Shown: one piece after another, positions 1-17,300 of the stretch | Layout of the letters: each line of letters begins with the position of its first letter | Position numbering within the stretch: the stretch's first letter is position 1 | IMG/VR virus record: IMGVR_UViG_2541047802_000012 | Location: 1-17,300 of that record | DNA: 17,300 nt | Strand: one strand, 5' to 3' | DNA from: a virus | Taxonomy: Duplodnaviria; Heunggongvirae; Uroviricota; Caudoviricetes | Position numbers and translations under genes: made by a program | Notes under the pieces: model-generated | Databases searched by the model: none | Told to the model about the DNA's origin: nothing | The model's input: only the letters and a program-made list of their open reading frames with translations

Positions 1-255
1 CTGGGGCAGCCGTCCTCTCTGGCGGGTTACGGTATCGCTGAAAACGAACAGATGCCGGATATCGCCGCTGATGCGAAAGCCATTGCATTTGGTAACTTCA
101 AACGGGGTTACACCATCGTTGACCGTATCGGCACCCGCATTCTGCGTGACCCGTACACCAATAAACCGTTTGTCGGTTTTTATACCACCAAACGCACCGG
201 CGGCATGCTGGTCGATTCGCAGGCCATCAAACTGCTGAAGATTGCAGCGGCGTAA
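1..255 (+). CDS. major capsid protein, C-terminal fragment (HK97-fold family); 5' end lies outside the window
   Basis: Frame 1 is open from base 1 to TAA at 253-255. It sits directly upstream of connector and neck genes, and the translation (FGNFKRGYTIVDRIGTRI...GFYTTKRTGG) has the character of HK97-type capsid C-termini. Family assignment is from memory, not a search. Confidence 0.55.
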   Translation: MGQPSSLAGYGIAENEQMPDIAADAKAIAFGNFKRGYTIVDRIGTRILRDPYTNKPFVGFYTTKRTGGMLVDSQAIKLLKIAAA

Positions 256-263
256 TCATTCAG

Positions 264-283
264 GGGGCGCAGAAGTGCGCCCC
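264..283 (+). terminator. GC-rich stem-loop just after the capsid gene (8-bp stem GGGGCGCA/TGCGCCCC, GAAG loop); weak U-tract, so attenuator or mRNA 3' stabiliser rather than a strong terminator
   Basis: Inverted repeat 264-271 / 276-283 read directly from the sequence; followed by TGTTCTG, which is only weakly U-rich. Confidence 0.35.
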
Positions 284-305
284 TGTTCTGACAGGTGAAA
301 GAATC

Positions 306-494
306 ATGATCCTGAAACAAGATCTGAAATGGTCACCGGACGGTATGCGTGTTGAGATTATTCGGGCCGGTGAGTATGAAGATAAAGAATTACCCGAACG
401 GGTACGCGAAATTGCCACTGCAGCTGGGATTGTCTCTGATAAGAGAACACCTGTTGCGCGGGGGGCTGATAAGTCTAAAAAACAGCATTCATAG
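306..494 (+). CDS. hypothetical small protein (62 aa) between capsid and connector genes
   Basis: ATG at 306 preceded by GGTGA about 6 nt upstream; ORF ends at TAG 492-494, 11 nt before the next gene's start; co-oriented with the operon. No recognisable family. Confidence 0.45.
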   Translation: MILKQDLKWSPDGMRVEIIRAGEYEDKELPERVREIATAAGIVSDKRTPVARGADKSKKQHS

Positions 495-505
495 AGGTTG
501 CCCAA

Positions 506-811
506 ATGATGCCCACTCTGGAAGAGCTTCGTGTTCAGTGCCGGATTGATGATGACAATGAACAGGAGAATTCTCTTCTTATGATGTATCTGGCTGCCGC
601 CAGGGAAGAGGCTGAAAAGTTTTTAAACCGGACGCTTTACGATGAAACTGTTTCTGAGCAGGATACGACCGGGCTTGTAATAACACCTCTGATAAAACTG
701 CGTCTTATGCAACTGGTTGGCTACTGGTACGAGAACAGGGAAATGCAGGATGCAGTGCCTGATTTTTTCTATACCGGACTGCGGATGTATCGGTTTCATC
801 CCGGGACATAG
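506..811 (+). CDS. head-tail connector / DNA-packaging protein, phage gp6-like family
   Basis: ATG 506 with AGAGG 8 nt upstream. N-terminal LEELRVQCRIDDDNEQENSLLMMYLAAAREEAEKFLNRTL matches the hallmark pattern of gp6-like connector proteins (LRVd.dddd...aA.e.ae.y.gr.l). Position after the capsid gene is canonical. Confidence 0.7.
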   Translation: MMPTLEELRVQCRIDDDNEQENSLLMMYLAAAREEAEKFLNRTLYDETVSEQDTTGLVITPLIKLRLMQLVGYWYENREMQDAVPDFFYTGLRMYRFHPGT

Positions 812-819
812 GAGGATTC

Positions 820-1158
820 ATGCAGGCAGGAAGATTACGTGATCGTGTGGTTATTCTGAATGCCACCACCGTTCGGTCTCCATCAGGGCACCCTGTGGAA
901 ACAATGACGGAAGGGGCAACCATATGGGCAGAAGTTAAGGGGATCAGTGGCAGGGAGAGAATATCCGGAGGCGCAGAAACTGCTCAGGCTACAGTGAGGG
1001 TCTGGATGAGATTCCGGCGAGATGTGACAGCAACTTCATGTCTGAAAGTGCTGACTGGCGCATTCAAAGGCGCGATTCTGAGTATAGACGGTCCGCCGAT
1101 ACCGGATGCCCGTGCCACCCGGCTTGAGATACTCTGTTCTCAGAAGGGGAATGTGTGA
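820..1158 (+). CDS. head closure / head-tail joining protein (SPP1 gp16-like family)
   Basis: AGGAGG immediately upstream of ATG 820. Size (112 aa), position and sequence pattern (RVVILNATTV...GATIWAEVKGISGRE...ATVRVWMRFRRDV) fit the head-tail joining family. Confidence 0.65.
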   Translation: MQAGRLRDRVVILNATTVRSPSGHPVETMTEGATIWAEVKGISGRERISGGAETAQATVRVWMRFRRDVTATSCLKVLTGAFKGAILSIDGPPIPDARATRLEILCSQKGNV

Positions 1159-1604
1159 TGGATTTCAGTCTTGATTTTTCAGGTCTGGCGGATATTGCAC
1201 GGGATCTGGAGACGCTCAGCAGGGCAGAAAACAATAAGGTGCTGCGCGATGCCACCCGTGCCGGTGCTGAAGTTATGCGGGATGCAGTTGTTGAACGTGC
1301 GCCGGAGCGAACCGGGAAACTGAAGAAAAATGTGGTTGTTCTCACTCAGCGTTCAAAGCGTCGGGGGGAAATTATCTCGGGTGTCCACATTCGTGGACGG
1401 AACCTGCGAACCGGAAACAGTGATAACAGCATGAAAGCCAGCGATCCCCGAAATGCGTTTTACTGGCGCTTTGTGGAGCTGGGAACGATAAACATGCCCG
1501 CGCATCCGTTCATTCGCCCGGCTTTCGATACGACAGAGGAACTGGCAGCACAGATTGCCATACAGCGAATGAATCAGGCTATTGATGAGGTCTTAAGTAA
1601 ATGA
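1158..1604 (+). CDS. HK97 gp10-family neck / tail-completion protein
   Basis: ATG 1158 overlaps the upstream stop (TGATG). C-terminal motif FYWRFVELGTINMPAHPFIRPAFD matches the conserved signature of the HK97 gp10 family. The ORF track's 1155 start is a GTG one codon upstream. Confidence 0.7.
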   Translation: MDFSLDFSGLADIARDLETLSRAENNKVLRDATRAGAEVMRDAVVERAPERTGKLKKNVVVLTQRSKRRGEIISGVHIRGRNLRTGNSDNSMKASDPRNAFYWRFVELGTINMPAHPFIRPAFDTTEELAAQIAIQRMNQAIDEVLSK

Positions 1605-1945
1605 GAGAGACCACACTGTATTCCCTGCTGTCTCAACTGGCCGGAGGACAGGTTTATCCTTATGTGGTCCCGCTGACGGAGGGAAAGCCTGCGGTATCTC
1701 CGCCATGGCTGGTGTTTTCTGTGGTGTCTGACACGGCATCTGATGTGCTTGATGGTCAGGCTGAATCAAGAATTACCGTGCAGATCGATGTCTGGGCGAC
1801 AGTACCTGATGACGCAGATGATATCCGTGAGCAGGCGCTTGATGCGGTAAGGCAACTGGCACCCTCCGTTATTTCTAAAACGCAGGGTTATGATCCTGAT
1901 TCCCGTCTGAGCAGAGCCACGCTTGAATTTCAGGTAATAGCCTGA
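1601..1945 (+). CDS. tail terminator / tail completion protein (DUF3168-like)
   Basis: ATGA overlap with the preceding gene, 114 aa, located immediately before the major tail gene; sequence character is consistent with the DUF3168 family, but this is a memory-based assignment. Confidence 0.5.
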   Translation: MRETTLYSLLSQLAGGQVYPYVVPLTEGKPAVSPPWLVFSVVSDTASDVLDGQAESRITVQIDVWATVPDDADDIREQALDAVRQLAPSVISKTQGYDPDSRLSRATLEFQVIA

Positions 1946-1965
1946 GATCGTTAATGATTTTACCC

Positions 1966-1993
1966 ACCCGCCGCTGGCGGGTTTTTTTATTTT
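1966..1993 (+). terminator. intrinsic-terminator-like hairpin (CCCGCC-GCT-GGCGGG) followed by T7-A-T4, immediately upstream of the major tail gene
   Basis: Stem 1967-1972 / 1976-1981 with a 3-nt loop, then TTTTTTTATTTT at 1982-1993; read directly from the sequence. Confidence 0.55.
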
Positions 1994-2005
1994 CAGGAGA
2001 CGAGT

Positions 2006-2710
2006 ATGTCCTCTAATTTTGAACGTTCTCAGCAGACCAAAGTCATGATCTCGTCTGCACCGGTAACGGCAGAAACGCTGAGTTCTGCCAGTTTTCTTGA
2101 ACTGAGCTGTACGATTAAAGAGGTTCAGTTTACCGCCGGGCAGAAACAGGATATTGATGTCACCACGCTGTGTTCTGTTGAGCAGGAAAATATTAACGGT
2201 CTTGGTGCCGCGTCAGAGATTTCCATGTCAGGCAACTTTTATCTGAATGCTGCCCAGAACGCGTTGCGCAGTGCCTATGACAATGACACCACGTATGGCT
2301 TTAAAGTTATTTTTCCGTCAGGCAACGGATTTACCTTTATGGCAGAGGTGCGTCAGCATACCTGGTCTGCAGGAACCAATGGAGTTGTGGCTGCAACGTT
2401 TTCCCTGCGCCTGAAAGGTAAACCTGTACTGACGACAGAGCCACTGAAAGTGAAGGTCGATTTAAACAGCACGCTGCAGGTTTCTGCCGGAGCGAAACTC
2501 GAAATGGTGGTTGAGGCTGCCGGTGGTGTGCCGCCTTATTCTTATGTCTGGAAGAAAGGTGGTTCTCCTGTTTCCGGACAGACGGCGGCAACGTTCAGTA
2601 AGGCATCAGCAGCATCCGGTGATGCCGGTGCGTATACCTGCGAGATTTCTGATTCAGCAAGCCCGGTTAGCAAGGTGACCTCCACTTCCTGCACTGTTAC
2701 CGTCAGTTAA
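2006..2710 (+). CDS. major tail (tube) protein with C-terminal Ig-like domain
   Basis: AGGAGA 5 nt upstream of ATG 2006. The C-terminal ~90 aa (PPYSYVWKKGG...GDAGAYTCEISD...CTVTV) is a textbook Ig-like fold signature, as found appended to many siphovirus tail tube proteins. Position immediately before the G/GT chaperone pair. Confidence 0.75.
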   Translation: MSSNFERSQQTKVMISSAPVTAETLSSASFLELSCTIKEVQFTAGQKQDIDVTTLCSVEQENINGLGAASEISMSGNFYLNAAQNALRSAYDNDTTYGFKVIFPSGNGFTFMAEVRQHTWSAGTNGVVAATFSLRLKGKPVLTTEPLKVKVDLNSTLQVSAGAKLEMVVEAAGGVPPYSYVWKKGGSPVSGQTAATFSKASAASGDAGAYTCEISDSASPVSKVTSTSCTVTVS

Positions 2711-2724
2711 TGAGGATAGATGTG

Positions 2725-3096
2725 ATGACTAAAAATATCCGTAATCTGGCACTGGCAACGATGTCGGGGTTTCGCCATAAAACTGTTGATGTGCCTGAAT
2801 GGGAAGGGGCAACGGTTGTATTACGGGAACCTTCTGCAGAAGCCTGGTTGCGCTGGCAGGAGATCGTTAAAGCAAAAGATGATGAGACACCGTTATCCGT
2901 TGCGGAGCGCGCCCGCCGAAATCTGGAGGCAGATGTTGAACTGTTCATTGATGTTCTGTGTGATACCGGACTGCAACCTGTATTTTCAGAGGATGATCGT
3001 GAACAGGTGATTGCCGTGTATGGCCCGGTGCATGCGCGGCTTCTTCGGCAGTCTCTGGAACTGATCAGTGATGCCGGTGAGGTTAAAAAAAAGTAG
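2725..3096 (+). CDS. tail assembly chaperone G (short, zero-frame product)
   Basis: Located between the major tail and tape measure genes and ends in a slippery A8G run directly before its stop. GAGGA at 2712-2716 is well spaced for ATG 2725; the ORF track's 2710 start (TAATG overlap) lacks a Shine-Dalgarno but cannot be excluded. Confidence 0.7.
   Translation: MTKNIRNLALATMSGFRHKTVDVPEWEGATVVLREPSAEAWLRWQEIVKAKDDETPLSVAERARRNLEADVELFIDVLCDTGLQPVFSEDDREQVIAVYGPVHARLLRQSLELISDAGEVKKK
3087..3093 (+). other. -1 programmed ribosomal frameshift site A_AAA_AAG joining G to T
   Basis: The heptamer is in the zero frame of G (codons AAA 3088-3090, AAG 3091-3093), one codon before the TAG stop. The -1 frame from 3093 is open (GTA GCG CTT CCG GGG ATG...) and is the frame of ORF 3108-3398. 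A_AAA_AAG is the same slippery heptamer used in E. coli dnaX. Confidence 0.7.
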
Positions 3097-3398
3097 CGCT
3101 TCCGGGGATGCGTTTTCTGATGATGCTGGCGCTCAGGATGGGGCGCACATTGTCAGAGTTACGCCGGGAAATGTCCGCATCAGAAATCATGATGTGGGCA
3201 GAATTTGACAGGTTCAGCCCGCTGGGTGACGAGCGGGCTGATATCCGGGCTGCCCAGATAGTTTCTGCGGTTTACGGTGCGCAGGGTGTCAAAGTCCCAC
3301 TGAATGATGCGCTTCTTCAGTGGGAGAAGGAGCAGACAGAAGGCGTATCAGATCCATTTGCCGGACTGGAAAACGCGCTTTTAATAGTGTCTCAGTGA
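3093..3398 (+). CDS. T segment of the G-T frameshift fusion chaperone (expressed as 2725..3092 plus 3093..3398 after the -1 shift)
   Basis: -1 frame ORF with no independent Shine-Dalgarno. Motif EIMMWAEFDRFSPLGDERADIRAAQI resembles the T domain of lambda-type GT proteins. Conserved G/GT architecture upstream of the tape measure gene. Confidence 0.65.
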   Translation, partial: VALPGMRFLMMLALRMGRTLSELRREMSASEIMMWAEFDRFSPLGDERADIRAAQIVSAVYGAQGVKVPLNDALLQWEKEQTEGVSDPFAGLENALLIVSQ

Positions 3399-3407
3399 GT
3401 CAACATA

Positions 3408-3430
3408 ACCGCTTCGGCGGTTTTTTTTTC
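3408..3430 (+). terminator. intrinsic-terminator-like hairpin (ACCGC-TTCG-GCGGT) plus T9, immediately upstream of the tape measure gene
   Basis: 5-bp GC-rich stem with a TTCG tetraloop at 3408-3421, followed by nine T at 3421-3429; read directly. Confidence 0.55.
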
Positions 3431-3439
3431 GTCCGGAGA

Positions 3440-6400
3440 ATGAGTGTGGCGACATTACGTGAACTGATTATTAAAATCTCGGCAAATTCCCGGTCATTCC
3501 AGTCAGAGATCTCCCGGGCTTCGCGTATGGGGCAGGATTACTACCGTACCATGCAGAACGGAGGCCGGCAGTCCGCTGCTGCATCCCGTGAAATGCGGCG
3601 TGCACTGGCAGAAGTGACGGATCAGATAAATACAGCTAAATCTTCGGCACTGAATATGGCGGGGGCATTTGCCGGAGCTTTTGCTACCGGTCATCTTATT
3701 TCTCTCGCCGATGAGTGGAATTCAGTAAATGCCCGTCTGAAGCAGGCTTCACAGTCCAGTGATGATTTTCAGGTATCACAACGTGAATTAATGGCAATCA
3801 GCCAGAGAACGGGAACGGCGTTTTCTGATAACGCCAGCCTTTTTGCCCGCTCTGCAGCTTCCATGCGGGAGTATGGCTACAGTTCTGAGGAGGTACTGAA
3901 AGTCACCGAGGCGATCTCCACGGGCCTGAAATTATCCGGTGCCAGTACAGCAGAAGCCAGTTCGGTGATCACGCAGTTCAGTCAGGCACTGGCGCAGGGA
4001 GTGCTGCGCGGTGAAGAATTTAACTCTGTGAATGAGAACGGCGATCGTGTTATTCGTGCGCTGGCTGCGGGAATGGGTGTTACCCGTAAGGATCTGAAGG
4101 CCATGGCGGATAACGGAAAACTGACCGCCGATAAGGTTGTTCCTGCACTGATTAGTCAGCTTGGGGCGTTGCGTGATGAATATGCAGCAATGCCTGATAC
4201 TGTTTCATCCTCTGCAACCAAAGTTGAAAACGCCTTTATGGCCTGGGTTGGTGGTGCGAACGAGGCAAGCGGAGTGACAAAGACACTCACCGGGGTGTTG
4301 AATGGTGTTGCAGACAATATTGATACCGTGGCTGCTGCAGCTGGCGCACTGGTTGCCGTCGGGGTAGCCCGATATTTTGGCAATATGGCGTCGTCTGCTG
4401 GATCTGCAACTGCCGGATTAATTACTGCAGCCAGAAACGAAGTGGCTCTTGCTGAAGCGCAACTTCGGGGGACTCAGATAGCAACCGCCAGGGCGCGTGC
4501 GGCGGTTTATCGTGCGCAACAGGCGGTTGTTGCTGCTCGCGGTACCGAAAGGCAGGCCGCAGCAGAAGCGAAGCTGACAGCTGCCCAGGCGTCACTTACC
4601 CGTAATATTGCGGCCAGAACAGCGGCACAGACAACGCTGAATACTGTCACGTCAGTGGGGAGTCGTCTGTTAAGTGGTGCGCTGGGGTTGGTTGGTGGTG
4701 TGCCGGGACTCGTCATGCTGGGGGCGACGGCCTGGTACACGATGTATCAGAATCAGGAGCAGGCCAGAGAATCTGCACGCCAGTATGCCGCAACAATCGA
4801 CGAAATTCGCCAGAAAACGTCGGCAATGTCGCTTCCTGAAGCGTCAGATAATGAGGAAAAGACGCGGCAGGCACTTGATGAGCAAAACAGGTTAATTGAC
4901 GAGCAGAAAAGTAAGATTAAATCCTTACAGGAAAAAATTGCTGGCTATCAGTATGTGCTGGCAAACCCGGGCTGGACAACCGATAACGGTTTTATGATTA
5001 ACCACATGACGTCGGTAAAAACTGTCACAGAAGGGCTTGCAGAAGCAACAAATCAACTGGCAGTTGAACAGTCCCGTCTCACACAAATGCAGGGCAAAGC
5101 GCAATCCATTCAGGATGTGCTTGCCGGGTTGGAGGAGCGACGGGTGGCGTTGATCCGTCAACAGGCCGCTGAACAAAACAAAGCGTATCAGTCCCTGTTG
5201 ATCATGAATGGGCAGCATACCGAGTTTAATCGCCTTCTCGGGCTCGGTAATGAATTACTTCAGCAGCGACAGGGGCTGGTGAATGTACCGTTACGGCTAC
5301 CACAGGCAACCCTGGATGATAAACAGCAGACTGCACTGAATAACAGCGAGCGCGAACTGGCTCTGTCCCGCCTGAAGGGGGAGGCCCGTGAGCGTGCCCG
5401 CCTGGGTTATGCTGCGGATGATCTCGGCTTTGTGGGAGAGGCGTATCAGACAGCCAGACAGAATTATATCAATAACTCACTGGATGCCTGGCGAAATAAC
5501 CAGGCAAATAAACCCAAAGCGCATAAAAAGACCGAAGCGGAAAAAACAGAAGATATTTATAAACGGCTGATTAAACAGCAAAAAGAACAAATAGCACTGG
5601 CAGGGCAGAATACTGAACTGGCTAAGATGAAATATCAGGTCAGTCAGGGCGAATTATCAACCCTGTCAGAAGCGCAGAAAAAAACGCTTTTGCAGAATGC
5701 AGCACTCATCGACCAGAAAAAGATTCGTGAGCAGCTTGCTGCGTATGAGAGCAGTCTGGCGGACAGTAATGCCAGTGCCCGGGCATCTGACGAAGCGCAG
5801 TTGTTGGGATATGGTGAAGGCTCACGGATGCGTGAACGACTCCAGGAAATGTGGAGTATCCGGCAGGCGTTTGAGCAGAAAAATAACGAGCTGCTGAGAC
5901 AGTATCAGGCCGGAGAAATTGAAGAAGCCCTGTGGAAACAGGAGAAAGAACTGAATAAAAAATATCTGGAAGAGCGTCTCAGCGATCAGCAGGATTATTA
6001 TGCAAAGGCCGATGCTTTACGTAATAACTGGAATGCCGGACTCCAGGAGGGACTGACCAACTGGGCAGACAGTGCCACCGATTATGCTTCACAGGCGGCA
6101 GATGCTGTCGTTTCTACGATGGACGGGCTGGTATCAAATATTTCCGATGCACTGGCCGGGAATGTTGTGGACTGGAGGAACTGGGGGAGTTCAGTTCTCC
6201 GGGAAGTTTCAAAAATTCTGATGAATGCAGCCATTGTTAACGGACTGAAATCACTCTCCGGTGCCGGAGGGTGGCTTGGTACGGTCGGCGGATGGATTTC
6301 GGGGGCAGTGGCAAACGCAAAAGGTGGTGTTTACACATCGGCAAATCTGAGTGCTTACAGTAACACTATTGTGGATACACCGACGTATTTTGCTTTTGCG

Positions 6401-6673
6401 AAAGGTGCCGGGTTGATGGGCGAGGCCGGGCCTGAAGCAATCATGCCACTGACACGGGCAGCGGACGGCTCTCTTGGGGTCAGGGCCATTGGAAATGTGA
6501 ATGGTGGCGGTGGATTTGTTTATTCTCCCGTGTATCACATCAGCATTCAGAATCAAGGGAGCAATGGCGAGATAGATGCGCGCTCAGCCAGGGGACTGGT
6601 GGATCTGATCGACAGCAGGGTTGTGTCAATTATGCAGTCATCGCGTCGGGATGGAGGATTGTACAGTGCCTGA
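3440..6673 (+). CDS. tail tape measure protein (about 1077 aa)
   Basis: Very long Ala/Gln/Glu-rich helical ORF in the canonical position. The N-terminal ~250 aa matches the conserved tape-measure N-terminal domain pattern, and the C-terminal region (LRNNWNAGLQEGLTNWADSATD...RDGGLYSA) resembles the lambda H C-terminus as I recall it. Start set at ATG 3440 (GTG 3446 is an alternative) because the 3320 extension overlaps T and runs through the terminator hairpin. Confidence 0.85.
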   Translation: MSVATLRELIIKISANSRSFQSEISRASRMGQDYYRTMQNGGRQSAAASREMRRALAEVTDQINTAKSSALNMAGAFAGAFATGHLISLADEWNSVNARLKQASQSSDDFQVSQRELMAISQRTGTAFSDNASLFARSAASMREYGYSSEEVLKVTEAISTGLKLSGASTAEASSVITQFSQALAQGVLRGEEFNSVNENGDRVIRALAAGMGVTRKDLKAMADNGKLTADKVVPALISQLGALRDEYAAMPDTVSSSATKVENAFMAWVGGANEASGVTKTLTGVLNGVADNIDTVAAAAGALVAVGVARYFGNMASSAGSATAGLITAARNEVALAEAQLRGTQIATARARAAVYRAQQAVVAARGTERQAAAEAKLTAAQASLTRNIAARTAAQTTLNTVTSVGSRLLSGALGLVGGVPGLVMLGATAWYTMYQNQEQARESARQYAATIDEIRQKTSAMSLPEASDNEEKTRQALDEQNRLIDEQKSKIKSLQEKIAGYQYVLANPGWTTDNGFMINHMTSVKTVTEGLAEATNQLAVEQSRLTQMQGKAQSIQDVLAGLEERRVALIRQQAAEQNKAYQSLLIMNGQHTEFNRLLGLGNELLQQRQGLVNVPLRLPQATLDDKQQTALNNSERELALSRLKGEARERARLGYAADDLGFVGEAYQTARQNYINNSLDAWRNNQANKPKAHKKTEAEKTEDIYKRLIKQQKEQIALAGQNTELAKMKYQVSQGELSTLSEAQKKTLLQNAALIDQKKIREQLAAYESSLADSNASARASDEAQLLGYGEGSRMRERLQEMWSIRQAFEQKNNELLRQYQAGEIEEALWKQEKELNKKYLEERLSDQQDYYAKADALRNNWNAGLQEGLTNWADSATDYASQAADAVVSTMDGLVSNISDALAGNVVDWRNWGSSVLREVSKILMNAAIVNGLKSLSGAGGWLGTVGGWISGAVANAKGGVYTSANLSAYSNTIVDTPTYFAFAKGAGLMGEAGPEAIMPLTRAADGSLGVRAIGNVNGGGGFVYSPVYHISIQNQGSNGEIDARSARGLVDLIDSRVVSIMQSSRRDGGLYSA

Positions 6674-7007
6674 GCCTGAAGTTTTTAACTGGATCCCCCG
6701 AGAGGGGATGGAGACGACACGAAAGCCATCAGTTATTACGGTAAAGTTTGGTGACGGATATGAACAGCGACGGGCTGGTGGTCTGAATGCGGATCTGAAA
6801 ACGTTTAAACCGGTATTTCGTGTCACAGATGAATATTCCCGTGCCGCGCTGGACAGTTTTTTATCCCGTCATGCCGGGATTCGTGCTTTTTTGTGGCGTC
6901 CGCCAAAACACAACAGGACTGTCCGGGTTGTCTGCAGGGAGTGGAGCATTTCGGATAATGCCATGTATACCGATTTTAACTGTACCTTTGAAGAGGTCAC
7001 TCACTGA
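6666..7007 (+). CDS. M: minor tail protein M
   Basis: FGDGYEQRRAGGLNADLKTF and the C-terminal region align with lambda gpM as I recall it. GTG 6666 has GGAGGA 7 nt upstream and gives the same N-terminal length as lambda M; ATG 6651 is an alternative. Confidence 0.8.
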   Translation: MPEPEVFNWIPREGMETTRKPSVITVKFGDGYEQRRAGGLNADLKTFKPVFRVTDEYSRAALDSFLSRHAGIRAFLWRPPKHNRTVRVVCREWSISDNAMYTDFNCTFEEVTH

Positions 7008-7705
7008 TGCAGGATATACAGCAGGAAACACTCAATGAGTGCACTAAAACGGAGCAATCCGCGCTGGTCGTGCTCTGGGAAATTGATCTGACAGAGGTCG
7101 GCGGAGATCGTTATTTCTTCTGTAATGAGCAGAACGAAAAAGGTGAACCAGTCACCTGGCAGGGGCGGCAGTATCAGGCTTATCCCATTCAGGGAAGCGG
7201 ATTTGAGATGAACGGCAAAGGAGCCAGTGCAAGGCCAACGCTTAAAGTCTCTAATCTGTACGGCATGGTCACCGGGATGGCGGAAGACCTGCAGAGTCTG
7301 GTCGGCGGAACGGTGGTCAGGCGTAAGGTTTACGCCCGTTTTCTGGATACGGTGAACTTCGTCAACGGAAACAGCGACGCCGATCCGGAGCAGGAGGTGA
7401 TCAGCCGCTGGCGCATCGAGCAGTGCAGCGAACTGAGTGCGGTCAGTGCCTCCTTTGTGCTCTCCACACCGACGGAAACGGATGGTGCTGTTTTTCCGGG
7501 GCGCATCATGCTGGCCAACACCTGCACCTGGACCTATCGCGGTGATGAGTGCGGTTATCATGGTCCGGCGGTCGCGGATGAATATGACCAGCCGACGTCC
7601 GATATCACGAAGGATAAATGCAGCAAATGCCTGAGCGGCTGTAAGTTTCGCAATAACGTCGGCAACTTTGGCGGCTTCCTTTCCATTAACAAACTTTCGC
7701 AGTAA
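7007..7705 (+). CDS. L: minor tail protein L (tail tip, conserved Cys cluster)
   Basis: 232-aa product that is near-identical along its length to lambda gpL as I remember it (MQDI.QETLNECT...CSKCLSGCKFRNNVGNFGGFLSINKLSQ). ATGA overlap with M. Confidence 0.9.
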   Translation: MQDIQQETLNECTKTEQSALVVLWEIDLTEVGGDRYFFCNEQNEKGEPVTWQGRQYQAYPIQGSGFEMNGKGASARPTLKVSNLYGMVTGMAEDLQSLVGGTVVRRKVYARFLDTVNFVNGNSDADPEQEVISRWRIEQCSELSAVSASFVLSTPTETDGAVFPGRIMLANTCTWTYRGDECGYHGPAVADEYDQPTSDITKDKCSKCLSGCKFRNNVGNFGGFLSINKLSQ

Positions 7706-7709
7706 TCCC

Positions 7710-8453
7710 ATGACACAGACAGAATCAGCGATTCTGGCGCACGCCCGGCGATGTGCGCCAGCGGAGTCGTGCGGCTTCGTGGTGAGAGCGCCGGAGGGGG
7801 AAAGATATTTTCCCTGCGTGAATATTTCCGGTGAGCCGGAGGATTATTTCCGGATGGCTCCGGAGGACTGGCTGCAGGCAGAGATGCAGGGTGAGATTGT
7901 GGCGCTGGTCCACAGCCACCCCGGTGGTCTGCCCTGGCTGAGTGAGGCTGACCGGCGGCTGCAGGTGCAGAGTGATTTGCCGTGGTGGCTGGTCTGCCGG
8001 GGGGCGATTCACAAGTTCCGCTGTGTGCCGCATCTCACCGGGCGGCGCTTTGAGCACGGGGTGACGGACTGTTACACGCTGTTCCGGGATGCTTATCATC
8101 TGGCGGGGATTGAGATGCCGGATTTTCATCGCGGGGATGACTGGTGGCGTAACGGTCAGAATCTCTATCTGGATAATCTGGAGGCCACAGGGCTGTATCA
8201 GGTGGCGTTGTCATCAGCACAACCGGGCGATGTGCTGCTGTGCTGTTTTGGTTCATCGGTGCCGAATCATGCCGCCATTTACTGCGGCGACGGTGAGCTG
8301 CTGCACCATATTCCTGAACAACTGAGTAAACGAGAGAGGTATACCGACAAATGGCAGCGACGCACACACTCCCTCTGGCGTCACCGGGCATGGCACGCAT
8401 CTGCCTTTACGGGGATTTACAACGATTTGGCCGCCGCATCGACCTTCGAGTGA
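7710..8453 (+). CDS. K: tail assembly protein K (N-terminal JAMM/MPN metalloprotease-like domain, C-terminal NlpC/P60-like domain)
   Basis: Starts MTQTESAILAHARRCAPAESCGFVV as in lambda K-region sequence. HSHPGGLPWLSEAD fits the JAMM motif HxHx7Sx2D, and TDCYTL with a downstream HAAIY fits the NlpC/P60 Cys and His positions. ATG 7710 is 5 nt after the L stop. Confidence 0.85.
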   Translation: MTQTESAILAHARRCAPAESCGFVVRAPEGERYFPCVNISGEPEDYFRMAPEDWLQAEMQGEIVALVHSHPGGLPWLSEADRRLQVQSDLPWWLVCRGAIHKFRCVPHLTGRRFEHGVTDCYTLFRDAYHLAGIEMPDFHRGDDWWRNGQNLYLDNLEATGLYQVALSSAQPGDVLLCCFGSSVPNHAAIYCGDGELLHHIPEQLSKRERYTDKWQRRTHSLWRHRAWHASAFTGIYNDLAAASTFE

Positions 8454-8998
8454 AAACGGGGTCTGAAGCCATCCGGGCGCTGGCCATGCAGATCCCGGCG
8501 TTTCGTCAGAAACTGAGCGACGGCTGGTACCAGGTACGCATTGCCGGGCGTGATGCAGGTGAAACCGAATTGTCTGCCCGTCTTAATGAGCCGCTGGCAA
8601 ATGGTGCCGTGATCCACATCGTGCCGCGTCTGGCGGGAGCTAAAAGTGGCGGTGTGTTTCAGGTGGTGCTGGGGGCGGCGCTGATTGCGGTGGCATGGTG
8701 GAACCCTGTGGGCTGGCTGGGTGCCGCGGCTGTATCGGGCATGTATGCGGCAGGGGCCAGTATGATCCTGGGCGGAGTGGCGCAGATGCTGGCACCGAAA
8801 GCCAGGACGCCCACGGCAGCAAGTACAGATAACGGCAAACAGAACACCTATTTCTCCTCACTGGATAACATGGTTGCCCAGGGCAATGTTCTGCCCGTTC
8901 TGTACGGTGAAATGCGCGTGGGGTCGCGGGTGGTCTCTCAGGAGATCAGCACGGCAGACGAAGGGGATGGTGGTCAGGTTGTAGTGATTGGTCGCTGA
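8351..8998 (+). CDS. I: tail assembly protein I
   Basis: MAATHTLPLASPGMARICLYGDLQRFGRRIDLRVKTG... and the C-terminal NGKQNTYFSSLDNMVAQGNVLPVLYGEMRVGSRVVSQEISTADEGDGGQVVVIGR match lambda gpI as I recall it. Begins 103 nt inside K in another frame, as in lambda. Confidence 0.85.
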   Translation: MAATHTLPLASPGMARICLYGDLQRFGRRIDLRVKTGSEAIRALAMQIPAFRQKLSDGWYQVRIAGRDAGETELSARLNEPLANGAVIHIVPRLAGAKSGGVFQVVLGAALIAVAWWNPVGWLGAAAVSGMYAAGASMILGGVAQMLAPKARTPTAASTDNGKQNTYFSSLDNMVAQGNVLPVLYGEMRVGSRVVSQEISTADEGDGGQVVVIGR

Positions 8999-9016
8999 TG
9001 AAAAACGTTTTATGTG

Positions 9017-9040
9017 AAACCGCCTCCGGGCGGTTTTGTC
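9017..9040 (+). terminator. hairpin (AAACCGCC-TCCG-GGCGGTTT) with a short interrupted T-tract between I and J; weak or partial terminator, or an mRNA structure
   Basis: Inverted repeat 9018-9024 / 9029-9035 read directly; the downstream TTGTCGTTT is only moderately U-rich. Confidence 0.3.
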
Positions 9041-9058
9041 GTTTATGGAGCGTTAGGA

Positions 9059-12000
9059 ATGGGTAAAGGCAGCAGTAAGGGGCATACTCCGCGCGAAGCG
9101 AAGGACAACCTGAAATCCACGCAGTTGCTGAGCGTGATAGACGCCATCAGTGAAGGGCCGATTGAAGGTCCGGTGGACGGATTAAAAAGTGTGCTGCTGA
9201 ACAGTACGCCAGTGCTGGACAGTGAGGGGAATACCAATATCTCCGGTGTCACGGTGGTTTTCCGGGCAGGTGAGCAGGAGCAGACACCGCCGGAGGGATT
9301 TGAATCCTCCGGCTCCGAGACGGTGCTGGGTACGGAAGTGAAGTACGACACGCCGATTACCCGGACCATCACGTCTGCAAACATCGACCGTCTGCGCTTT
9401 ACCTTCGGTGTGCAGGCACTGGTGGAAACCACCTCAAAGGGGGACCGGAATCCGTCGGAAGTCCGCCTGCTGGTTCAGATACAGCGTAATGGTGGCTGGG
9501 TGACGGAAAAAGACATCACCATTAAAGGCAAAACCACCTCACAGTATCTGGCATCGGTGGTGGTGGGTAACCTGCCGCCGCGCCCGTTCAATATCCGGAT
9601 GCGCAGGATGACGCCGGACAGCACCACAGACCAGCTGCAGAACAAAACGCTCTGGTCGTCATACACCGAAATCATCGATGTGAAACAGTGCTACCCGAAC
9701 ACGGCACTGGTCGGCGTACAGGTGGATTCGGAGCAGTTCGGCAGCCAGCAGGTGAGCCGTAATTATCATCTGCGCGGGCGTATTCTGCAGGTGCCGTCGA
9801 ACTATAACCCGCAGACGCGGCAATACAGCGGTATCTGGGACGGAACGTTTAAGCCGGCATACAGCAACAACATGGCCTGGTGTCTGTGGGATATGCTGAC
9901 CCACCCGCGCTACGGCATGGGGAAACGTCTTGGTGCGGCGGATGTGGACAAATGGGCGCTGTATGTCATCGGCCAGTACTGCGACCAGTCGGTGCCGGAC
10001 GGCTTTGGCGGCACGGAGCCGCGCATTACCTGTAATGCGTACCTGACCACACAGCGTAAGGCGTGGGATGTGCTCAGTGATTTCTGCTCGGCGATGCGCT
10101 GTATGCCGGTATGGAACGGGCAGACGCTGACGTTCGTGCAGGACCGACCATCAGATAAGGTGTGGACCTATAACCGCAGTAATGTGGTGATGCCGGATGA
10201 TGGCGCGCCGTTCCGCTACAGCTTCAGCGCCCTGAAAGACCGCCATAATGCCGTTGAGGTGAACTGGATTGACCCGGATAACGGCTGGGAGACGGCAACA
10301 GAGCTTGTGGAGGACACGCAGGCCATTGCCCGTTACGGTCGTAACGTCACGAAGATGGATGCTTTTGGCTGTACCAGCCGGGGGCAGGCACACCGCGCCG
10401 GGCTGTGGCTGATTAAAACAGAACTGCTGGAAACGCAGACCGTGGACTTCAGCGTGGGTGCCGAAGGGCTTCGCCATGTGCCGGGTGATGTTATTGAAAT
10501 CTGCGATGATGACTATGCGGGGATCAGCATCGGCGGGCGCGTGCTGGCTGTGAACAGCCAGACCCGGACGCTGACGCTCGACCGTGAAATCACGCTGCCA
10601 TCCTCCGGTACCACGCTGATAAGCCTGGTTGACGGTCAGGGTAATCCGGTCAGCGTGGAGGTCCAGTCCGTCACCGACGGCGTGAAGGTGAAAGTGAGCC
10701 GTGTTCCTGACGGCGTTGCTGAATACAGCGTGTGGGGGCTGAAGCTGCCGACGCTGCGCCAGCGCCTGTTCCGCTGCGTGAGTATCCGTGAGAACGACGA
10801 CGGCACGTATGCCATCACCGCCGTGCAGCATGTACCGGAAAAAGAGGCCATCGTGGATAACGGGGCGCACTTTGACGGCGACCAGAGCGGCACGGTGAAT
10901 GGTGTCACGCCGCCAGCGGTGCAGCACCTGACCGCCGAAGTCACCGCAGACAGCGGGGAATATCAGGTGCTGGCGCGCTGGGACACGCCGAAGGTGGTGA
11001 AGGGCGTGAGTTTCCTGCTTCGCCTGACCGTGGCAGCGGATGACGGCAGTGAGCTGCTGGTCAGCACGGCCCGGACGGCGGAAACCACATACCGCTTCAG
11101 GCAACTGGCGCTGGGGAACTACAGGCTGACAGTCCGGGCGGTAAATGCGTGGGGGCAGCAGGGCGATCCGGCGTCGGTATCGTTCCGGATTGCCGCACCG
11201 GCAGCACCGTCGAGGATTAAGCTGACGCCGGGCTATTTTCAGATAACCGCCACGCCGCATCTTGCGGTTTATGATCCGACGGTACAGTTTGAGTTCTGGT
11301 TCTCGGAAAAGCGGATTGCGGATATCAGGCAGGTTGAAACCACAGCCCGCTATCTTGGCACGGCGCTGTACTGGATAGCTGCCAGTATCAATATCAAGCC
11401 GGGCCATGATTATTATTTTTACGTTCGCAGTGTGAACACAGTCGGCAAATCGGCATTCATGGAGGCTGTCGGTCGGGCGAGCGATGATGCGGAAGGTTAC
11501 CTGGATTTTTTCAAAGGAGAAATCGGGAAAACACATCTGGCCCAGGAGCTGTGGACGCAGATTGATAACGGTCAGCTTGCGCCGGACCTGGCTGAAATCA
11601 GGACGTCCATTACGAATGTCAGCAATGAAATCACGCAGACCGTCAATAAAAAACTGGAAAATCAGAGTGCGGCAATCCAGCAGATACAGAAAGTTCAGGT
11701 TGATACAAATAATAACCTGAACAGCATGTGGGCTGTGAAGCTGCAGCAGATGCAGGACGGACGCCTTTATATCGCGGGTATTGGTGCCGGTATTGAGAAC
11801 ACCCCCGACGGTATGCAGAGTCAGGTGCTGCTGGCGGCAGACAGGATTGCGATGATTAATCCTGCGAATGGCAACACAAAGCCGATGTTTGTTGGGCAGG
11901 GCGATCAGATATTCATGAACGAAGTGTTCCTGAAATATCTGACGGCTCCCACCATTACCAGCGGCGGTAATCCTCCGGCATTTTCCCTGACACCGGACGG

Positions 12001-12538
12001 GCGGCTGACGGCGAAAAATGCCGATATCAGCGGTAACGTGAATGCGAACTCCGGGACGCTCAACAACGTCACGATTAACGAGAACTGCCGGGTTCTGGGA
12101 AAACTGTCCGCGAACCAGATTGAAGGCGATCTCGTTAAAACAGTGGGCAAAGCTTTCCCCCGGGACTCCCGTGCACCGGAACGGTGGCCATCAGGGACCA
12201 TTACCGTCAGGATTTATGACGATCAGCCGTTTGACCGGCAGATTGTTATTCCGGCGGTGGCATTCAGCGGCGCTAAACATGAGAAAGAGCATACTGATAT
12301 TTACTCCTCATGCCGTCTGATAGTGCGGAAAAACGGTGCTGAAATTTATAACCGTACCGCGCTGGATAATACGCTGATTTACAGTGGCGTTATTGATATG
12401 CCTGCCGGTCACGGTCACATGACACTGGAGTTTTCGGTGTCAGCATGGCTGGTAAATAACTGGTATCCCACAGCAAGTATCAGCGATTTGCTGGTTGTGG
12501 TGATGAAGAAAGCCACTGCAGGCATCACGATTAGCTGA
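9059..12538 (+). CDS. J: tail tip central fibre / host specificity protein J, with divergent C-terminal receptor-binding region
   Basis: From [54 protein letters not shown] onward it follows lambda gpJ closely for roughly 800 residues, including the FN3-like region ([27 protein letters not shown]). The last ~330 aa diverge. The ORF track's 9014 start is a GTG extension running through the hairpin. Confidence 0.9.
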
Positions 12539-12556
12539 ATTTTATAACCCAGATAC

Positions 12557-12584
12557 GGGCGCCAGAAATGGCGCCTTTTTTATT
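12557..12584 (+). terminator. intrinsic terminator after J (palindromic stem GGCGCC-AGAAAT-GGCGCC then TTTTTTATT)
   Basis: Perfect 6-bp GC stem at 12558-12563 / 12570-12575 followed by a T-run at 12576-12584. Confidence 0.6.
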
Positions 12585-12605
12585 GCAGAAAAGCGAGAGG
12601 TAATT

Positions 12606-13205
12606 ATGCGTACATTATGTGCTGTTATTTTGTCCGCAGTAGTCTGGCAGGTCGCCGCTGCTACGCCAGCGAGTGCAGCAGAACATCAGTCCACGCTGAG
12701 CGCGGGGTATCTCCATGCCTCGACGAACGTTCCCGGTAGTGATGATCTGAACGGGATTAACGTGAAATACCGTTATGAGTTTACGGACATGCTGGGTGTT
12801 GTGACGTCATTCAGTTATGCCAATGCCAAAGATGAGCAAAAAACGCATTACAGCGATACCCGCTGGCATGAAGATTCAGTGCGTAACCGCTGGTTCAGCG
12901 TGATGGCGGGGCCGTCTGTGCGCGTGAATGAATGGTTCAGCGCGTATGCGATGGCGGGTATGGCTTACAGCCGTGTTTCGACTTTCTCCGGAGATTATAT
13001 CCGCGTAACTGACAACAAGGGGAAAACGCACGATGTGCTGACCGGAAGTGATGACGGTCGCCACAGCAACACGTCTCTGGCGTGGGGGGCTGGCGTGCAG
13101 TTTAACCCGACCGAATCCGTGGCCATTGACCTTGCTTATGAAGGTTCCGGCAGTGGCGACTGGCGCACTGACGGTTTCATCGTGGGTGTCGGTTATAAAT
13201 TCTGA
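12606..13205 (+). CDS. lom: Lom-like outer membrane beta-barrel protein (Ail/Lom/PagC family), with signal peptide
   Basis: N-terminal signal peptide MRTLCAVILSAVVWQVAAATPASA. The C-terminal IDLAYEGSGSGDWRTDGFIVGVGYKF is identical to the lambda Lom C-terminus as I recall it, and GINVKYRYE matches the Ail/Lom family. GAGAGG Shine-Dalgarno upstream of ATG 12606. Confidence 0.85.
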   Translation: MRTLCAVILSAVVWQVAAATPASAAEHQSTLSAGYLHASTNVPGSDDLNGINVKYRYEFTDMLGVVTSFSYANAKDEQKTHYSDTRWHEDSVRNRWFSVMAGPSVRVNEWFSAYAMAGMAYSRVSTFSGDYIRVTDNKGKTHDVLTGSDDGRHSNTSLAWGAGVQFNPTESVAIDLAYEGSGSGDWRTDGFIVGVGYKF

Positions 13206-13231
13206 TTAGCCAGGTAACACAGTGTTATGAC

Positions 13232-13258
13232 AGCCCGCCGGTTCAGGCGGGCTTTTTT
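13232..13258 (+). terminator. intrinsic terminator after lom (AGCCCGCC-GGTTCA-GGCGGGCT then T6)
   Basis: 8-bp stem at 13232-13239 / 13246-13253 followed by TTTTTT; read directly. Confidence 0.65.
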
Positions 13259-13269
13259 GTGGAGTGGAT

Positions 13270-15648
13270 ATGGCAGCAGTAAAAATCTCAGGTGTGCTGA
13301 AAGATGGTGCGGGAAAACCAATACAGAACTGCACTATTCAACTGAAGGCAAAGCGTAACAGCACCACGGTACTGGTGAACACGGTGGCCTCTGAAAATCC
13401 GGATGAAGCCGGACGTTACAGCATGGATGTTGAGTATGGCCAGTACAGCGTCACCCTGCTGGTTGAAGGTTTTCCGCCTTCACATGCCGGGACCATTACC
13501 GTCTATGAAGGTTCCAGACCAGGTACGCTGAATGATTTTCTCGGTGCCATGACGGAAGATGATGTCATGCCGGAGGCATTGCGTCGTTTTGAGGCAATGG
13601 TGGAAGAAGTGGCACGCAACGCCGAAGCCGCCTCTCAGAGCGCAGCGGCGGCAAAGAAATCCGAAACTGCAGCGGCATCATCAAAGAACGCGGCGAAAAC
13701 CTCAGAAACGAATGCAGCTAATAGTGCACAGGCGGCAGCGACCTCAAAGACTGCATCGGCAAACTACGCGACAGCAGCCAAAAAATCAGAAACCAACGCG
13801 AAAAATAGCGAGACAGCCGCAAAGACGAGCGAAACCAACGCAAAGTCCAGCCAGACGGCAGCGAAGACCAGCGAAACGAATGCTAAAGCCAGTGAAACTG
13901 CAGCAAAAAACAGCCAGGTTTCAGCAGCCCAAAGCGAGAGTGCCGCTGCCGGTTCTGCGACTTCAGCTGCCGGATCAGCAACTGCTGCGGCTAACAGCCA
14001 GAAAGCTGCGAAGACGAGTGAAACTAACGCAAAGTCCAGCCAGACGGCAGCGAAGACCAGCGAAACGAATGCCAAAGCCAGTGAAACTGCGGCGAAAAGC
14101 AGTCAGGATGCAGCGGCCCAAAGCGAGAGTGCCGCAGCCAGTTCTGCAAGCGCGGCGGCTGCTTCTGCTACTGCATCAGCTAACAGTCAAAAAGCAGCAA
14201 AAACCAGTGAAACTAACGCAAAGGCGAGCGAAACAAAAGCAGCAGCCAGCGAGACAGAAGCAACGTCAGCCGCAACAAGAGCAGAGAATGCAGCCCGGAT
14301 TGCAGAAGATGCCGCTGATCCTGCTTCTGTCCCTCCGCTTCCTGATATCTGGCTACCCTTGAATGATTCTCTGGAAGCGATAACAGGGTATGCGCCGGGG
14401 TATAAAACAATAACCATCGGCAGCGATGAAATCACTGTGCCAGTTAATGGCATATGCCAATTTAGCCGGGCTTCATCTGCAACGTATATTGATAAGTCCG
14501 GGCATATTACCGTGGCAGGTAATAACGTTCCTCGTTTTGAAAAATATGGTTTGCTGATAGAGAATCAGCGAACAAACATGTTCGTAAATAGTTTTAATCC
14601 TGATGCGTGGAATAAAAGCGGTGGTATATCTGTAACATCATCAACAGATGAATTTGAGTTTAAATATGGACGTTTCACGGTAGGAAGCGATATAGCAGGA
14701 ACGACAACAGGGAGAAATATATGCACAGTTGCTGGTAACAAAGGCATAGATGTGACTGGCGATGATCAGTACAGTAAAGGTCCGTATGTTACCGCGTCGT
14801 TCAGGGTAAGAAGTGATCTCAATGTTCGCGCACGTATCCGTTTTGAACGGTATAACTCGGAAGGATACACCTTCCTTTGCGACGCCTATTTGTCATTACA
14901 GACCCATGAACTACAAATTACTGGTGGCAATGCCCAGCTATTAACAGCAAACTTTGAAATCGACCCTGGTAGTGGATGGATATATTTTCAGGCAACACTG
15001 AAATGTCTGCCAGAATGGGGAATGGTTGGTACGCAGCTGCAAATTGCAGCCGACAGAGCTGTGGGAGCTTTTGCAACAGGTGACTGGATAGAAGTAACCA
15101 CCCCGCAATTCGAGTATGGTGCTTGTGCAACTTCCTTCATCATAACGACAACAGAGCCAGCGACTCGTGCATCAGATTTATGTAAATTTCCGCTGATGAA
15201 AAATATGTATACCATGCCTTTTACGTTCATGGTGGAAGTCCATAAAAACTGGTTTATTTCTCATAATGCTGCACCGCGTGTCATTGATTCAGAAAATCAC
15301 CAGTCCGGAGGCCCATTTATTATGGGGTTTGGTTCTTCTGGAACTATCAGTCAGGACGGTTATTCGTATTGCGATATAGGCGGGGCTAACCGACGTGTAT
15401 ATGAATCATGCGGAGTAAGGGATCTCGTTATGGGATTCAGGGTTAAGGCTGACGGCATGACATGCTCATTTGCAAATAAGCATATAAGCGCTGAAACAAA
15501 AACAGTATGGAAATATATTCGTGAAGCAGCCGTGATTCGTATCGGGGGGCAAACGACGACAGGATTACGACACCTTAATGGTCATATAAAAAACCTCCGT
15601 TTCTGGAACAGAGCATTGTCAGATACGCAGCTTAAGGAATACGTATAA
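13270..15648 (+). CDS. stf: side tail fibre protein, Stf-like: lambda-like N-terminal attachment domain, Ala/Ser/Thr-rich repeat shaft, lectin-like (ConA/LamG-type) C-terminal tip
   Basis: MAAVKISGVLKDGAGKPIQNCTIQLKAKRNSTTV...YSMDVEYGQYSV...GFPPSHAGTITVYE matches the lambda Stf N-terminus as I recall it, with GGAG 6 nt upstream of ATG 13270. The C-terminus ends ...GHIKNLRFWNRALSDTQLKEYV, which fits the characteristic terminal motif of LamG-like jelly-roll domains (G.IDEVRIYNRALS..EI). Confidence 0.85.
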   Translation: MAAVKISGVLKDGAGKPIQNCTIQLKAKRNSTTVLVNTVASENPDEAGRYSMDVEYGQYSVTLLVEGFPPSHAGTITVYEGSRPGTLNDFLGAMTEDDVMPEALRRFEAMVEEVARNAEAASQSAAAAKKSETAAASSKNAAKTSETNAANSAQAAATSKTASANYATAAKKSETNAKNSETAAKTSETNAKSSQTAAKTSETNAKASETAAKNSQVSAAQSESAAAGSATSAAGSATAAANSQKAAKTSETNAKSSQTAAKTSETNAKASETAAKSSQDAAAQSESAAASSASAAAASATASANSQKAAKTSETNAKASETKAAASETEATSAATRAENAARIAEDAADPASVPPLPDIWLPLNDSLEAITGYAPGYKTITIGSDEITVPVNGICQFSRASSATYIDKSGHITVAGNNVPRFEKYGLLIENQRTNMFVNSFNPDAWNKSGGISVTSSTDEFEFKYGRFTVGSDIAGTTTGRNICTVAGNKGIDVTGDDQYSKGPYVTASFRVRSDLNVRARIRFERYNSEGYTFLCDAYLSLQTHELQITGGNAQLLTANFEIDPGSGWIYFQATLKCLPEWGMVGTQLQIAADRAVGAFATGDWIEVTTPQFEYGACATSFIITTTEPATRASDLCKFPLMKNMYTMPFTFMVEVHKNWFISHNAAPRVIDSENHQSGGPFIMGFGSSGTISQDGYSYCDIGGANRRVYESCGVRDLVMGFRVKADGMTCSFANKHISAETKTVWKYIREAAVIRIGGQTTTGLRHLNGHIKNLRFWNRALSDTQLKEYV
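13650..14260 (+). repeat. in-frame tandem direct repeats inside stf (about 189-bp unit, two near-identical copies plus partial copies; encodes reiterated K-T/S-SETNAK-A/S-S-E/Q-T-AAK motifs)
   Basis: The string gcaaagtccagccagacggcagcgaagaccagcgaaacgaatgc recurs near 13840 and near 14029 (offset 189 bp) with flanking similarity; the protein shows the corresponding repeated motif. Confidence 0.7.
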
Positions 15649-15917
15649 TGCGAGATATAACATTACGATTCGATAACAGAGAACAGTTTAACGCAATTGT
15701 ATATGACAGTGGCCTGTTCAGTCTTGAAGAAGAAAACGGGGTTCTTGTTGATGTTATTGGCTGCATTATCGATTACGAGGAGCCAGAAAACGAAAGATGT
15801 ACAGGCATTGATCGCGGTGGTTTTTTCGTAAACATGAGGATTGTTGATAGCAGTAAAAACATATCTTCTTTAATGCCTTTCATTACGACAGATCAGCATG
15901 TAAGGACATGGGCTTAA
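15648..15917 (+). CDS. hypothetical 89-aa acidic protein, first gene of a low-GC cassette
   Basis: ATG 15648 overlaps the stf stop (TAATG), with AAGGAA upstream. Visibly AT-rich relative to the tail genes. No family recognised. Confidence 0.5.
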   Translation: MRDITLRFDNREQFNAIVYDSGLFSLEEENGVLVDVIGCIIDYEEPENERCTGIDRGGFFVNMRIVDSSKNISSLMPFITTDQHVRTWA

Positions 15918-15929
15918 TGGAGTAAGACA

Positions 15930-16970
15930 ATGGTTACAAAAACAGTAATTCCTGATGACATCAAAACGCTAAAATCCGATGTTAGTAAACTAAAAACTGA
16001 TCAAGGAAGCTATGCAACAAAATCATATGTAGACAATAAAACAACATGGAATAGTTATTGCAATGTAATCTATGATCAAAAGGCATTGCCGACCACTGGA
16101 ACTATATTTAGCGGTAAGATTCACTTGTCAAATAAGACAGGAGAAACCGAAAACGCTTATAGTGAGATGTACACCAGAAAAAATATTGACGGTACAAAAG
16201 ATACAATGACAAGGATTGTCACACACAATGGAACAAAAGGTATCTTTTGGGATTTTAGCGATCTTTACGGCGGAACATTAATTTTTCCAGGCAGTGATGG
16301 TTACCTTAAGATGGGGAACTGTCTCATGTCGTATGGTGTGCGGGGAAGTAACGCGCTTATTAAGTTTGACTGCACAGACACATTACAAATCAAATATGCC
16401 AATCATGGGTCAACCATGACATTAAACACACAGGGAACCGCTTATGCTGGTGTTACTGCTCAATTGTGGGGCAACTCCAGCCGTCCTGTTGTTTATGAAG
16501 TCGGTGTTGATGGTGGCGCTTATATGTTCTATGCGCAGAAAAATACCGATAACACCTATATGTTAAGCGTTAATGGTGCATGTCATGCCACCGCATTTAA
16601 CCAGCATTCCGACCGGGATCTGAAAGACAACATTCAGGTGATCGATAATGCAACCGACCGCATCCGTAAAATGAACGGCTATACATACACGCTTAAAGAA
16701 AACGGTATGCCCTATGCTGGTGTCATTGCACAGGAAGCTCTGGAAGCAATCCCAGAAGTTGTAGGTTCCGCAATGAAATATCAGGACGGTGCAAGCGGAT
16801 CGGAAGGTGAAGAAGGTGAACGTTATTACACAGTAGATTATTCTGGTGTTACTGGCTTGCTTGTTCAGGTAGCCAGAGAGTCAGACGACAGAATAACAGC
16901 ACTGGAAGAAGAAAACGCAGAATTAAGACAAAGATTATCTGCAATTGAGGCGGCGCTTGCGTCTAAATAA
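15930..16970 (+). CDS. tail-fibre-like protein with C-terminal intramolecular chaperone / autoproteolysis domain (peptidase S74-type)
   Basis: GGAG 7 nt upstream of ATG 15930. The C-terminal ~120 aa (HSDRDLKDNIQVID...YTYTLKENG...AGVIAQEALEAIPEVV...YTVDYSGVTGLLVQ...ALEEENAELRQRL) matches the conserved S74 chaperone-of-endosialidase pattern, including the Ser-x4-Lys dyad spacing (Ser codon 16608-16610, Lys codon 16623-16625). Confidence 0.7.
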   Translation: MVTKTVIPDDIKTLKSDVSKLKTDQGSYATKSYVDNKTTWNSYCNVIYDQKALPTTGTIFSGKIHLSNKTGETENAYSEMYTRKNIDGTKDTMTRIVTHNGTKGIFWDFSDLYGGTLIFPGSDGYLKMGNCLMSYGVRGSNALIKFDCTDTLQIKYANHGSTMTLNTQGTAYAGVTAQLWGNSSRPVVYEVGVDGGAYMFYAQKNTDNTYMLSVNGACHATAFNQHSDRDLKDNIQVIDNATDRIRKMNGYTYTLKENGMPYAGVIAQEALEAIPEVVGSAMKYQDGASGSEGEEGERYYTVDYSGVTGLLVQVARESDDRITALEEENAELRQRLSAIEAALASK

Positions 16971-16976
16971 TATCAA

Positions 16977-16996
16977 GGGGCCGAGCGCCCCGTTTT
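16977..16996 (+). terminator. terminator-like hairpin (GGGGC-CGAGC-GCCCC then G-TTTT-ATT) after the S74-domain gene
   Basis: 5-bp all-GC stem at 16977-16981 / 16987-16991 followed by a T-tract; read directly. Confidence 0.45.
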
Positions 16997-17012
16997 ATTG
17001 GGTAGGATGAAA

Positions 17013-17300
17013 ATGGATATAACACCTTTCCTTCATGCGCTTTGTGCTGTGGCTGCGCAGGTACTGGTTGGTTTTTTTACCGGGAACTGGGCTTACGGGG
17101 CGATAGCCGGTTGTACATTCTTCATTGCGCGGGAACACACCCAGGCAGAATATCGCTGGATTGAAATGTTCGGGCATGGCAAGCGGATTAACATGCCATG
17201 GTGGGGCGGTTTTGATCCGCGCGCGTGGGATGTGGCAAGCCTGATGGATTTTGCTGTGCCGGTGGTGGCGTGTCTGCTGATCTGGATGTTGATCCGTTAA
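17013..17300 (+). CDS. hypothetical small integral membrane protein (about 96 aa, three predicted hydrophobic helices)
   Basis: AGGA 6 nt upstream of ATG 17013 (the ORF track's TTG 16998 and ATG 17007 are alternatives). Three hydrophobic stretches (FLHALCAVAAQVLVGFF, WAYGAIAGCTFFIA, FAVPVVACLLIWMLI). Stop TAA at 17298-17300, the last bases of the window. Confidence 0.5.
   Translation: MDITPFLHALCAVAAQVLVGFFTGNWAYGAIAGCTFFIAREHTQAEYRWIEMFGHGKRINMPWWGGFDPRAWDVASLMDFAVPVVACLLIWMLIR

Follow-up and report, generated by a model that had tools for sequence, protein, structure and literature searches.

A probable -1 ribosomal frameshift of the conserved G/GT type in the tail assembly chaperone genes of an HK97-like Escherichia coli prophage

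Two small open reading frames, G and T, lie side by side between the major tail protein gene and the tape measure protein gene of the prophage DNA studied here. The question raised by this locus is whether T is a gene with its own start, as gene callers have it, or the C-terminal part of a GT fusion protein that ribosomes reach by changing to the -1 frame at the end of G. The window, that is, the whole stretch of 17,300 nucleotides that was analysed, comes from a lambdoid, HK97-like E. coli prophage and comprises its tail module. Its 5' part encodes the C-terminus of the capsid protein, a head-tail connector, a head completion protein, a gp10-like protein and a tail completion protein. Then follow the major tail protein, the two small ORFs, the HK97-type tape measure protein, homologues of lambda M, L, K, I and J, Lom and the tail fibre genes. 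The product of the gene upstream of G has sub-threshold Pfam matches to Phage_TTP_11, Phage_tail_2 and Phage_TTP_12, and its counterpart is labelled major tail subunit in related phages. The features of the locus are collected in Table 1.

Table 1. Features of the G/T locus and of the two genes that flank it (positions in the window)
Feature	Coordinates	Strand	Evidence and remarks
Major tail (tube) protein gene, C-terminal Ig-like domain	2006..2710	+	Pfam Ig_2/Ig_3; upstream neighbour of G
Gene G, tail assembly chaperone, 123 aa, zero frame	2725..3096	+	PF06222 Phage_TAC_1, E 2.4e-58, full length
TAA in the -1 frame	3084..3086	+	-1 translation; shuts the T frame just 5' of the heptamer, 5' limit of the shift window
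A8 homopolymer run holding the slip site	3085..3092	+	sequence; length-polymorphic in public assemblies (A7, A9)
Slippery heptamer A_AAA_AAG	3087..3093	+	zero-frame phase, AAA and AAG being zero-frame codons; proposed -1 shift site for tRNA-Lys
T segment in the -1 frame, 101 codons + TGA	3093..3398	+	PF06223 Phage_tail_T, E 4e-19
G stop TAG	3094..3096	+	directly 3' of the heptamer; next base C
ATG taken by gene callers as a separate T start	3108..3110	+	PGAP CDS WP_244576666.1 begins here
Tape measure protein gene	3446..6673	+	PF06120 Phage_HK97_TLTM, E 1e-93; PF20155 TMP_3; PF09718 Tape_meas_lam_C; downstream neighbour of T

The match of G to PF06222 scores 195.9 bits (gathering cut-off 25), G also matches the tail assembly chaperone family phrog_344, it is 64% identical to HK97 gp13, and the Shine-Dalgarno (SD) sequence GAGGA lies 7 nt upstream of its ATG. 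The gene ends in the codons GAG GTT AAA AAA AAG TAG (3079-3096). The initial annotation had placed the heptamer A_AAA_AAG in the zero-frame phase, and this reading is correct: its last two codons are AAA and AAG, and TAG follows. T matches PF06223 with 69.2 bits (gathering cut-off 25.9), and the two Pfam models follow each other in the order G then T. To which families the pair belongs is unambiguous.

The -1 frame around the slip site reads stop-C-R-stop-G-stop-K-K-V-A-L-P-G-M-R-F. The last of these stops is the TAA at 3084-3086, and from 3087 the frame is open up to the TGA at 3396-3398, so that no stop interrupts it between 3093 and 3108, as had been claimed. The two frames can therefore be joined by a -1 change only within the 10 nt from 3087 to 3096, which are the heptamer and the stop codon, and A_AAA_AAG occupies the only in-phase heptamer position that this overlap allows. 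An open T segment had been described with 96 codons. The open segment stands, and its length has to be corrected, because the extension beyond the slip site comprises 101 codons (3093-3395) and 96 is the count from the ATG at 3108. The predicted GT protein is thus 123 + 101 = 224 aa long. The junction peptide proposed earlier, GEVKKK followed by VALPGMRF, agrees with this fusion. In the 224-position profile phrog_14766, G aligns at positions 1-121 and T at 126-220, and the two are colinear.

We infer from this anatomy that a ribosomal -1 frameshift on A_AAA_AAG, yielding a minority of GT alongside G, is the best explanation of the locus, and we hold it to be very probably correct. In the proposed course of events, most ribosomes would end at the TAG and release the chaperone G, and a minority would slip back by one base on the heptamer. 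The single tRNA-Lys of E. coli (anticodon mnm5s2UUU) pairs better with AAA than with AAG and would re-pair from AAG to AAA, and the P-site tRNA-Lys would shift from AAA to AAA. The next codon after the slip would be GUA (3093-3095), and from there the -1 frame would be read through to 3398. Few heptamers shift as readily in E. coli as A_AAA_AAG (PMC5009743, PMC4066793).

The heptamer itself is not a rare motif. The 17.3-kb window has a single AAAAAAG on its + strand and four on both strands taken together, against 2.8 expected, so there is no overall enrichment. The weight of the slip site comes from its position and its conservation, and the motif count adds none. By direct calculation, any XXXYYYN would stand at the sole in-phase heptamer position with a chance of about 1/256, and one of the three best E. 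coli heptamers with a chance of about 3/16384. Since the same arrangement is kept in relatives, coincidence is ruled out.

A tblastn search with the predicted fusion found 226 phage records, 198 of which cover at least 80% of the query. The full-length matches listed are all in two pieces, as expected of two reading frames. A search of IMG/VR for related loci gave mostly near-identical copies, which are informative on run length, and the deep diversity comes from the tblastn search of phage records; a contig scan with the G protein alone returned only a 249-bp fragment. Ten lineages were compared: the clade of the window, the L072 clade (90% identical), the BP-4795/Stx phages, HK446/HK97, Klebsiella phage P7641, Cronobacter phage ENT39118, Proteus phage Pm34, mEp506, Bordetella phage PHB09 and Burkholderia phage phi1026b. 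The identity of their G proteins to that of the window ranges from 33 to 100%. In 10 of 10 lineages T lies in the -1 frame of G, and that frame opens ahead of the G stop; all ten have an in-phase A_AAG at the same aligned lysine. The -1 layout and the in-phase A_AAG in the ten lineages, together with the membership in PF06222 and PF06223 and the place between the tube and tape measure genes, bear out the claim that this is a conserved tail chaperone frameshift.

The full heptamer differs among these lineages. It is A_AAA_AAG in the window and L072 clades, BP-4795, Pm34, PHB09 and phi1026b, G_GGA_AAG in mEp506 as well as in lambda, and the near-canonical G_GAA_AAG in the HK97 type and in ENT39118. 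In Klebsiella P7641 it is the non-canonical A_GCA_AAG, and TAA follows. Because the HK97 type and P7641 do without a canonical heptamer, re-pairing in the P site is no conserved requirement. As far as the aligned sequences indicate, what stays invariant in the family is neither the full heptamer nor an RNA structure but the in-phase lysine codon of A_AAG, on which tRNA-Lys would slip from AAG to AAA.

By its anatomy the site belongs with the G/GT frameshift that long-tailed phages are known to conserve (Levin et al. 1993 and Xu et al. 2004, as relayed in PMC5009743), in the form of the HK97 gp13/gp14 family, and its layout of heptamer plus stop is already catalogued for E. coli prophages. HK97 gp13/gp14, like the corresponding pairs of HK446, HK106, mEp234 and others, has the same Phage_TAC_1 and Phage_tail_T domains, a 224-aa fusion, the same -1 relation and the aligned Lys AAG. 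In HK97 the pair also has the same place, between the major tail gene and the HK97-type tape measure gene. The HK97 heptamer G_GAA_AAG lies 5 codons before the G stop, whereas the canonical A_AAA_AAG of the window abuts it, and the moron gp15, which lies between T and the tape measure gene in HK97, is absent from the window. When the locus is compared with related G/GT pairs, as the initial annotation had suggested, the records of HK97 and HK446 carry a joined CDS with the note 'translated due to a -1 frameshift'.

A second counterpart is found in E. coli O157. There the prophage tail assembly chaperone cluster A_AAA_AAG_25 (ECs1801) was marked true by Sharma et al. (2014). In this cluster, and in ORF65/ORF66 of BP-4795 and the Stx phages, A_AAA_AAG is followed by TAG as in the window, the layout is the same -1 arrangement, and G and T are 68% and 67% identical to those of the window, respectively. 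The two types differ in that the A run of the ECs1801/BP-4795 type has 6 bases (AGAAAAAAG) as against 8 in the window, and in that Ile stands at the position of Met 3108.

The stop that abuts the heptamer raises the possibility of a somewhat different route, a 'shifty stop'. With tRNA-Lys on AAG (3091-3093) in the P site and the slow UAG-C in the A site, the P-site tRNA alone would slip from AAG to AAA, and no tandem slip would occur. Stops 3' of slippery runs reportedly act as enhancers (Weiss et al. 1987, as cited in PMC5009743). The stop directly follows the heptamer as TAG in the window, in BP-4795-type prophages and in Proteus Pm34, and as TAA in Klebsiella P7641, which keeps only A_AAG before it and in which the upstream codon GCA cannot re-pair. 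However, the G stop lies 1-10 codons further downstream of the slip site in lambda, HK97, mEp506 and the Bordetella and Burkholderia phages, so that the family can do without an adjacent stop. A tandem slip would give the same product, and on sequence data the two routes look alike. We regard the slip of the P-site tRNA alone as possible but rather unlikely. The stop directly 3' of the heptamer is one feature of the context that may be important, as a slow UAG in the A site could favour a P-site slip.

The locus departs from the dnaX type of frameshift site. In E. coli dnaX, an SD-like stimulator lies about 10 nt upstream and a strong stem-loop downstream, and the site shifts at about 50% and makes a shorter product; the window has GAGGU only 3 nt upstream, which is not conserved, has no conserved hairpin, and would make a longer product. 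Of the elements of a dnaX-type cassette, the window has neither an SD-like element about 10-14 nt upstream nor a conserved stem-loop or pseudoknot 5-9 nt downstream. The GAGGU at 3079-3083 was considered as an upstream stimulator and rejected, as it is too close to the heptamer and is lost in the L072 clade.

A check for a stimulatory structure within about 10 nt after the slip site had also been suggested, and we found none that was convincing in the folds, in the relatives or in their consensus. A 77-nt fold that starts 6 nt after the heptamer has -31.7 kcal/mol (z -2.5, 4/200 shuffles) in the window only. The 47-nt fold of the window has a z of +0.6, and 47-50-nt folds of seven relatives range in z from -1.9 to +1.4. 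The RNAalifold consensus contains only a 6-bp hairpin, 36 nt downstream, in the codons of the conserved ALRMGR motif and without compensatory changes. No Rfam family reached its gathering score anywhere in the window, and the matches round the slip site were at chance level. A downstream structure was thus rejected as stimulator, because the shorter folds, the seven relatives and the consensus contain nothing conserved. This lack of a stimulator structure in the window agrees with Sharma et al. (2014), in whose cluster A_AAA_AAG_25 the hairpin is no stabler than the local average (ddG per nt 0.020 +/- 0.023).

In the reporter of the same authors, heptamers that lacked stimulators reached no more than about 10 times the background of 0.055%, which is well under 1% (PMC4066793). 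By analogy with this reporter, the efficiency of the shift in the window could be well below the approximately 4% of lambda, unless the context, for example the adjacent stop, helps.

The functional model is taken from lambda. In lambda about 4% of ribosomes shift, G and GT are made at about 30:1, and this ratio is critical and sensitive to the thiolation of tRNA-Lys (PMC5009743, PMC3296357). Both G and GT bind to the tape measure protein, and the tube protein is brought in by the T domain (PMC5009743, PMC3296357). That G and GT are needed for tail assembly and are absent from virions is known for lambda only (PMC5009743). Lambda gpG/gpGT occupies the corresponding place in the gene order, shifts by -1 onto a PF06223 T domain with a tRNA-Lys that goes from AAG to AAA, and needs no elaborate stimulator; it differs in its heptamer, G_GGA_AAG, which lies 5 codons before the stop. 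BLASTP detected no similarity between G of the window and lambda G, and gave only an E-value of 0.22 between the two T proteins. Kinship to lambda rests on gene position, the Pfam family of the T domain and mechanism only; the membership in PF06222 is that of the window's G.

If the analogy with lambda holds, many G and few GT molecules would coat the tape measure protein, the T domain would recruit the major tail protein, and the frequency of the slip would set the G:GT ratio. The initial annotation had assigned to this locus a low GT:G ratio and a part in tube assembly; both are carried over from lambda (PMC5009743, PMC3296357) and may apply here in the same way.

We next consider how T could be translated by itself. 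A separate T protein would arise by independent initiation, or by termination and reinitiation, at the ATG at 3108, which is 12 nt past the G stop, or at the conserved ATG at 3120. PGAP and several GenBank records call T in this way. The Met encoded at 3120, which belongs to an F-L-M motif, is kept in all relatives, and in the Burkholderia and Bordetella phages the G stop overlaps the equivalent ATG as TGATG, an arrangement typical of translational coupling. Against this, the SD sequences of both ATGs are weak or misplaced compared with the real starts in the window. The accepted starts form anti-SD duplexes of -6 to -10 kcal/mol at 3-9 nt. At 3108 the GGGG directly abuts the ATG (0-nt spacing) with a duplex of -4.5 kcal/mol, a value that 29% of random positions reach, and at 3120 a duplex of -5.7 kcal/mol lies at 11-12 nt.

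The ATG at 3108 is also not kept. Close relatives have GTG, ATA or ATT in its place, and in distant ones the position is taken by Ile or another residue. Upstream of Met 3120, in contrast, the peptide of the T frame from the slip site to this first conserved Met, P-x-x-x-F-L-M-x-L-A-L, is kept across relatives, and the codons before the Met change synonymously (CCG/CCC/CCT, TTT/TTC, CTG/TTA). Since this stretch is conserved at the protein level and most relatives have no start codon in it, translation in the T frame enters from upstream. The in-phase A_AAG and the open -1 frame in all ten lineages also speak against separate initiation, and in the account of Levin et al. (1993), as relayed in PMC5009743 and PMC3296357, lambda T is made only as GT. 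A separately initiated T is therefore highly improbable in our estimate, and the ATG at 3108 is probably not a real T start.

T has no independent initiation signal of its own. The initial annotation had stated that T lacks a start signal. This holds insofar as no usable SD is present and the ATG varies among relatives; there is an ATG at 3108, though, and what is missing is the ribosome-binding site. It had also held that gene callers are wrong about the start of T, and RefSeq (PGAP) does start a 'phage tail assembly protein T' at the counterpart of the ATG at 3108, which is probably unused.

The heptamer is part of a run of eight As, so the possibility that the frame is changed before translation has to be weighed against the ribosomal shift. 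If RNA polymerase added one untemplated A on the A8 run, the resulting A9 mRNA would have G and T in one frame and encode the identical 224-aa GT. An A9 template does encode exactly the predicted GT. Transcriptional slippage is efficient at runs of 9 A/T in bacteria, and some IS elements and human apoB are reported to have eight-A runs that are productive (PMC1088944, PMC5009743). The junction peptide would be the same as that of the ribosomal shift, and mass spectrometry of the junction cannot separate the two.

The run of the window, on the other hand, falls short of the usual bacterial threshold of an A/T run of at least 9, and selection against such runs typically starts at 9 nt (PMC1088944). 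The two-frame layout is kept in other lineages whose A runs count just 3-7 bases (GGGAAAG, GGAAAAG, A6 and A7), so the mechanism of the family cannot depend on slippage of the polymerase. Further, the G after the run (A_AAA_AAG, not A_AAA_AAA) is invariant, and this G matters for tRNA-Lys and not for the polymerase. As the source of GT, transcriptional slippage is improbable, although on the A8 run of the window it could contribute to GT beside the ribosomal shift.

The length of the run varies in public assemblies, of which rare ones have A7 or A9. The exact 224-aa predicted fusion was found as a called gene in NCBI and Logan assemblies, and all ten of the contigs with the called fusion that were fetched (L095-L104) have A9 in place of A8, so that G and T are fused in the DNA. 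At least two different variants of the major tail gene are present among these ten contigs. Among the first 80 IMG/VR copies, A7 was found in two (L051 and L071), and exact-pattern counts in IMG/VR gave at least 119 copies with A8, none with A9 and four with A7. The A tract is indel-prone, and the two-frame A8 state strongly predominates (at least 119 of 123 IMG/VR copies), which fits selection for mostly G.

These variants may suggest that the A8 tract is a site of slippage at three levels, namely ribosomal -1 slippage, RNA polymerase slippage and replication slippage, with a heritable switch between A8 (mostly G) and A9 (GT fused). Replication slippage would give the A7, A8 and A9 alleles, and an A9 allele would still yield both proteins, as polymerase slippage on nine As is efficient. 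If this were true, the G:GT stoichiometry would be a tunable, phase-variable trait. We consider such a switch quite improbable, and the ribosomal -1 frameshift on A_AAA_AAG stays our reading of the predominant A8 state.

Of 5,426 complete E. coli genomes, 901 contain sequences that match the G/T segment. The RefSeq records sampled carry a free-standing 'tail assembly protein T' or 'DUF4035 protein' and leave out the 224-aa GT. Automatic annotation misses the frameshift, and the main value of this analysis is the correction of the annotation, which is a matter of routine curation; beyond that correction there is nothing new. For the biology of these phages, the G/T locus of this prophage is one more probable instance of a frameshift that is conserved in long-tailed phages.

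The tail assembly chaperone gene G and the -1 frame segment T are followed here at their slip site (A_AAA_AAG in the window) in relatives. In Klebsiella phage P7641 (locus L005, 696-705) the site reads A_GCA_AAG and TAA follows at once, with a G/T overlap of 10 nt. HK446 (L003), HK97 (L093) and Cronobacter phage ENT39118 (L007) carry G_GAA_AAG. The -1 G/T layout is thereby retained without a canonical heptamer in some relatives.

At the slip site (window 3085-3092), public assemblies differ in the number of A residues in the run. Eight A residues are the commonest, being found in at least 119 of the 123 exact matches in IMG/VR. Among the loci from public assemblies, L095-L104 have A9, which joins G and T in the DNA as one frame, and L051, L071 and L224-L227 have A7, in which T falls in the +1 frame; these A9 and A7 runs may be either true mutations or homopolymer errors. 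The exact 224-aa G-T product is on deposit as CDK90654.1, KZP42445.1 and STQ49536.1. A G match was also found in a Pleomorphochaeta sp. assembly, on a 249-bp contig with a coverage of 0.86 (L012, NZ_JBMDYO010000178.1). Its protein is 100% identical to the N-terminus of G of the E. coli prophage in the window, and contamination of that assembly is most likely.

The start of the T domain (window 3114-3147, columns 60-95 of alignment A2) has the sequence TTTCTGATG..GCTGGCGCTC.GG.TGGGGCGCAC, which codes for FLMxLALRMGRT and contains a 6-bp hairpin. Its nucleotides are nearly invariant from E. coli to Bordetella phages, several third codon positions included. No covariation was found in these columns; therefore, the conservation could be caused by protein constraint together with codon bias, or else by an RNA or DNA signal.

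Two terminator-like hairpins are located in the window (Table). At the place matching the one downstream of T, a putative terminator is annotated in the HK97 and HK446 records; there it comes after a moron (gp15), whereas the window is without that moron. A weak Rfam match to isrK, a prophage-borne sRNA, covers 3343-3427 and ends at this same hairpin; it scores 14.4 bits, where the gathering score is 50, and has an E value of 1.2. The isrK match is at chance level and is probably driven by the hairpin. The other hairpin separates the tail completion gene from the major tail gene, within what is expected to be a single late operon.

Terminator-like hairpins, antisense ORFs and other genes in the window
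Feature	Position	Strand	Description
Terminator-like hairpin	3407-3430		AACCGCTTCGGCGGTT then T9; in the 47-nt T-tape measure gap
Second strong terminator-like hairpin	1966-1992		ACCCGCCGCTGGCGGGT then T run
Antisense ORF, 461 aa	10151-11536	-	inside J gene
Antisense ORF, 236 aa	7001-7711	-	opposite L gene
Lom/Ail outer-membrane protein gene (moron)	12606-13205		after J
Tail fibre protein gene	15930-16970		after side tail fibre gene; C-terminal Peptidase_S74 intramolecular chaperone domain

Neither antisense ORF had a Pfam match, and both probably do not code for protein, being shadows of the sense genes. The Lom/Ail gene and the Peptidase_S74 tail fibre gene are typical lambdoid cargo.

In the G/T family, the sequences compared indicate that the in-phase A_AAG is the only universal element.

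Follow-up and report, generated by a model that had tools for sequence, protein, structure and literature searches.

A natural hybrid J protein in a lambdoid phage sequence, with a receptor-binding tip that most probably recognizes OmpC

The stretch of DNA analyzed here (the window; 17,300 nt) encodes a J protein that, judged by its sequence, is a natural hybrid, in which lambda-type residues 1 to ~810 are joined to the shaft, prism, and receptor-binding domain (RBD) of an O157/EHEC lambdoid prophage lineage (VT1-Sakai/Sp15 type). By analogy with a near-identical tip of published specificity, we suggest that the receptor of the window tip is most probably OmpC, with a dependence on the ompC allele, and not LamB. 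Three observations carry this reading, namely, the mosaic map of the gene, its domain content, and the near-identity of its end to the tip of the engineered gpJ chimera 1A2, and the OmpC dependence of the 1A2 tip is taken from the literature. Taken as a whole (a mosaic J, a tip docking on OmpC rather than LamB, and lambda-like triggering), we regard this explanation as highly likely.

Gene J is an intact open reading frame (ORF) of 1,159 aa that starts at GTG 9014 in the ORF list or at ATG 9059, the lambda-equivalent start, and stops at 12538. Its Pfam matches (FNIII-A_GpJ, Phage-tail_3, Ig_J, Ig_J_second, Phage_Tail_Tip, and Ig_GpJ_C; accessions in lambda order, PF24801, PF13550, PF24421, PF24489, PF09327, and PF12421) were all far over the cut-off, with E-values of 1e-32 to 1e-42, and make up a complete series of hub domains, two FNIII/Ig domains, tail-tip fiber, and C-terminal Ig-like RBD. 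The tail operon in the window runs from an HK97/lambda-type tape measure gene through M, L, K, I, J, lom, and stf to more fiber genes, and J sits after M-L-K-I and before lom/stf according to ORF order and the Lambda_tail_I, Ail_Lom, and phage_tail_N matches on its neighbors. The M-L-K-I-J-lom/stf order is identical in annotated relatives, and the window matches many Escherichia coli chromosomal prophages at ~97% nucleotide (nt) identity. As the domain series and the place in the tail operon both match, the gene product can be identified as a lambda J-type tip attachment protein. The features of the gene and its immediate surroundings are as follows.

9059..12538, plus strand: gene J (tip attachment/central tail fiber protein), an intact ORF of 1,159 aa, from the ORF list, translation, and Pfam.
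9059..11218, plus strand: lambda/phage 21-type N-terminal two-thirds (hub domains and most FNIII domains), from nt identity per bin.
11219..11488, plus strand: block conserved across the compared J lineages, at the end of FNIII-2, a probable recombination zone, from nt alignment and GC content.
11519..11737, plus strand: putative alpha-helical shaft of non-lambda type, residues 821 to 893, the AT-richest part of J, from amino acid (aa) identity.
11738..12103, plus strand: predicted beta-prism central straight fiber, residues 894 to 1015, with Pfam Phage_Tail_Tip at residues 872 to 1000.
12104..12535, plus strand: predicted Ig-like RBD of the Sp15/1A2 type, residues 1016 to 1159, with Ig_GpJ_C (PF12421) at residues 1029 to 1159 (E = 5e-37).
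12557..12576, plus strand: terminator-like hairpin with a T-run in the gap between J and lom, from a consensus scan.

In phage 21, a terminator is annotated at the position corresponding to the hairpin at 12557..12576. A second terminator-like hairpin with a T-run lies at 13232-13253, and the pair flanks lom (12606-13205; Ail/Lom family), an arrangement that fits a moron between J and stf with expression of its own. A 461-aa antisense ORF (10151-11536, minus strand) lies wholly within J and is most likely incidental, a consequence of the high GC content of the plus-strand coding sequence.

Aligned pairwise with lambda J (NC_001416 15505-18903), the window protein has 97.7% aa identity over residues 1 to 820, and from residue 821 (nt 11519) on it drops sharply, to an average of 47.8% over residues 821 to 1159 (nt 11519-12535; 339 aa). 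The first-pass annotation had stated that J tracks lambda J and then diverges over its last ~330 residues, and the alignment agrees: the C terminus is far from being as conserved as the rest of the protein. The start given there for the divergent part, 11480, was close, although the actual break lies 13 codons farther downstream. Within the divergent part, residues 821 to 893 have 20.5% identity to lambda, with a 28-aa insertion relative to it, residues 894 to 1015 have 72.1%, and residues 1016 to 1159 have 41.0%. An AT-richer patch had also been pointed out near the break and proposed as the recombination junction. The patch itself is real, as the GC content of 0.462 at 11480-11730 is the lowest of any 251-nt interval in the whole J gene, the first 2,160 nt of which (9059-11218) have a GC content of 0.599. 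Its reading as the crossover was rejected. The fall in GC begins at ~11219, inside a block still 89 to 97% identical to lambda; GC is 0.522 at 11219-11488 in the window and in lambda alike, and both parental types stay highly identical through that block. The AT-rich patch is therefore better read as the beginning of the imported cassette, that is, the start of the swapped helical shaft.

The origin of the two parts was mapped by a seven-way nt alignment of J from the window, lambda, phage 21, lambda h434, PhiR55_1, vB_EcoS-640R1, and VT1-Sakai, scored in 90-nt bins. Per bin, positions 9059 to 11218 are 92 to 100% identical to lambda and 90 to 99% identical to phage 21 but only 59 to 94% identical to VT1-Sakai. 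In the block from 11219 to 11488, lambda, phage 21, and VT1-Sakai are all 88 to 97% identical to the window. From 11489 to 12538, identity to the J gene carried by the O157 prophage VT1-Sakai (Sp15) is 91 to 100% (mostly 97 to 100%), and the sequence is, except for the core of the prism, poorly related to lambda. The simplest reading of this pattern, and a probable one, is that a J of lambda type recombined with one of EHEC-prophage type inside 11219-11488. The shaft and prism are shared by phage 21, and likewise by many "Lambda_ev"/mEp-type phages, but a different RBD begins in them at ~12118-12158, which marks the RBD boundary as a second exchange point in the J family.

The modules of the divergent part are named here after the lambda J structure paper (PMC11101478), which describes an alpha-helical shaft, a beta-prism central straight fiber, and an Ig-like RBD with four receptor-contact loops. 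The shaft is 97% identical in amino acids to that of phage 21 and 100% identical to that of VT1-Sakai. Its 28-aa insertion amounts to four heptads, and the shaft is, by sequence length, longer than lambda's; the insertion was modelled as helical, at low confidence only (single-sequence model; pLDDT of 50 to 76 in the shaft). The prism is 96% identical to that of phage 21 and 99% identical to that of VT1-Sakai. The RBD is 99% identical to that of VT1-Sakai, and its identity is 65% with phage 21, 62% with A8 (PDB 9wca), 44% with 434, and 41% with lambda. By the PF12421 match at residues 1029 to 1159, the receptor-binding domain proper comprises only the last ~145 aa, and the remaining divergence belongs to the helical shaft and the beta-prism fiber. 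The single-sequence AlphaFold2 model of residues 805 to 1159 was poor (mean pLDDT of 38), and the Ig-like fold of the RBD is predicted instead from its sequence identity of 62% and 41% to two chains of known structure, 9wca and 8xcj, respectively. Differences of the RBD from A8, phage 21, and lambda fall into four patches that alternate with the conserved motifs FDRQIV, KNG, DMPAG, and SD..V.V.KK, and these four variable patches may correspond to the four contact loops.

A search of phage genomes with the RBD (tblastn) sorts J tips into classes. The class that is at least 91% identical to the window RBD holds VT1-Sakai, PPompW, several long-tailed Stx2a phages, JLK-2012, PhiR5_1, and vB_EcoS-783R2; phage 21, BP-4795, and Stx1a phages form a class at about 60 to 63%, lambda stands at about 41%, and 434, mEp460, and 2851 stand at about 40%. 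Over residues 1016 to 1159, the window RBD is thus not close in sequence to the LamB-binding tip of lambda. Among solved structures, the best match of J was "A8 gpJ 713" (PDB 9wca/9wcb; E = 1.7e-118). The long-tailed EHEC phage phi330, an OmpC user, was considered as a member of the same tip class and rejected, its RBD being of the WGPS6 type and about 40% identical. A 2026 receptor-prediction preprint was set aside as a guide, as it covers Drexlerviridae-type GpJ and not lambdoid tips.

The closest characterized relative of the window tip comes from phage engineering. Brödel et al. (Nature 2024, PMC11338833) fused natural E. coli J tips to lambda J at residue 964, yielding the chimeras A8 and 1A2, with the aim of retargeting particles from LamB to OmpC. 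The "GpJ 1A2" DNA in Supplementary file 1 of that paper is a scanned text with indel errors, and it was therefore compared with the window by frameshift-tolerant protein-to-DNA alignment. Native 17-mers and peptide strings from the window found no match in this supplement, where the 1A2 insert is recoded DNA. The 1A2 sequence reads as lambda up to ...NADISG (lambda residue 964) and as a natural variant thereafter, and over window residues 993 to 1159 (the last 167 aa) 153 of the 155 cleanly read codons match; the other 12 of the 167 carry scanning indels and were checked only as compatible with the window residue. One mismatch is I1052V, a position at which VT1-Sakai and vB_EcoS-640R1 carry V as well and PhiR55_1 carries I. 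The other, F1069L, looks like a scanning insertion and is probably a scanning error. By the sequence of the C-terminal module (from lambda residue 965 onward), the window tip can be assigned to the Sp15/1A2 type.

The receptor data for 1A2 come mainly from the same paper (PMC11338833), in whose source data the assay host is MG1655 delta-lamB delta-ompC carrying plasmid-borne ompC alleles. At the top multiplicity of infection (MOI), 1A2 particles delivered to at least 76% of cells on 20 of 23 natural OmpC alleles, and delivery was 2%, 1.5%, and 0.9% on alleles G1, G2, and G40; the figures for G1 are those given for MG1655 OmpC. Delivery of 1A2 into wild-type LamB+ MG1655 was 5.2% at an MOI of 50, and wild-type lambda particles reached 97.7% in LamB+ MG1655 at an MOI of 174. 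Of two OmpC variants characterized in detail, 1A2 was efficient on that of EDL933 only, whereas A8 took both (PMC11338833). 1A2 also serves as the OmpC-recognizing tip for O157 in the EB003 STEC preprint (bioRxiv 10.1101/2025.02.28.640725), and PDB 9wcb holds A8 gpJ and OmpC chains together, A8 having an RBD 62% identical to that of the window. By analogy with 1A2, the window tip should most likely accept most natural OmpC alleles, including that of EDL933, but not the K-12 allele, and we infer that the native protein in the window phage behaves as the 1A2 tip does. Two further suggestions of the first-pass annotation are strengthened by these results. That the receptor is probably not LamB is supported by the 41% RBD identity to lambda and by the OmpC dependence of the near-identical 1A2 tip, which hardly enters LamB+ MG1655; that the C-terminal specificity region had been swapped follows from the mosaic map, and the receptor can now be named as OmpC, used in an allele-dependent manner.

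Phage 21 cautions against arguing from divergence. Its native receptor is LamB, and I1025T, a single substitution next to the RBD, adds OmpC use (PMC11336670). As the phage 21 RBD is far from that of lambda and LamB is nonetheless its native receptor, divergence alone would be an unsafe basis for excluding LamB, and since its tip is 65% identical to that of the window and still uses LamB, receptor calls at about 60% identity are unsafe. The OmpC call for the window tip is accordingly drawn from near-identity to 1A2 and not from family resemblance. The same example lends some weight to the alternative that the window tip still uses LamB, as native phage 21 J is reported to do (PMC11336670), and that its divergence reflects a different binding mode on the same porin; the two J proteins share shaft and prism (96 to 97% aa identity) in addition to the 65% identical RBD. 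We consider this very unlikely, because the near-identical 1A2 tip barely enters LamB+ MG1655 (5.2% at an MOI of 50) and works in a delta-lamB background when given a suitable ompC allele, and because the patches in which the window differs from phage 21 include two insertions/deletions.

That a single phage 21 substitution alters receptor use (PMC11336670) also implies that small differences can matter, and the window tip differs from 1A2 in at least one residue (I1052 versus V). Another or an additional outer membrane protein (e.g., OmpF), or a shifted range of OmpC alleles, could be reached via I1052 or the longer native shaft; single substitutions near or in J tips widen receptor use in lambda and phage 21, and the allele ranges of A8 and 1A2 differ. 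We judge this unlikely, given that, among the readable positions of residues 993 to 1159, no more than one or two depart from 1A2 and that natural copies carry either residue at 1052 (I in PhiR55_1 and V in vB_EcoS-640R1). In its native context, with a shaft 28 aa longer and I1052, the tip might nevertheless have a receptor range or trigger threshold unlike that of 1A2 and extend, for example, to K-12 OmpC or a second porin. A joint reading, in which the conserved block at 11219-11488 is a preferred exchange point letting lambda-type tails gain whole shaft-prism-tip cassettes and/or the native tip differs from 1A2 in range or trigger threshold, has in our view a slim chance of being correct.

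On the preferred explanation, an OmpC-docking tip, we propose that the trimeric Ig-like tip would dock on the trimeric porin OmpC, with its distal loops reaching into the extracellular face. By analogy with lambda J-LamB and the A8-OmpC complex, binding would spread the three RBDs, and this spreading would be passed on as a twist of the beta prism and a flip of the helical shaft, leaving the tail tip open for DNA to be ejected.

Full-length J genes 95 to 96% identical (nt) to that of the window occur in vB_EcoS-640R1, PhiR55_1, PhiR46_1, and prophage 500465-3; the recorded hosts of PhiR55_1 and PhiR46_1 are E. coli C and ECOR13, respectively, and PhiR55_1 has been reported as not needing ManYZ for infection (PMC13190303). 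The near-identical J of PhiR55_1, PhiR46_1, and vB_EcoS-640R1 means that the same mosaic occurs in deposited phage genomes. These copies also bear on whether the divergent end could be a decayed or nonfunctional remnant of a cryptic prophage. The VT1-Sakai copy of the same J type is indeed split by a frameshift, AP000400 (1500-4972) being annotated as two coding sequences (CDS) split by mutation, but the window copy is intact, all six of its J domains score far over the Pfam cut-offs, the neighboring tail genes, like lom/stf, are intact as well, and the full-length relatives come from deposited phages with named hosts; a remnant is therefore hardly credible.

The window contains other tail genes. 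The tape measure gene (3320-6673; 1,117 aa) encodes HK97-type and TMP_3 domains and a lambda-type C-terminal domain, and it is much longer than the H gene of lambda, which spans 2,562 nt. The stf gene (13264-15648) encodes a standard prophage tail-fiber N-terminal domain and, chiefly at 13789-14284, an Ala/Ser/Thr/Lys/Glu-rich region of 21-, 42-, and 189-nt tandem repeats (AAKTSETNAK... units), which produce an extreme AT skew of 0.5 to 0.6. A 346-aa ORF (15930-16970) that follows stf and a short ORF of 89 aa encodes a Peptidase_S74 intramolecular chaperone domain, and nowhere in the window is the AT content higher than in this region (GC of 0.35 to 0.39). The 346-aa ORF looks like a separately acquired fiber/spike tip module and may be a second host range determinant.

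The 1,020-nt C-terminal module was found, at a coverage of at least 80%, in 2,809 of 5,426 complete E. coli genomes, mostly at 90 to 99% identity. This tip type is thus very common, and engineered delivery particles already exploit it. Neither the J gene nor the role of its tip is new, and our result is a correct and useful annotation rather than a discovery: the receptor of a prophage can be named from sequence, here OmpC, in an allele-dependent manner and probably not in its K-12 form. In practice, this may serve host range prediction and the selection of indicator strains, for which K-12 would be a poor choice and strains with EDL933-like OmpC would be suitable. The gene also illustrates the exchange of shaft-prism-tip cassettes among lambdoid phages, with little significance past annotation.

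Compared with known systems, the nearest natural relatives of the cassette are VT1-Sakai (Sp15) and related EHEC lambdoid prophages (PPompW, several long-tailed Stx2a phages, and JLK-2012), whose shaft, prism, and RBD are 99 to 100% identical in amino acids and whose J genes differ from that of the window in the N-terminal two-thirds (only 59 to 94% nt identity per bin). J of phage 21 likewise has a lambda-type N terminus and the long shaft and prism (about 96 to 98% aa identity), its nt match persisting until ~12118-12158, but identity falls to 65% in the RBD, where the variable patches contain two insertions/deletions, and LamB is its native receptor (PMC11336670). Lambda J, a LamB binder (PDB 8IYK, 8XCJ, and 8XCK), shares the architecture and 97.7% identity over residues 1 to 820, and the triggering mechanism is presumably common to both proteins; it differs in its shaft (20% identity and 28 aa shorter), prism (72%), RBD (41%), and receptor. 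J of phage 434 (lambda h434), with OmpC as its reported receptor (PMC11101478), resembles the window J in its lambda-type N terminus but has a lambda-type shaft and prism and an RBD only 44% identical, by which it appears as an independent OmpC-binding tip class. The A8 gpJ-OmpC complex (PDB 9wca/9wcb) represents the same Ig-like tip family and binds OmpC, although A8, unlike 1A2, also accepts K-12 OmpC and its RBD is 62% identical to that of the window. The chimera 1A2 has the same distal prism and RBD (residues 993 to 1159) but is engineered and recoded, with the short shaft and most of the prism of lambda, whereas the window J carries this RBD on its native prism and its native, 28-aa-longer shaft.

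Follow-up and report, generated by a model that had tools for sequence, protein, structure and literature searches.

The fibre region of the window (the whole 17,300-nt stretch of Caudoviricetes DNA analyzed here) is a further copy of a fibre architecture that has already been described. The T5-like phages AKFV33 (ORF137/LtpA, ORF136, ORF135/LtpB) and Bas32 IrisVonRoten (Gp22, Gp23, Gp24) encode three genes homologous to stf, orf89 and orf346 of the window, in the same order. Compared with these phages, the Stf tip is 31-51% identical and the orf89 homologues are 31-36% identical, and their second fibre has an N-terminal peptide and an S74 end as in orf346. The window module differs in its carrier, a temperate lambdoid tail whose Stf has an N-terminus of the lambda type, and its second fibre has 346 aa and a single tip, whereas AKFV33 and Bas32 carry T-shaped dual-RBD fibres of 557-574 aa. 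The Stf homologue ORF137 of AKFV33 was identified as a virion protein by mass spectrometry, and ORF135 and ORF137 were named ltpB and ltpA (PMC3326045). The gel-band analysis identified only four proteins (PMC3326045), and a 10-kDa band would escape it. In Bas32, the distal RBP Gp24, homologous to orf346, was modelled as attached to Gp22, a proximal fibre from which its own galectin-like C-terminal domain protrudes (PMC11990801). The small protein encoded in the middle, the orf89 homologue, is given no role in either study (PMC11990801, PMC3326045).

A small coupled gene also lies right after the fibre gene in the lambda Stf-Tfa and T4 gp37-gp38 systems, and lambda Stf is homologous to the window Stf in its N-terminus and shaft. 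Tfa-type chaperones are modular, with tip-binding domains that co-vary with the fibre tip. In contrast to both systems, orf89 is not Tfa-like, the Stf tip is lectin-like, and orf89 does not co-vary with the receptor-binding tip. T4 also encodes small joint proteins, gp35 and gp36, between its half-fibre genes, and the gene order 34-35-36-37 mirrors the order of the proteins in the fibre. The likeness of orf89 to these joints is by analogy only, and orf89 persists without a distal fibre. The branched fibres of DT57C (LtfA/LtfB) and the anchor-branch RBPs with a short N-terminal docking peptide resemble the window in that the second fibre, like orf346, has no virion anchor of its own; there the second RBP is held through the first fibre (PMC4728585, PMC10713586). 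In the annotations seen, and unlike in the window, no homologue of orf89 separates ltfA from ltfB in DT57C. Over its first ~240 residues, the Stf tip is homologous to the head spike fibre Rcc01080 of RcGTA (PDB 6TB9); in Stf the domain instead lies at the end of a tail fibre, with a LamG-like domain after it and orf89 as a partner. We lean slightly towards reading the fibre region as a modular two-protein lateral (side) tail fibre of known kind.

Layout and composition of the fibre region

The region comprises three genes, their signals and a conserved right flank:

13264-15648, plus strand: stf, 794 aa
13264-14445, plus strand: N-terminal virion-anchor domain and Ala/Ser/Thr-rich repeat shaft of Stf (phage_tail_N and lambda Stf homology)
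14446-15648, plus strand: distal tip of Stf, last ~400 aa, RcGTA head-spike-fibre-like plus ConA/LamG-like lectin domain (profile matches)
15648-15917, plus strand: orf89, 89 aa, start overlapping the stf stop as TAATG; small acidic protein of PHROG 1361
15919-15922, plus strand: Shine-Dalgarno sequence GGAG of orf346, 7 nt before the ATG at 15930 (sequence reading)
15930-16970, plus strand: orf346, 346 aa, second short fibre
15930-15995, plus strand: orf346 aa 1-22, N-terminal peptide MVTKTVIPDDIKTLK..., proposed docking peptide (conserved motif)
15996-16607, plus strand: orf346 aa 23-226, short coiled-coil and receptor-binding body (PHROG 4563 and 19752 matches)
16608-16970, plus strand: C-terminal intramolecular chaperone domain (Peptidase_S74) of orf346 from S227, ...FNQH/SDRDLKDNI (Pfam PF13884)
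16977-16999, plus strand: terminator-like hairpin GGGGCCGAGCGCCCC followed by the T run GTTTTATT (terminator scan), belonging to the orf346 indel
17010-17300, plus strand: 96-aa predicted membrane protein, right flank of the variable fibre region (PHROG 1443, unknown function, E 1e-57)

The TAATG overlap confirms the translational coupling of orf89 to stf proposed in the first-pass annotation, and AAGGA lies ~9 nt upstream of the orf89 start. The separate Shine-Dalgarno sequence and terminator-like hairpin that had been assigned to orf346 are also present. The right-flank ORF is 84-95% identical at the nucleotide level in lambdoids, whether or not they carry a second fibre.

GC content of the window falls from 0.55 at 13400-14400 to 0.41-0.46 at 14400-15600 and 0.355-0.38 at 15600-16400. 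The lowest GC of the whole window, 0.355-0.38, is in the orf346 body; the S74 part of orf346 has a GC of 0.46. GC3 per gene follows the same course, with 0.67 for J, 0.58 for lom, 0.47 for the N-terminal part of stf, 0.37 for its tip, 0.36 for orf89, 0.36-0.37 for orf346 and 0.57 for the next ORF (17010-17300). GC3 is thus ~0.36 across 14446-16970 as against 0.57-0.67 in the flanks, and these shifts define a low-GC island spanning ~14446-16970, close to the AT-rich region that was originally placed from the stf tip at about 14300.

Stf combines a conserved anchor with an exchangeable tip. Its N-terminus matches Pfam phage_tail_N (aa 5-134, E 5e-67), and N-terminus and shaft are 61% identical to lambda Stf (orf-401) over 285 aa. 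Tandem repeats with periods of 21, 42 and 189 occur in stf at 13789-14284. The N-terminal part is 86-94% identical at the nucleotide level in other lambdoids that bear different tips.

The distal tip is predicted to be lectin-like and not of the gp37/Tfa-dependent type. NCBIfam GTA_spike_fiber (NF048003) matches aa 431-636 with 47.9 bits (cut-off 36), and the tip profile aligns with Rcc01080 at E 4e-18 over the same ~240 residues named above. This suggests that the GTA-spike-like part may bind polysaccharide. All 16 of 16 tip family members match Laminin_G_3, the best at E 4e-9; the score of the window copy, 19.4 bits (E 1e-3), stays below the cut-off of 27.6. A conserved C-terminal motif, IRIGGQT..G.RHL.GH.(R/K)N.R.W...L.D.Q..E, marks the end of the lectin domain. 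The tip class is present in 213 phage records, from temperate as well as virulent phages.

orf89 and the Stf tip class

orf89 encodes an acidic protein, as first noted (pI 4.4; 16 D+E versus 8 K+R), that matches the PHROG 1361 profile over its full length (E 9.6e-31, aa 1-89 on positions 1-92 of 92). The first-pass annotation recognised no family for it. The protein is in fact catalogued, in a family of ~90-aa proteins annotated 'unknown function', and the claim stands only as to the missing function; all 360 clusters of the family at 90% identity are named 'hypothetical'. Pfam gave no match at E <= 0.1 (Caudo_TAP PF02413 included) and NCBIfam gave none, and an hhalign comparison of the family profile (52 sequences) with lambda Tfa returned a probability of 0.07% (E 0.69), in agreement with the earlier statement that orf89 is unrelated to Tfa. 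The AF2 model (pLDDT 70) has the order beta-alpha-beta-beta-alpha, and neither sequence nor fold resembles any known fibre chaperone.

Single-sequence protein searches with orf89, word-indexed as well as exhaustive, returned almost only fragments. An exhaustive search for natural fusions of orf89 to either fibre gave six matches, none of them genuine. P0005 was rejected as a fusion, being a frameshifted read across the stf end and orf89, and the long repeat proteins P0007 and P0008 were rejected as relatives, their matches being spurious and due to low complexity or Ig repeats. No family member turned up in scans of species-representative genomes, and an IMG/VR search found only ten loci. Literature searches under phage names (HannyBb, PhiR11_1 and others) found nothing, and the module is not mentioned in the lambda-engineering preprint or the Hf4s preprint.

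An orf89 homologue lies directly 3′ of a tip-bearing fibre gene in all 24 loci compared, with a 1- or 4-nt overlap or zero spacer. The loci represent six phage groups: lambdoids, T5-like phages (AKFV33, Bas32), T1-like phages (tonn), Seuratvirus (VogelGryff), Dhillonvirus (KarlBarth) and the rV5-like myovirus LL12. Every PHROG 1361 member is in this tip-fibre context in the loci read. The first-pass annotation had described orf89 and orf346 as a two-gene cassette appended in the slot of a tfa gene, and had named fixed synteny of both genes in all relatives beforehand as one observation that would speak against it. Fixed synteny with the tip is what orf89 displays (24/24), loci without a second fibre included. 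A Tfa is not expected after this stf in any case, because the tip is not of the gp37/Tfa-dependent type. Judged from gene order, orf89 is a constant, uncharacterised partner of one Stf tip class in many E. coli phages.

The gene is kept without a second fibre in five lambdoid loci and in LL12, and alleles from fibre-less loci are under purifying selection (dN/dS = 0.22-0.34). The complete genome of Lambda_2E9 contains an intact orf89, and the docking motif is absent from it in every frame. Alleles of orf89 that are 75-94% identical pair with tips that are 40-60% identical in the GTA-like part and 22-34% in the LamG core. Identity of orf89 correlates with that of the final 35 aa of Stf (rho 0.65) and of the second-fibre N-terminus (rho 0.41), a co-variation confounded by physical linkage since all three lie within 15 nt.

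Such a gene could encode a non-structural, Stf-specific assembly chaperone, an analogue and not a homologue of Tfa, gp38 or gp57A, that assists folding of the lectin-type tip, or of the Stf trimer at its C-terminal end, and is then released, with the second fibre docking directly on Stf. Slot and translational coupling are typical of fibre chaperone genes, orf89 is strictly tied to one tip class, selection retains it where the second fibre is absent, and the published Bas32 model puts Gp24 on Gp22 and leaves Gp23 without a role. However, sequence variation in orf89 does not mirror that of the variable receptor-binding parts of the tip, as it does in the tip-binding domains of Tfa-type chaperones, and orf89 is unlike any of the known fibre chaperones. 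ConA/LamG-like jelly rolls do not, as a rule, depend on a dedicated chaperone. We regard the chaperone role as possible, if on the doubtful side.

The second fibre and its exchange

orf346 is a short fibre that ends in an intramolecular chaperone of the Peptidase_S74 type, which bears out its initial description as fibre-like. It matches PHROG 4563 'tail fiber' over its full length, and residues ~115-340 also recur as the C-terminal end of side tail fibres made of one polypeptide, for example in mEp460. The PF13884 match (E 5e-14, 52.8 bits, cut-off 22) places aa 227-278 on profile positions 1-57 of 58, and the conserved Ser of the S74 domain is present at the domain start (H226/S227). Residues 215-327 resemble the long tail fibre distal subunit of PDB 6F45 (E 1e-3).

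Second fibres are present in 18 of the 24 loci and are highly variable. They start 8-13 nt past orf89 in all 18 cases and have the motif M..T.T.IP.DI..LK in common, their bodies otherwise being down to 18-26% identical. For the homologous fibre bodies of Kuravirus, Wifcevirus and DT57C LtfA, the alignment begins no earlier than aa 27-49 (aa 27 in LtfA); these fibres lack the proposed docking peptide, which is found only in orf89 contexts.

The peptide's restriction to these contexts, together with the gene order and the narrow 8-13-nt gap, is what would be expected if orf89 were a pure adaptor with the sole job of bridging Stf to the second fibre, like the small adaptors of multi-tailspike phages. 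We consider this improbable because orf89 persists in fibre-less loci: it is intact and under purifying selection in phages without a second fibre, the complete Lambda_2E9 included, and LL12 has an orf89 homologue that no second fibre follows.

The junctions of related loci delimit the exchange units. Tritos and L016 have the N-terminal part of stf and 15911-17291 in common with the window and differ in tip and orf89. In PhiR47_1, stf and orf89 are 96% alike, and the second fibre diverges after ~100 nt. Where a second fibre is missing, homology picks up again at 17004-17012, just past the hairpin. These mosaic junctions rule out a single mobile cassette of orf89 plus orf346. orf89 travels with the Stf tip and not with orf346, and the sole indel is orf346 with its terminator (~15918-17003). 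The indel proposed for the cassette therefore holds for orf346 and its terminator and fails for orf89, which is exchanged with the tip. An 80% nucleotide-identical copy of orf346 occurs in the virulent Seuratvirus JenP1, and 787 of 5426 complete E. coli genomes contain matches to parts of the cassette. Because the mosaic junctions coincide with the low-GC region and JenP1 carries a copy of orf346, the comparison supports the original suggestion that this region is horizontally exchanged receptor-recognition DNA.

A proposed joint between the two fibres

That orf89 is unrelated to the virion, a moron, anti-defence gene or regulator placed by chance after stf, is very improbable: it has no recognisable domain and lies inside the low-GC island, but six unrelated lineages, with strictly virulent phages and a myovirus among them, preserve its position and coupling, the tip class ahead of it is always the same and moves with it in exchanges, and the PHROG 1361 members in the loci read are all in tip-fibre context.

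In the two-protein side fibre that we favour, Stf would be anchored to the tail through its lambda-like N-terminus and end distally in a lectin-type tip (GTA-head-spike-fibre-like plus ConA/LamG-like). orf89 would be the dedicated partner of this tip class, made in a fixed ratio with Stf by the start/stop overlap, and would act at the conserved distal end of Stf and not on the variable receptor-binding surfaces. orf346 would be an optional, exchangeable second short fibre that trimerises with the help of its S74 chaperone, which is presumably cut off after H226 once the trimer has formed. We infer that orf89 binds the Stf end and that the second-fibre peptide docks there; the T.IP.DI..LK peptide would attach to a conserved joint of Stf C-terminus and orf89 and thereby add a second receptor specificity. 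In favour of this reading, the proposed joint stays conserved where the fibre parts on either side of it diverge; the lack of any genuine fusion of orf89 to one of the fibres counts against it.

Whether orf89 stays in the virion as a cap or connector is close to an even call, tilting just against, and is somewhat likelier than its release as an assembly chaperone. A broader proposal is more tentative still: PHROG 1361 may be a previously unrecognised class of fibre joint, a ~10-kDa protein capping and completing the conserved distal end of lectin-tipped fibres of the Stf type and forming a universal T.IP.DI..LK socket, possibly via strand complementation of an incomplete ferredoxin-like sheet, into which unrelated second fibres could be plugged across at least six lineages.

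The module is common, occurring in temperate and virulent phages and in many E. coli genomes. If orf89 and the ~20-residue peptide do form a portable joint, this would explain two glycan specificities in one fibre locus, and new receptor-binding fibres could be grafted at a defined junction onto tails of the lambda, T5 or T1 type.

Layout and composition of the fibre region

The window comes from a lambdoid prophage or phage, of which it is the late, tail end, and carries the following features.

9014-12538, J
12606-13205, lom (Ail_Lom, E 5e-123)
13264-15648, stf, the side tail fibre gene (N-terminus Pfam phage_tail_N, E 5e-67)
15648-15917, orf89, overlapping the stf stop codon (TAATG), with AAGGA about 9 nt upstream
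15930-16970, orf346, with GGAG 7 nt 5' of its ATG
16977-16999, GC-rich hairpin followed by a T run (terminator scan)
17010-17300, 96-aa predicted membrane protein (PHROG 1443, unknown function)

The N-terminus of Stf is 61% identical to lambda Stf across 285 residues. The coordinates of orf89 and orf346, their TAATG coupling to stf and own Shine-Dalgarno sequence, respectively, and the 3' hairpin are all as the first-pass annotation described them, and the AT-rich shift that it noted is borne out by GC3: J has 0.67, lom 0.58 and the N-terminal part of stf 0.47, against 0.36-0.37 all along the stf tip, orf89 and orf346, and the value recovers to 0.57 in the ORF at 17010-17300. Such a low GC fits a gene pool in common with AT-richer virulent phages, of which AKFV33 (39% GC) is an example (PMC3326045).

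Strong terminator-like hairpins (8-bp stems with T runs) lie on either side of lom at 12557-12576 and 13232-13253, an arrangement like that of a moron sitting between J and stf. The Stf shaft (13789-14284) contains tandem repeats with periods of 21, 42 and 189 nt and units of the AKTSETNAK type, with an AT skew of up to 0.56; the repeats also generate spurious long ORFs at 13559-14362 (+) and 13764-14075 (-).

The 96-aa membrane protein matched no Pfam or NCBIfam family. Its gene is 84-95% identical at the nucleotide level in lambdoids with or without a second fibre, and is the constant right flank of their variable fibre region. A role in lysogenic conversion or exclusion is possible. In Lambda_2E9 (compared loci L010/L024, 21756-25205), a sitABCD manganese/iron transporter operon adjoins the fibre module and membrane ORF on the downstream side.

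Families of the Stf tip, orf89 and orf346

Over its last ~400 residues, Stf does not have a gp37/Tfa-type tip. The GTA head-spike-fibre domain is detected at residues 431-636 above its NCBIfam cut-off, and a profile of 16 tips matches Rcc01080, the head spike fibre of RcGTA (PDB 6TB9), with an E-value of 4e-18. Laminin_G_3 (Pfam) matches the C-terminal part of all 16 tips (best E 4e-9), the copy in the window being sub-threshold at 1e-3.

The orf89 product is acidic (pI 4.4) and matched no Pfam or NCBIfam family. PHROG 1361 (92 residues, unknown function) matches it over its full length (E 1e-30). As the first-pass annotation held, it is not Tfa: a 52-member profile of the orf89 family shows no similarity to lambda Tfa (hhalign probability 0.07%). 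One protein search hit, P0003 (64 aa), is identical to orf89 over residues 1-36 and unrelated thereafter; its NCBI name is 'CP4-44 prophage; predicted disrupted hemin or colicin receptor', and it looks like a truncated orf89 remnant with a transferred misannotation.

The second gene had been read as a fibre, and this is upheld by an end-to-end match of orf346 to PHROG 4563 ('tail fiber protein') and by a Peptidase_S74 intramolecular chaperone domain at residues 227-278 (52.8 bits, cut-off 22). Among solved sequences the closest is 6F45, the distal subunit of a phage long tail fibre (E 1e-3). The distal half of orf346 is also found at the C-terminal end of side tail fibres made of a single polypeptide, for example that of mEp460. 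Virulent phages have orf346 too: the copy in the Seuratvirus JenP1 has 80% nucleotide and 83.5% protein identity.

Conservation and exchange of the module

Relatives of orf89 were found by tblastn in 77 phage records, and the Stf tip in 213. We compared the window with 23 loci from six phage groups: lambdoids (PhiR11_1, PhiR47_1, Tritos, IdasGreatGrand, PhiR49_2, Lambda_2E9, mEp460_4F5), T5-like phages (AKFV33, IrisVonRoten/Bas32, L6jm, VSe12), T1-like tonn, Seuratvirus VogelGryff, Dhillonvirus KarlBarth and the rV5-like myovirus LL12. In all 24, an orf89-family gene lies immediately 3' of a fibre gene ending in this tip class, with a 1- or 4-nt overlap or zero spacer, and no relative compared has tfa at this position. 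The gene is thus a constant partner of this tip, rather than the oddity in a Tfa slot that it was first taken for.

The next gene is a second fibre in 18 loci, where it starts 8-13 nt downstream of orf89; in five lambdoid loci it is the 96-aa membrane-protein gene and in LL12 a baseplate-like gene. The second fibres span 224-586 aa with body identities down to 18-26%, and all 18 begin with M..T.T.IP.DI..LK. Three of their genes are split into two ORFs (PhiR47_1, locus L002, 5646-6686, 294+37 aa; VSe12, locus L018, 4289-5231, 64+277 aa; KarlBarth, locus L013, 5427-6306, 98+196 aa), a sign that sequenced isolates may often be able to do without the second fibre or be losing it.

Three separate blocks emerge when the nucleotide sequences are compared with the window. 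Tritos and an IMG/VR contig (L016) have the N-terminal part of stf in common with it up to ~14234-14441, and 88-89.5% identity across 15911-17291 (orf346, terminator and membrane ORF); their tip and orf89 differ from the window's. PhiR47_1 and PhiR55_1 match stf and orf89 at 96-97%, and their second fibre diverges ~45-105 nt in. In loci without a second fibre, homology restarts at 17004-17012, right after the hairpin. The mosaic blocks therefore indicate that tip and orf89 travel together and that the true indel is orf346 with its terminator (~15918-17003). The copy of the module in the window is 94% identical to phage PhiR11_1. The proposed exchange of receptor-recognition DNA is supported by these blocks and by the JenP1 copy of orf346; the single appended cassette is not, as orf89 moves with the tip and orf346 with its terminator is alone the indel.

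A proposed conserved joint and the role of orf89

Four constraints bear on the role of orf89. It is needed even where there is no second fibre: alleles of lambdoids lacking one have dN/dS of 0.22-0.34, and in deeper pairs synonymous sites are saturated with pN only 0.25. No docking motif, the proposed N-terminal attachment peptide of second fibres (T.IP.DI..LK), occurs in any frame of the complete Lambda_2E9 genome. Secondly, orf89 does not vary with those parts of the tip that are variable and presumably bind receptors, since alleles at 75-94% identity pair with tips at 40-60% (GTA-like part) and 22-34% (LamG core). Its identity correlates with that of the last 35 Stf residues (rho 0.65) and of the second-fibre N-terminus (rho 0.41), with physical linkage contributing to both values. 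Thirdly, the N-terminal 26-48 residues of second fibres are specific to the orf89 context; alignment to the homologous fibre bodies of Kuravirus, Wifcevirus and DT57C LtfA begins only at residue 27-49. Finally, stf and orf89 overlap at their stop and start codons, and fixed-ratio co-production is therefore expected.

Together these constraints point to a conserved joint, which would comprise the C-terminal strand of Stf, orf89 and the N-terminal peptide of the second fibre, with hypervariable binding domains on either side. On this evidence we favour a role for orf89 at the distal end of Stf. Our leading, still tentative reading is a cap or connector retained there, while an assembly factor that is released is a somewhat less probable possibility. 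A pure adaptor is improbable given the selection in loci without a second fibre, and a role outside the virion is very improbable. It is pure speculation that a partner might provide the fourth strand that the ferredoxin-like sheet of orf89 lacks. The rV5-like homologue LL12_040 (locus L012, 5197-5529; 110 aa, longer than orf89) is not followed by a second fibre and is changed at residues invariant elsewhere (DVIG to EVAG; GYFVNVRI to ELFYVNVLTL; C-terminal R.W absent); these losses may separate Stf-end residues from docking residues.

The two-protein side-fibre architecture is already described. AKFV33 tail fibres are reported to comprise a pair of novel proteins: ORF137 (ltpA), which MS confirmed in the virion, and ORF135 (ltpB). 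The same paper does not discuss ORF136, the small protein encoded between them (PMC3326045). For IrisVonRoten (Bas32), Humolli et al. modelled a T-shaped Gp24 attached to the proximal fibre Gp22, whose galectin-like C-terminal domain protrudes and may serve as an additional receptor-binding domain, and assigned no role to the 92-residue Gp23 (PMC11990801). The proximal fibre is 'Gp23' in the text of that paper and 'Gp22' in its Fig 12B legend; the GenBank record gives the 796-aa fibre as bas32_0022 and the 92-aa orf89 homologue as bas32_0023. According to the BASEL paper, lateral fibres in these siphoviruses can consist of one polypeptide or of two or more proteins (PMC8594841). DT57C LtfA/LtfB likewise form a branched fibre, in which no orf89 homologue is annotated between the two genes. 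The window holds a new copy of a modular side fibre of the known two-protein kind, and the function of orf89, its small conserved middle protein, is of moderate interest, chiefly for fibre engineering.

Follow-up and report, generated by a model that had tools for sequence, protein, structure and literature searches.

The window analyzed here (the whole 17,300-nucleotide stretch, positions 1 to 17,300 of IMG/VR record IMGVR_UViG_2541047802_000012) carries an Stf-like open reading frame (ORF) that probably encodes the proximal of the two parts of a side (lateral) tail fiber in a lambda-like prophage, a reading to which we assign a probability of about 60%. In such a fiber, a two-domain C-terminal end (D1-D2) would act together with an 89-aa protein and a distal fiber.

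The Stf-like ORF extends over 13264-15648 on the plus strand and comprises 794 codons if read from a GTG start and 792 if read from the ATG at 13270. Residues 5-134 match the prophage tail fiber N-terminal domain (PF08400; Pfam, E 5e-67), which places the attachment domain at 13270-13665 (+; residues ~5-134 of the GTG-start ORF), and the gene follows J (9014-12538) and Lom (PF06316; 12606-13205), the combination by which a lambda-type Stf is recognized. Lambda orf-401 is 61% identical to the ORF over residues 5-275 (271 aa; BLASTP) and nearly identical in the first ~120 aa. The likeness to lambda Stf stated in the original prediction is therefore genuine, but it is not confined to the N-terminal ~110 aa and runs into the shaft. 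This Ala/Ser/Thr-rich shaft (13666-14334, +), resembling that of lambda Stf in the BLASTP alignment, contains tandem repeats at 13789-14284 with periods of 21, 42, and 189 nt. Past residue ~275, BLASTP detected no similarity to lambda Stf. Lambda (Ur-lambda) Stf shares with the ORF the PF08400 N terminus, the Ala/Ser/Thr shaft, and the place after J and lom, but its C-terminal half is gp37-like and Tfa-dependent, whereas here D1-D2 sequence begins at residue ~358 and is not accompanied by Tfa. A weak Beta_helix match (Pfam, E 0.083) was dismissed because the predicted model consists entirely of beta-sandwiches.

From residue 358 (nt 14335), the remaining 437 aa are encoded by DNA of low GC content, in agreement with the ~440-aa low-GC C terminus originally described, and contain both motifs highlighted at that time. 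GC content is 0.540 for 13264-14349 versus 0.437 for 14350-15648 (GC3, 0.467 versus 0.374), and the fall coincides with the point where the conserved module begins, PLPDIWLPLNDSL at residue 358. Family conservation and the GC drop delimit a first segment at 14335-14532 (+), made up of this start and conserved N-terminal strands (FSRASSATYIDKSG...PRFE); pairwise identity in the family starts at 0.59 in the opening block of 15 residues and rises to 0.70-0.75 in the two blocks that follow, and the segment has lower pLDDT in the AF2 monomer model. The DNA match to phages ev207, PhiR49_1, and IdasGreatGrand ends at nt ~14231-14235, inside the final repeats of the shaft. N termini of the PF08400, PF03406, and PF12571 types are all joined to this module, which also occurs in lateral fibers of phages from the T1-like, T5-like, Dhillonvirus, and rV5-like groups. 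As judged from these sequences, modular exchange at the junction of the repeats and the end, which had been proposed from the change in composition, is real. The gene is present at 94-99% identity in the plaque-forming phages PhiR11_1, PhiR47_1, and PhiR55_1, and the cassette of three genes described below was found at 98% identity in 75 complete E. coli genomes. A literature search found no paper on the PhiR (ECOR) phages; receptor data for the D1-D2 module were not found in a 2026 receptor-prediction preprint, and the Gifsy-1 Stf paper held no usable domain information for the D1-D2 end.

D1 (14533-15177, +; residues ~424-638) is a variable jelly-roll domain resembling the GTA head-spike fiber and CBM_4_9. 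It includes FEKYGLLIENQRTNMFVNSFNPDAW at residues 425-449 (nt 14536-14610), the segment in which a carbohydrate-binding jelly-roll had been suspected, and this suspicion is borne out by a match to NF048003 (GTA_spike_fiber) over residues 431-636, in which the full protein scored 47.9 bits and the C-terminal fragment 51 bits, against a curated NCBI cutoff of 36 bits. PF02018 (CBM_4_9) exceeds its gathering score within the D1 copies of eight distant relatives, and in metagenomic relatives D1 is present in as many as four copies. AF2 modeled the domain with pLDDT of >90, and its core varies more than any other part of the module (pairwise identity, 0.32-0.48). In a PDB sequence search, D1 matched RcGTA Rcc01080 (E 1.4e-3), a head-spike fiber (NF048003; PDB 6TB9) to which D1 is homologous by sequence and which mediates attachment to capsule polysaccharide (PMC7296036). 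Unlike the Stf-like protein, Rcc01080 is attached to capsid vertices through a Leu-Gly repeat at its N terminus, is present as a single subunit, and has just 325 aa, with no D2. Since PDB 6TB9 resolves Rcc01080 at residues 2-10 only, no experimental fold is available for comparison.

D2 (15178-15648, +; residues ~639-794) is LamG_3/CBM40-like and terminates in NLRFWNRALSDTQLKEY (residues 777-793; nt 15592-15642). When the last 182 aa were scanned alone, PF13385 (Laminin_G_3) matched at this motif with 20 bits (E 8e-4; profile positions 112-150 only), below the gathering score of 27.6 bits, and a Pfam scan of the whole protein returned no LamG at E<=1. PF13385 was nevertheless found at E<=0.01 in 26 of 51 phmmer relatives (best, 1e-41), and a D2 profile is related to solved CBM40s in the PDB (4c1w, E 1.5e-5; 2v73, 5e-5; 6er2-4, 7e-5). 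These matches uphold the LamG/ConA-like character earlier read from the terminal motif, with the difference from LamG_3, the sialic-acid-binding CBM40 modules, and pentraxins that the D2 sequence itself falls below the Pfam gathering score. A first AF2 run with 39 sequences of ~50% identity gave a pLDDT of 55, an unfolded D2, and Foldseek matches that were not significant. It was replaced by a model from a 70-sequence alignment that included distant metagenomic relatives, in which whole proteins were aligned and the coverage of query columns was checked. In the resulting monomer model, D2 (confidence, 65-86) is predicted to adopt a LamG/pentraxin-type beta-sandwich fold. D2 is conserved in the family, as are the N-terminal strands. 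A glycan receptor, as originally predicted, may reasonably be supposed.

Beyond what the original prediction covered, a further ORF overlaps the fiber stop codon (TAATG). This acidic 89-aa ORF (15648-15917, +; phrog_1361) has no Pfam match and no meaningful match in the PDB search, and its overlap, synteny, and co-variation mark it as a candidate assembly factor or connector. In lambdoid, T5-like, Dhillonvirus, phage 21, and rV5-like phages, homologues with 30-33% identity come immediately behind the D1-D2 end; altogether the small ORF is found behind the D1-D2 end in all 47 loci, including 3 that lack a distal fiber. The two co-vary, small ORFs of 97-100% identity accompanying D1-D2 ends of 98-99% identity and those of 30-37% accompanying ends of 36-51%. 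No downstream ORF matches PF02413 (Tfa) in Pfam, and the small-ORF family has no profile similarity to lambda Tfa (hhalign probability, 0.1), so that the gp37-like end with downstream Tfa typical of a lambda-type Stf is lacking and the reported absence of a tfa homologue stands. To conclude from that absence that the end folds with no helper is unsafe, because a translationally coupled small ORF that co-varies with the D1-D2 end is present in 47/47 loci.

The small ORF is followed by a gene for a 346-aa putative distal fiber (15930-16970, +; phrog_4563) with an N-terminal anchor peptide, MVTKTVIPDDIKTLK, and a C-terminal S74 intramolecular chaperone (PF13884; residues 227-278, E 5e-14). Its N-terminal peptide is common to otherwise unrelated distal fibers behind the same Stf, and all distal fibers begin with M[VAT]T[KSV]T.IP.DI..LK. 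They have no virion-attachment domain of their own and follow the D1-D2 locus in most loci, yet assort independently of the D1-D2 end: one such end is paired with unrelated distal fibers of 227 and 234 aa as well as with relatives of the 346-aa protein that are 294 aa (68% identity to it) and 363 aa (92%) long, and one distal fiber is paired with D1-D2 ends that are just 36-49% identical. The low-GC block likewise does not stop with the Stf-like gene, as far as the earlier description reached, and runs on through these two genes to nt 16970 (GC, 0.437, 0.389, and 0.415 for the three genes versus 0.54 before and 0.53 after). D1-D2, regarded in the original prediction as the fiber tip, is probably not the distal end, because an S74-chaperone fiber gene with a conserved N-terminal peptide follows it.

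The arrangement at 13270-16970, a D1-D2 fiber, an overlapping ~90-aa ORF, and a fiber with M-x-T-x-T-x-IP-x-DI and S74, is that of the Tequintavirus IrisVonRoten (Bas32). IrisVonRoten Gp22 (P0296) is 50% identical over the 437-aa end, spanning the whole D1-D2 module; bas32_0023 is a homologous 92-aa ORF overlapping the stop codon; and Gp24 is a distal fiber with the same N-terminal peptide and S74 chaperone. The differences are that the IrisVonRoten N-terminal anchor is of T5 type, in contrast to the lambda Stf PF08400 domain found here, and that Gp24 is a T-shaped dual-RBD protein of 574 aa to which the 346-aa fiber is related only in the first ~30 aa and the chaperone. Humolli et al. (2025) described Gp22 as a proximal fiber with a galectin-like C-terminal domain, maybe an additional receptor-binding domain, and an AlphaFold-Multimer model has it carrying Gp24 (PMC11990801). 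A first fiber protein that carries a second is also known from LtfA and LtfB, the branched fibers of the T5-like phages DT57C and DT571/2 (Golomidova 2016; PMC4728585), both of which may bind different O-antigens and the second of which, as here, lacks its own virion anchor. An amber mutant of DT57C was shown to lose both LtfA and LtfB. Unlike the Stf-like protein, however, LtfA of DT57C carries an S74 chaperone at its end in place of D1-D2, and the docking site of LtfB is a phiEco32 gp14-like region, with no small ORF partner described (PMC4728585).

These data bear directly on the view that D1-D2 is the terminal, self-folding receptor-binding end of a single-protein fiber, directed at an LPS or capsule glycan, and that the downstream genes are unrelated. 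The confirmed lectin-type folds, the hypervariable D1 core, and the lack of a Tfa homologue speak for it, as do phage 21-type loci, which possess a D1-D2 end in the absence of a distal fiber, so that the end can work alone. We nevertheless hold this view to be unlikely, given the coupling and co-variation of the small ORF with the D1-D2 end throughout the 47 loci, the conserved anchor of distal fibers that lack an attachment domain in most loci, the low GC content common to all three genes, and the published homologue model that places the distal fiber on the proximal protein (PMC11990801).

For the two-part fiber, we propose that the lambda Stf N-terminal domain and repeat shaft would attach the fiber to the tail tip, and that recombination in the last shaft repeats would have swapped a Tfa-dependent end for a low-GC cassette of three genes, encoding the 437-aa D1-D2 end, the coupled 89-aa acidic protein, and a short distal fiber that would trimerize by means of its own S74 chaperone. 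The trimeric shaft would end in three D1-D2 lobes, and the 89-aa protein may fold or cap this end or form the joint. The distal fiber presumably plugs in by its N-terminal peptide, as suggested by conservation, synteny, and the multimer model published for IrisVonRoten Gp22. The distal fiber, and probably the variable D1 too, may bind O-antigen or capsule reversibly as a primary receptor, with J engaging the terminal receptor afterwards; O-antigen binding by lateral fibers is known from T5-like and related siphophages (PMC8594841, PMC4728585).

A different role for D1-D2 is suggested by structure comparison. Among solved structures, the closest to the module is gp46 of Pseudomonas phage Pa193, which is no lectin but a wedge of the baseplate anchoring a tail fiber; the fold therefore fits a purely structural role just as well. 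D1-D2 and the small protein might accordingly be a mere socket, host specificity residing in the distal fiber and J only, which would suit the many alternative distal fibers carried by one D1-D2 end and the conservation of D2 and the N-terminal strands. Pa193 gp46 and the E217 wedge (PDB 9B45, 8ENV) are, however, subunits of a myophage baseplate triplex with 16-17% identity, in an assembly context unlike that of a side fiber. A pure adaptor would not be expected to have its D1 core as the most variable part of the family, nor does it account for the CBM_4_9 signatures in D1 relatives, the capsule binding in which the RcGTA homologue is implicated, the retention of the D1-D2 end with no distal fiber in the phage 21 type, or the up to four D1 copies in metagenomic relatives, reminiscent of lectin arrays. 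We regard an exclusively structural function as improbable. That the module is a ConA-like enzyme of the GH16 or alginate-lyase type degrading surface polysaccharide is very hard to believe, and the GH16-like reading was rejected, since Pfam and NCBIfam searches placed no hydrolase family above any threshold, the best matches are non-catalytic lectins and CBMs, and no catalytic motif stands out in the conserved columns.

The D1-D2 family and its architecture are already known from databases and from the 2025 BASEL paper (PMC11990801), and the module is common in E. coli phages; the main yield here is a corrected annotation, that of the proximal fiber of a three-gene cassette in place of a stand-alone receptor-binding end. 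It is tempting, if speculative, to go further and assume that D1-D2 and its ~90-aa partner form a universal socket for any fiber beginning with M-[VAT]-T-x-T-x-IP-x-DI-x-x-LK (a ~16-aa peptide), with D1 as a second lectin-type receptor-binding site. If so, the socket would be common to lambda-like, T1-like, T5-like, and Dhillonvirus siphophages and rV5-like myophages, and the small protein would represent a new class of fiber assembly or joint proteins, unrelated to Tfa, gp38, and gp57. Side or lateral fibers provide the first step of host recognition, and they are what is exchanged for phage retargeting. A lectin-type end with a partner gene and with distal fibers that are interchangeable by way of a short conserved peptide would thus offer a practical rule for reading host range, or engineering it, in lambdoid prophages as well as T1-like and T5-like phages.

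The window covers the tail-tip end of a lambda-like prophage. M, L, K, and I genes lie between the tape-measure gene (3320-6673) and J (9014-12538), and an Ail/Lom gene (12606-13205; PF06316, E 5e-123) directly precedes the side tail fibre ORF (13264-15648, + strand). A mechanical ORF list also contains two antisense ORFs, 10151-11536 (−, 461 aa) inside J and 7001-7711 (−, 236 aa) opposite L, which are probably codon-bias by-products of GC-rich genes. Using megablast, we found a full-length, 98% identical match to the 3.7-kb segment 13264-17000 in 75 complete E. coli genomes and partial matches in 4,796 of 5,426 genomes. Among isolated phages, PhiR11_1 carries the segment over its full length and PhiR47_1 and PhiR55_1 contain its first ~73% (94-97% identity). 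The fibre protein matches phrog_1419 end to end, and its 90%-identity cluster (P0278) comprises 830 database sequences named “prophage tail fiber N-terminal domain-containing protein.” The gene, domain, and architecture are thus already known, as a near-identical gene occurs in many genomes and isolated phages, a curated NCBIfam model exists, and the architecture of a homologue has been described.

The lambda Stf-like N-terminus proposed in the original prediction is borne out by PF08400 on residues 5-134 (E 5e-67) and by 61% BLASTP identity to lambda orf-401 over residues 5-275, where ~120 nearly identical residues are followed by a common Ala/Ser/Thr repeat shaft. Tandem repeats with periods of 21, 42, and 189 nt are present in the shaft DNA (13789-14284). 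The fibre is 7 aa longer than the 784/785-aa versions of other genomes; since this surplus equals one 21-nt unit, shaft length varies through repeat slippage.

A composition change had also been noted at the junction between repeats and tip, and GC indeed falls from 0.540 (13264-14349) to 0.437 (14350-15648) at the conserved module start, PLPDIWLPLNDSL (residue 358, nt 14335). In ev207, PhiR49_1, and IdasGreatGrand, which have the N-terminal part in common with our fibre, similarity ends at nt ~14231-14235, within the last shaft repeats. Because the GC fall coincides with the module start and the phage breakpoints lie in these repeats, the composition change marks a recombination junction. The low-GC block, overlooked by the earlier reader beyond the fibre gene, extends to nt 16970 through a small ORF (GC 0.389) and a 346-aa ORF (GC 0.415), with 0.53 beyond; Tfa is absent within the window. 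In a 98% identical prophage (NZ_CP119011.1, 9041-9839), the region just 3′ of the cassette, past where the window ends, contains a recombinase gene and what is left of the 3′ part of a tfa (tail fibre assembly) pseudogene, which look like vestiges of an stf-tfa arrangement ousted by the cassette. The last ORF (16998-17300, +; phrog_1443, 97 aa) runs off the window end and is a possible moron or exclusion gene closing the fibre cassette; the phage 21 member of this family, annotated as a membrane protein with two TMDs, lies immediately 3′ of the small ORF.

The last 437 aa of the fibre hold a variable jelly-roll domain, D1 (residues ~424-638), and a LamG_3/CBM40-like domain, D2 (~639-794); the two motifs quoted in the original prediction are present at residues 425-449 and 777-793. 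NF048003 (“phage head spike fiber domain,” GTA_spike_fiber; NCBIfam) covers residues 431-636 and exceeds its curated cut-off, and the PDB yields a single sequence match, Rcc01080 (E 1.4e-3), the head-spike fibre of RcGTA; it is through these fibres that RcGTA attaches to the capsule (PMC7296036). Scanned alone, the last 182 residues match PF13385 (Laminin_G_3) at precisely the position of the quoted C-terminal motif, with 20 bits (E 8e-4) falling short of the gathering score of 27.6 bits, while 26 of 51 relatives scanned match this family (best E 1e-41). Among solved structures, a D2 profile built from 19 diverse segments matches sialic-acid-binding CBM40 modules from NanA, NanJ, and the R. 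gnavus trans-sialidase (E 1.5e-5 to 7e-5). With the last 182 residues as query, an exhaustive phmmer search retrieved 152 cluster representatives, many of them giant proteins with several matches to the C-terminal motif. According to a local HMM, metagenomic relatives (P0268-P0486) contain one to four D1 copies followed by one C-terminal D2, and some consist of two complete D1-D2 modules in tandem. This domain organisation points to a lectin-array architecture that is ancient and in wide use beyond enterobacterial phages. PF02018 (CBM_4_9) exceeds its gathering score inside D1 copies of eight metagenomic relatives.

D2 was not successfully modelled in a first AF2 run with a shallow alignment. 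The second model, based on 70 sequences of which some are only ~20% identical, reached a mean pLDDT of 82 (D1 >90, D2 65-86). Its best structural match is Pa193 gp46, the baseplate anchor of the tail fibre (PMC11456595), followed by PAPP-A LamG (13.8), PTX3 (13.1), and NanA CBM40 (12.6), with CRP, SAP, laminin LG, neurexin LNS, and CBM4 scoring 10-12. Foldseek was concordant, with alignments of 332-350 columns to baseplate chains of Pa193 and E217 and with E 6e-4 for CRP. None of the structure matches resembles a gp37-type, Tfa-dependent tip, the fold that would have told against the original prediction; the D1-D2 end is predicted to form two carbohydrate-binding-type beta-sandwiches. Domain identities are established here, the folds through structure prediction, in line with the lectin-like fold originally proposed.

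Modular exchange, also anticipated, is evident from the same module standing behind PF08400 (lambda type) as well as PF03406 and PF12571 (P2/Mu type) anchors and terminating the lateral fibres found in T1-like, T5-like, Dhillonvirus, and rV5-like phages. Outside the near-identical lineage, modules are 31-53% identical. Members of the E. coli family differ most in the D1 core (pairwise identity 0.32-0.48); conserved parts are the N-terminal strands (0.70-0.90) and the D2 end (up to 0.84).

The acidic, 89-aa small ORF (15648-15917, +; phrog_1361) overlaps the fibre stop codon in TAATG and has no match in Pfam, NCBIfam, or the PDB. Homologues 30-33% identical occupy the same overlapping position after D1-D2 in the T5-like phages Tritos, mar004NP2, and IrisVonRoten, and this is equally true of KarlBarth (Dhillonvirus), phage 21, and CarlMeissner (rV5-like). 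In all 47 loci holding a homologue (47/47), the gene before it has a D1-D2 end and overlaps it by 1 or 4 nt. Small ORFs are 97-100% identical where the ends are 98-99% identical, and 30-37% identical where the ends are 36-51% identical. This synteny and co-variation are observed directly. Three phage 21-type loci have a D1-D2 end and small ORF without the distal fibre; given these loci, the co-variation, and the independent assortment of distal fibres, the small ORF is linked to the D1-D2 end and not to the distal fibre. That no chaperone is needed does not follow from these data. The small protein would act as an assembly factor or joint of the fibre, and is a candidate new protein of this kind with no relationship to Tfa.

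Nor does tip status follow for the D1-D2 end, since the distal fibre gene (15930-16970, +), carrying a C-terminal PF13884 S74 intramolecular chaperone (E 5e-14), begins twelve bases after the small ORF. Its first ~16 residues, MVTKTVIPDDIKTLK, recur in lambdoid, T5-like, and Dhillonvirus loci, where they head fibres of 227 to 589 aa that follow the same or a related D1-D2 end and are unrelated in the rest of their sequence. Distal fibres and ends assort independently: one and the same 99% identical end occurs with fibres of 227 and 234 aa that are alike only at their N-termini, and a 346-aa fibre 82-90% identical occurs with ends only 36-49% identical. We infer that it docks on the fibre protein via this N-terminal peptide.

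The best-supported reading is a horizontally acquired three-gene cassette grafted onto a lambda Stf shaft, which would comprise a lectin-type D1-D2 end, a small partner obligately associated with it, and a distal fibre that plugs in. The IrisVonRoten locus, which shares the small ORF and distal-fibre N-terminus with the window and whose Gp22 (P0296) has a 437-aa end 50% identical to that of our fibre, was modelled with AlphaFold-Multimer in the 2025 BASEL paper as a T-shaped distal fibre, Gp24, attached to Gp22, a proximal fibre whose galectin-like C-terminal domain may serve as a further receptor-binding domain (PMC11990801). Branched LtfA/LtfB fibres were established genetically in DT57C (PMC4728585), and in T5-like and related siphophages the primary receptor bound by lateral fibres is O-antigen, which is dispensable (PMC8594841). 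Here, D1, the distal fibre, or both would bind a surface polysaccharide. A conserved peptide-socket joint may explain the free assortment of distal fibres.

Follow-up and report, generated by a model that had tools for sequence, protein, structure and literature searches.

The 189-nt tandem repeats found in the window, the whole 17,300-nt stretch of phage DNA that was analysed, are best read as part of the proximal rod of a lambda-type side tail fibre (Stf), an Ala/Ser heptad coiled coil in which a nine-heptad block has been duplicated and in which the gain or loss of heptads yields a series of length alleles. We put the probability of this reading at about 0.88. The gene is, judged from its sequence, that of a PF08400-bearing lambda-type Stf, and it is laid out as follows.

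13270 to 15648, + strand: stf, the side tail fibre gene, 792 aa from the ATG at 13270, with an in-frame GTG at 13264
13270 to 13569, + strand: N-terminal collar domain (StfN/PfN beta-sandwich) and short linker, matching the 94-aa Ur-lambda Stf collar chain 9e7m/9mgh (E 7e-49)
13570 to 14325, + strand: heptad-periodic rod, 36 heptads laid out without a phase break
13822 to 14010, + strand: 189-nt unit, copy 1, nine heptads, aa 185-247 from the ATG
14011 to 14199, + strand: 189-nt unit, copy 2, nine heptads, aa 248-310 from the ATG, 84.1% identical to copy 1
14200 to 14235, + strand: start of a third unit (KTSETNAKASET), 36 nt, whose first heptad has 19 of the 21 nt of the copy 2 head
14326 to 15648, + strand: Pro-rich connector and distal fibre, including a beta-sandwich domain (about 14554-15171; NF048003, AF2)

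The placement of the repeats in a tail fibre shaft, proposed by the first-pass annotation, was borne out by homology searches. PF08400 matched residues 5-134 of Stf (E 5.4e-67, Pfam) and the PHROG 1419 'tail protein' profile aligned with it end to end (4-794 of 793 profile positions). The best Foldseek match of the N-terminal domain, for which AF2 predicted strands to about residue 78, was 9e7m, with 87% identity over 94 aa. In the closest relative, strain A33, whose gene is 97.9% identical, the RefSeq start is the equivalent ATG. The gene follows J (9014-12538, with seven gpJ Pfam domains) and lom (12606-13205; PF06316, E 4.9e-123), and this J-lom-stf order, which is that of a lambda-like tail module, is common to the window, A33 and phage IdasGreatGrand. 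On the 3' side of stf lie an 89-aa ORF and then a second fibre gene with an S74 chaperone domain. The distal part of the protein matched NCBIfam NF048003 (GTA_spike_fiber) at aa 431-636 (E 2.2e-12), reached an AF2 pLDDT of 70-90 for residues about 440-615 and gave weak Foldseek matches to CBM4, the K2-2 tailspike and Pseudomonas phage fibre proteins. The Pfam search of Stf gave no match to PF03406 (Phage_fiber_2) at E <= 0.01, a domain present in the Salmonella relative P0119, and neither a PF01391 match nor a Gly-X-Y tract in the translation that would indicate a collagen domain. No specific Pfam or NCBIfam model covers the repeat tract, and its weak matches to SMC, DnaX and NlpC were set aside as compositional.

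Tandem Repeats Finder reported a period of 189 at 13807-14223 (2.2 copies, 84% matches, zero indels, score 589), with 42- and 21-nt periods nested inside it. A repeat search of the window also recovered the 189-nt pair, at 83% identity, together with a 31-nt repeat family in which every spacing is a multiple of 21. The off-diagonal signal anticipated at 189-bp spacing was present when the sequence was compared with itself: nucleotide self-identity at lag 189 was 0.623, against 0.354 +/- 0.021 and a maximum of 0.419 in 1000 codon shuffles, and at lag 21 it was 0.531 against 0.354 +/- 0.018. The best 14 self-identity lags were all multiples of 21. The fundamental period is one heptad, 21 nt or 7 aa, nine of which make up 189 nt. 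The two units are in frame and differ at 30 of the 189 positions, with 18 synonymous and 8 non-synonymous codon differences and 55 of 63 amino acids identical; the peptide quoted by the first-pass annotation, KTSETNAKSSQTAAKTSETNAKASETAAK, occurs exactly twice, spaced by 63 aa. The differences are unevenly spread, 11 falling within the initial 126 nt and 19 within the final 63 nt, and only over their opening 84-126 nt can the units be described as near-identical. As for the additional degenerate copies that had been described, they do not exist as 189-nt units: a candidate third copy upstream of copy 1 was rejected, as in register it matches copy 1 no better than the general heptad background, at 5-13 of 21 nt per heptad. 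What does exist is a series of heptad or 14-aa repeats across 13612-14325, plus the 36-nt start of a third unit. The earlier reading was right about a coding shaft repeat and about length variation, and it overlooked the real period of 21 nt, one coiled-coil heptad.

Within the rod, the first two heptads, PEALRRF and EAMVEEV, carry hydrophobic core residues, and the other 34 (13612-14325) follow the pattern [K/A]-x-S-x-x-x-A without a break, Ser occupying position 3 in 29 and Ala position 7 in 32 of them. The composition over these 238 aa is 36.1% A, 18.1% S and 12% T, with only 1.3% LIVMFWY. One point against a coiled coil is that stable ones do not typically have a core of Ala and Ser. Beyond the collar domain the seven-residue pattern continues unbroken for about 250 residues. 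In the proposed structure, Ala (position 7) and Ser (position 3) would supply the a and d core positions, and the Lys of position 1 and the Glu of position 4 would be placed for i/i+3 salt bridges. Three chains would most likely form a parallel alpha-helical coiled coil, about 35 nm long, that would keep the distal and probably carbohydrate-binding portion of the fibre off the tail. The trimeric helical state is proposed by analogy, from published work on homologues. AF2 predicted monomer helices at residues 102-220, 241-321 and 331-347, broken at Gly-containing heptads, with low confidence in the shaft (pLDDT 36-61). In the model of the full protein (31-sequence alignment, mean pLDDT 47.6) the rod is folded back on itself and is usable for secondary structure only; the same trouble with the rod was met by the Ur-lambda authors using AlphaFold3 (PMC12617516).

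The closest described counterpart is the Ala/Ser-rich region that follows PfN in prophage fibres of EHEC, named 'PCoil' by Ghosh et al. 2012 (PMC3368898). The PCoil of the collagen-like tail fibre proteins EPclA-D was found by experiment to form an alpha-helical coiled coil that is trimeric and melts reversibly; it contains 32% Ala and 19% Ser, is almost devoid of L, I and V, places Ala and Ser at the heptad core positions, and differs in length among homologues by multiples of seven (PMC3368898). Similarly, the rod of the window follows the same PF08400 N-terminal domain (PfN), is a low-complexity Ala/Ser-rich tract with small residues at a and d, and varies in length among relatives nearly always by multiples of seven. 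By contrast, the EPcl PCoil measures only 116 aa in most of the listed proteins and gives way to a collagen triple helix and PfC, whereas the window rod has about 250 aa, includes a duplicated 63-aa block rich in Thr, Lys and Asn (KTSETNA), and leads into a Pro-rich connector and a beta-sandwich. Residues 102-393 of Ur-lambda gpStf have been termed the 'proximal coiled-coil domain', and it is for Ur-lambda only that a trimeric fibre with its N-termini in a dodecameric collar on the tail is known (PMC12617516). The window protein shares with gpStf a homologous collar domain (9e7m/9mgh), the same rod start residue and the same genome position. It differs from lambda Stf, which has a gp37-like distal half and needs Tfa, in having the GTA-spike-fibre-like beta-sandwich, and the lambda-like relative phage 1W has just 21 heptads, without the 63-aa unit.

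Two more distant resemblances deserve mention. The heptads of T5-like lateral tail fibre proteins (DT57C LtfA, PDB 8hqz chain d; T5 pb1) are likewise rich in Ala, Ser, Glu and Lys and carry a K-x-SE-x-NA motif; the shaft aligns with the LtfA N-terminal region over about 190 aa, a weak and compositionally biased match (E 1.3e-4). Beyond its N-terminal domains, on leaving the collar, the LtfA trimer is described as a three-helix coiled coil (PMC10713586). Unlike the window Stf, the LtfA fibre is held by a separate collar protein, LtfC, and the remaining fibre differs too. Segmented coiled-coil rods built of heptads are also found in T4 fibritin (gpwac) and in streptococcal M proteins, in which recombination between repeats adds or drops heptad blocks to give size variants; these are unrelated in sequence to the window rod and have canonical hydrophobic cores, and the M proteins are dimeric bacterial surface proteins.

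To compare shafts, length was counted from ALRRF to the first Pro. Shafts with the connector of the window were 248 aa (window) and 241 aa long, and those with the other connector class 189, 203, 224, 238, 245, 252 and 315 aa, all of which equal 189 + 7n. The 63-aa unit is present once in the 189-aa shafts, twice in those of 252 aa and three times in those of 315 aa, which confirms the proposal that shaft length varies among relatives. Most length variants, however, differ by a few heptads and not by whole 189-nt units: differences of 1, 2, 5, 7 and 8 heptads between alleles also occur, almost every change is a whole number of seven-residue steps, and the range across relatives is 21 to 45 heptads. 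Between strain A33 and the window the difference is exactly 21 nt, an indel at 14156-14176 inside copy 2. The one-unit allele was found in phage IdasGreatGrand and several complete E. coli chromosomes, and the two-unit allele is common (hundreds of complete genomes and 57 IMG/VR contigs). An exact 41-mer pattern search found the three-unit allele in one 8-kb IMG/VR contig of unknown sequencing quality. When an artificial three-unit query was compared with complete E. coli genomes, each of the best 30 rows was a two-unit allele that aligned in two overlapping pieces, in a ranking blind to two versus three units. With a one-unit query, the stretches matched in complete chromosomes were equal in length or 105, 168 or 189 nt longer. 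Seven length classes were in register and four off register (P = 2e-4 under a null of 1/7), in a search that favoured complete shafts; the off-register shafts (240, 222, 211 and 184 aa) are each a single cluster from partial proteins, and lengths of database proteins marked partial are uninformative on breaks within the repeat. A mutational mechanism alone, without selection for helical phase, could account for the excess of 21-nt multiples.

The structure of these alleles suggests recombination or slippage as the mechanism. The 189-nt unit is a duplicated nine-heptad block, and misaligned homologous recombination or slippage would gain or lose whole heptads because the DNA repeats itself with periods of 21, 42 and 189 nt, so that the helical phase would be kept; one heptad would account for ~1 nm and the nine-heptad block for ~9.4 nm. 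The one-unit allele consists of a copy-1 head and a copy-2 tail, and such a hybrid would be the expected product of a crossover in the unit head, where identity is 94-100%. Changes in copy number keep the reading frame, the units of 21, 42 and 189 nt being multiples of 3 and all the length alleles seen being in frame. For this reason a phase-variable contingency repeat, acting by a shift of frame or of promoter spacing, was rejected.

A possible alternative, which we consider to have an appreciable though minor chance of being correct, is that the rod DNA serves mainly as a homology tract for exchanging the distal receptor-binding half between prophages, with length variation as a neutral by-product; this would be compatible with a coiled coil. 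BLAST against many phages and genomes showed that stf from nt 1 to 968-972 (window 14231-14235, in the third-unit start) is 96-97% identical to genes with unrelated 3' halves, and the end of the third-unit start coincides with the point at which similarity to Stf genes having other C-terminal halves stops. Similarity to other relatives ends at 13622, 13739 or 13896, all within the rod, the same shaft precedes two different connectors and C-terminal domains, and homologous recombination between lambda and defective prophages across stf/tfa has been measured experimentally (PMC3945230). Nevertheless, the positions at which BLAST alignments end do not map crossovers, and a role as homology tract leaves the strict heptad phase unexplained.

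It is improbable that the Ala/Ser/Thr/Lys-rich tract is a flexible, intrinsically disordered linker with no structured rod. Its low complexity, the scarcity of large hydrophobic residues (1.3%), the low AF2 confidence and its position outside any Pfam family would agree with disorder; however, a linker of this kind does not account for a register maintained strictly over 34 heptads at both Ser3 and Ala7, nor for lengths quantised in sevens among relatives. Moreover, the homologous PCoil shows a cooperative helical transition by CD and a stalk by EM (PMC3368898), and the model of Ur-lambda based on cryo-ET places a coiled coil at this location (PMC12617516).

Assembly collapse, to which the first-pass annotation had thought this region prone, is a minor worry for the repeat of the window, and there is very little chance that the duplication is an assembly artefact or that the one-unit alleles are collapsed assemblies. 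Tandem repeats can mislead assemblers and a hybrid one-unit structure is also expected from collapse, but with 30 of 189 positions different the longest exact run common to the copies is 47 nt (13837-13883 = 14026-14072). Both copies are intact in more than 100 draft-genome proteins as well as in the IMG/VR contigs and hundreds of complete genomes that carry the two-unit form, and the one-unit form is present in several complete chromosome assemblies and an isolated phage. We give practically no credence to coding in another frame or strand by the ORFs at 13559-14362 (+), 13764-14075 (-) and 14187-14453 (-), which are long but match no PHROG family (0 of 3), since the +1 product is an Arg/Gln/Pro-rich string typical of a repeat read off frame and the stf frame runs uninterrupted from one recognised domain to another.

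Beyond the assignment to a coiled-coil rod, we advance only tentatively, and with considerable doubt, the idea that rod length is a selected and quantised trait. The number of heptads, and notably of nine-heptad cassettes (one to three, in steps of ~9.4 nm), would then tune the reach of the side fibre relative to the J tip to match the thickness of the host O-antigen or capsule, the repeat DNA also being a crossover site for the swapping of receptor-binding halves. Rod length may in this way affect adsorption.

The 189-nt repeat is an ordinary and already described feature, the known Stf PCoil or proximal coiled-coil domain, and its importance beyond annotation is small. A low-complexity stretch without a Pfam model can now be assigned to a defined element, the Stf coiled-coil rod, in which the unit of variation is the heptad, and the natural series of alleles may be of use to engineers of lambda-type particles with swapped Stf in choosing rod lengths and fusion points.

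The repeats lie within a single long open reading frame, which the ORF caller starts at a GTG at 13264; its equivalent in E. coli strain A33, the closest complete-genome relative (97.9% identity), starts in RefSeq at the ATG two codons downstream, corresponding to window position 13270. The encoded protein opens with a prophage tail fibre N-terminal domain (PF08400, E 5.4e-67). Its first 94 residues correspond to the Ur-lambda side tail fibre collar domain, for which a structure exists (9e7m/9mgh, E 7e-49); the same chain is also the best Foldseek match for the protein. The entire protein matches PHROG 1419 'tail protein' from end to end. Encoded 5' of it are a Lom protein and a homologue of gpJ that carries seven gpJ domains, which makes the window a lambda-type tail module and the repeat-bearing gene its side tail fibre gene, stf. 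That the repeats are coding in another frame was rejected, as none of the ORFs overlapping them there matched a protein family and all look like off-frame translations of the repeats.

Repeat-bearing gene and 189-nt units (window positions)
13264/13270-15648 (+): stf, a single long ORF containing the repeats
13822-14010: copy 1 of the 189-nt unit, in codon and heptad register
14011-14199: copy 2 of the 189-nt unit, in codon and heptad register
14200-14235: 36-nt start only of a third unit, directly after copy 2

Tandem Repeats Finder reported a period of 189 nt at 13807-14223 (2.2 copies, 84% matches, 0 indels, score 589) with 42-nt and 21-nt arrays nested within it, and the same pair was recovered at 83% identity by a separate repeat search. 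Self-identity at a lag of 189 reached 0.623 compared to 0.354 +/- 0.021 (maximum 0.419) in 1000 codon shuffles, which bears out the tandem 189-bp coding repeat described in the first-pass annotation; the peptide quoted there occurs exactly twice, 63 residues apart. At a lag of 21 the self-identity was 0.531, and the top 14 lags were all multiples of 21, as are the spacings (84, 42, 42, 147, 42 and 147) between the seven copies of a 31-nt repeat family. The two units are 84.1% identical and differ at 30 nt, of which 11 lie within the leading 126 nt and 19 within the final 63, so that their description as near-identical holds for the head of the unit and fails for the remainder. Eighteen codon differences are synonymous and 8 non-synonymous, leaving 55 of 63 amino acids identical. 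What had been taken for additional degenerate copies proved to be heptad-level repeats and not further 189-nt units.

In the protein, a single unbroken heptad register begins with PEALRRF (nt 13570) and continues through EDAADPA (nt 14325). In the first two heptads of this rod the core is conventionally hydrophobic (F, V, M, L), and the next 34 follow the pattern [K/A]-x-S-x-x-x-A, with Lys or Ala at position 1 and with Ser occupying position 3 in 29/34, Thr position 5 in 21/34 and Ala position 7 in 32/34. The rod contains 36% A, 18% S, 12% T, 10% K and 8% E, and just 1.3% large hydrophobic residues. Heptad positions 7 and 3 are spaced by 3 and 4 residues, which is the a/d spacing of coiled coils; the 189-nt unit corresponds to nine heptads and the 42-nt sub-period to two. 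The AF2 monomer model places helix at residues 102-220, 241-321 and 331-347 with low confidence (shaft pLDDT 36-61) and folds back at Gly-containing heptads, making it usable only for secondary structure. The Ala/Ser-rich region following the PfN domain in fibre proteins of E. coli O157 prophages, which carry the same PfN domain as the window Stf, has been named 'PCoil' (Ghosh et al., PLoS One 2012, PMC3368898). A weak alignment (E 1.3e-4) also links the window shaft with the N-terminal region of DT57C LtfA (8hqz chain d). By its sequence characters, the tract would belong to the PCoil / Stf coiled-coil domain class; the earlier reading of the biology was correct but had missed that the repeat is a heptad coiled coil, of a kind already described.

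Shaft length, from ALRRF to the first proline, was compared among 120 database protein clusters.

Shaft lengths in the window and in database protein clusters
Window-type connector, 248 aa: window and one cluster
Window-type connector, 241 aa: 59 clusters
Second connector type, 252 aa: 45 clusters
Second connector type, 245 aa: 1 cluster
Second connector type, 238 aa: 2 clusters
Second connector type, 224 aa: 1 cluster
Second connector type, 189 aa: 5 clusters

A33 is exactly 21 nt shorter than the window, with the gap at 14156-14176 within copy 2; the nearest phages are those of the PhiR55_1 group (96-97%). The 189-aa shaft, carried by the isolated phage IdasGreatGrand, lacks exactly one 63-aa unit, and this one-unit allele was found as a single-piece match in the complete chromosomes AVS0655, MSB1_4I and CB209, with other complete genomes in that search being 105, 168 or 189 nt longer. 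An exact-pattern scan of IMG/VR gave two units in 57 contigs, three units in one contig and one allele with a 203-aa shaft. The sole three-unit allele found, in an 8-kb contig whose sequencing technology is not given (L005, IMGVR_UViG_2541047862_000009, 2826-3244), has three sequence-distinguishable units, a 315-aa shaft and an intact downstream reading frame. Relatives with one, two or three copies of the 63-aa unit thus support the proposed variation in shaft length. All of these second-connector lengths, 203 and 315 aa included, equal 189 + 7n. Shafts of 240, 222, 211 and 184 aa (P0105, P0112, P0113 and P0117) are out of register, each in a single cluster and all in partial proteins; they represent deletions of 12, 30, 41 and 5 aa relative to the common 252-aa allele or the 189-aa allele, which would introduce a discontinuity in the coiled coil, and they may be either functional genes or errors. 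Seven length classes are in register versus four off register (P = 2e-4, 1/7 null), a bias in which selection for helical phase is not separable from mutation because recombination between 21-nt-periodic DNA itself favours heptad steps. In the one-unit allele a copy-1 head is fused to a tail of the copy-2 type, a hybrid that a crossover in the nearly identical unit head would give. The lambda-like phage 1W keeps the same register with just 21 heptads and no 63-aa unit, and the 1101-aa Stf of GPEC484 has about 35 heptads.

The suggestion that the repeats are prone to assembly collapse is not supported by their sequence. The longest exact run common to both copies is 47 nt (13837-13883 and 14026-14072), the second longest being 20 nt, and there are 30 mismatches per 189 nt, so that reads or k-mers exceeding about 50 nt should tell the copies apart. 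Intact pairs occur in 57 IMG/VR contigs and in over 100 proteins encoded by draft genomes. Most close homologues among the 120 clusters (P0001-P0120), a sample biased to complete-shaft proteins, are 'partial' and end at about 470-640 aa, so breaks in draft-genome contigs tend to fall within the distal half of stf and not in the 189-nt repeats; they are likely caused by sequence common to several prophages in one genome.

Within the distal part of the fibre, at 14554-15171 (aa 431-636, GTG numbering), lies a domain of the 'GTA/phage head spike fibre' type (NF048003, E 2.2e-12), confidently modelled by AF2 as a beta-sandwich, with weak Foldseek matches to CBM4 carbohydrate-binding modules, the K2-2 tailspike and fibre proteins of Pseudomonas phages E217/Pa193. 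Together, domain, model and matches suggest a polysaccharide receptor. Directly 3' of stf no assembly gene resembling tfa was identified; two other ORFs follow there.

ORFs downstream of stf (window positions)
15648-15917: 89-aa ORF (phrog_1361, function unassigned), its start overlapping the stf stop
15930-16970: second fibre protein, 346 aa, with a Peptidase_S74 intramolecular chaperone domain, after the 89-aa ORF

In A33 the second fibre gene is annotated only as a short 5' fragment (partial pseudogene), just upstream of the IS66-family element ISEc8. The shaft of the homologue P0057 contains RPRRLHRQTS, a +1-frame reading (the window +1 frame, 13559-14362, gives RPQRLHRQTT), which reflects either a compensated frameshift pair or a sequencing error. 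In P0119 (Salmonella Typhimurium, partial) the PfN collar domain and rod start are duplicated in tandem (...ALRRFEAMVEEVARQASEASRNATAAGQATPVQNCTIQLK..., then a second ALRRF), with about 270 aa of Ala/Ser rod following; PF03406 repeats are also present.

Judging from published homologues and the sequence, three Stf chains most likely form a parallel coiled-coil rod, the oligomeric state being predicted. Coiled coils rise 0.1485 nm per residue, and 238 residues would span about 35 nm, with steps of about 1.0 nm per heptad and 9.4 nm per nine-heptad unit. Such a rod would hold the distal part of the fibre apart from the collar, and misaligned recombination or slippage in the periodic DNA would change its length by whole heptads, as allele structure and work on homologues suggest. 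The conserved rod DNA may have a second role, compatible with the rod, as homology for swapping distal fibre halves. Consistent with this, stf has a mosaic junction: over its initial 968-972 nt (collar and rod) it shares 96-97% identity with the Stf genes of many phages and genomes. The 3' halves of those genes are unrelated to it, and similarity ends at 14231-14235, in the start of the third unit; recombination across stf/tfa has been measured between lambda and defective prophages (PMC3945230). Further relatives drop out of similarity at about 13622, 13739 and 13896, each within the rod. The coiled-coil rod of variable length is an ordinary finding, because annotated genes with 96-98% identity to this one exist and both the domain class and the quantisation of length in seven-residue steps have already been published.

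Follow-up and report, generated by a model that had tools for sequence, protein, structure and literature searches.

The gene for a 346-aa fibre protein, located near the 3' end of the window, raises the question of how such a short protein is attached to a lambda-type tail. The window is the whole stretch of 17,300 nucleotides that was analysed, and it covers the tail half of a lambda-like genome, either prophage or phage. Its upstream genes encode a head-tail connector, tail completion proteins, an Ig-domain tail tube protein and a tail assembly chaperone, and further genes encode the tape measure protein and the tail proteins of the M, L and I families, as well as J and Lom. The lom gene is followed by four genes, which encode an Stf-like protein, an 89-aa protein, the 346-aa protein and a 97-aa membrane protein. 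The 346-aa protein is likely to form the distal part of a composite side (lateral) tail fibre, as an exchangeable subunit for receptor binding, and it is termed the tip protein hereafter. The positions of the genes and of the regions of the tip protein are summarized in Table 1.

Table 1. Features of the side tail fibre region of the window (positions are those of the window)
Feature	Position	Strand	Remarks
J	9014-12538		All lambda-type domains present (Pfam)
Lom	12606-13205		Pfam
Stf-like protein (probable proximal side tail fibre)	13264..15648	+	794 aa
89-aa protein	15648..15917	+	phrog_1361; candidate fibre assembly factor or connector
Tip protein (probable side-tail-fibre distal tip)	15930..16970	+	346 aa; coordinates include the stop codon
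N-terminal adaptor of the tip protein (putative)	15930..16013	+	aa 1-28; motif MVTKTVIPDDIKTLKSD, followed by a short predicted helix (aa 9-28)
Mature fibre / receptor-binding region (putative)	16014..16607	+	aa 29-226
Hypervariable block	16050-16229	+	aa 41-100
Intramolecular chaperone domain	16608..16967	+	aa 227-346; 13.2 kDa
Pfam S74 core	16608-16763	+	aa 227-278
C-terminal helix	16839-16964	+	aa 304-345; predicted
Terminator-like hairpin GGGGCCGAGCGCCCC, then GTTTTATT	16977..16999 (hairpin 16977-16991)	+	Consensus scan

The start codon of the 89-aa ORF overlaps the stop codon of the Stf-like gene (ATGA). The tip gene is preceded by a ribosome-binding site (GGAG) 8 nt 5' of its ATG codon, and is directly followed by a candidate terminator, which is a consensus match only and for which an RNA fold of -16.9 kcal/mol (z = -2.1) is calculated. 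The ORF for the 97-aa membrane protein is located 3' of this hairpin and extends to the end of the window. The G+C content is 0.58-0.63 in J, decreases to 0.44 at approximately position 14300, and is 0.37 from the 89-aa gene to the middle of the tip gene. This decrease fits the import of the module from AT-richer virulent phages, which may therefore be its origin.

S74-type chaperone domain of the tip protein

The preliminary description of the window had assigned an S74-type intramolecular chaperone domain to the C-terminus of the tip protein, based on the motif HSDRDLK with Ser and Lys five residues apart, and had placed the catalytic Ser at codon 16608-16610. This motif is located at residues 226-232. 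The translation places the predicted catalytic Ser227 (tcc) at this very codon and Lys232 (aaa) at codon 16623-16625. The bare Ser-x4-Lys spacing is weak evidence, because loosely similar patterns occur three times in the 346-aa protein. The assignment is, judged from the profile evidence, nevertheless sound. Peptidase_S74 (PF13884) matches residues 227-278 in a Pfam search, over profile positions 1-57 of 58, with an E value of 5e-14 and a score of 52.8 bits as compared to the gathering cut-off of 22, and this match is far beyond chance.

The comparison with solved structures agrees with the Pfam result. The 346-aa protein alone matches the chaperone-bearing C-terminus of phage S16 gp37 (PDB 6f45) with an E value of 1.3e-3. 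When a profile constructed from the C-terminal 142 residues and their homologues is compared with the PDB, it matches S16 gp37 (6f45, E=1.8e-12), human MYRF in its auto-processing domain (7dc3, E=3.6e-9) and a chain of an L-shaped tail fibre protein (8hqz_d, E=2.3e-8). Ser and Lys of the two phage chains, 6f45 and 8hqz_d, coincide with those of this profile. In alignment A5, both Ser227 and Lys232 are invariant, and in alignment A4 their conservation is at least 90%. The hydrophobic core of the domain, which had been described as conserved, is indeed conserved among the homologues, and the terminal coiled coil that had been noticed corresponds to the long predicted C-terminal helix (pLDDT 81-89), with which the helices at the ends of the chaperones of known structure align. 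The domain extends to the stop codon. The AF2 monomer model of the tip protein is poor, with a pLDDT value of 63.6, and with a value of approximately 40 in the chaperone region.

The C-terminal 120 residues of the tip protein would therefore act as an S74-type intramolecular chaperone, and the way in which they act is suggested by the chaperone of T5 pb1. T5 pb1 is cleaved between Thr1263 and Ser1264, Ser1264 is activated by Lys1269, and the cleavage requires a correctly folded trimer; competition for the receptor is seen with the processed form alone, and binding is unmasked after cleavage (PMC4690869). By analogy with the Thr1263-Ser1264 bond of T5 pb1, we infer that the scissile bond of the tip protein is located between His226 and Ser227. 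Three chaperone domains would come together and serve as a template on which the preceding fibre domain folds as a trimer, and when this fold is correct, Ser227, activated by Lys232, would cut the bond between His226 and Ser227. This cleavage would release a fragment of 13.2 kDa (aa 227-346) and leave a mature subunit of 24.9 kDa (aa 1-226). The size of the released fragment, as computed from the sequence, falls within the range of 12-14 kDa that had been expected for it. The S74 domain is supported by all analyses, and the proposal that the tip protein is a trimeric fibre protein that folds without a separate chaperone likewise gains support. Upstream of the putative scissile bond, Arg185 is invariant and Glu190 is conserved, but their spacing differs from that of Arg1250 and Asp1239 of T5 pb1, which act there as sensors of folding.

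The S74 domain of this family is already flagged in public annotation. The family contains thousands of member sequences, and many of the 193 homologues of the tip protein are annotated as 'tail fiber domain-containing protein' with PF13884. PHROG 4563 'tail fiber protein' covers the full length of the tip protein with an E value of 6e-211, and a search against NCBIfam gives no match to it. A more informative annotation would be 'side tail fibre distal subunit with S74 intramolecular chaperone'.

Adaptor and mosaic structure of the tip protein

The first approximately 17 residues are alike in all tips compared, even when the remainder of the protein is unrelated, and follow the consensus M[VAT]TxTxIPxDI[TK]x[LK] (MVTKTVIPxDIxxLK). 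When residues 1-37 of the tip protein are used as a tblastn query, 32 phage records are detected, which derive from lambdoid phages, Nonagvirus and Drexlerviridae. The adaptor is also identical at 12 of 17 positions to the N-terminus of gp24 of the T5-like phage IrisVonRoten, which starts MVTKTVIPTDITKLKNE. Alternative tip alleles of 227, 234 and 363 aa carry the same adaptor.

The tip protein of phage PhiR55_1, which is composed of 227 aa, has only the adaptor and the S74 domain in common with that of the window. At the DNA level, the window and PhiR55_1 are 98.4% identical in a stretch that includes the 3' end of the Stf-like gene and the whole 89-aa gene and reaches codon 15 of the tip gene, and this identity ends at position 15973 of the window. 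The break in identity appears to be the footprint of a module exchange at the adaptor. Block-wise comparison of the tip alleles indicates that residues 1-20 and the chaperone domain are conserved, and that residues 41-100 are only 30-35% identical in alleles that are otherwise 95-100% identical. The region of residues 160-226, located just before the putative cleavage site, is a more conserved, beta-rich domain. Mosaicism of this kind is typical, indeed classic, for receptor-binding proteins, and the arrangement of a constant adaptor, a variable region and a constant chaperone suggests that selection on receptor binding is ongoing.

An enzymatic domain is not detected by Pfam in the 226-aa mature part, and S74 is the sole family detected along the whole sequence. 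The mature part gives weak structural matches, the best being the fibre domains of T4 gp34. The variable middle of the tip protein, especially residues 41-100, would set an additional receptor specificity, and its receptor is, by analogy, most likely a surface glycan such as O-antigen. The location of the variability argues to some extent against a distal tip, because the domain just before the cleavage site is rather conserved and the variability is located further N-terminally, unlike in T5, in which the receptor is bound at the extreme tip.

Fibre cassette and probable attachment of the tip protein

The Stf-like protein would be held on the tail by its N-terminal domain of the lambda Stf type. 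Pfam phage_tail_N matches residues 5-134 of this protein (nt 13276-13665) with an E value of 5.4e-67, and a match to the lambda tail fibre chain 9e7m covers residues 5-97, with an E value of 7e-49. The anchor is followed by an Ala/Ser/Thr-rich shaft (approximately residues 105-350) and by a globular C-terminal domain (residues 353-794, nt 14320-15645). NCBIfam GTA_spike_fiber is found at residues 431-636, and Laminin_G_3 matches the far C-terminus weakly. The domain is of the GTA_spike_fiber / lectin-like type. An S74 domain is not found in the Stf-like protein. Residues 115-794, which cover the shaft and the C-terminal domain, are 45% identical to gp22 of IrisVonRoten. The Stf-like protein is thus a chimera, in which the lambda Stf anchor (residues 1-97) is joined to a lateral fibre of the T5 type. 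Its C-terminal domain is present in 214 phage records, which represent T5-like phages, Drexlerviridae, Dhillonvirus, Nonagvirus/Seuratvirus, lambdoid phages and Vequintavirinae.

The three genes form a cassette, in which the proximal fibre gene is followed by the gene for a protein of approximately 90 aa and, in the third position, by the gene for the S74 tip. This cassette is present in the lambdoid phages Tritos and PhiR55_1, in Nonagvirus JenP1 and a related metagenomic contig (L033), in the Drexlerviridae phage JK16, and in the T5-like phages SelmaRatti and IrisVonRoten and a T5-like contig of 111 kb with LtfC and the pb4 spike (L035). In Dhillonvirus 'rolling', an unannotated adaptor-bearing ORF is located after the small gene and is cut by the end of the record before its C-terminus. 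When 28 IMG/VR prophage loci are chosen as carrying the same 89-aa protein, the tip gene occupies the third position in 26 of them, with the same N-terminus in all, and encodes alleles of 346, 227, 234 or 363 aa, two of which are cut by the end of the contig. A literature search on this cassette in lambdoid prophages gave nothing specific.

The preliminary description had interpreted the tip protein as a second fibre or spike in addition to the Stf-like fibre, and had regarded its mode of attachment as not evident. If the tip protein formed an independent fibre or spike, it would be anchored directly to the lambda-type tail tip, through J or a neighbouring tail protein. The tip protein indeed has a gene and a ribosome-binding site to itself, as well as its own folding device, and some phages have several independently attached receptor-binding proteins (bioRxiv 10.1101/2024.09.12.612763). 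Such direct anchoring is, however, very unlikely, because a recognisable tail-anchor domain is not detected in the tip protein by Pfam, and because the same adaptor is present in T5-like, T1-like, 9g-like, Dhillonvirus and lambdoid phages, the tail tips of which are unlike one another. In addition, the adaptor co-occurs with the C-terminal domain of the proximal fibre and the protein of approximately 90 aa, and in the loci inspected the tip gene is never found apart from this pair. Because the tails differ and the C-terminal part of the proximal fibre is common, the tip protein probably rides on the Stf-like fibre. The mature trimer would not bind to the lambda-type tail directly, and its adaptor (residues 1 to approximately 28) would dock on the C-terminal region of the Stf-like fibre. 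We infer this docking partner from synteny and conservation, with which a published model of the gp22-gp24 pair of IrisVonRoten agrees. A ready answer to the question of attachment is therefore available in the adaptor and the C-terminal part of the proximal fibre. The notion of a fibre in addition to the Stf-like one is not borne out, since the cassette is conserved and the adaptor is common to distal subunits of lateral fibres. The preliminary interpretation as a whole is thus partly supported.

The tip gene is cleanly deleted in the other two of the 28 prophage loci (L029 and L031), and phage 1H12 has the proximal fibre and the small protein without any tip. These three cases count against the tip protein being the distal end of the fibre, and they indicate that a fibre can exist without it. 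Receptors may be bound by the proximal fibre alone, and the tip protein is best seen as an optional extra specificity, with the fibre being bipartite or branched. The two prophage deletions would agree with the S74 domain being a non-cleaving relic, or with the tip gene being a prophage remnant in decay, with no contribution to virions, as would the viability of the lambdoid phage 1H12 without this gene and the truncated homologues that are common in databases. It is nevertheless extremely improbable that the gene is such a relic or remnant, because the ORF is intact, because Ser227, Lys232 and the hydrophobic core are conserved in a family of this size, and because members of the family are present in the propagating phages Tritos, JenP1, JK16 and IrisVonRoten and in the PhiR phages. 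The mosaic of adaptor, variable region and chaperone described above also argues against decay.

The 89-aa protein gives almost no matches in single-sequence searches, and a profile search detects at least 343 small homologues of it. Among the 120 homologues listed, all are 91-93 aa long and unnamed. Comparison with PDB sequences gives only noise, and the AF2 model (pLDDT 65) has a small alpha/beta fold without an informative structural neighbour. A match to the Tfa family is not found for the 89-aa or the 346-aa protein. Two candidate homologues, P0127 and P0128, were rejected as spurious, being long repeat proteins, and P0125 was rejected as a frameshifted fusion artefact.

The 89-aa protein is probably a dedicated partner of the C-terminal domain of the proximal fibre, and could act either as an assembly factor or as a connector. 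In the latter case, it would be a structural component of the virion, and the adaptor of the tip protein would bind to it instead of binding to the Stf-like protein directly. The small gene always separates the two fibre genes, and the ATGA overlap couples its translation to that of the Stf-like gene; the BASEL records name the small homologues of IrisVonRoten and SelmaRatti 'tail fiber protein', all of which is consistent with a connector. A connector is still rather doubtful, because the small proteins are only approximately 30% identical between cassettes in which the tip adaptors are almost identical, and because the small protein accompanies the proximal-fibre domain without an adaptor-bearing tip in lambdoid phage 1H12 and in Vequintavirus CarlMeissner (gp26-gp27), for which a chaperone of the proximal fibre fits better. 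One BASEL record in fact names a small homologue 'putative lateral tail fiber chaperone', and the predicted fold of the 89-aa protein is uninformative. The divergence of the small protein and its occurrence without the tip favour a role as an assembly factor tied to the proximal fibre, with the adaptor docking on the Stf-like protein itself. Such a factor would be natural, because the proximal fibre has no S74 domain and is accompanied by no Tfa gene. A literature search on 'lateral tail fiber chaperone' gave nothing specific.

It is possible, as a tentative extension of these results, that the adaptor, the C-terminal domain of the proximal fibre and the protein of approximately 90 aa (phrog_1361) constitute a universal plug and socket, through which S74-capped receptor-binding tips would be exchanged among at least five coliphage lineages. 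These lineages would be the lambdoid phages, Dhillonvirus, Nonagvirus, Drexlerviridae and the T5-like phages, and the protein of approximately 90 aa may then represent a fibre-junction or assembly factor of a new type. In that case, a mere exchange of the third gene could retarget lambda-type particles. The boundaries at residues 28, 226 and 227 of the tip protein would offer natural points at which the receptor specificity of lambdoid particles can be exchanged, and the practical value of this is modest. The conserved partner of approximately 90 aa is an uncharacterised component of note.

Comparison with known fibre systems

The closest counterpart of the cassette is found in IrisVonRoten (Bas32), in which gp22, the small protein gp23 and gp24 are encoded in the same order. 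In the AlphaFold-Multimer model, gp24, which has a chaperone domain, is attached to the proximal fibre gp22; the C-terminus of gp22 contains a galectin-like domain, and gp24 is the distal receptor-binding protein (bioRxiv 10.1101/2024.09.12.612763). The identity between the Stf-like protein and gp22 extends over the shaft and the C-terminal domain, but gp22 has an N-terminus of the T5 type, whereas the Stf-like protein has the lambda Stf anchor instead. The 89-aa protein is homologous to gp23 with 33% identity. The tip protein shares with gp24 the adaptor, a homologous C-terminal half and the S74 domain, but it is composed of 346 aa as compared to 574 aa of gp24. It aligns with gp24 at the adaptor and at residues 264-571, and lacks the region that corresponds to residues 18-263 of gp24. 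Because the 'Gp12-like RBD1' of the BASEL authors presumably lies in this region, the tip protein of the window is presumably single-domain and not T-shaped.

The branched L-shaped fibres of the T5-like phages DT57C and DT571/2 resemble the proposed fibre in that an anchorless second fibre protein is attached through the first one. In DT57C, LtfB has no tail anchor and is carried by LtfA according to genetic evidence, both proteins have a C-terminal autocleaving chaperone (pfam13884), and a short N-terminal segment of LtfB is thought to mediate attachment (PMC4728585; PMC10713586). LtfA ends in an S74 domain, whereas the proximal fibre of the window does not, and the window has an intervening gene for a protein of approximately 90 aa. 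The adaptors of the window and DT57C appear to be unrelated, because the tblastn search of phage genomes with the adaptor of the window gives no DT57C record.

T5 pb1 (PDB 4UW7/4UW8) and the tip protein have in common the S74 chaperone and the Ser/Lys dyad five residues apart. T5 pb1 is, however, a single polypeptide of 1396 aa that is itself anchored to the tail, and its bullet-shaped tip matches the model of the tip protein only marginally (4uw7, Foldseek E=2). The K1F endosialidase (endoNF), to which the preliminary description had likened the tip protein, resembles it in the C-terminal chaperone family only (PF13884 'Chaperone of endosialidase'). The likeness holds for this domain and does not extend to enzymatic activity, because K1F endosialidase is a tailspike, whereas the mature part of the tip protein is a fibre segment of 226 aa, upstream of the chaperone of which neither a sialidase nor a beta-helix depolymerase domain is detected by Pfam.

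The genes of the window occupy the same genomic slot as those for lambda Stf and Tfa, after J and lom, and the N-terminal anchor domain is common to lambda Stf and the Stf-like protein. Unlike the lambda system, the window has neither a gene for a Tfa-type chaperone nor a gp37-like C-terminus, and the distal end of its fibre is supplied by a separate S74 protein. The first BASEL paper describes that the lateral fibres of small siphoviruses may be formed by one polypeptide or by two or more. A composite architecture is already described for other coliphages, and in this respect the system of the window is ordinary. The short anchorless fibre protein on a lambda-type tail thereby becomes a case of the modular multi-protein lateral fibres of T5-like and other coliphages.

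Upstream fibre genes and base composition

The Stf-like protein is a chimera, in which residues 1-97 correspond to the lambda Stf anchor and are followed by a shaft and a C-terminal domain with 45% identity to gp22, the proximal fibre of the T5-like phage IrisVonRoten. The G+C content is ~0.60 in J and decreases across the fibre cassette, first to 0.44 and then to 0.37. This decrease suggests that the cassette was imported from AT-richer virulent phages. The antisense ORF within J is most likely spurious, a product of the high local G+C content (0.59-0.63). The location of lom between two terminator-like hairpins is the arrangement expected of an independently expressed moron.

Features of the fibre region and its flanks (positions in the window)
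Feature	Position	Strand	Remarks
461-aa ORF	10151-11536	-	antisense within J gene
Hairpin flanking lom	12557-12576		terminator-like, strong; 8 pairs and T-run
lom	12606-13205
Hairpin flanking lom	13232-13253		terminator-like, strong; 8 pairs and T-run
Stf-like protein	13264-15648	+	chimera; composition change near 14300
89-aa protein	15648-15917	+	phrog_1361
97-aa ORF	17007-17300	+	phrog_1443; three hydrophobic segments

Genes adjoining the tip gene

The family of the 89-aa protein has at least 343 members, and the 120 members listed are all 91-93 aa long and unnamed. In five phage lineages, the gene of this family is always located directly 3' of the region encoding the C-terminal domain of the proximal fibre, regardless of whether an S74 tip is present. 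One family member is labelled 'putative lateral tail fiber chaperone' in a BASEL record, and the fold prediction for the 89-aa protein is uninformative.

At the 3' side of the cassette, a terminator-like hairpin is followed by the 97-aa ORF, which ends exactly at the window end. Almost every lambdoid locus has this gene 3' of the cassette, and the locus of the tip-less phage 1H12 is among them. Its product gives no Pfam match; the gene could be a moron, or encode an exclusion or surface protein that is made from the prophage.

Loss, variation and possible exchange of the tip gene

The tip gene is removed from two IMG/VR prophages, L029 (6270-6427) and L031, by a clean ~0.93-kb deletion equivalent to window ~15922-16854, which extends from just past the stop codon of the 89-aa gene as far as the final chaperone-domain helix. 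Both the terminator and the 97-aa gene remain intact in these prophages. PhiR55_1 (L002, 5331-6014) and 11 IMG/VR loci carry a different tip allele, which encodes 227 aa. This allele shares the N-terminal adaptor of the 346-aa tip, and its S74 domain begins at Ser109. Its mature part would be only 108 residues long, an unusually small size for a fibre segment that binds a receptor. The same adaptor (MVTKTNIPADITALQ...) forms the N-terminus of an unannotated ORF in Dhillonvirus 'rolling' (NC_073056.1; L040, ~4550-5382), which continues past the end of the linear record. This result indicates that the distal fibre gene of 'rolling' is missing from the deposited annotation.

The final ~200 bp of the tip gene (window 16805-17000), which contain the chaperone helix and the terminator, share 96% identity with the terminal part of a 'tail fiber protein' gene of Escherichia phage vB_EcoP-611R6 (ON470589.1), the name of which suggests a podovirus. 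Judged from this match, the chaperone 3' end may be an additional recombination anchor between phage types.
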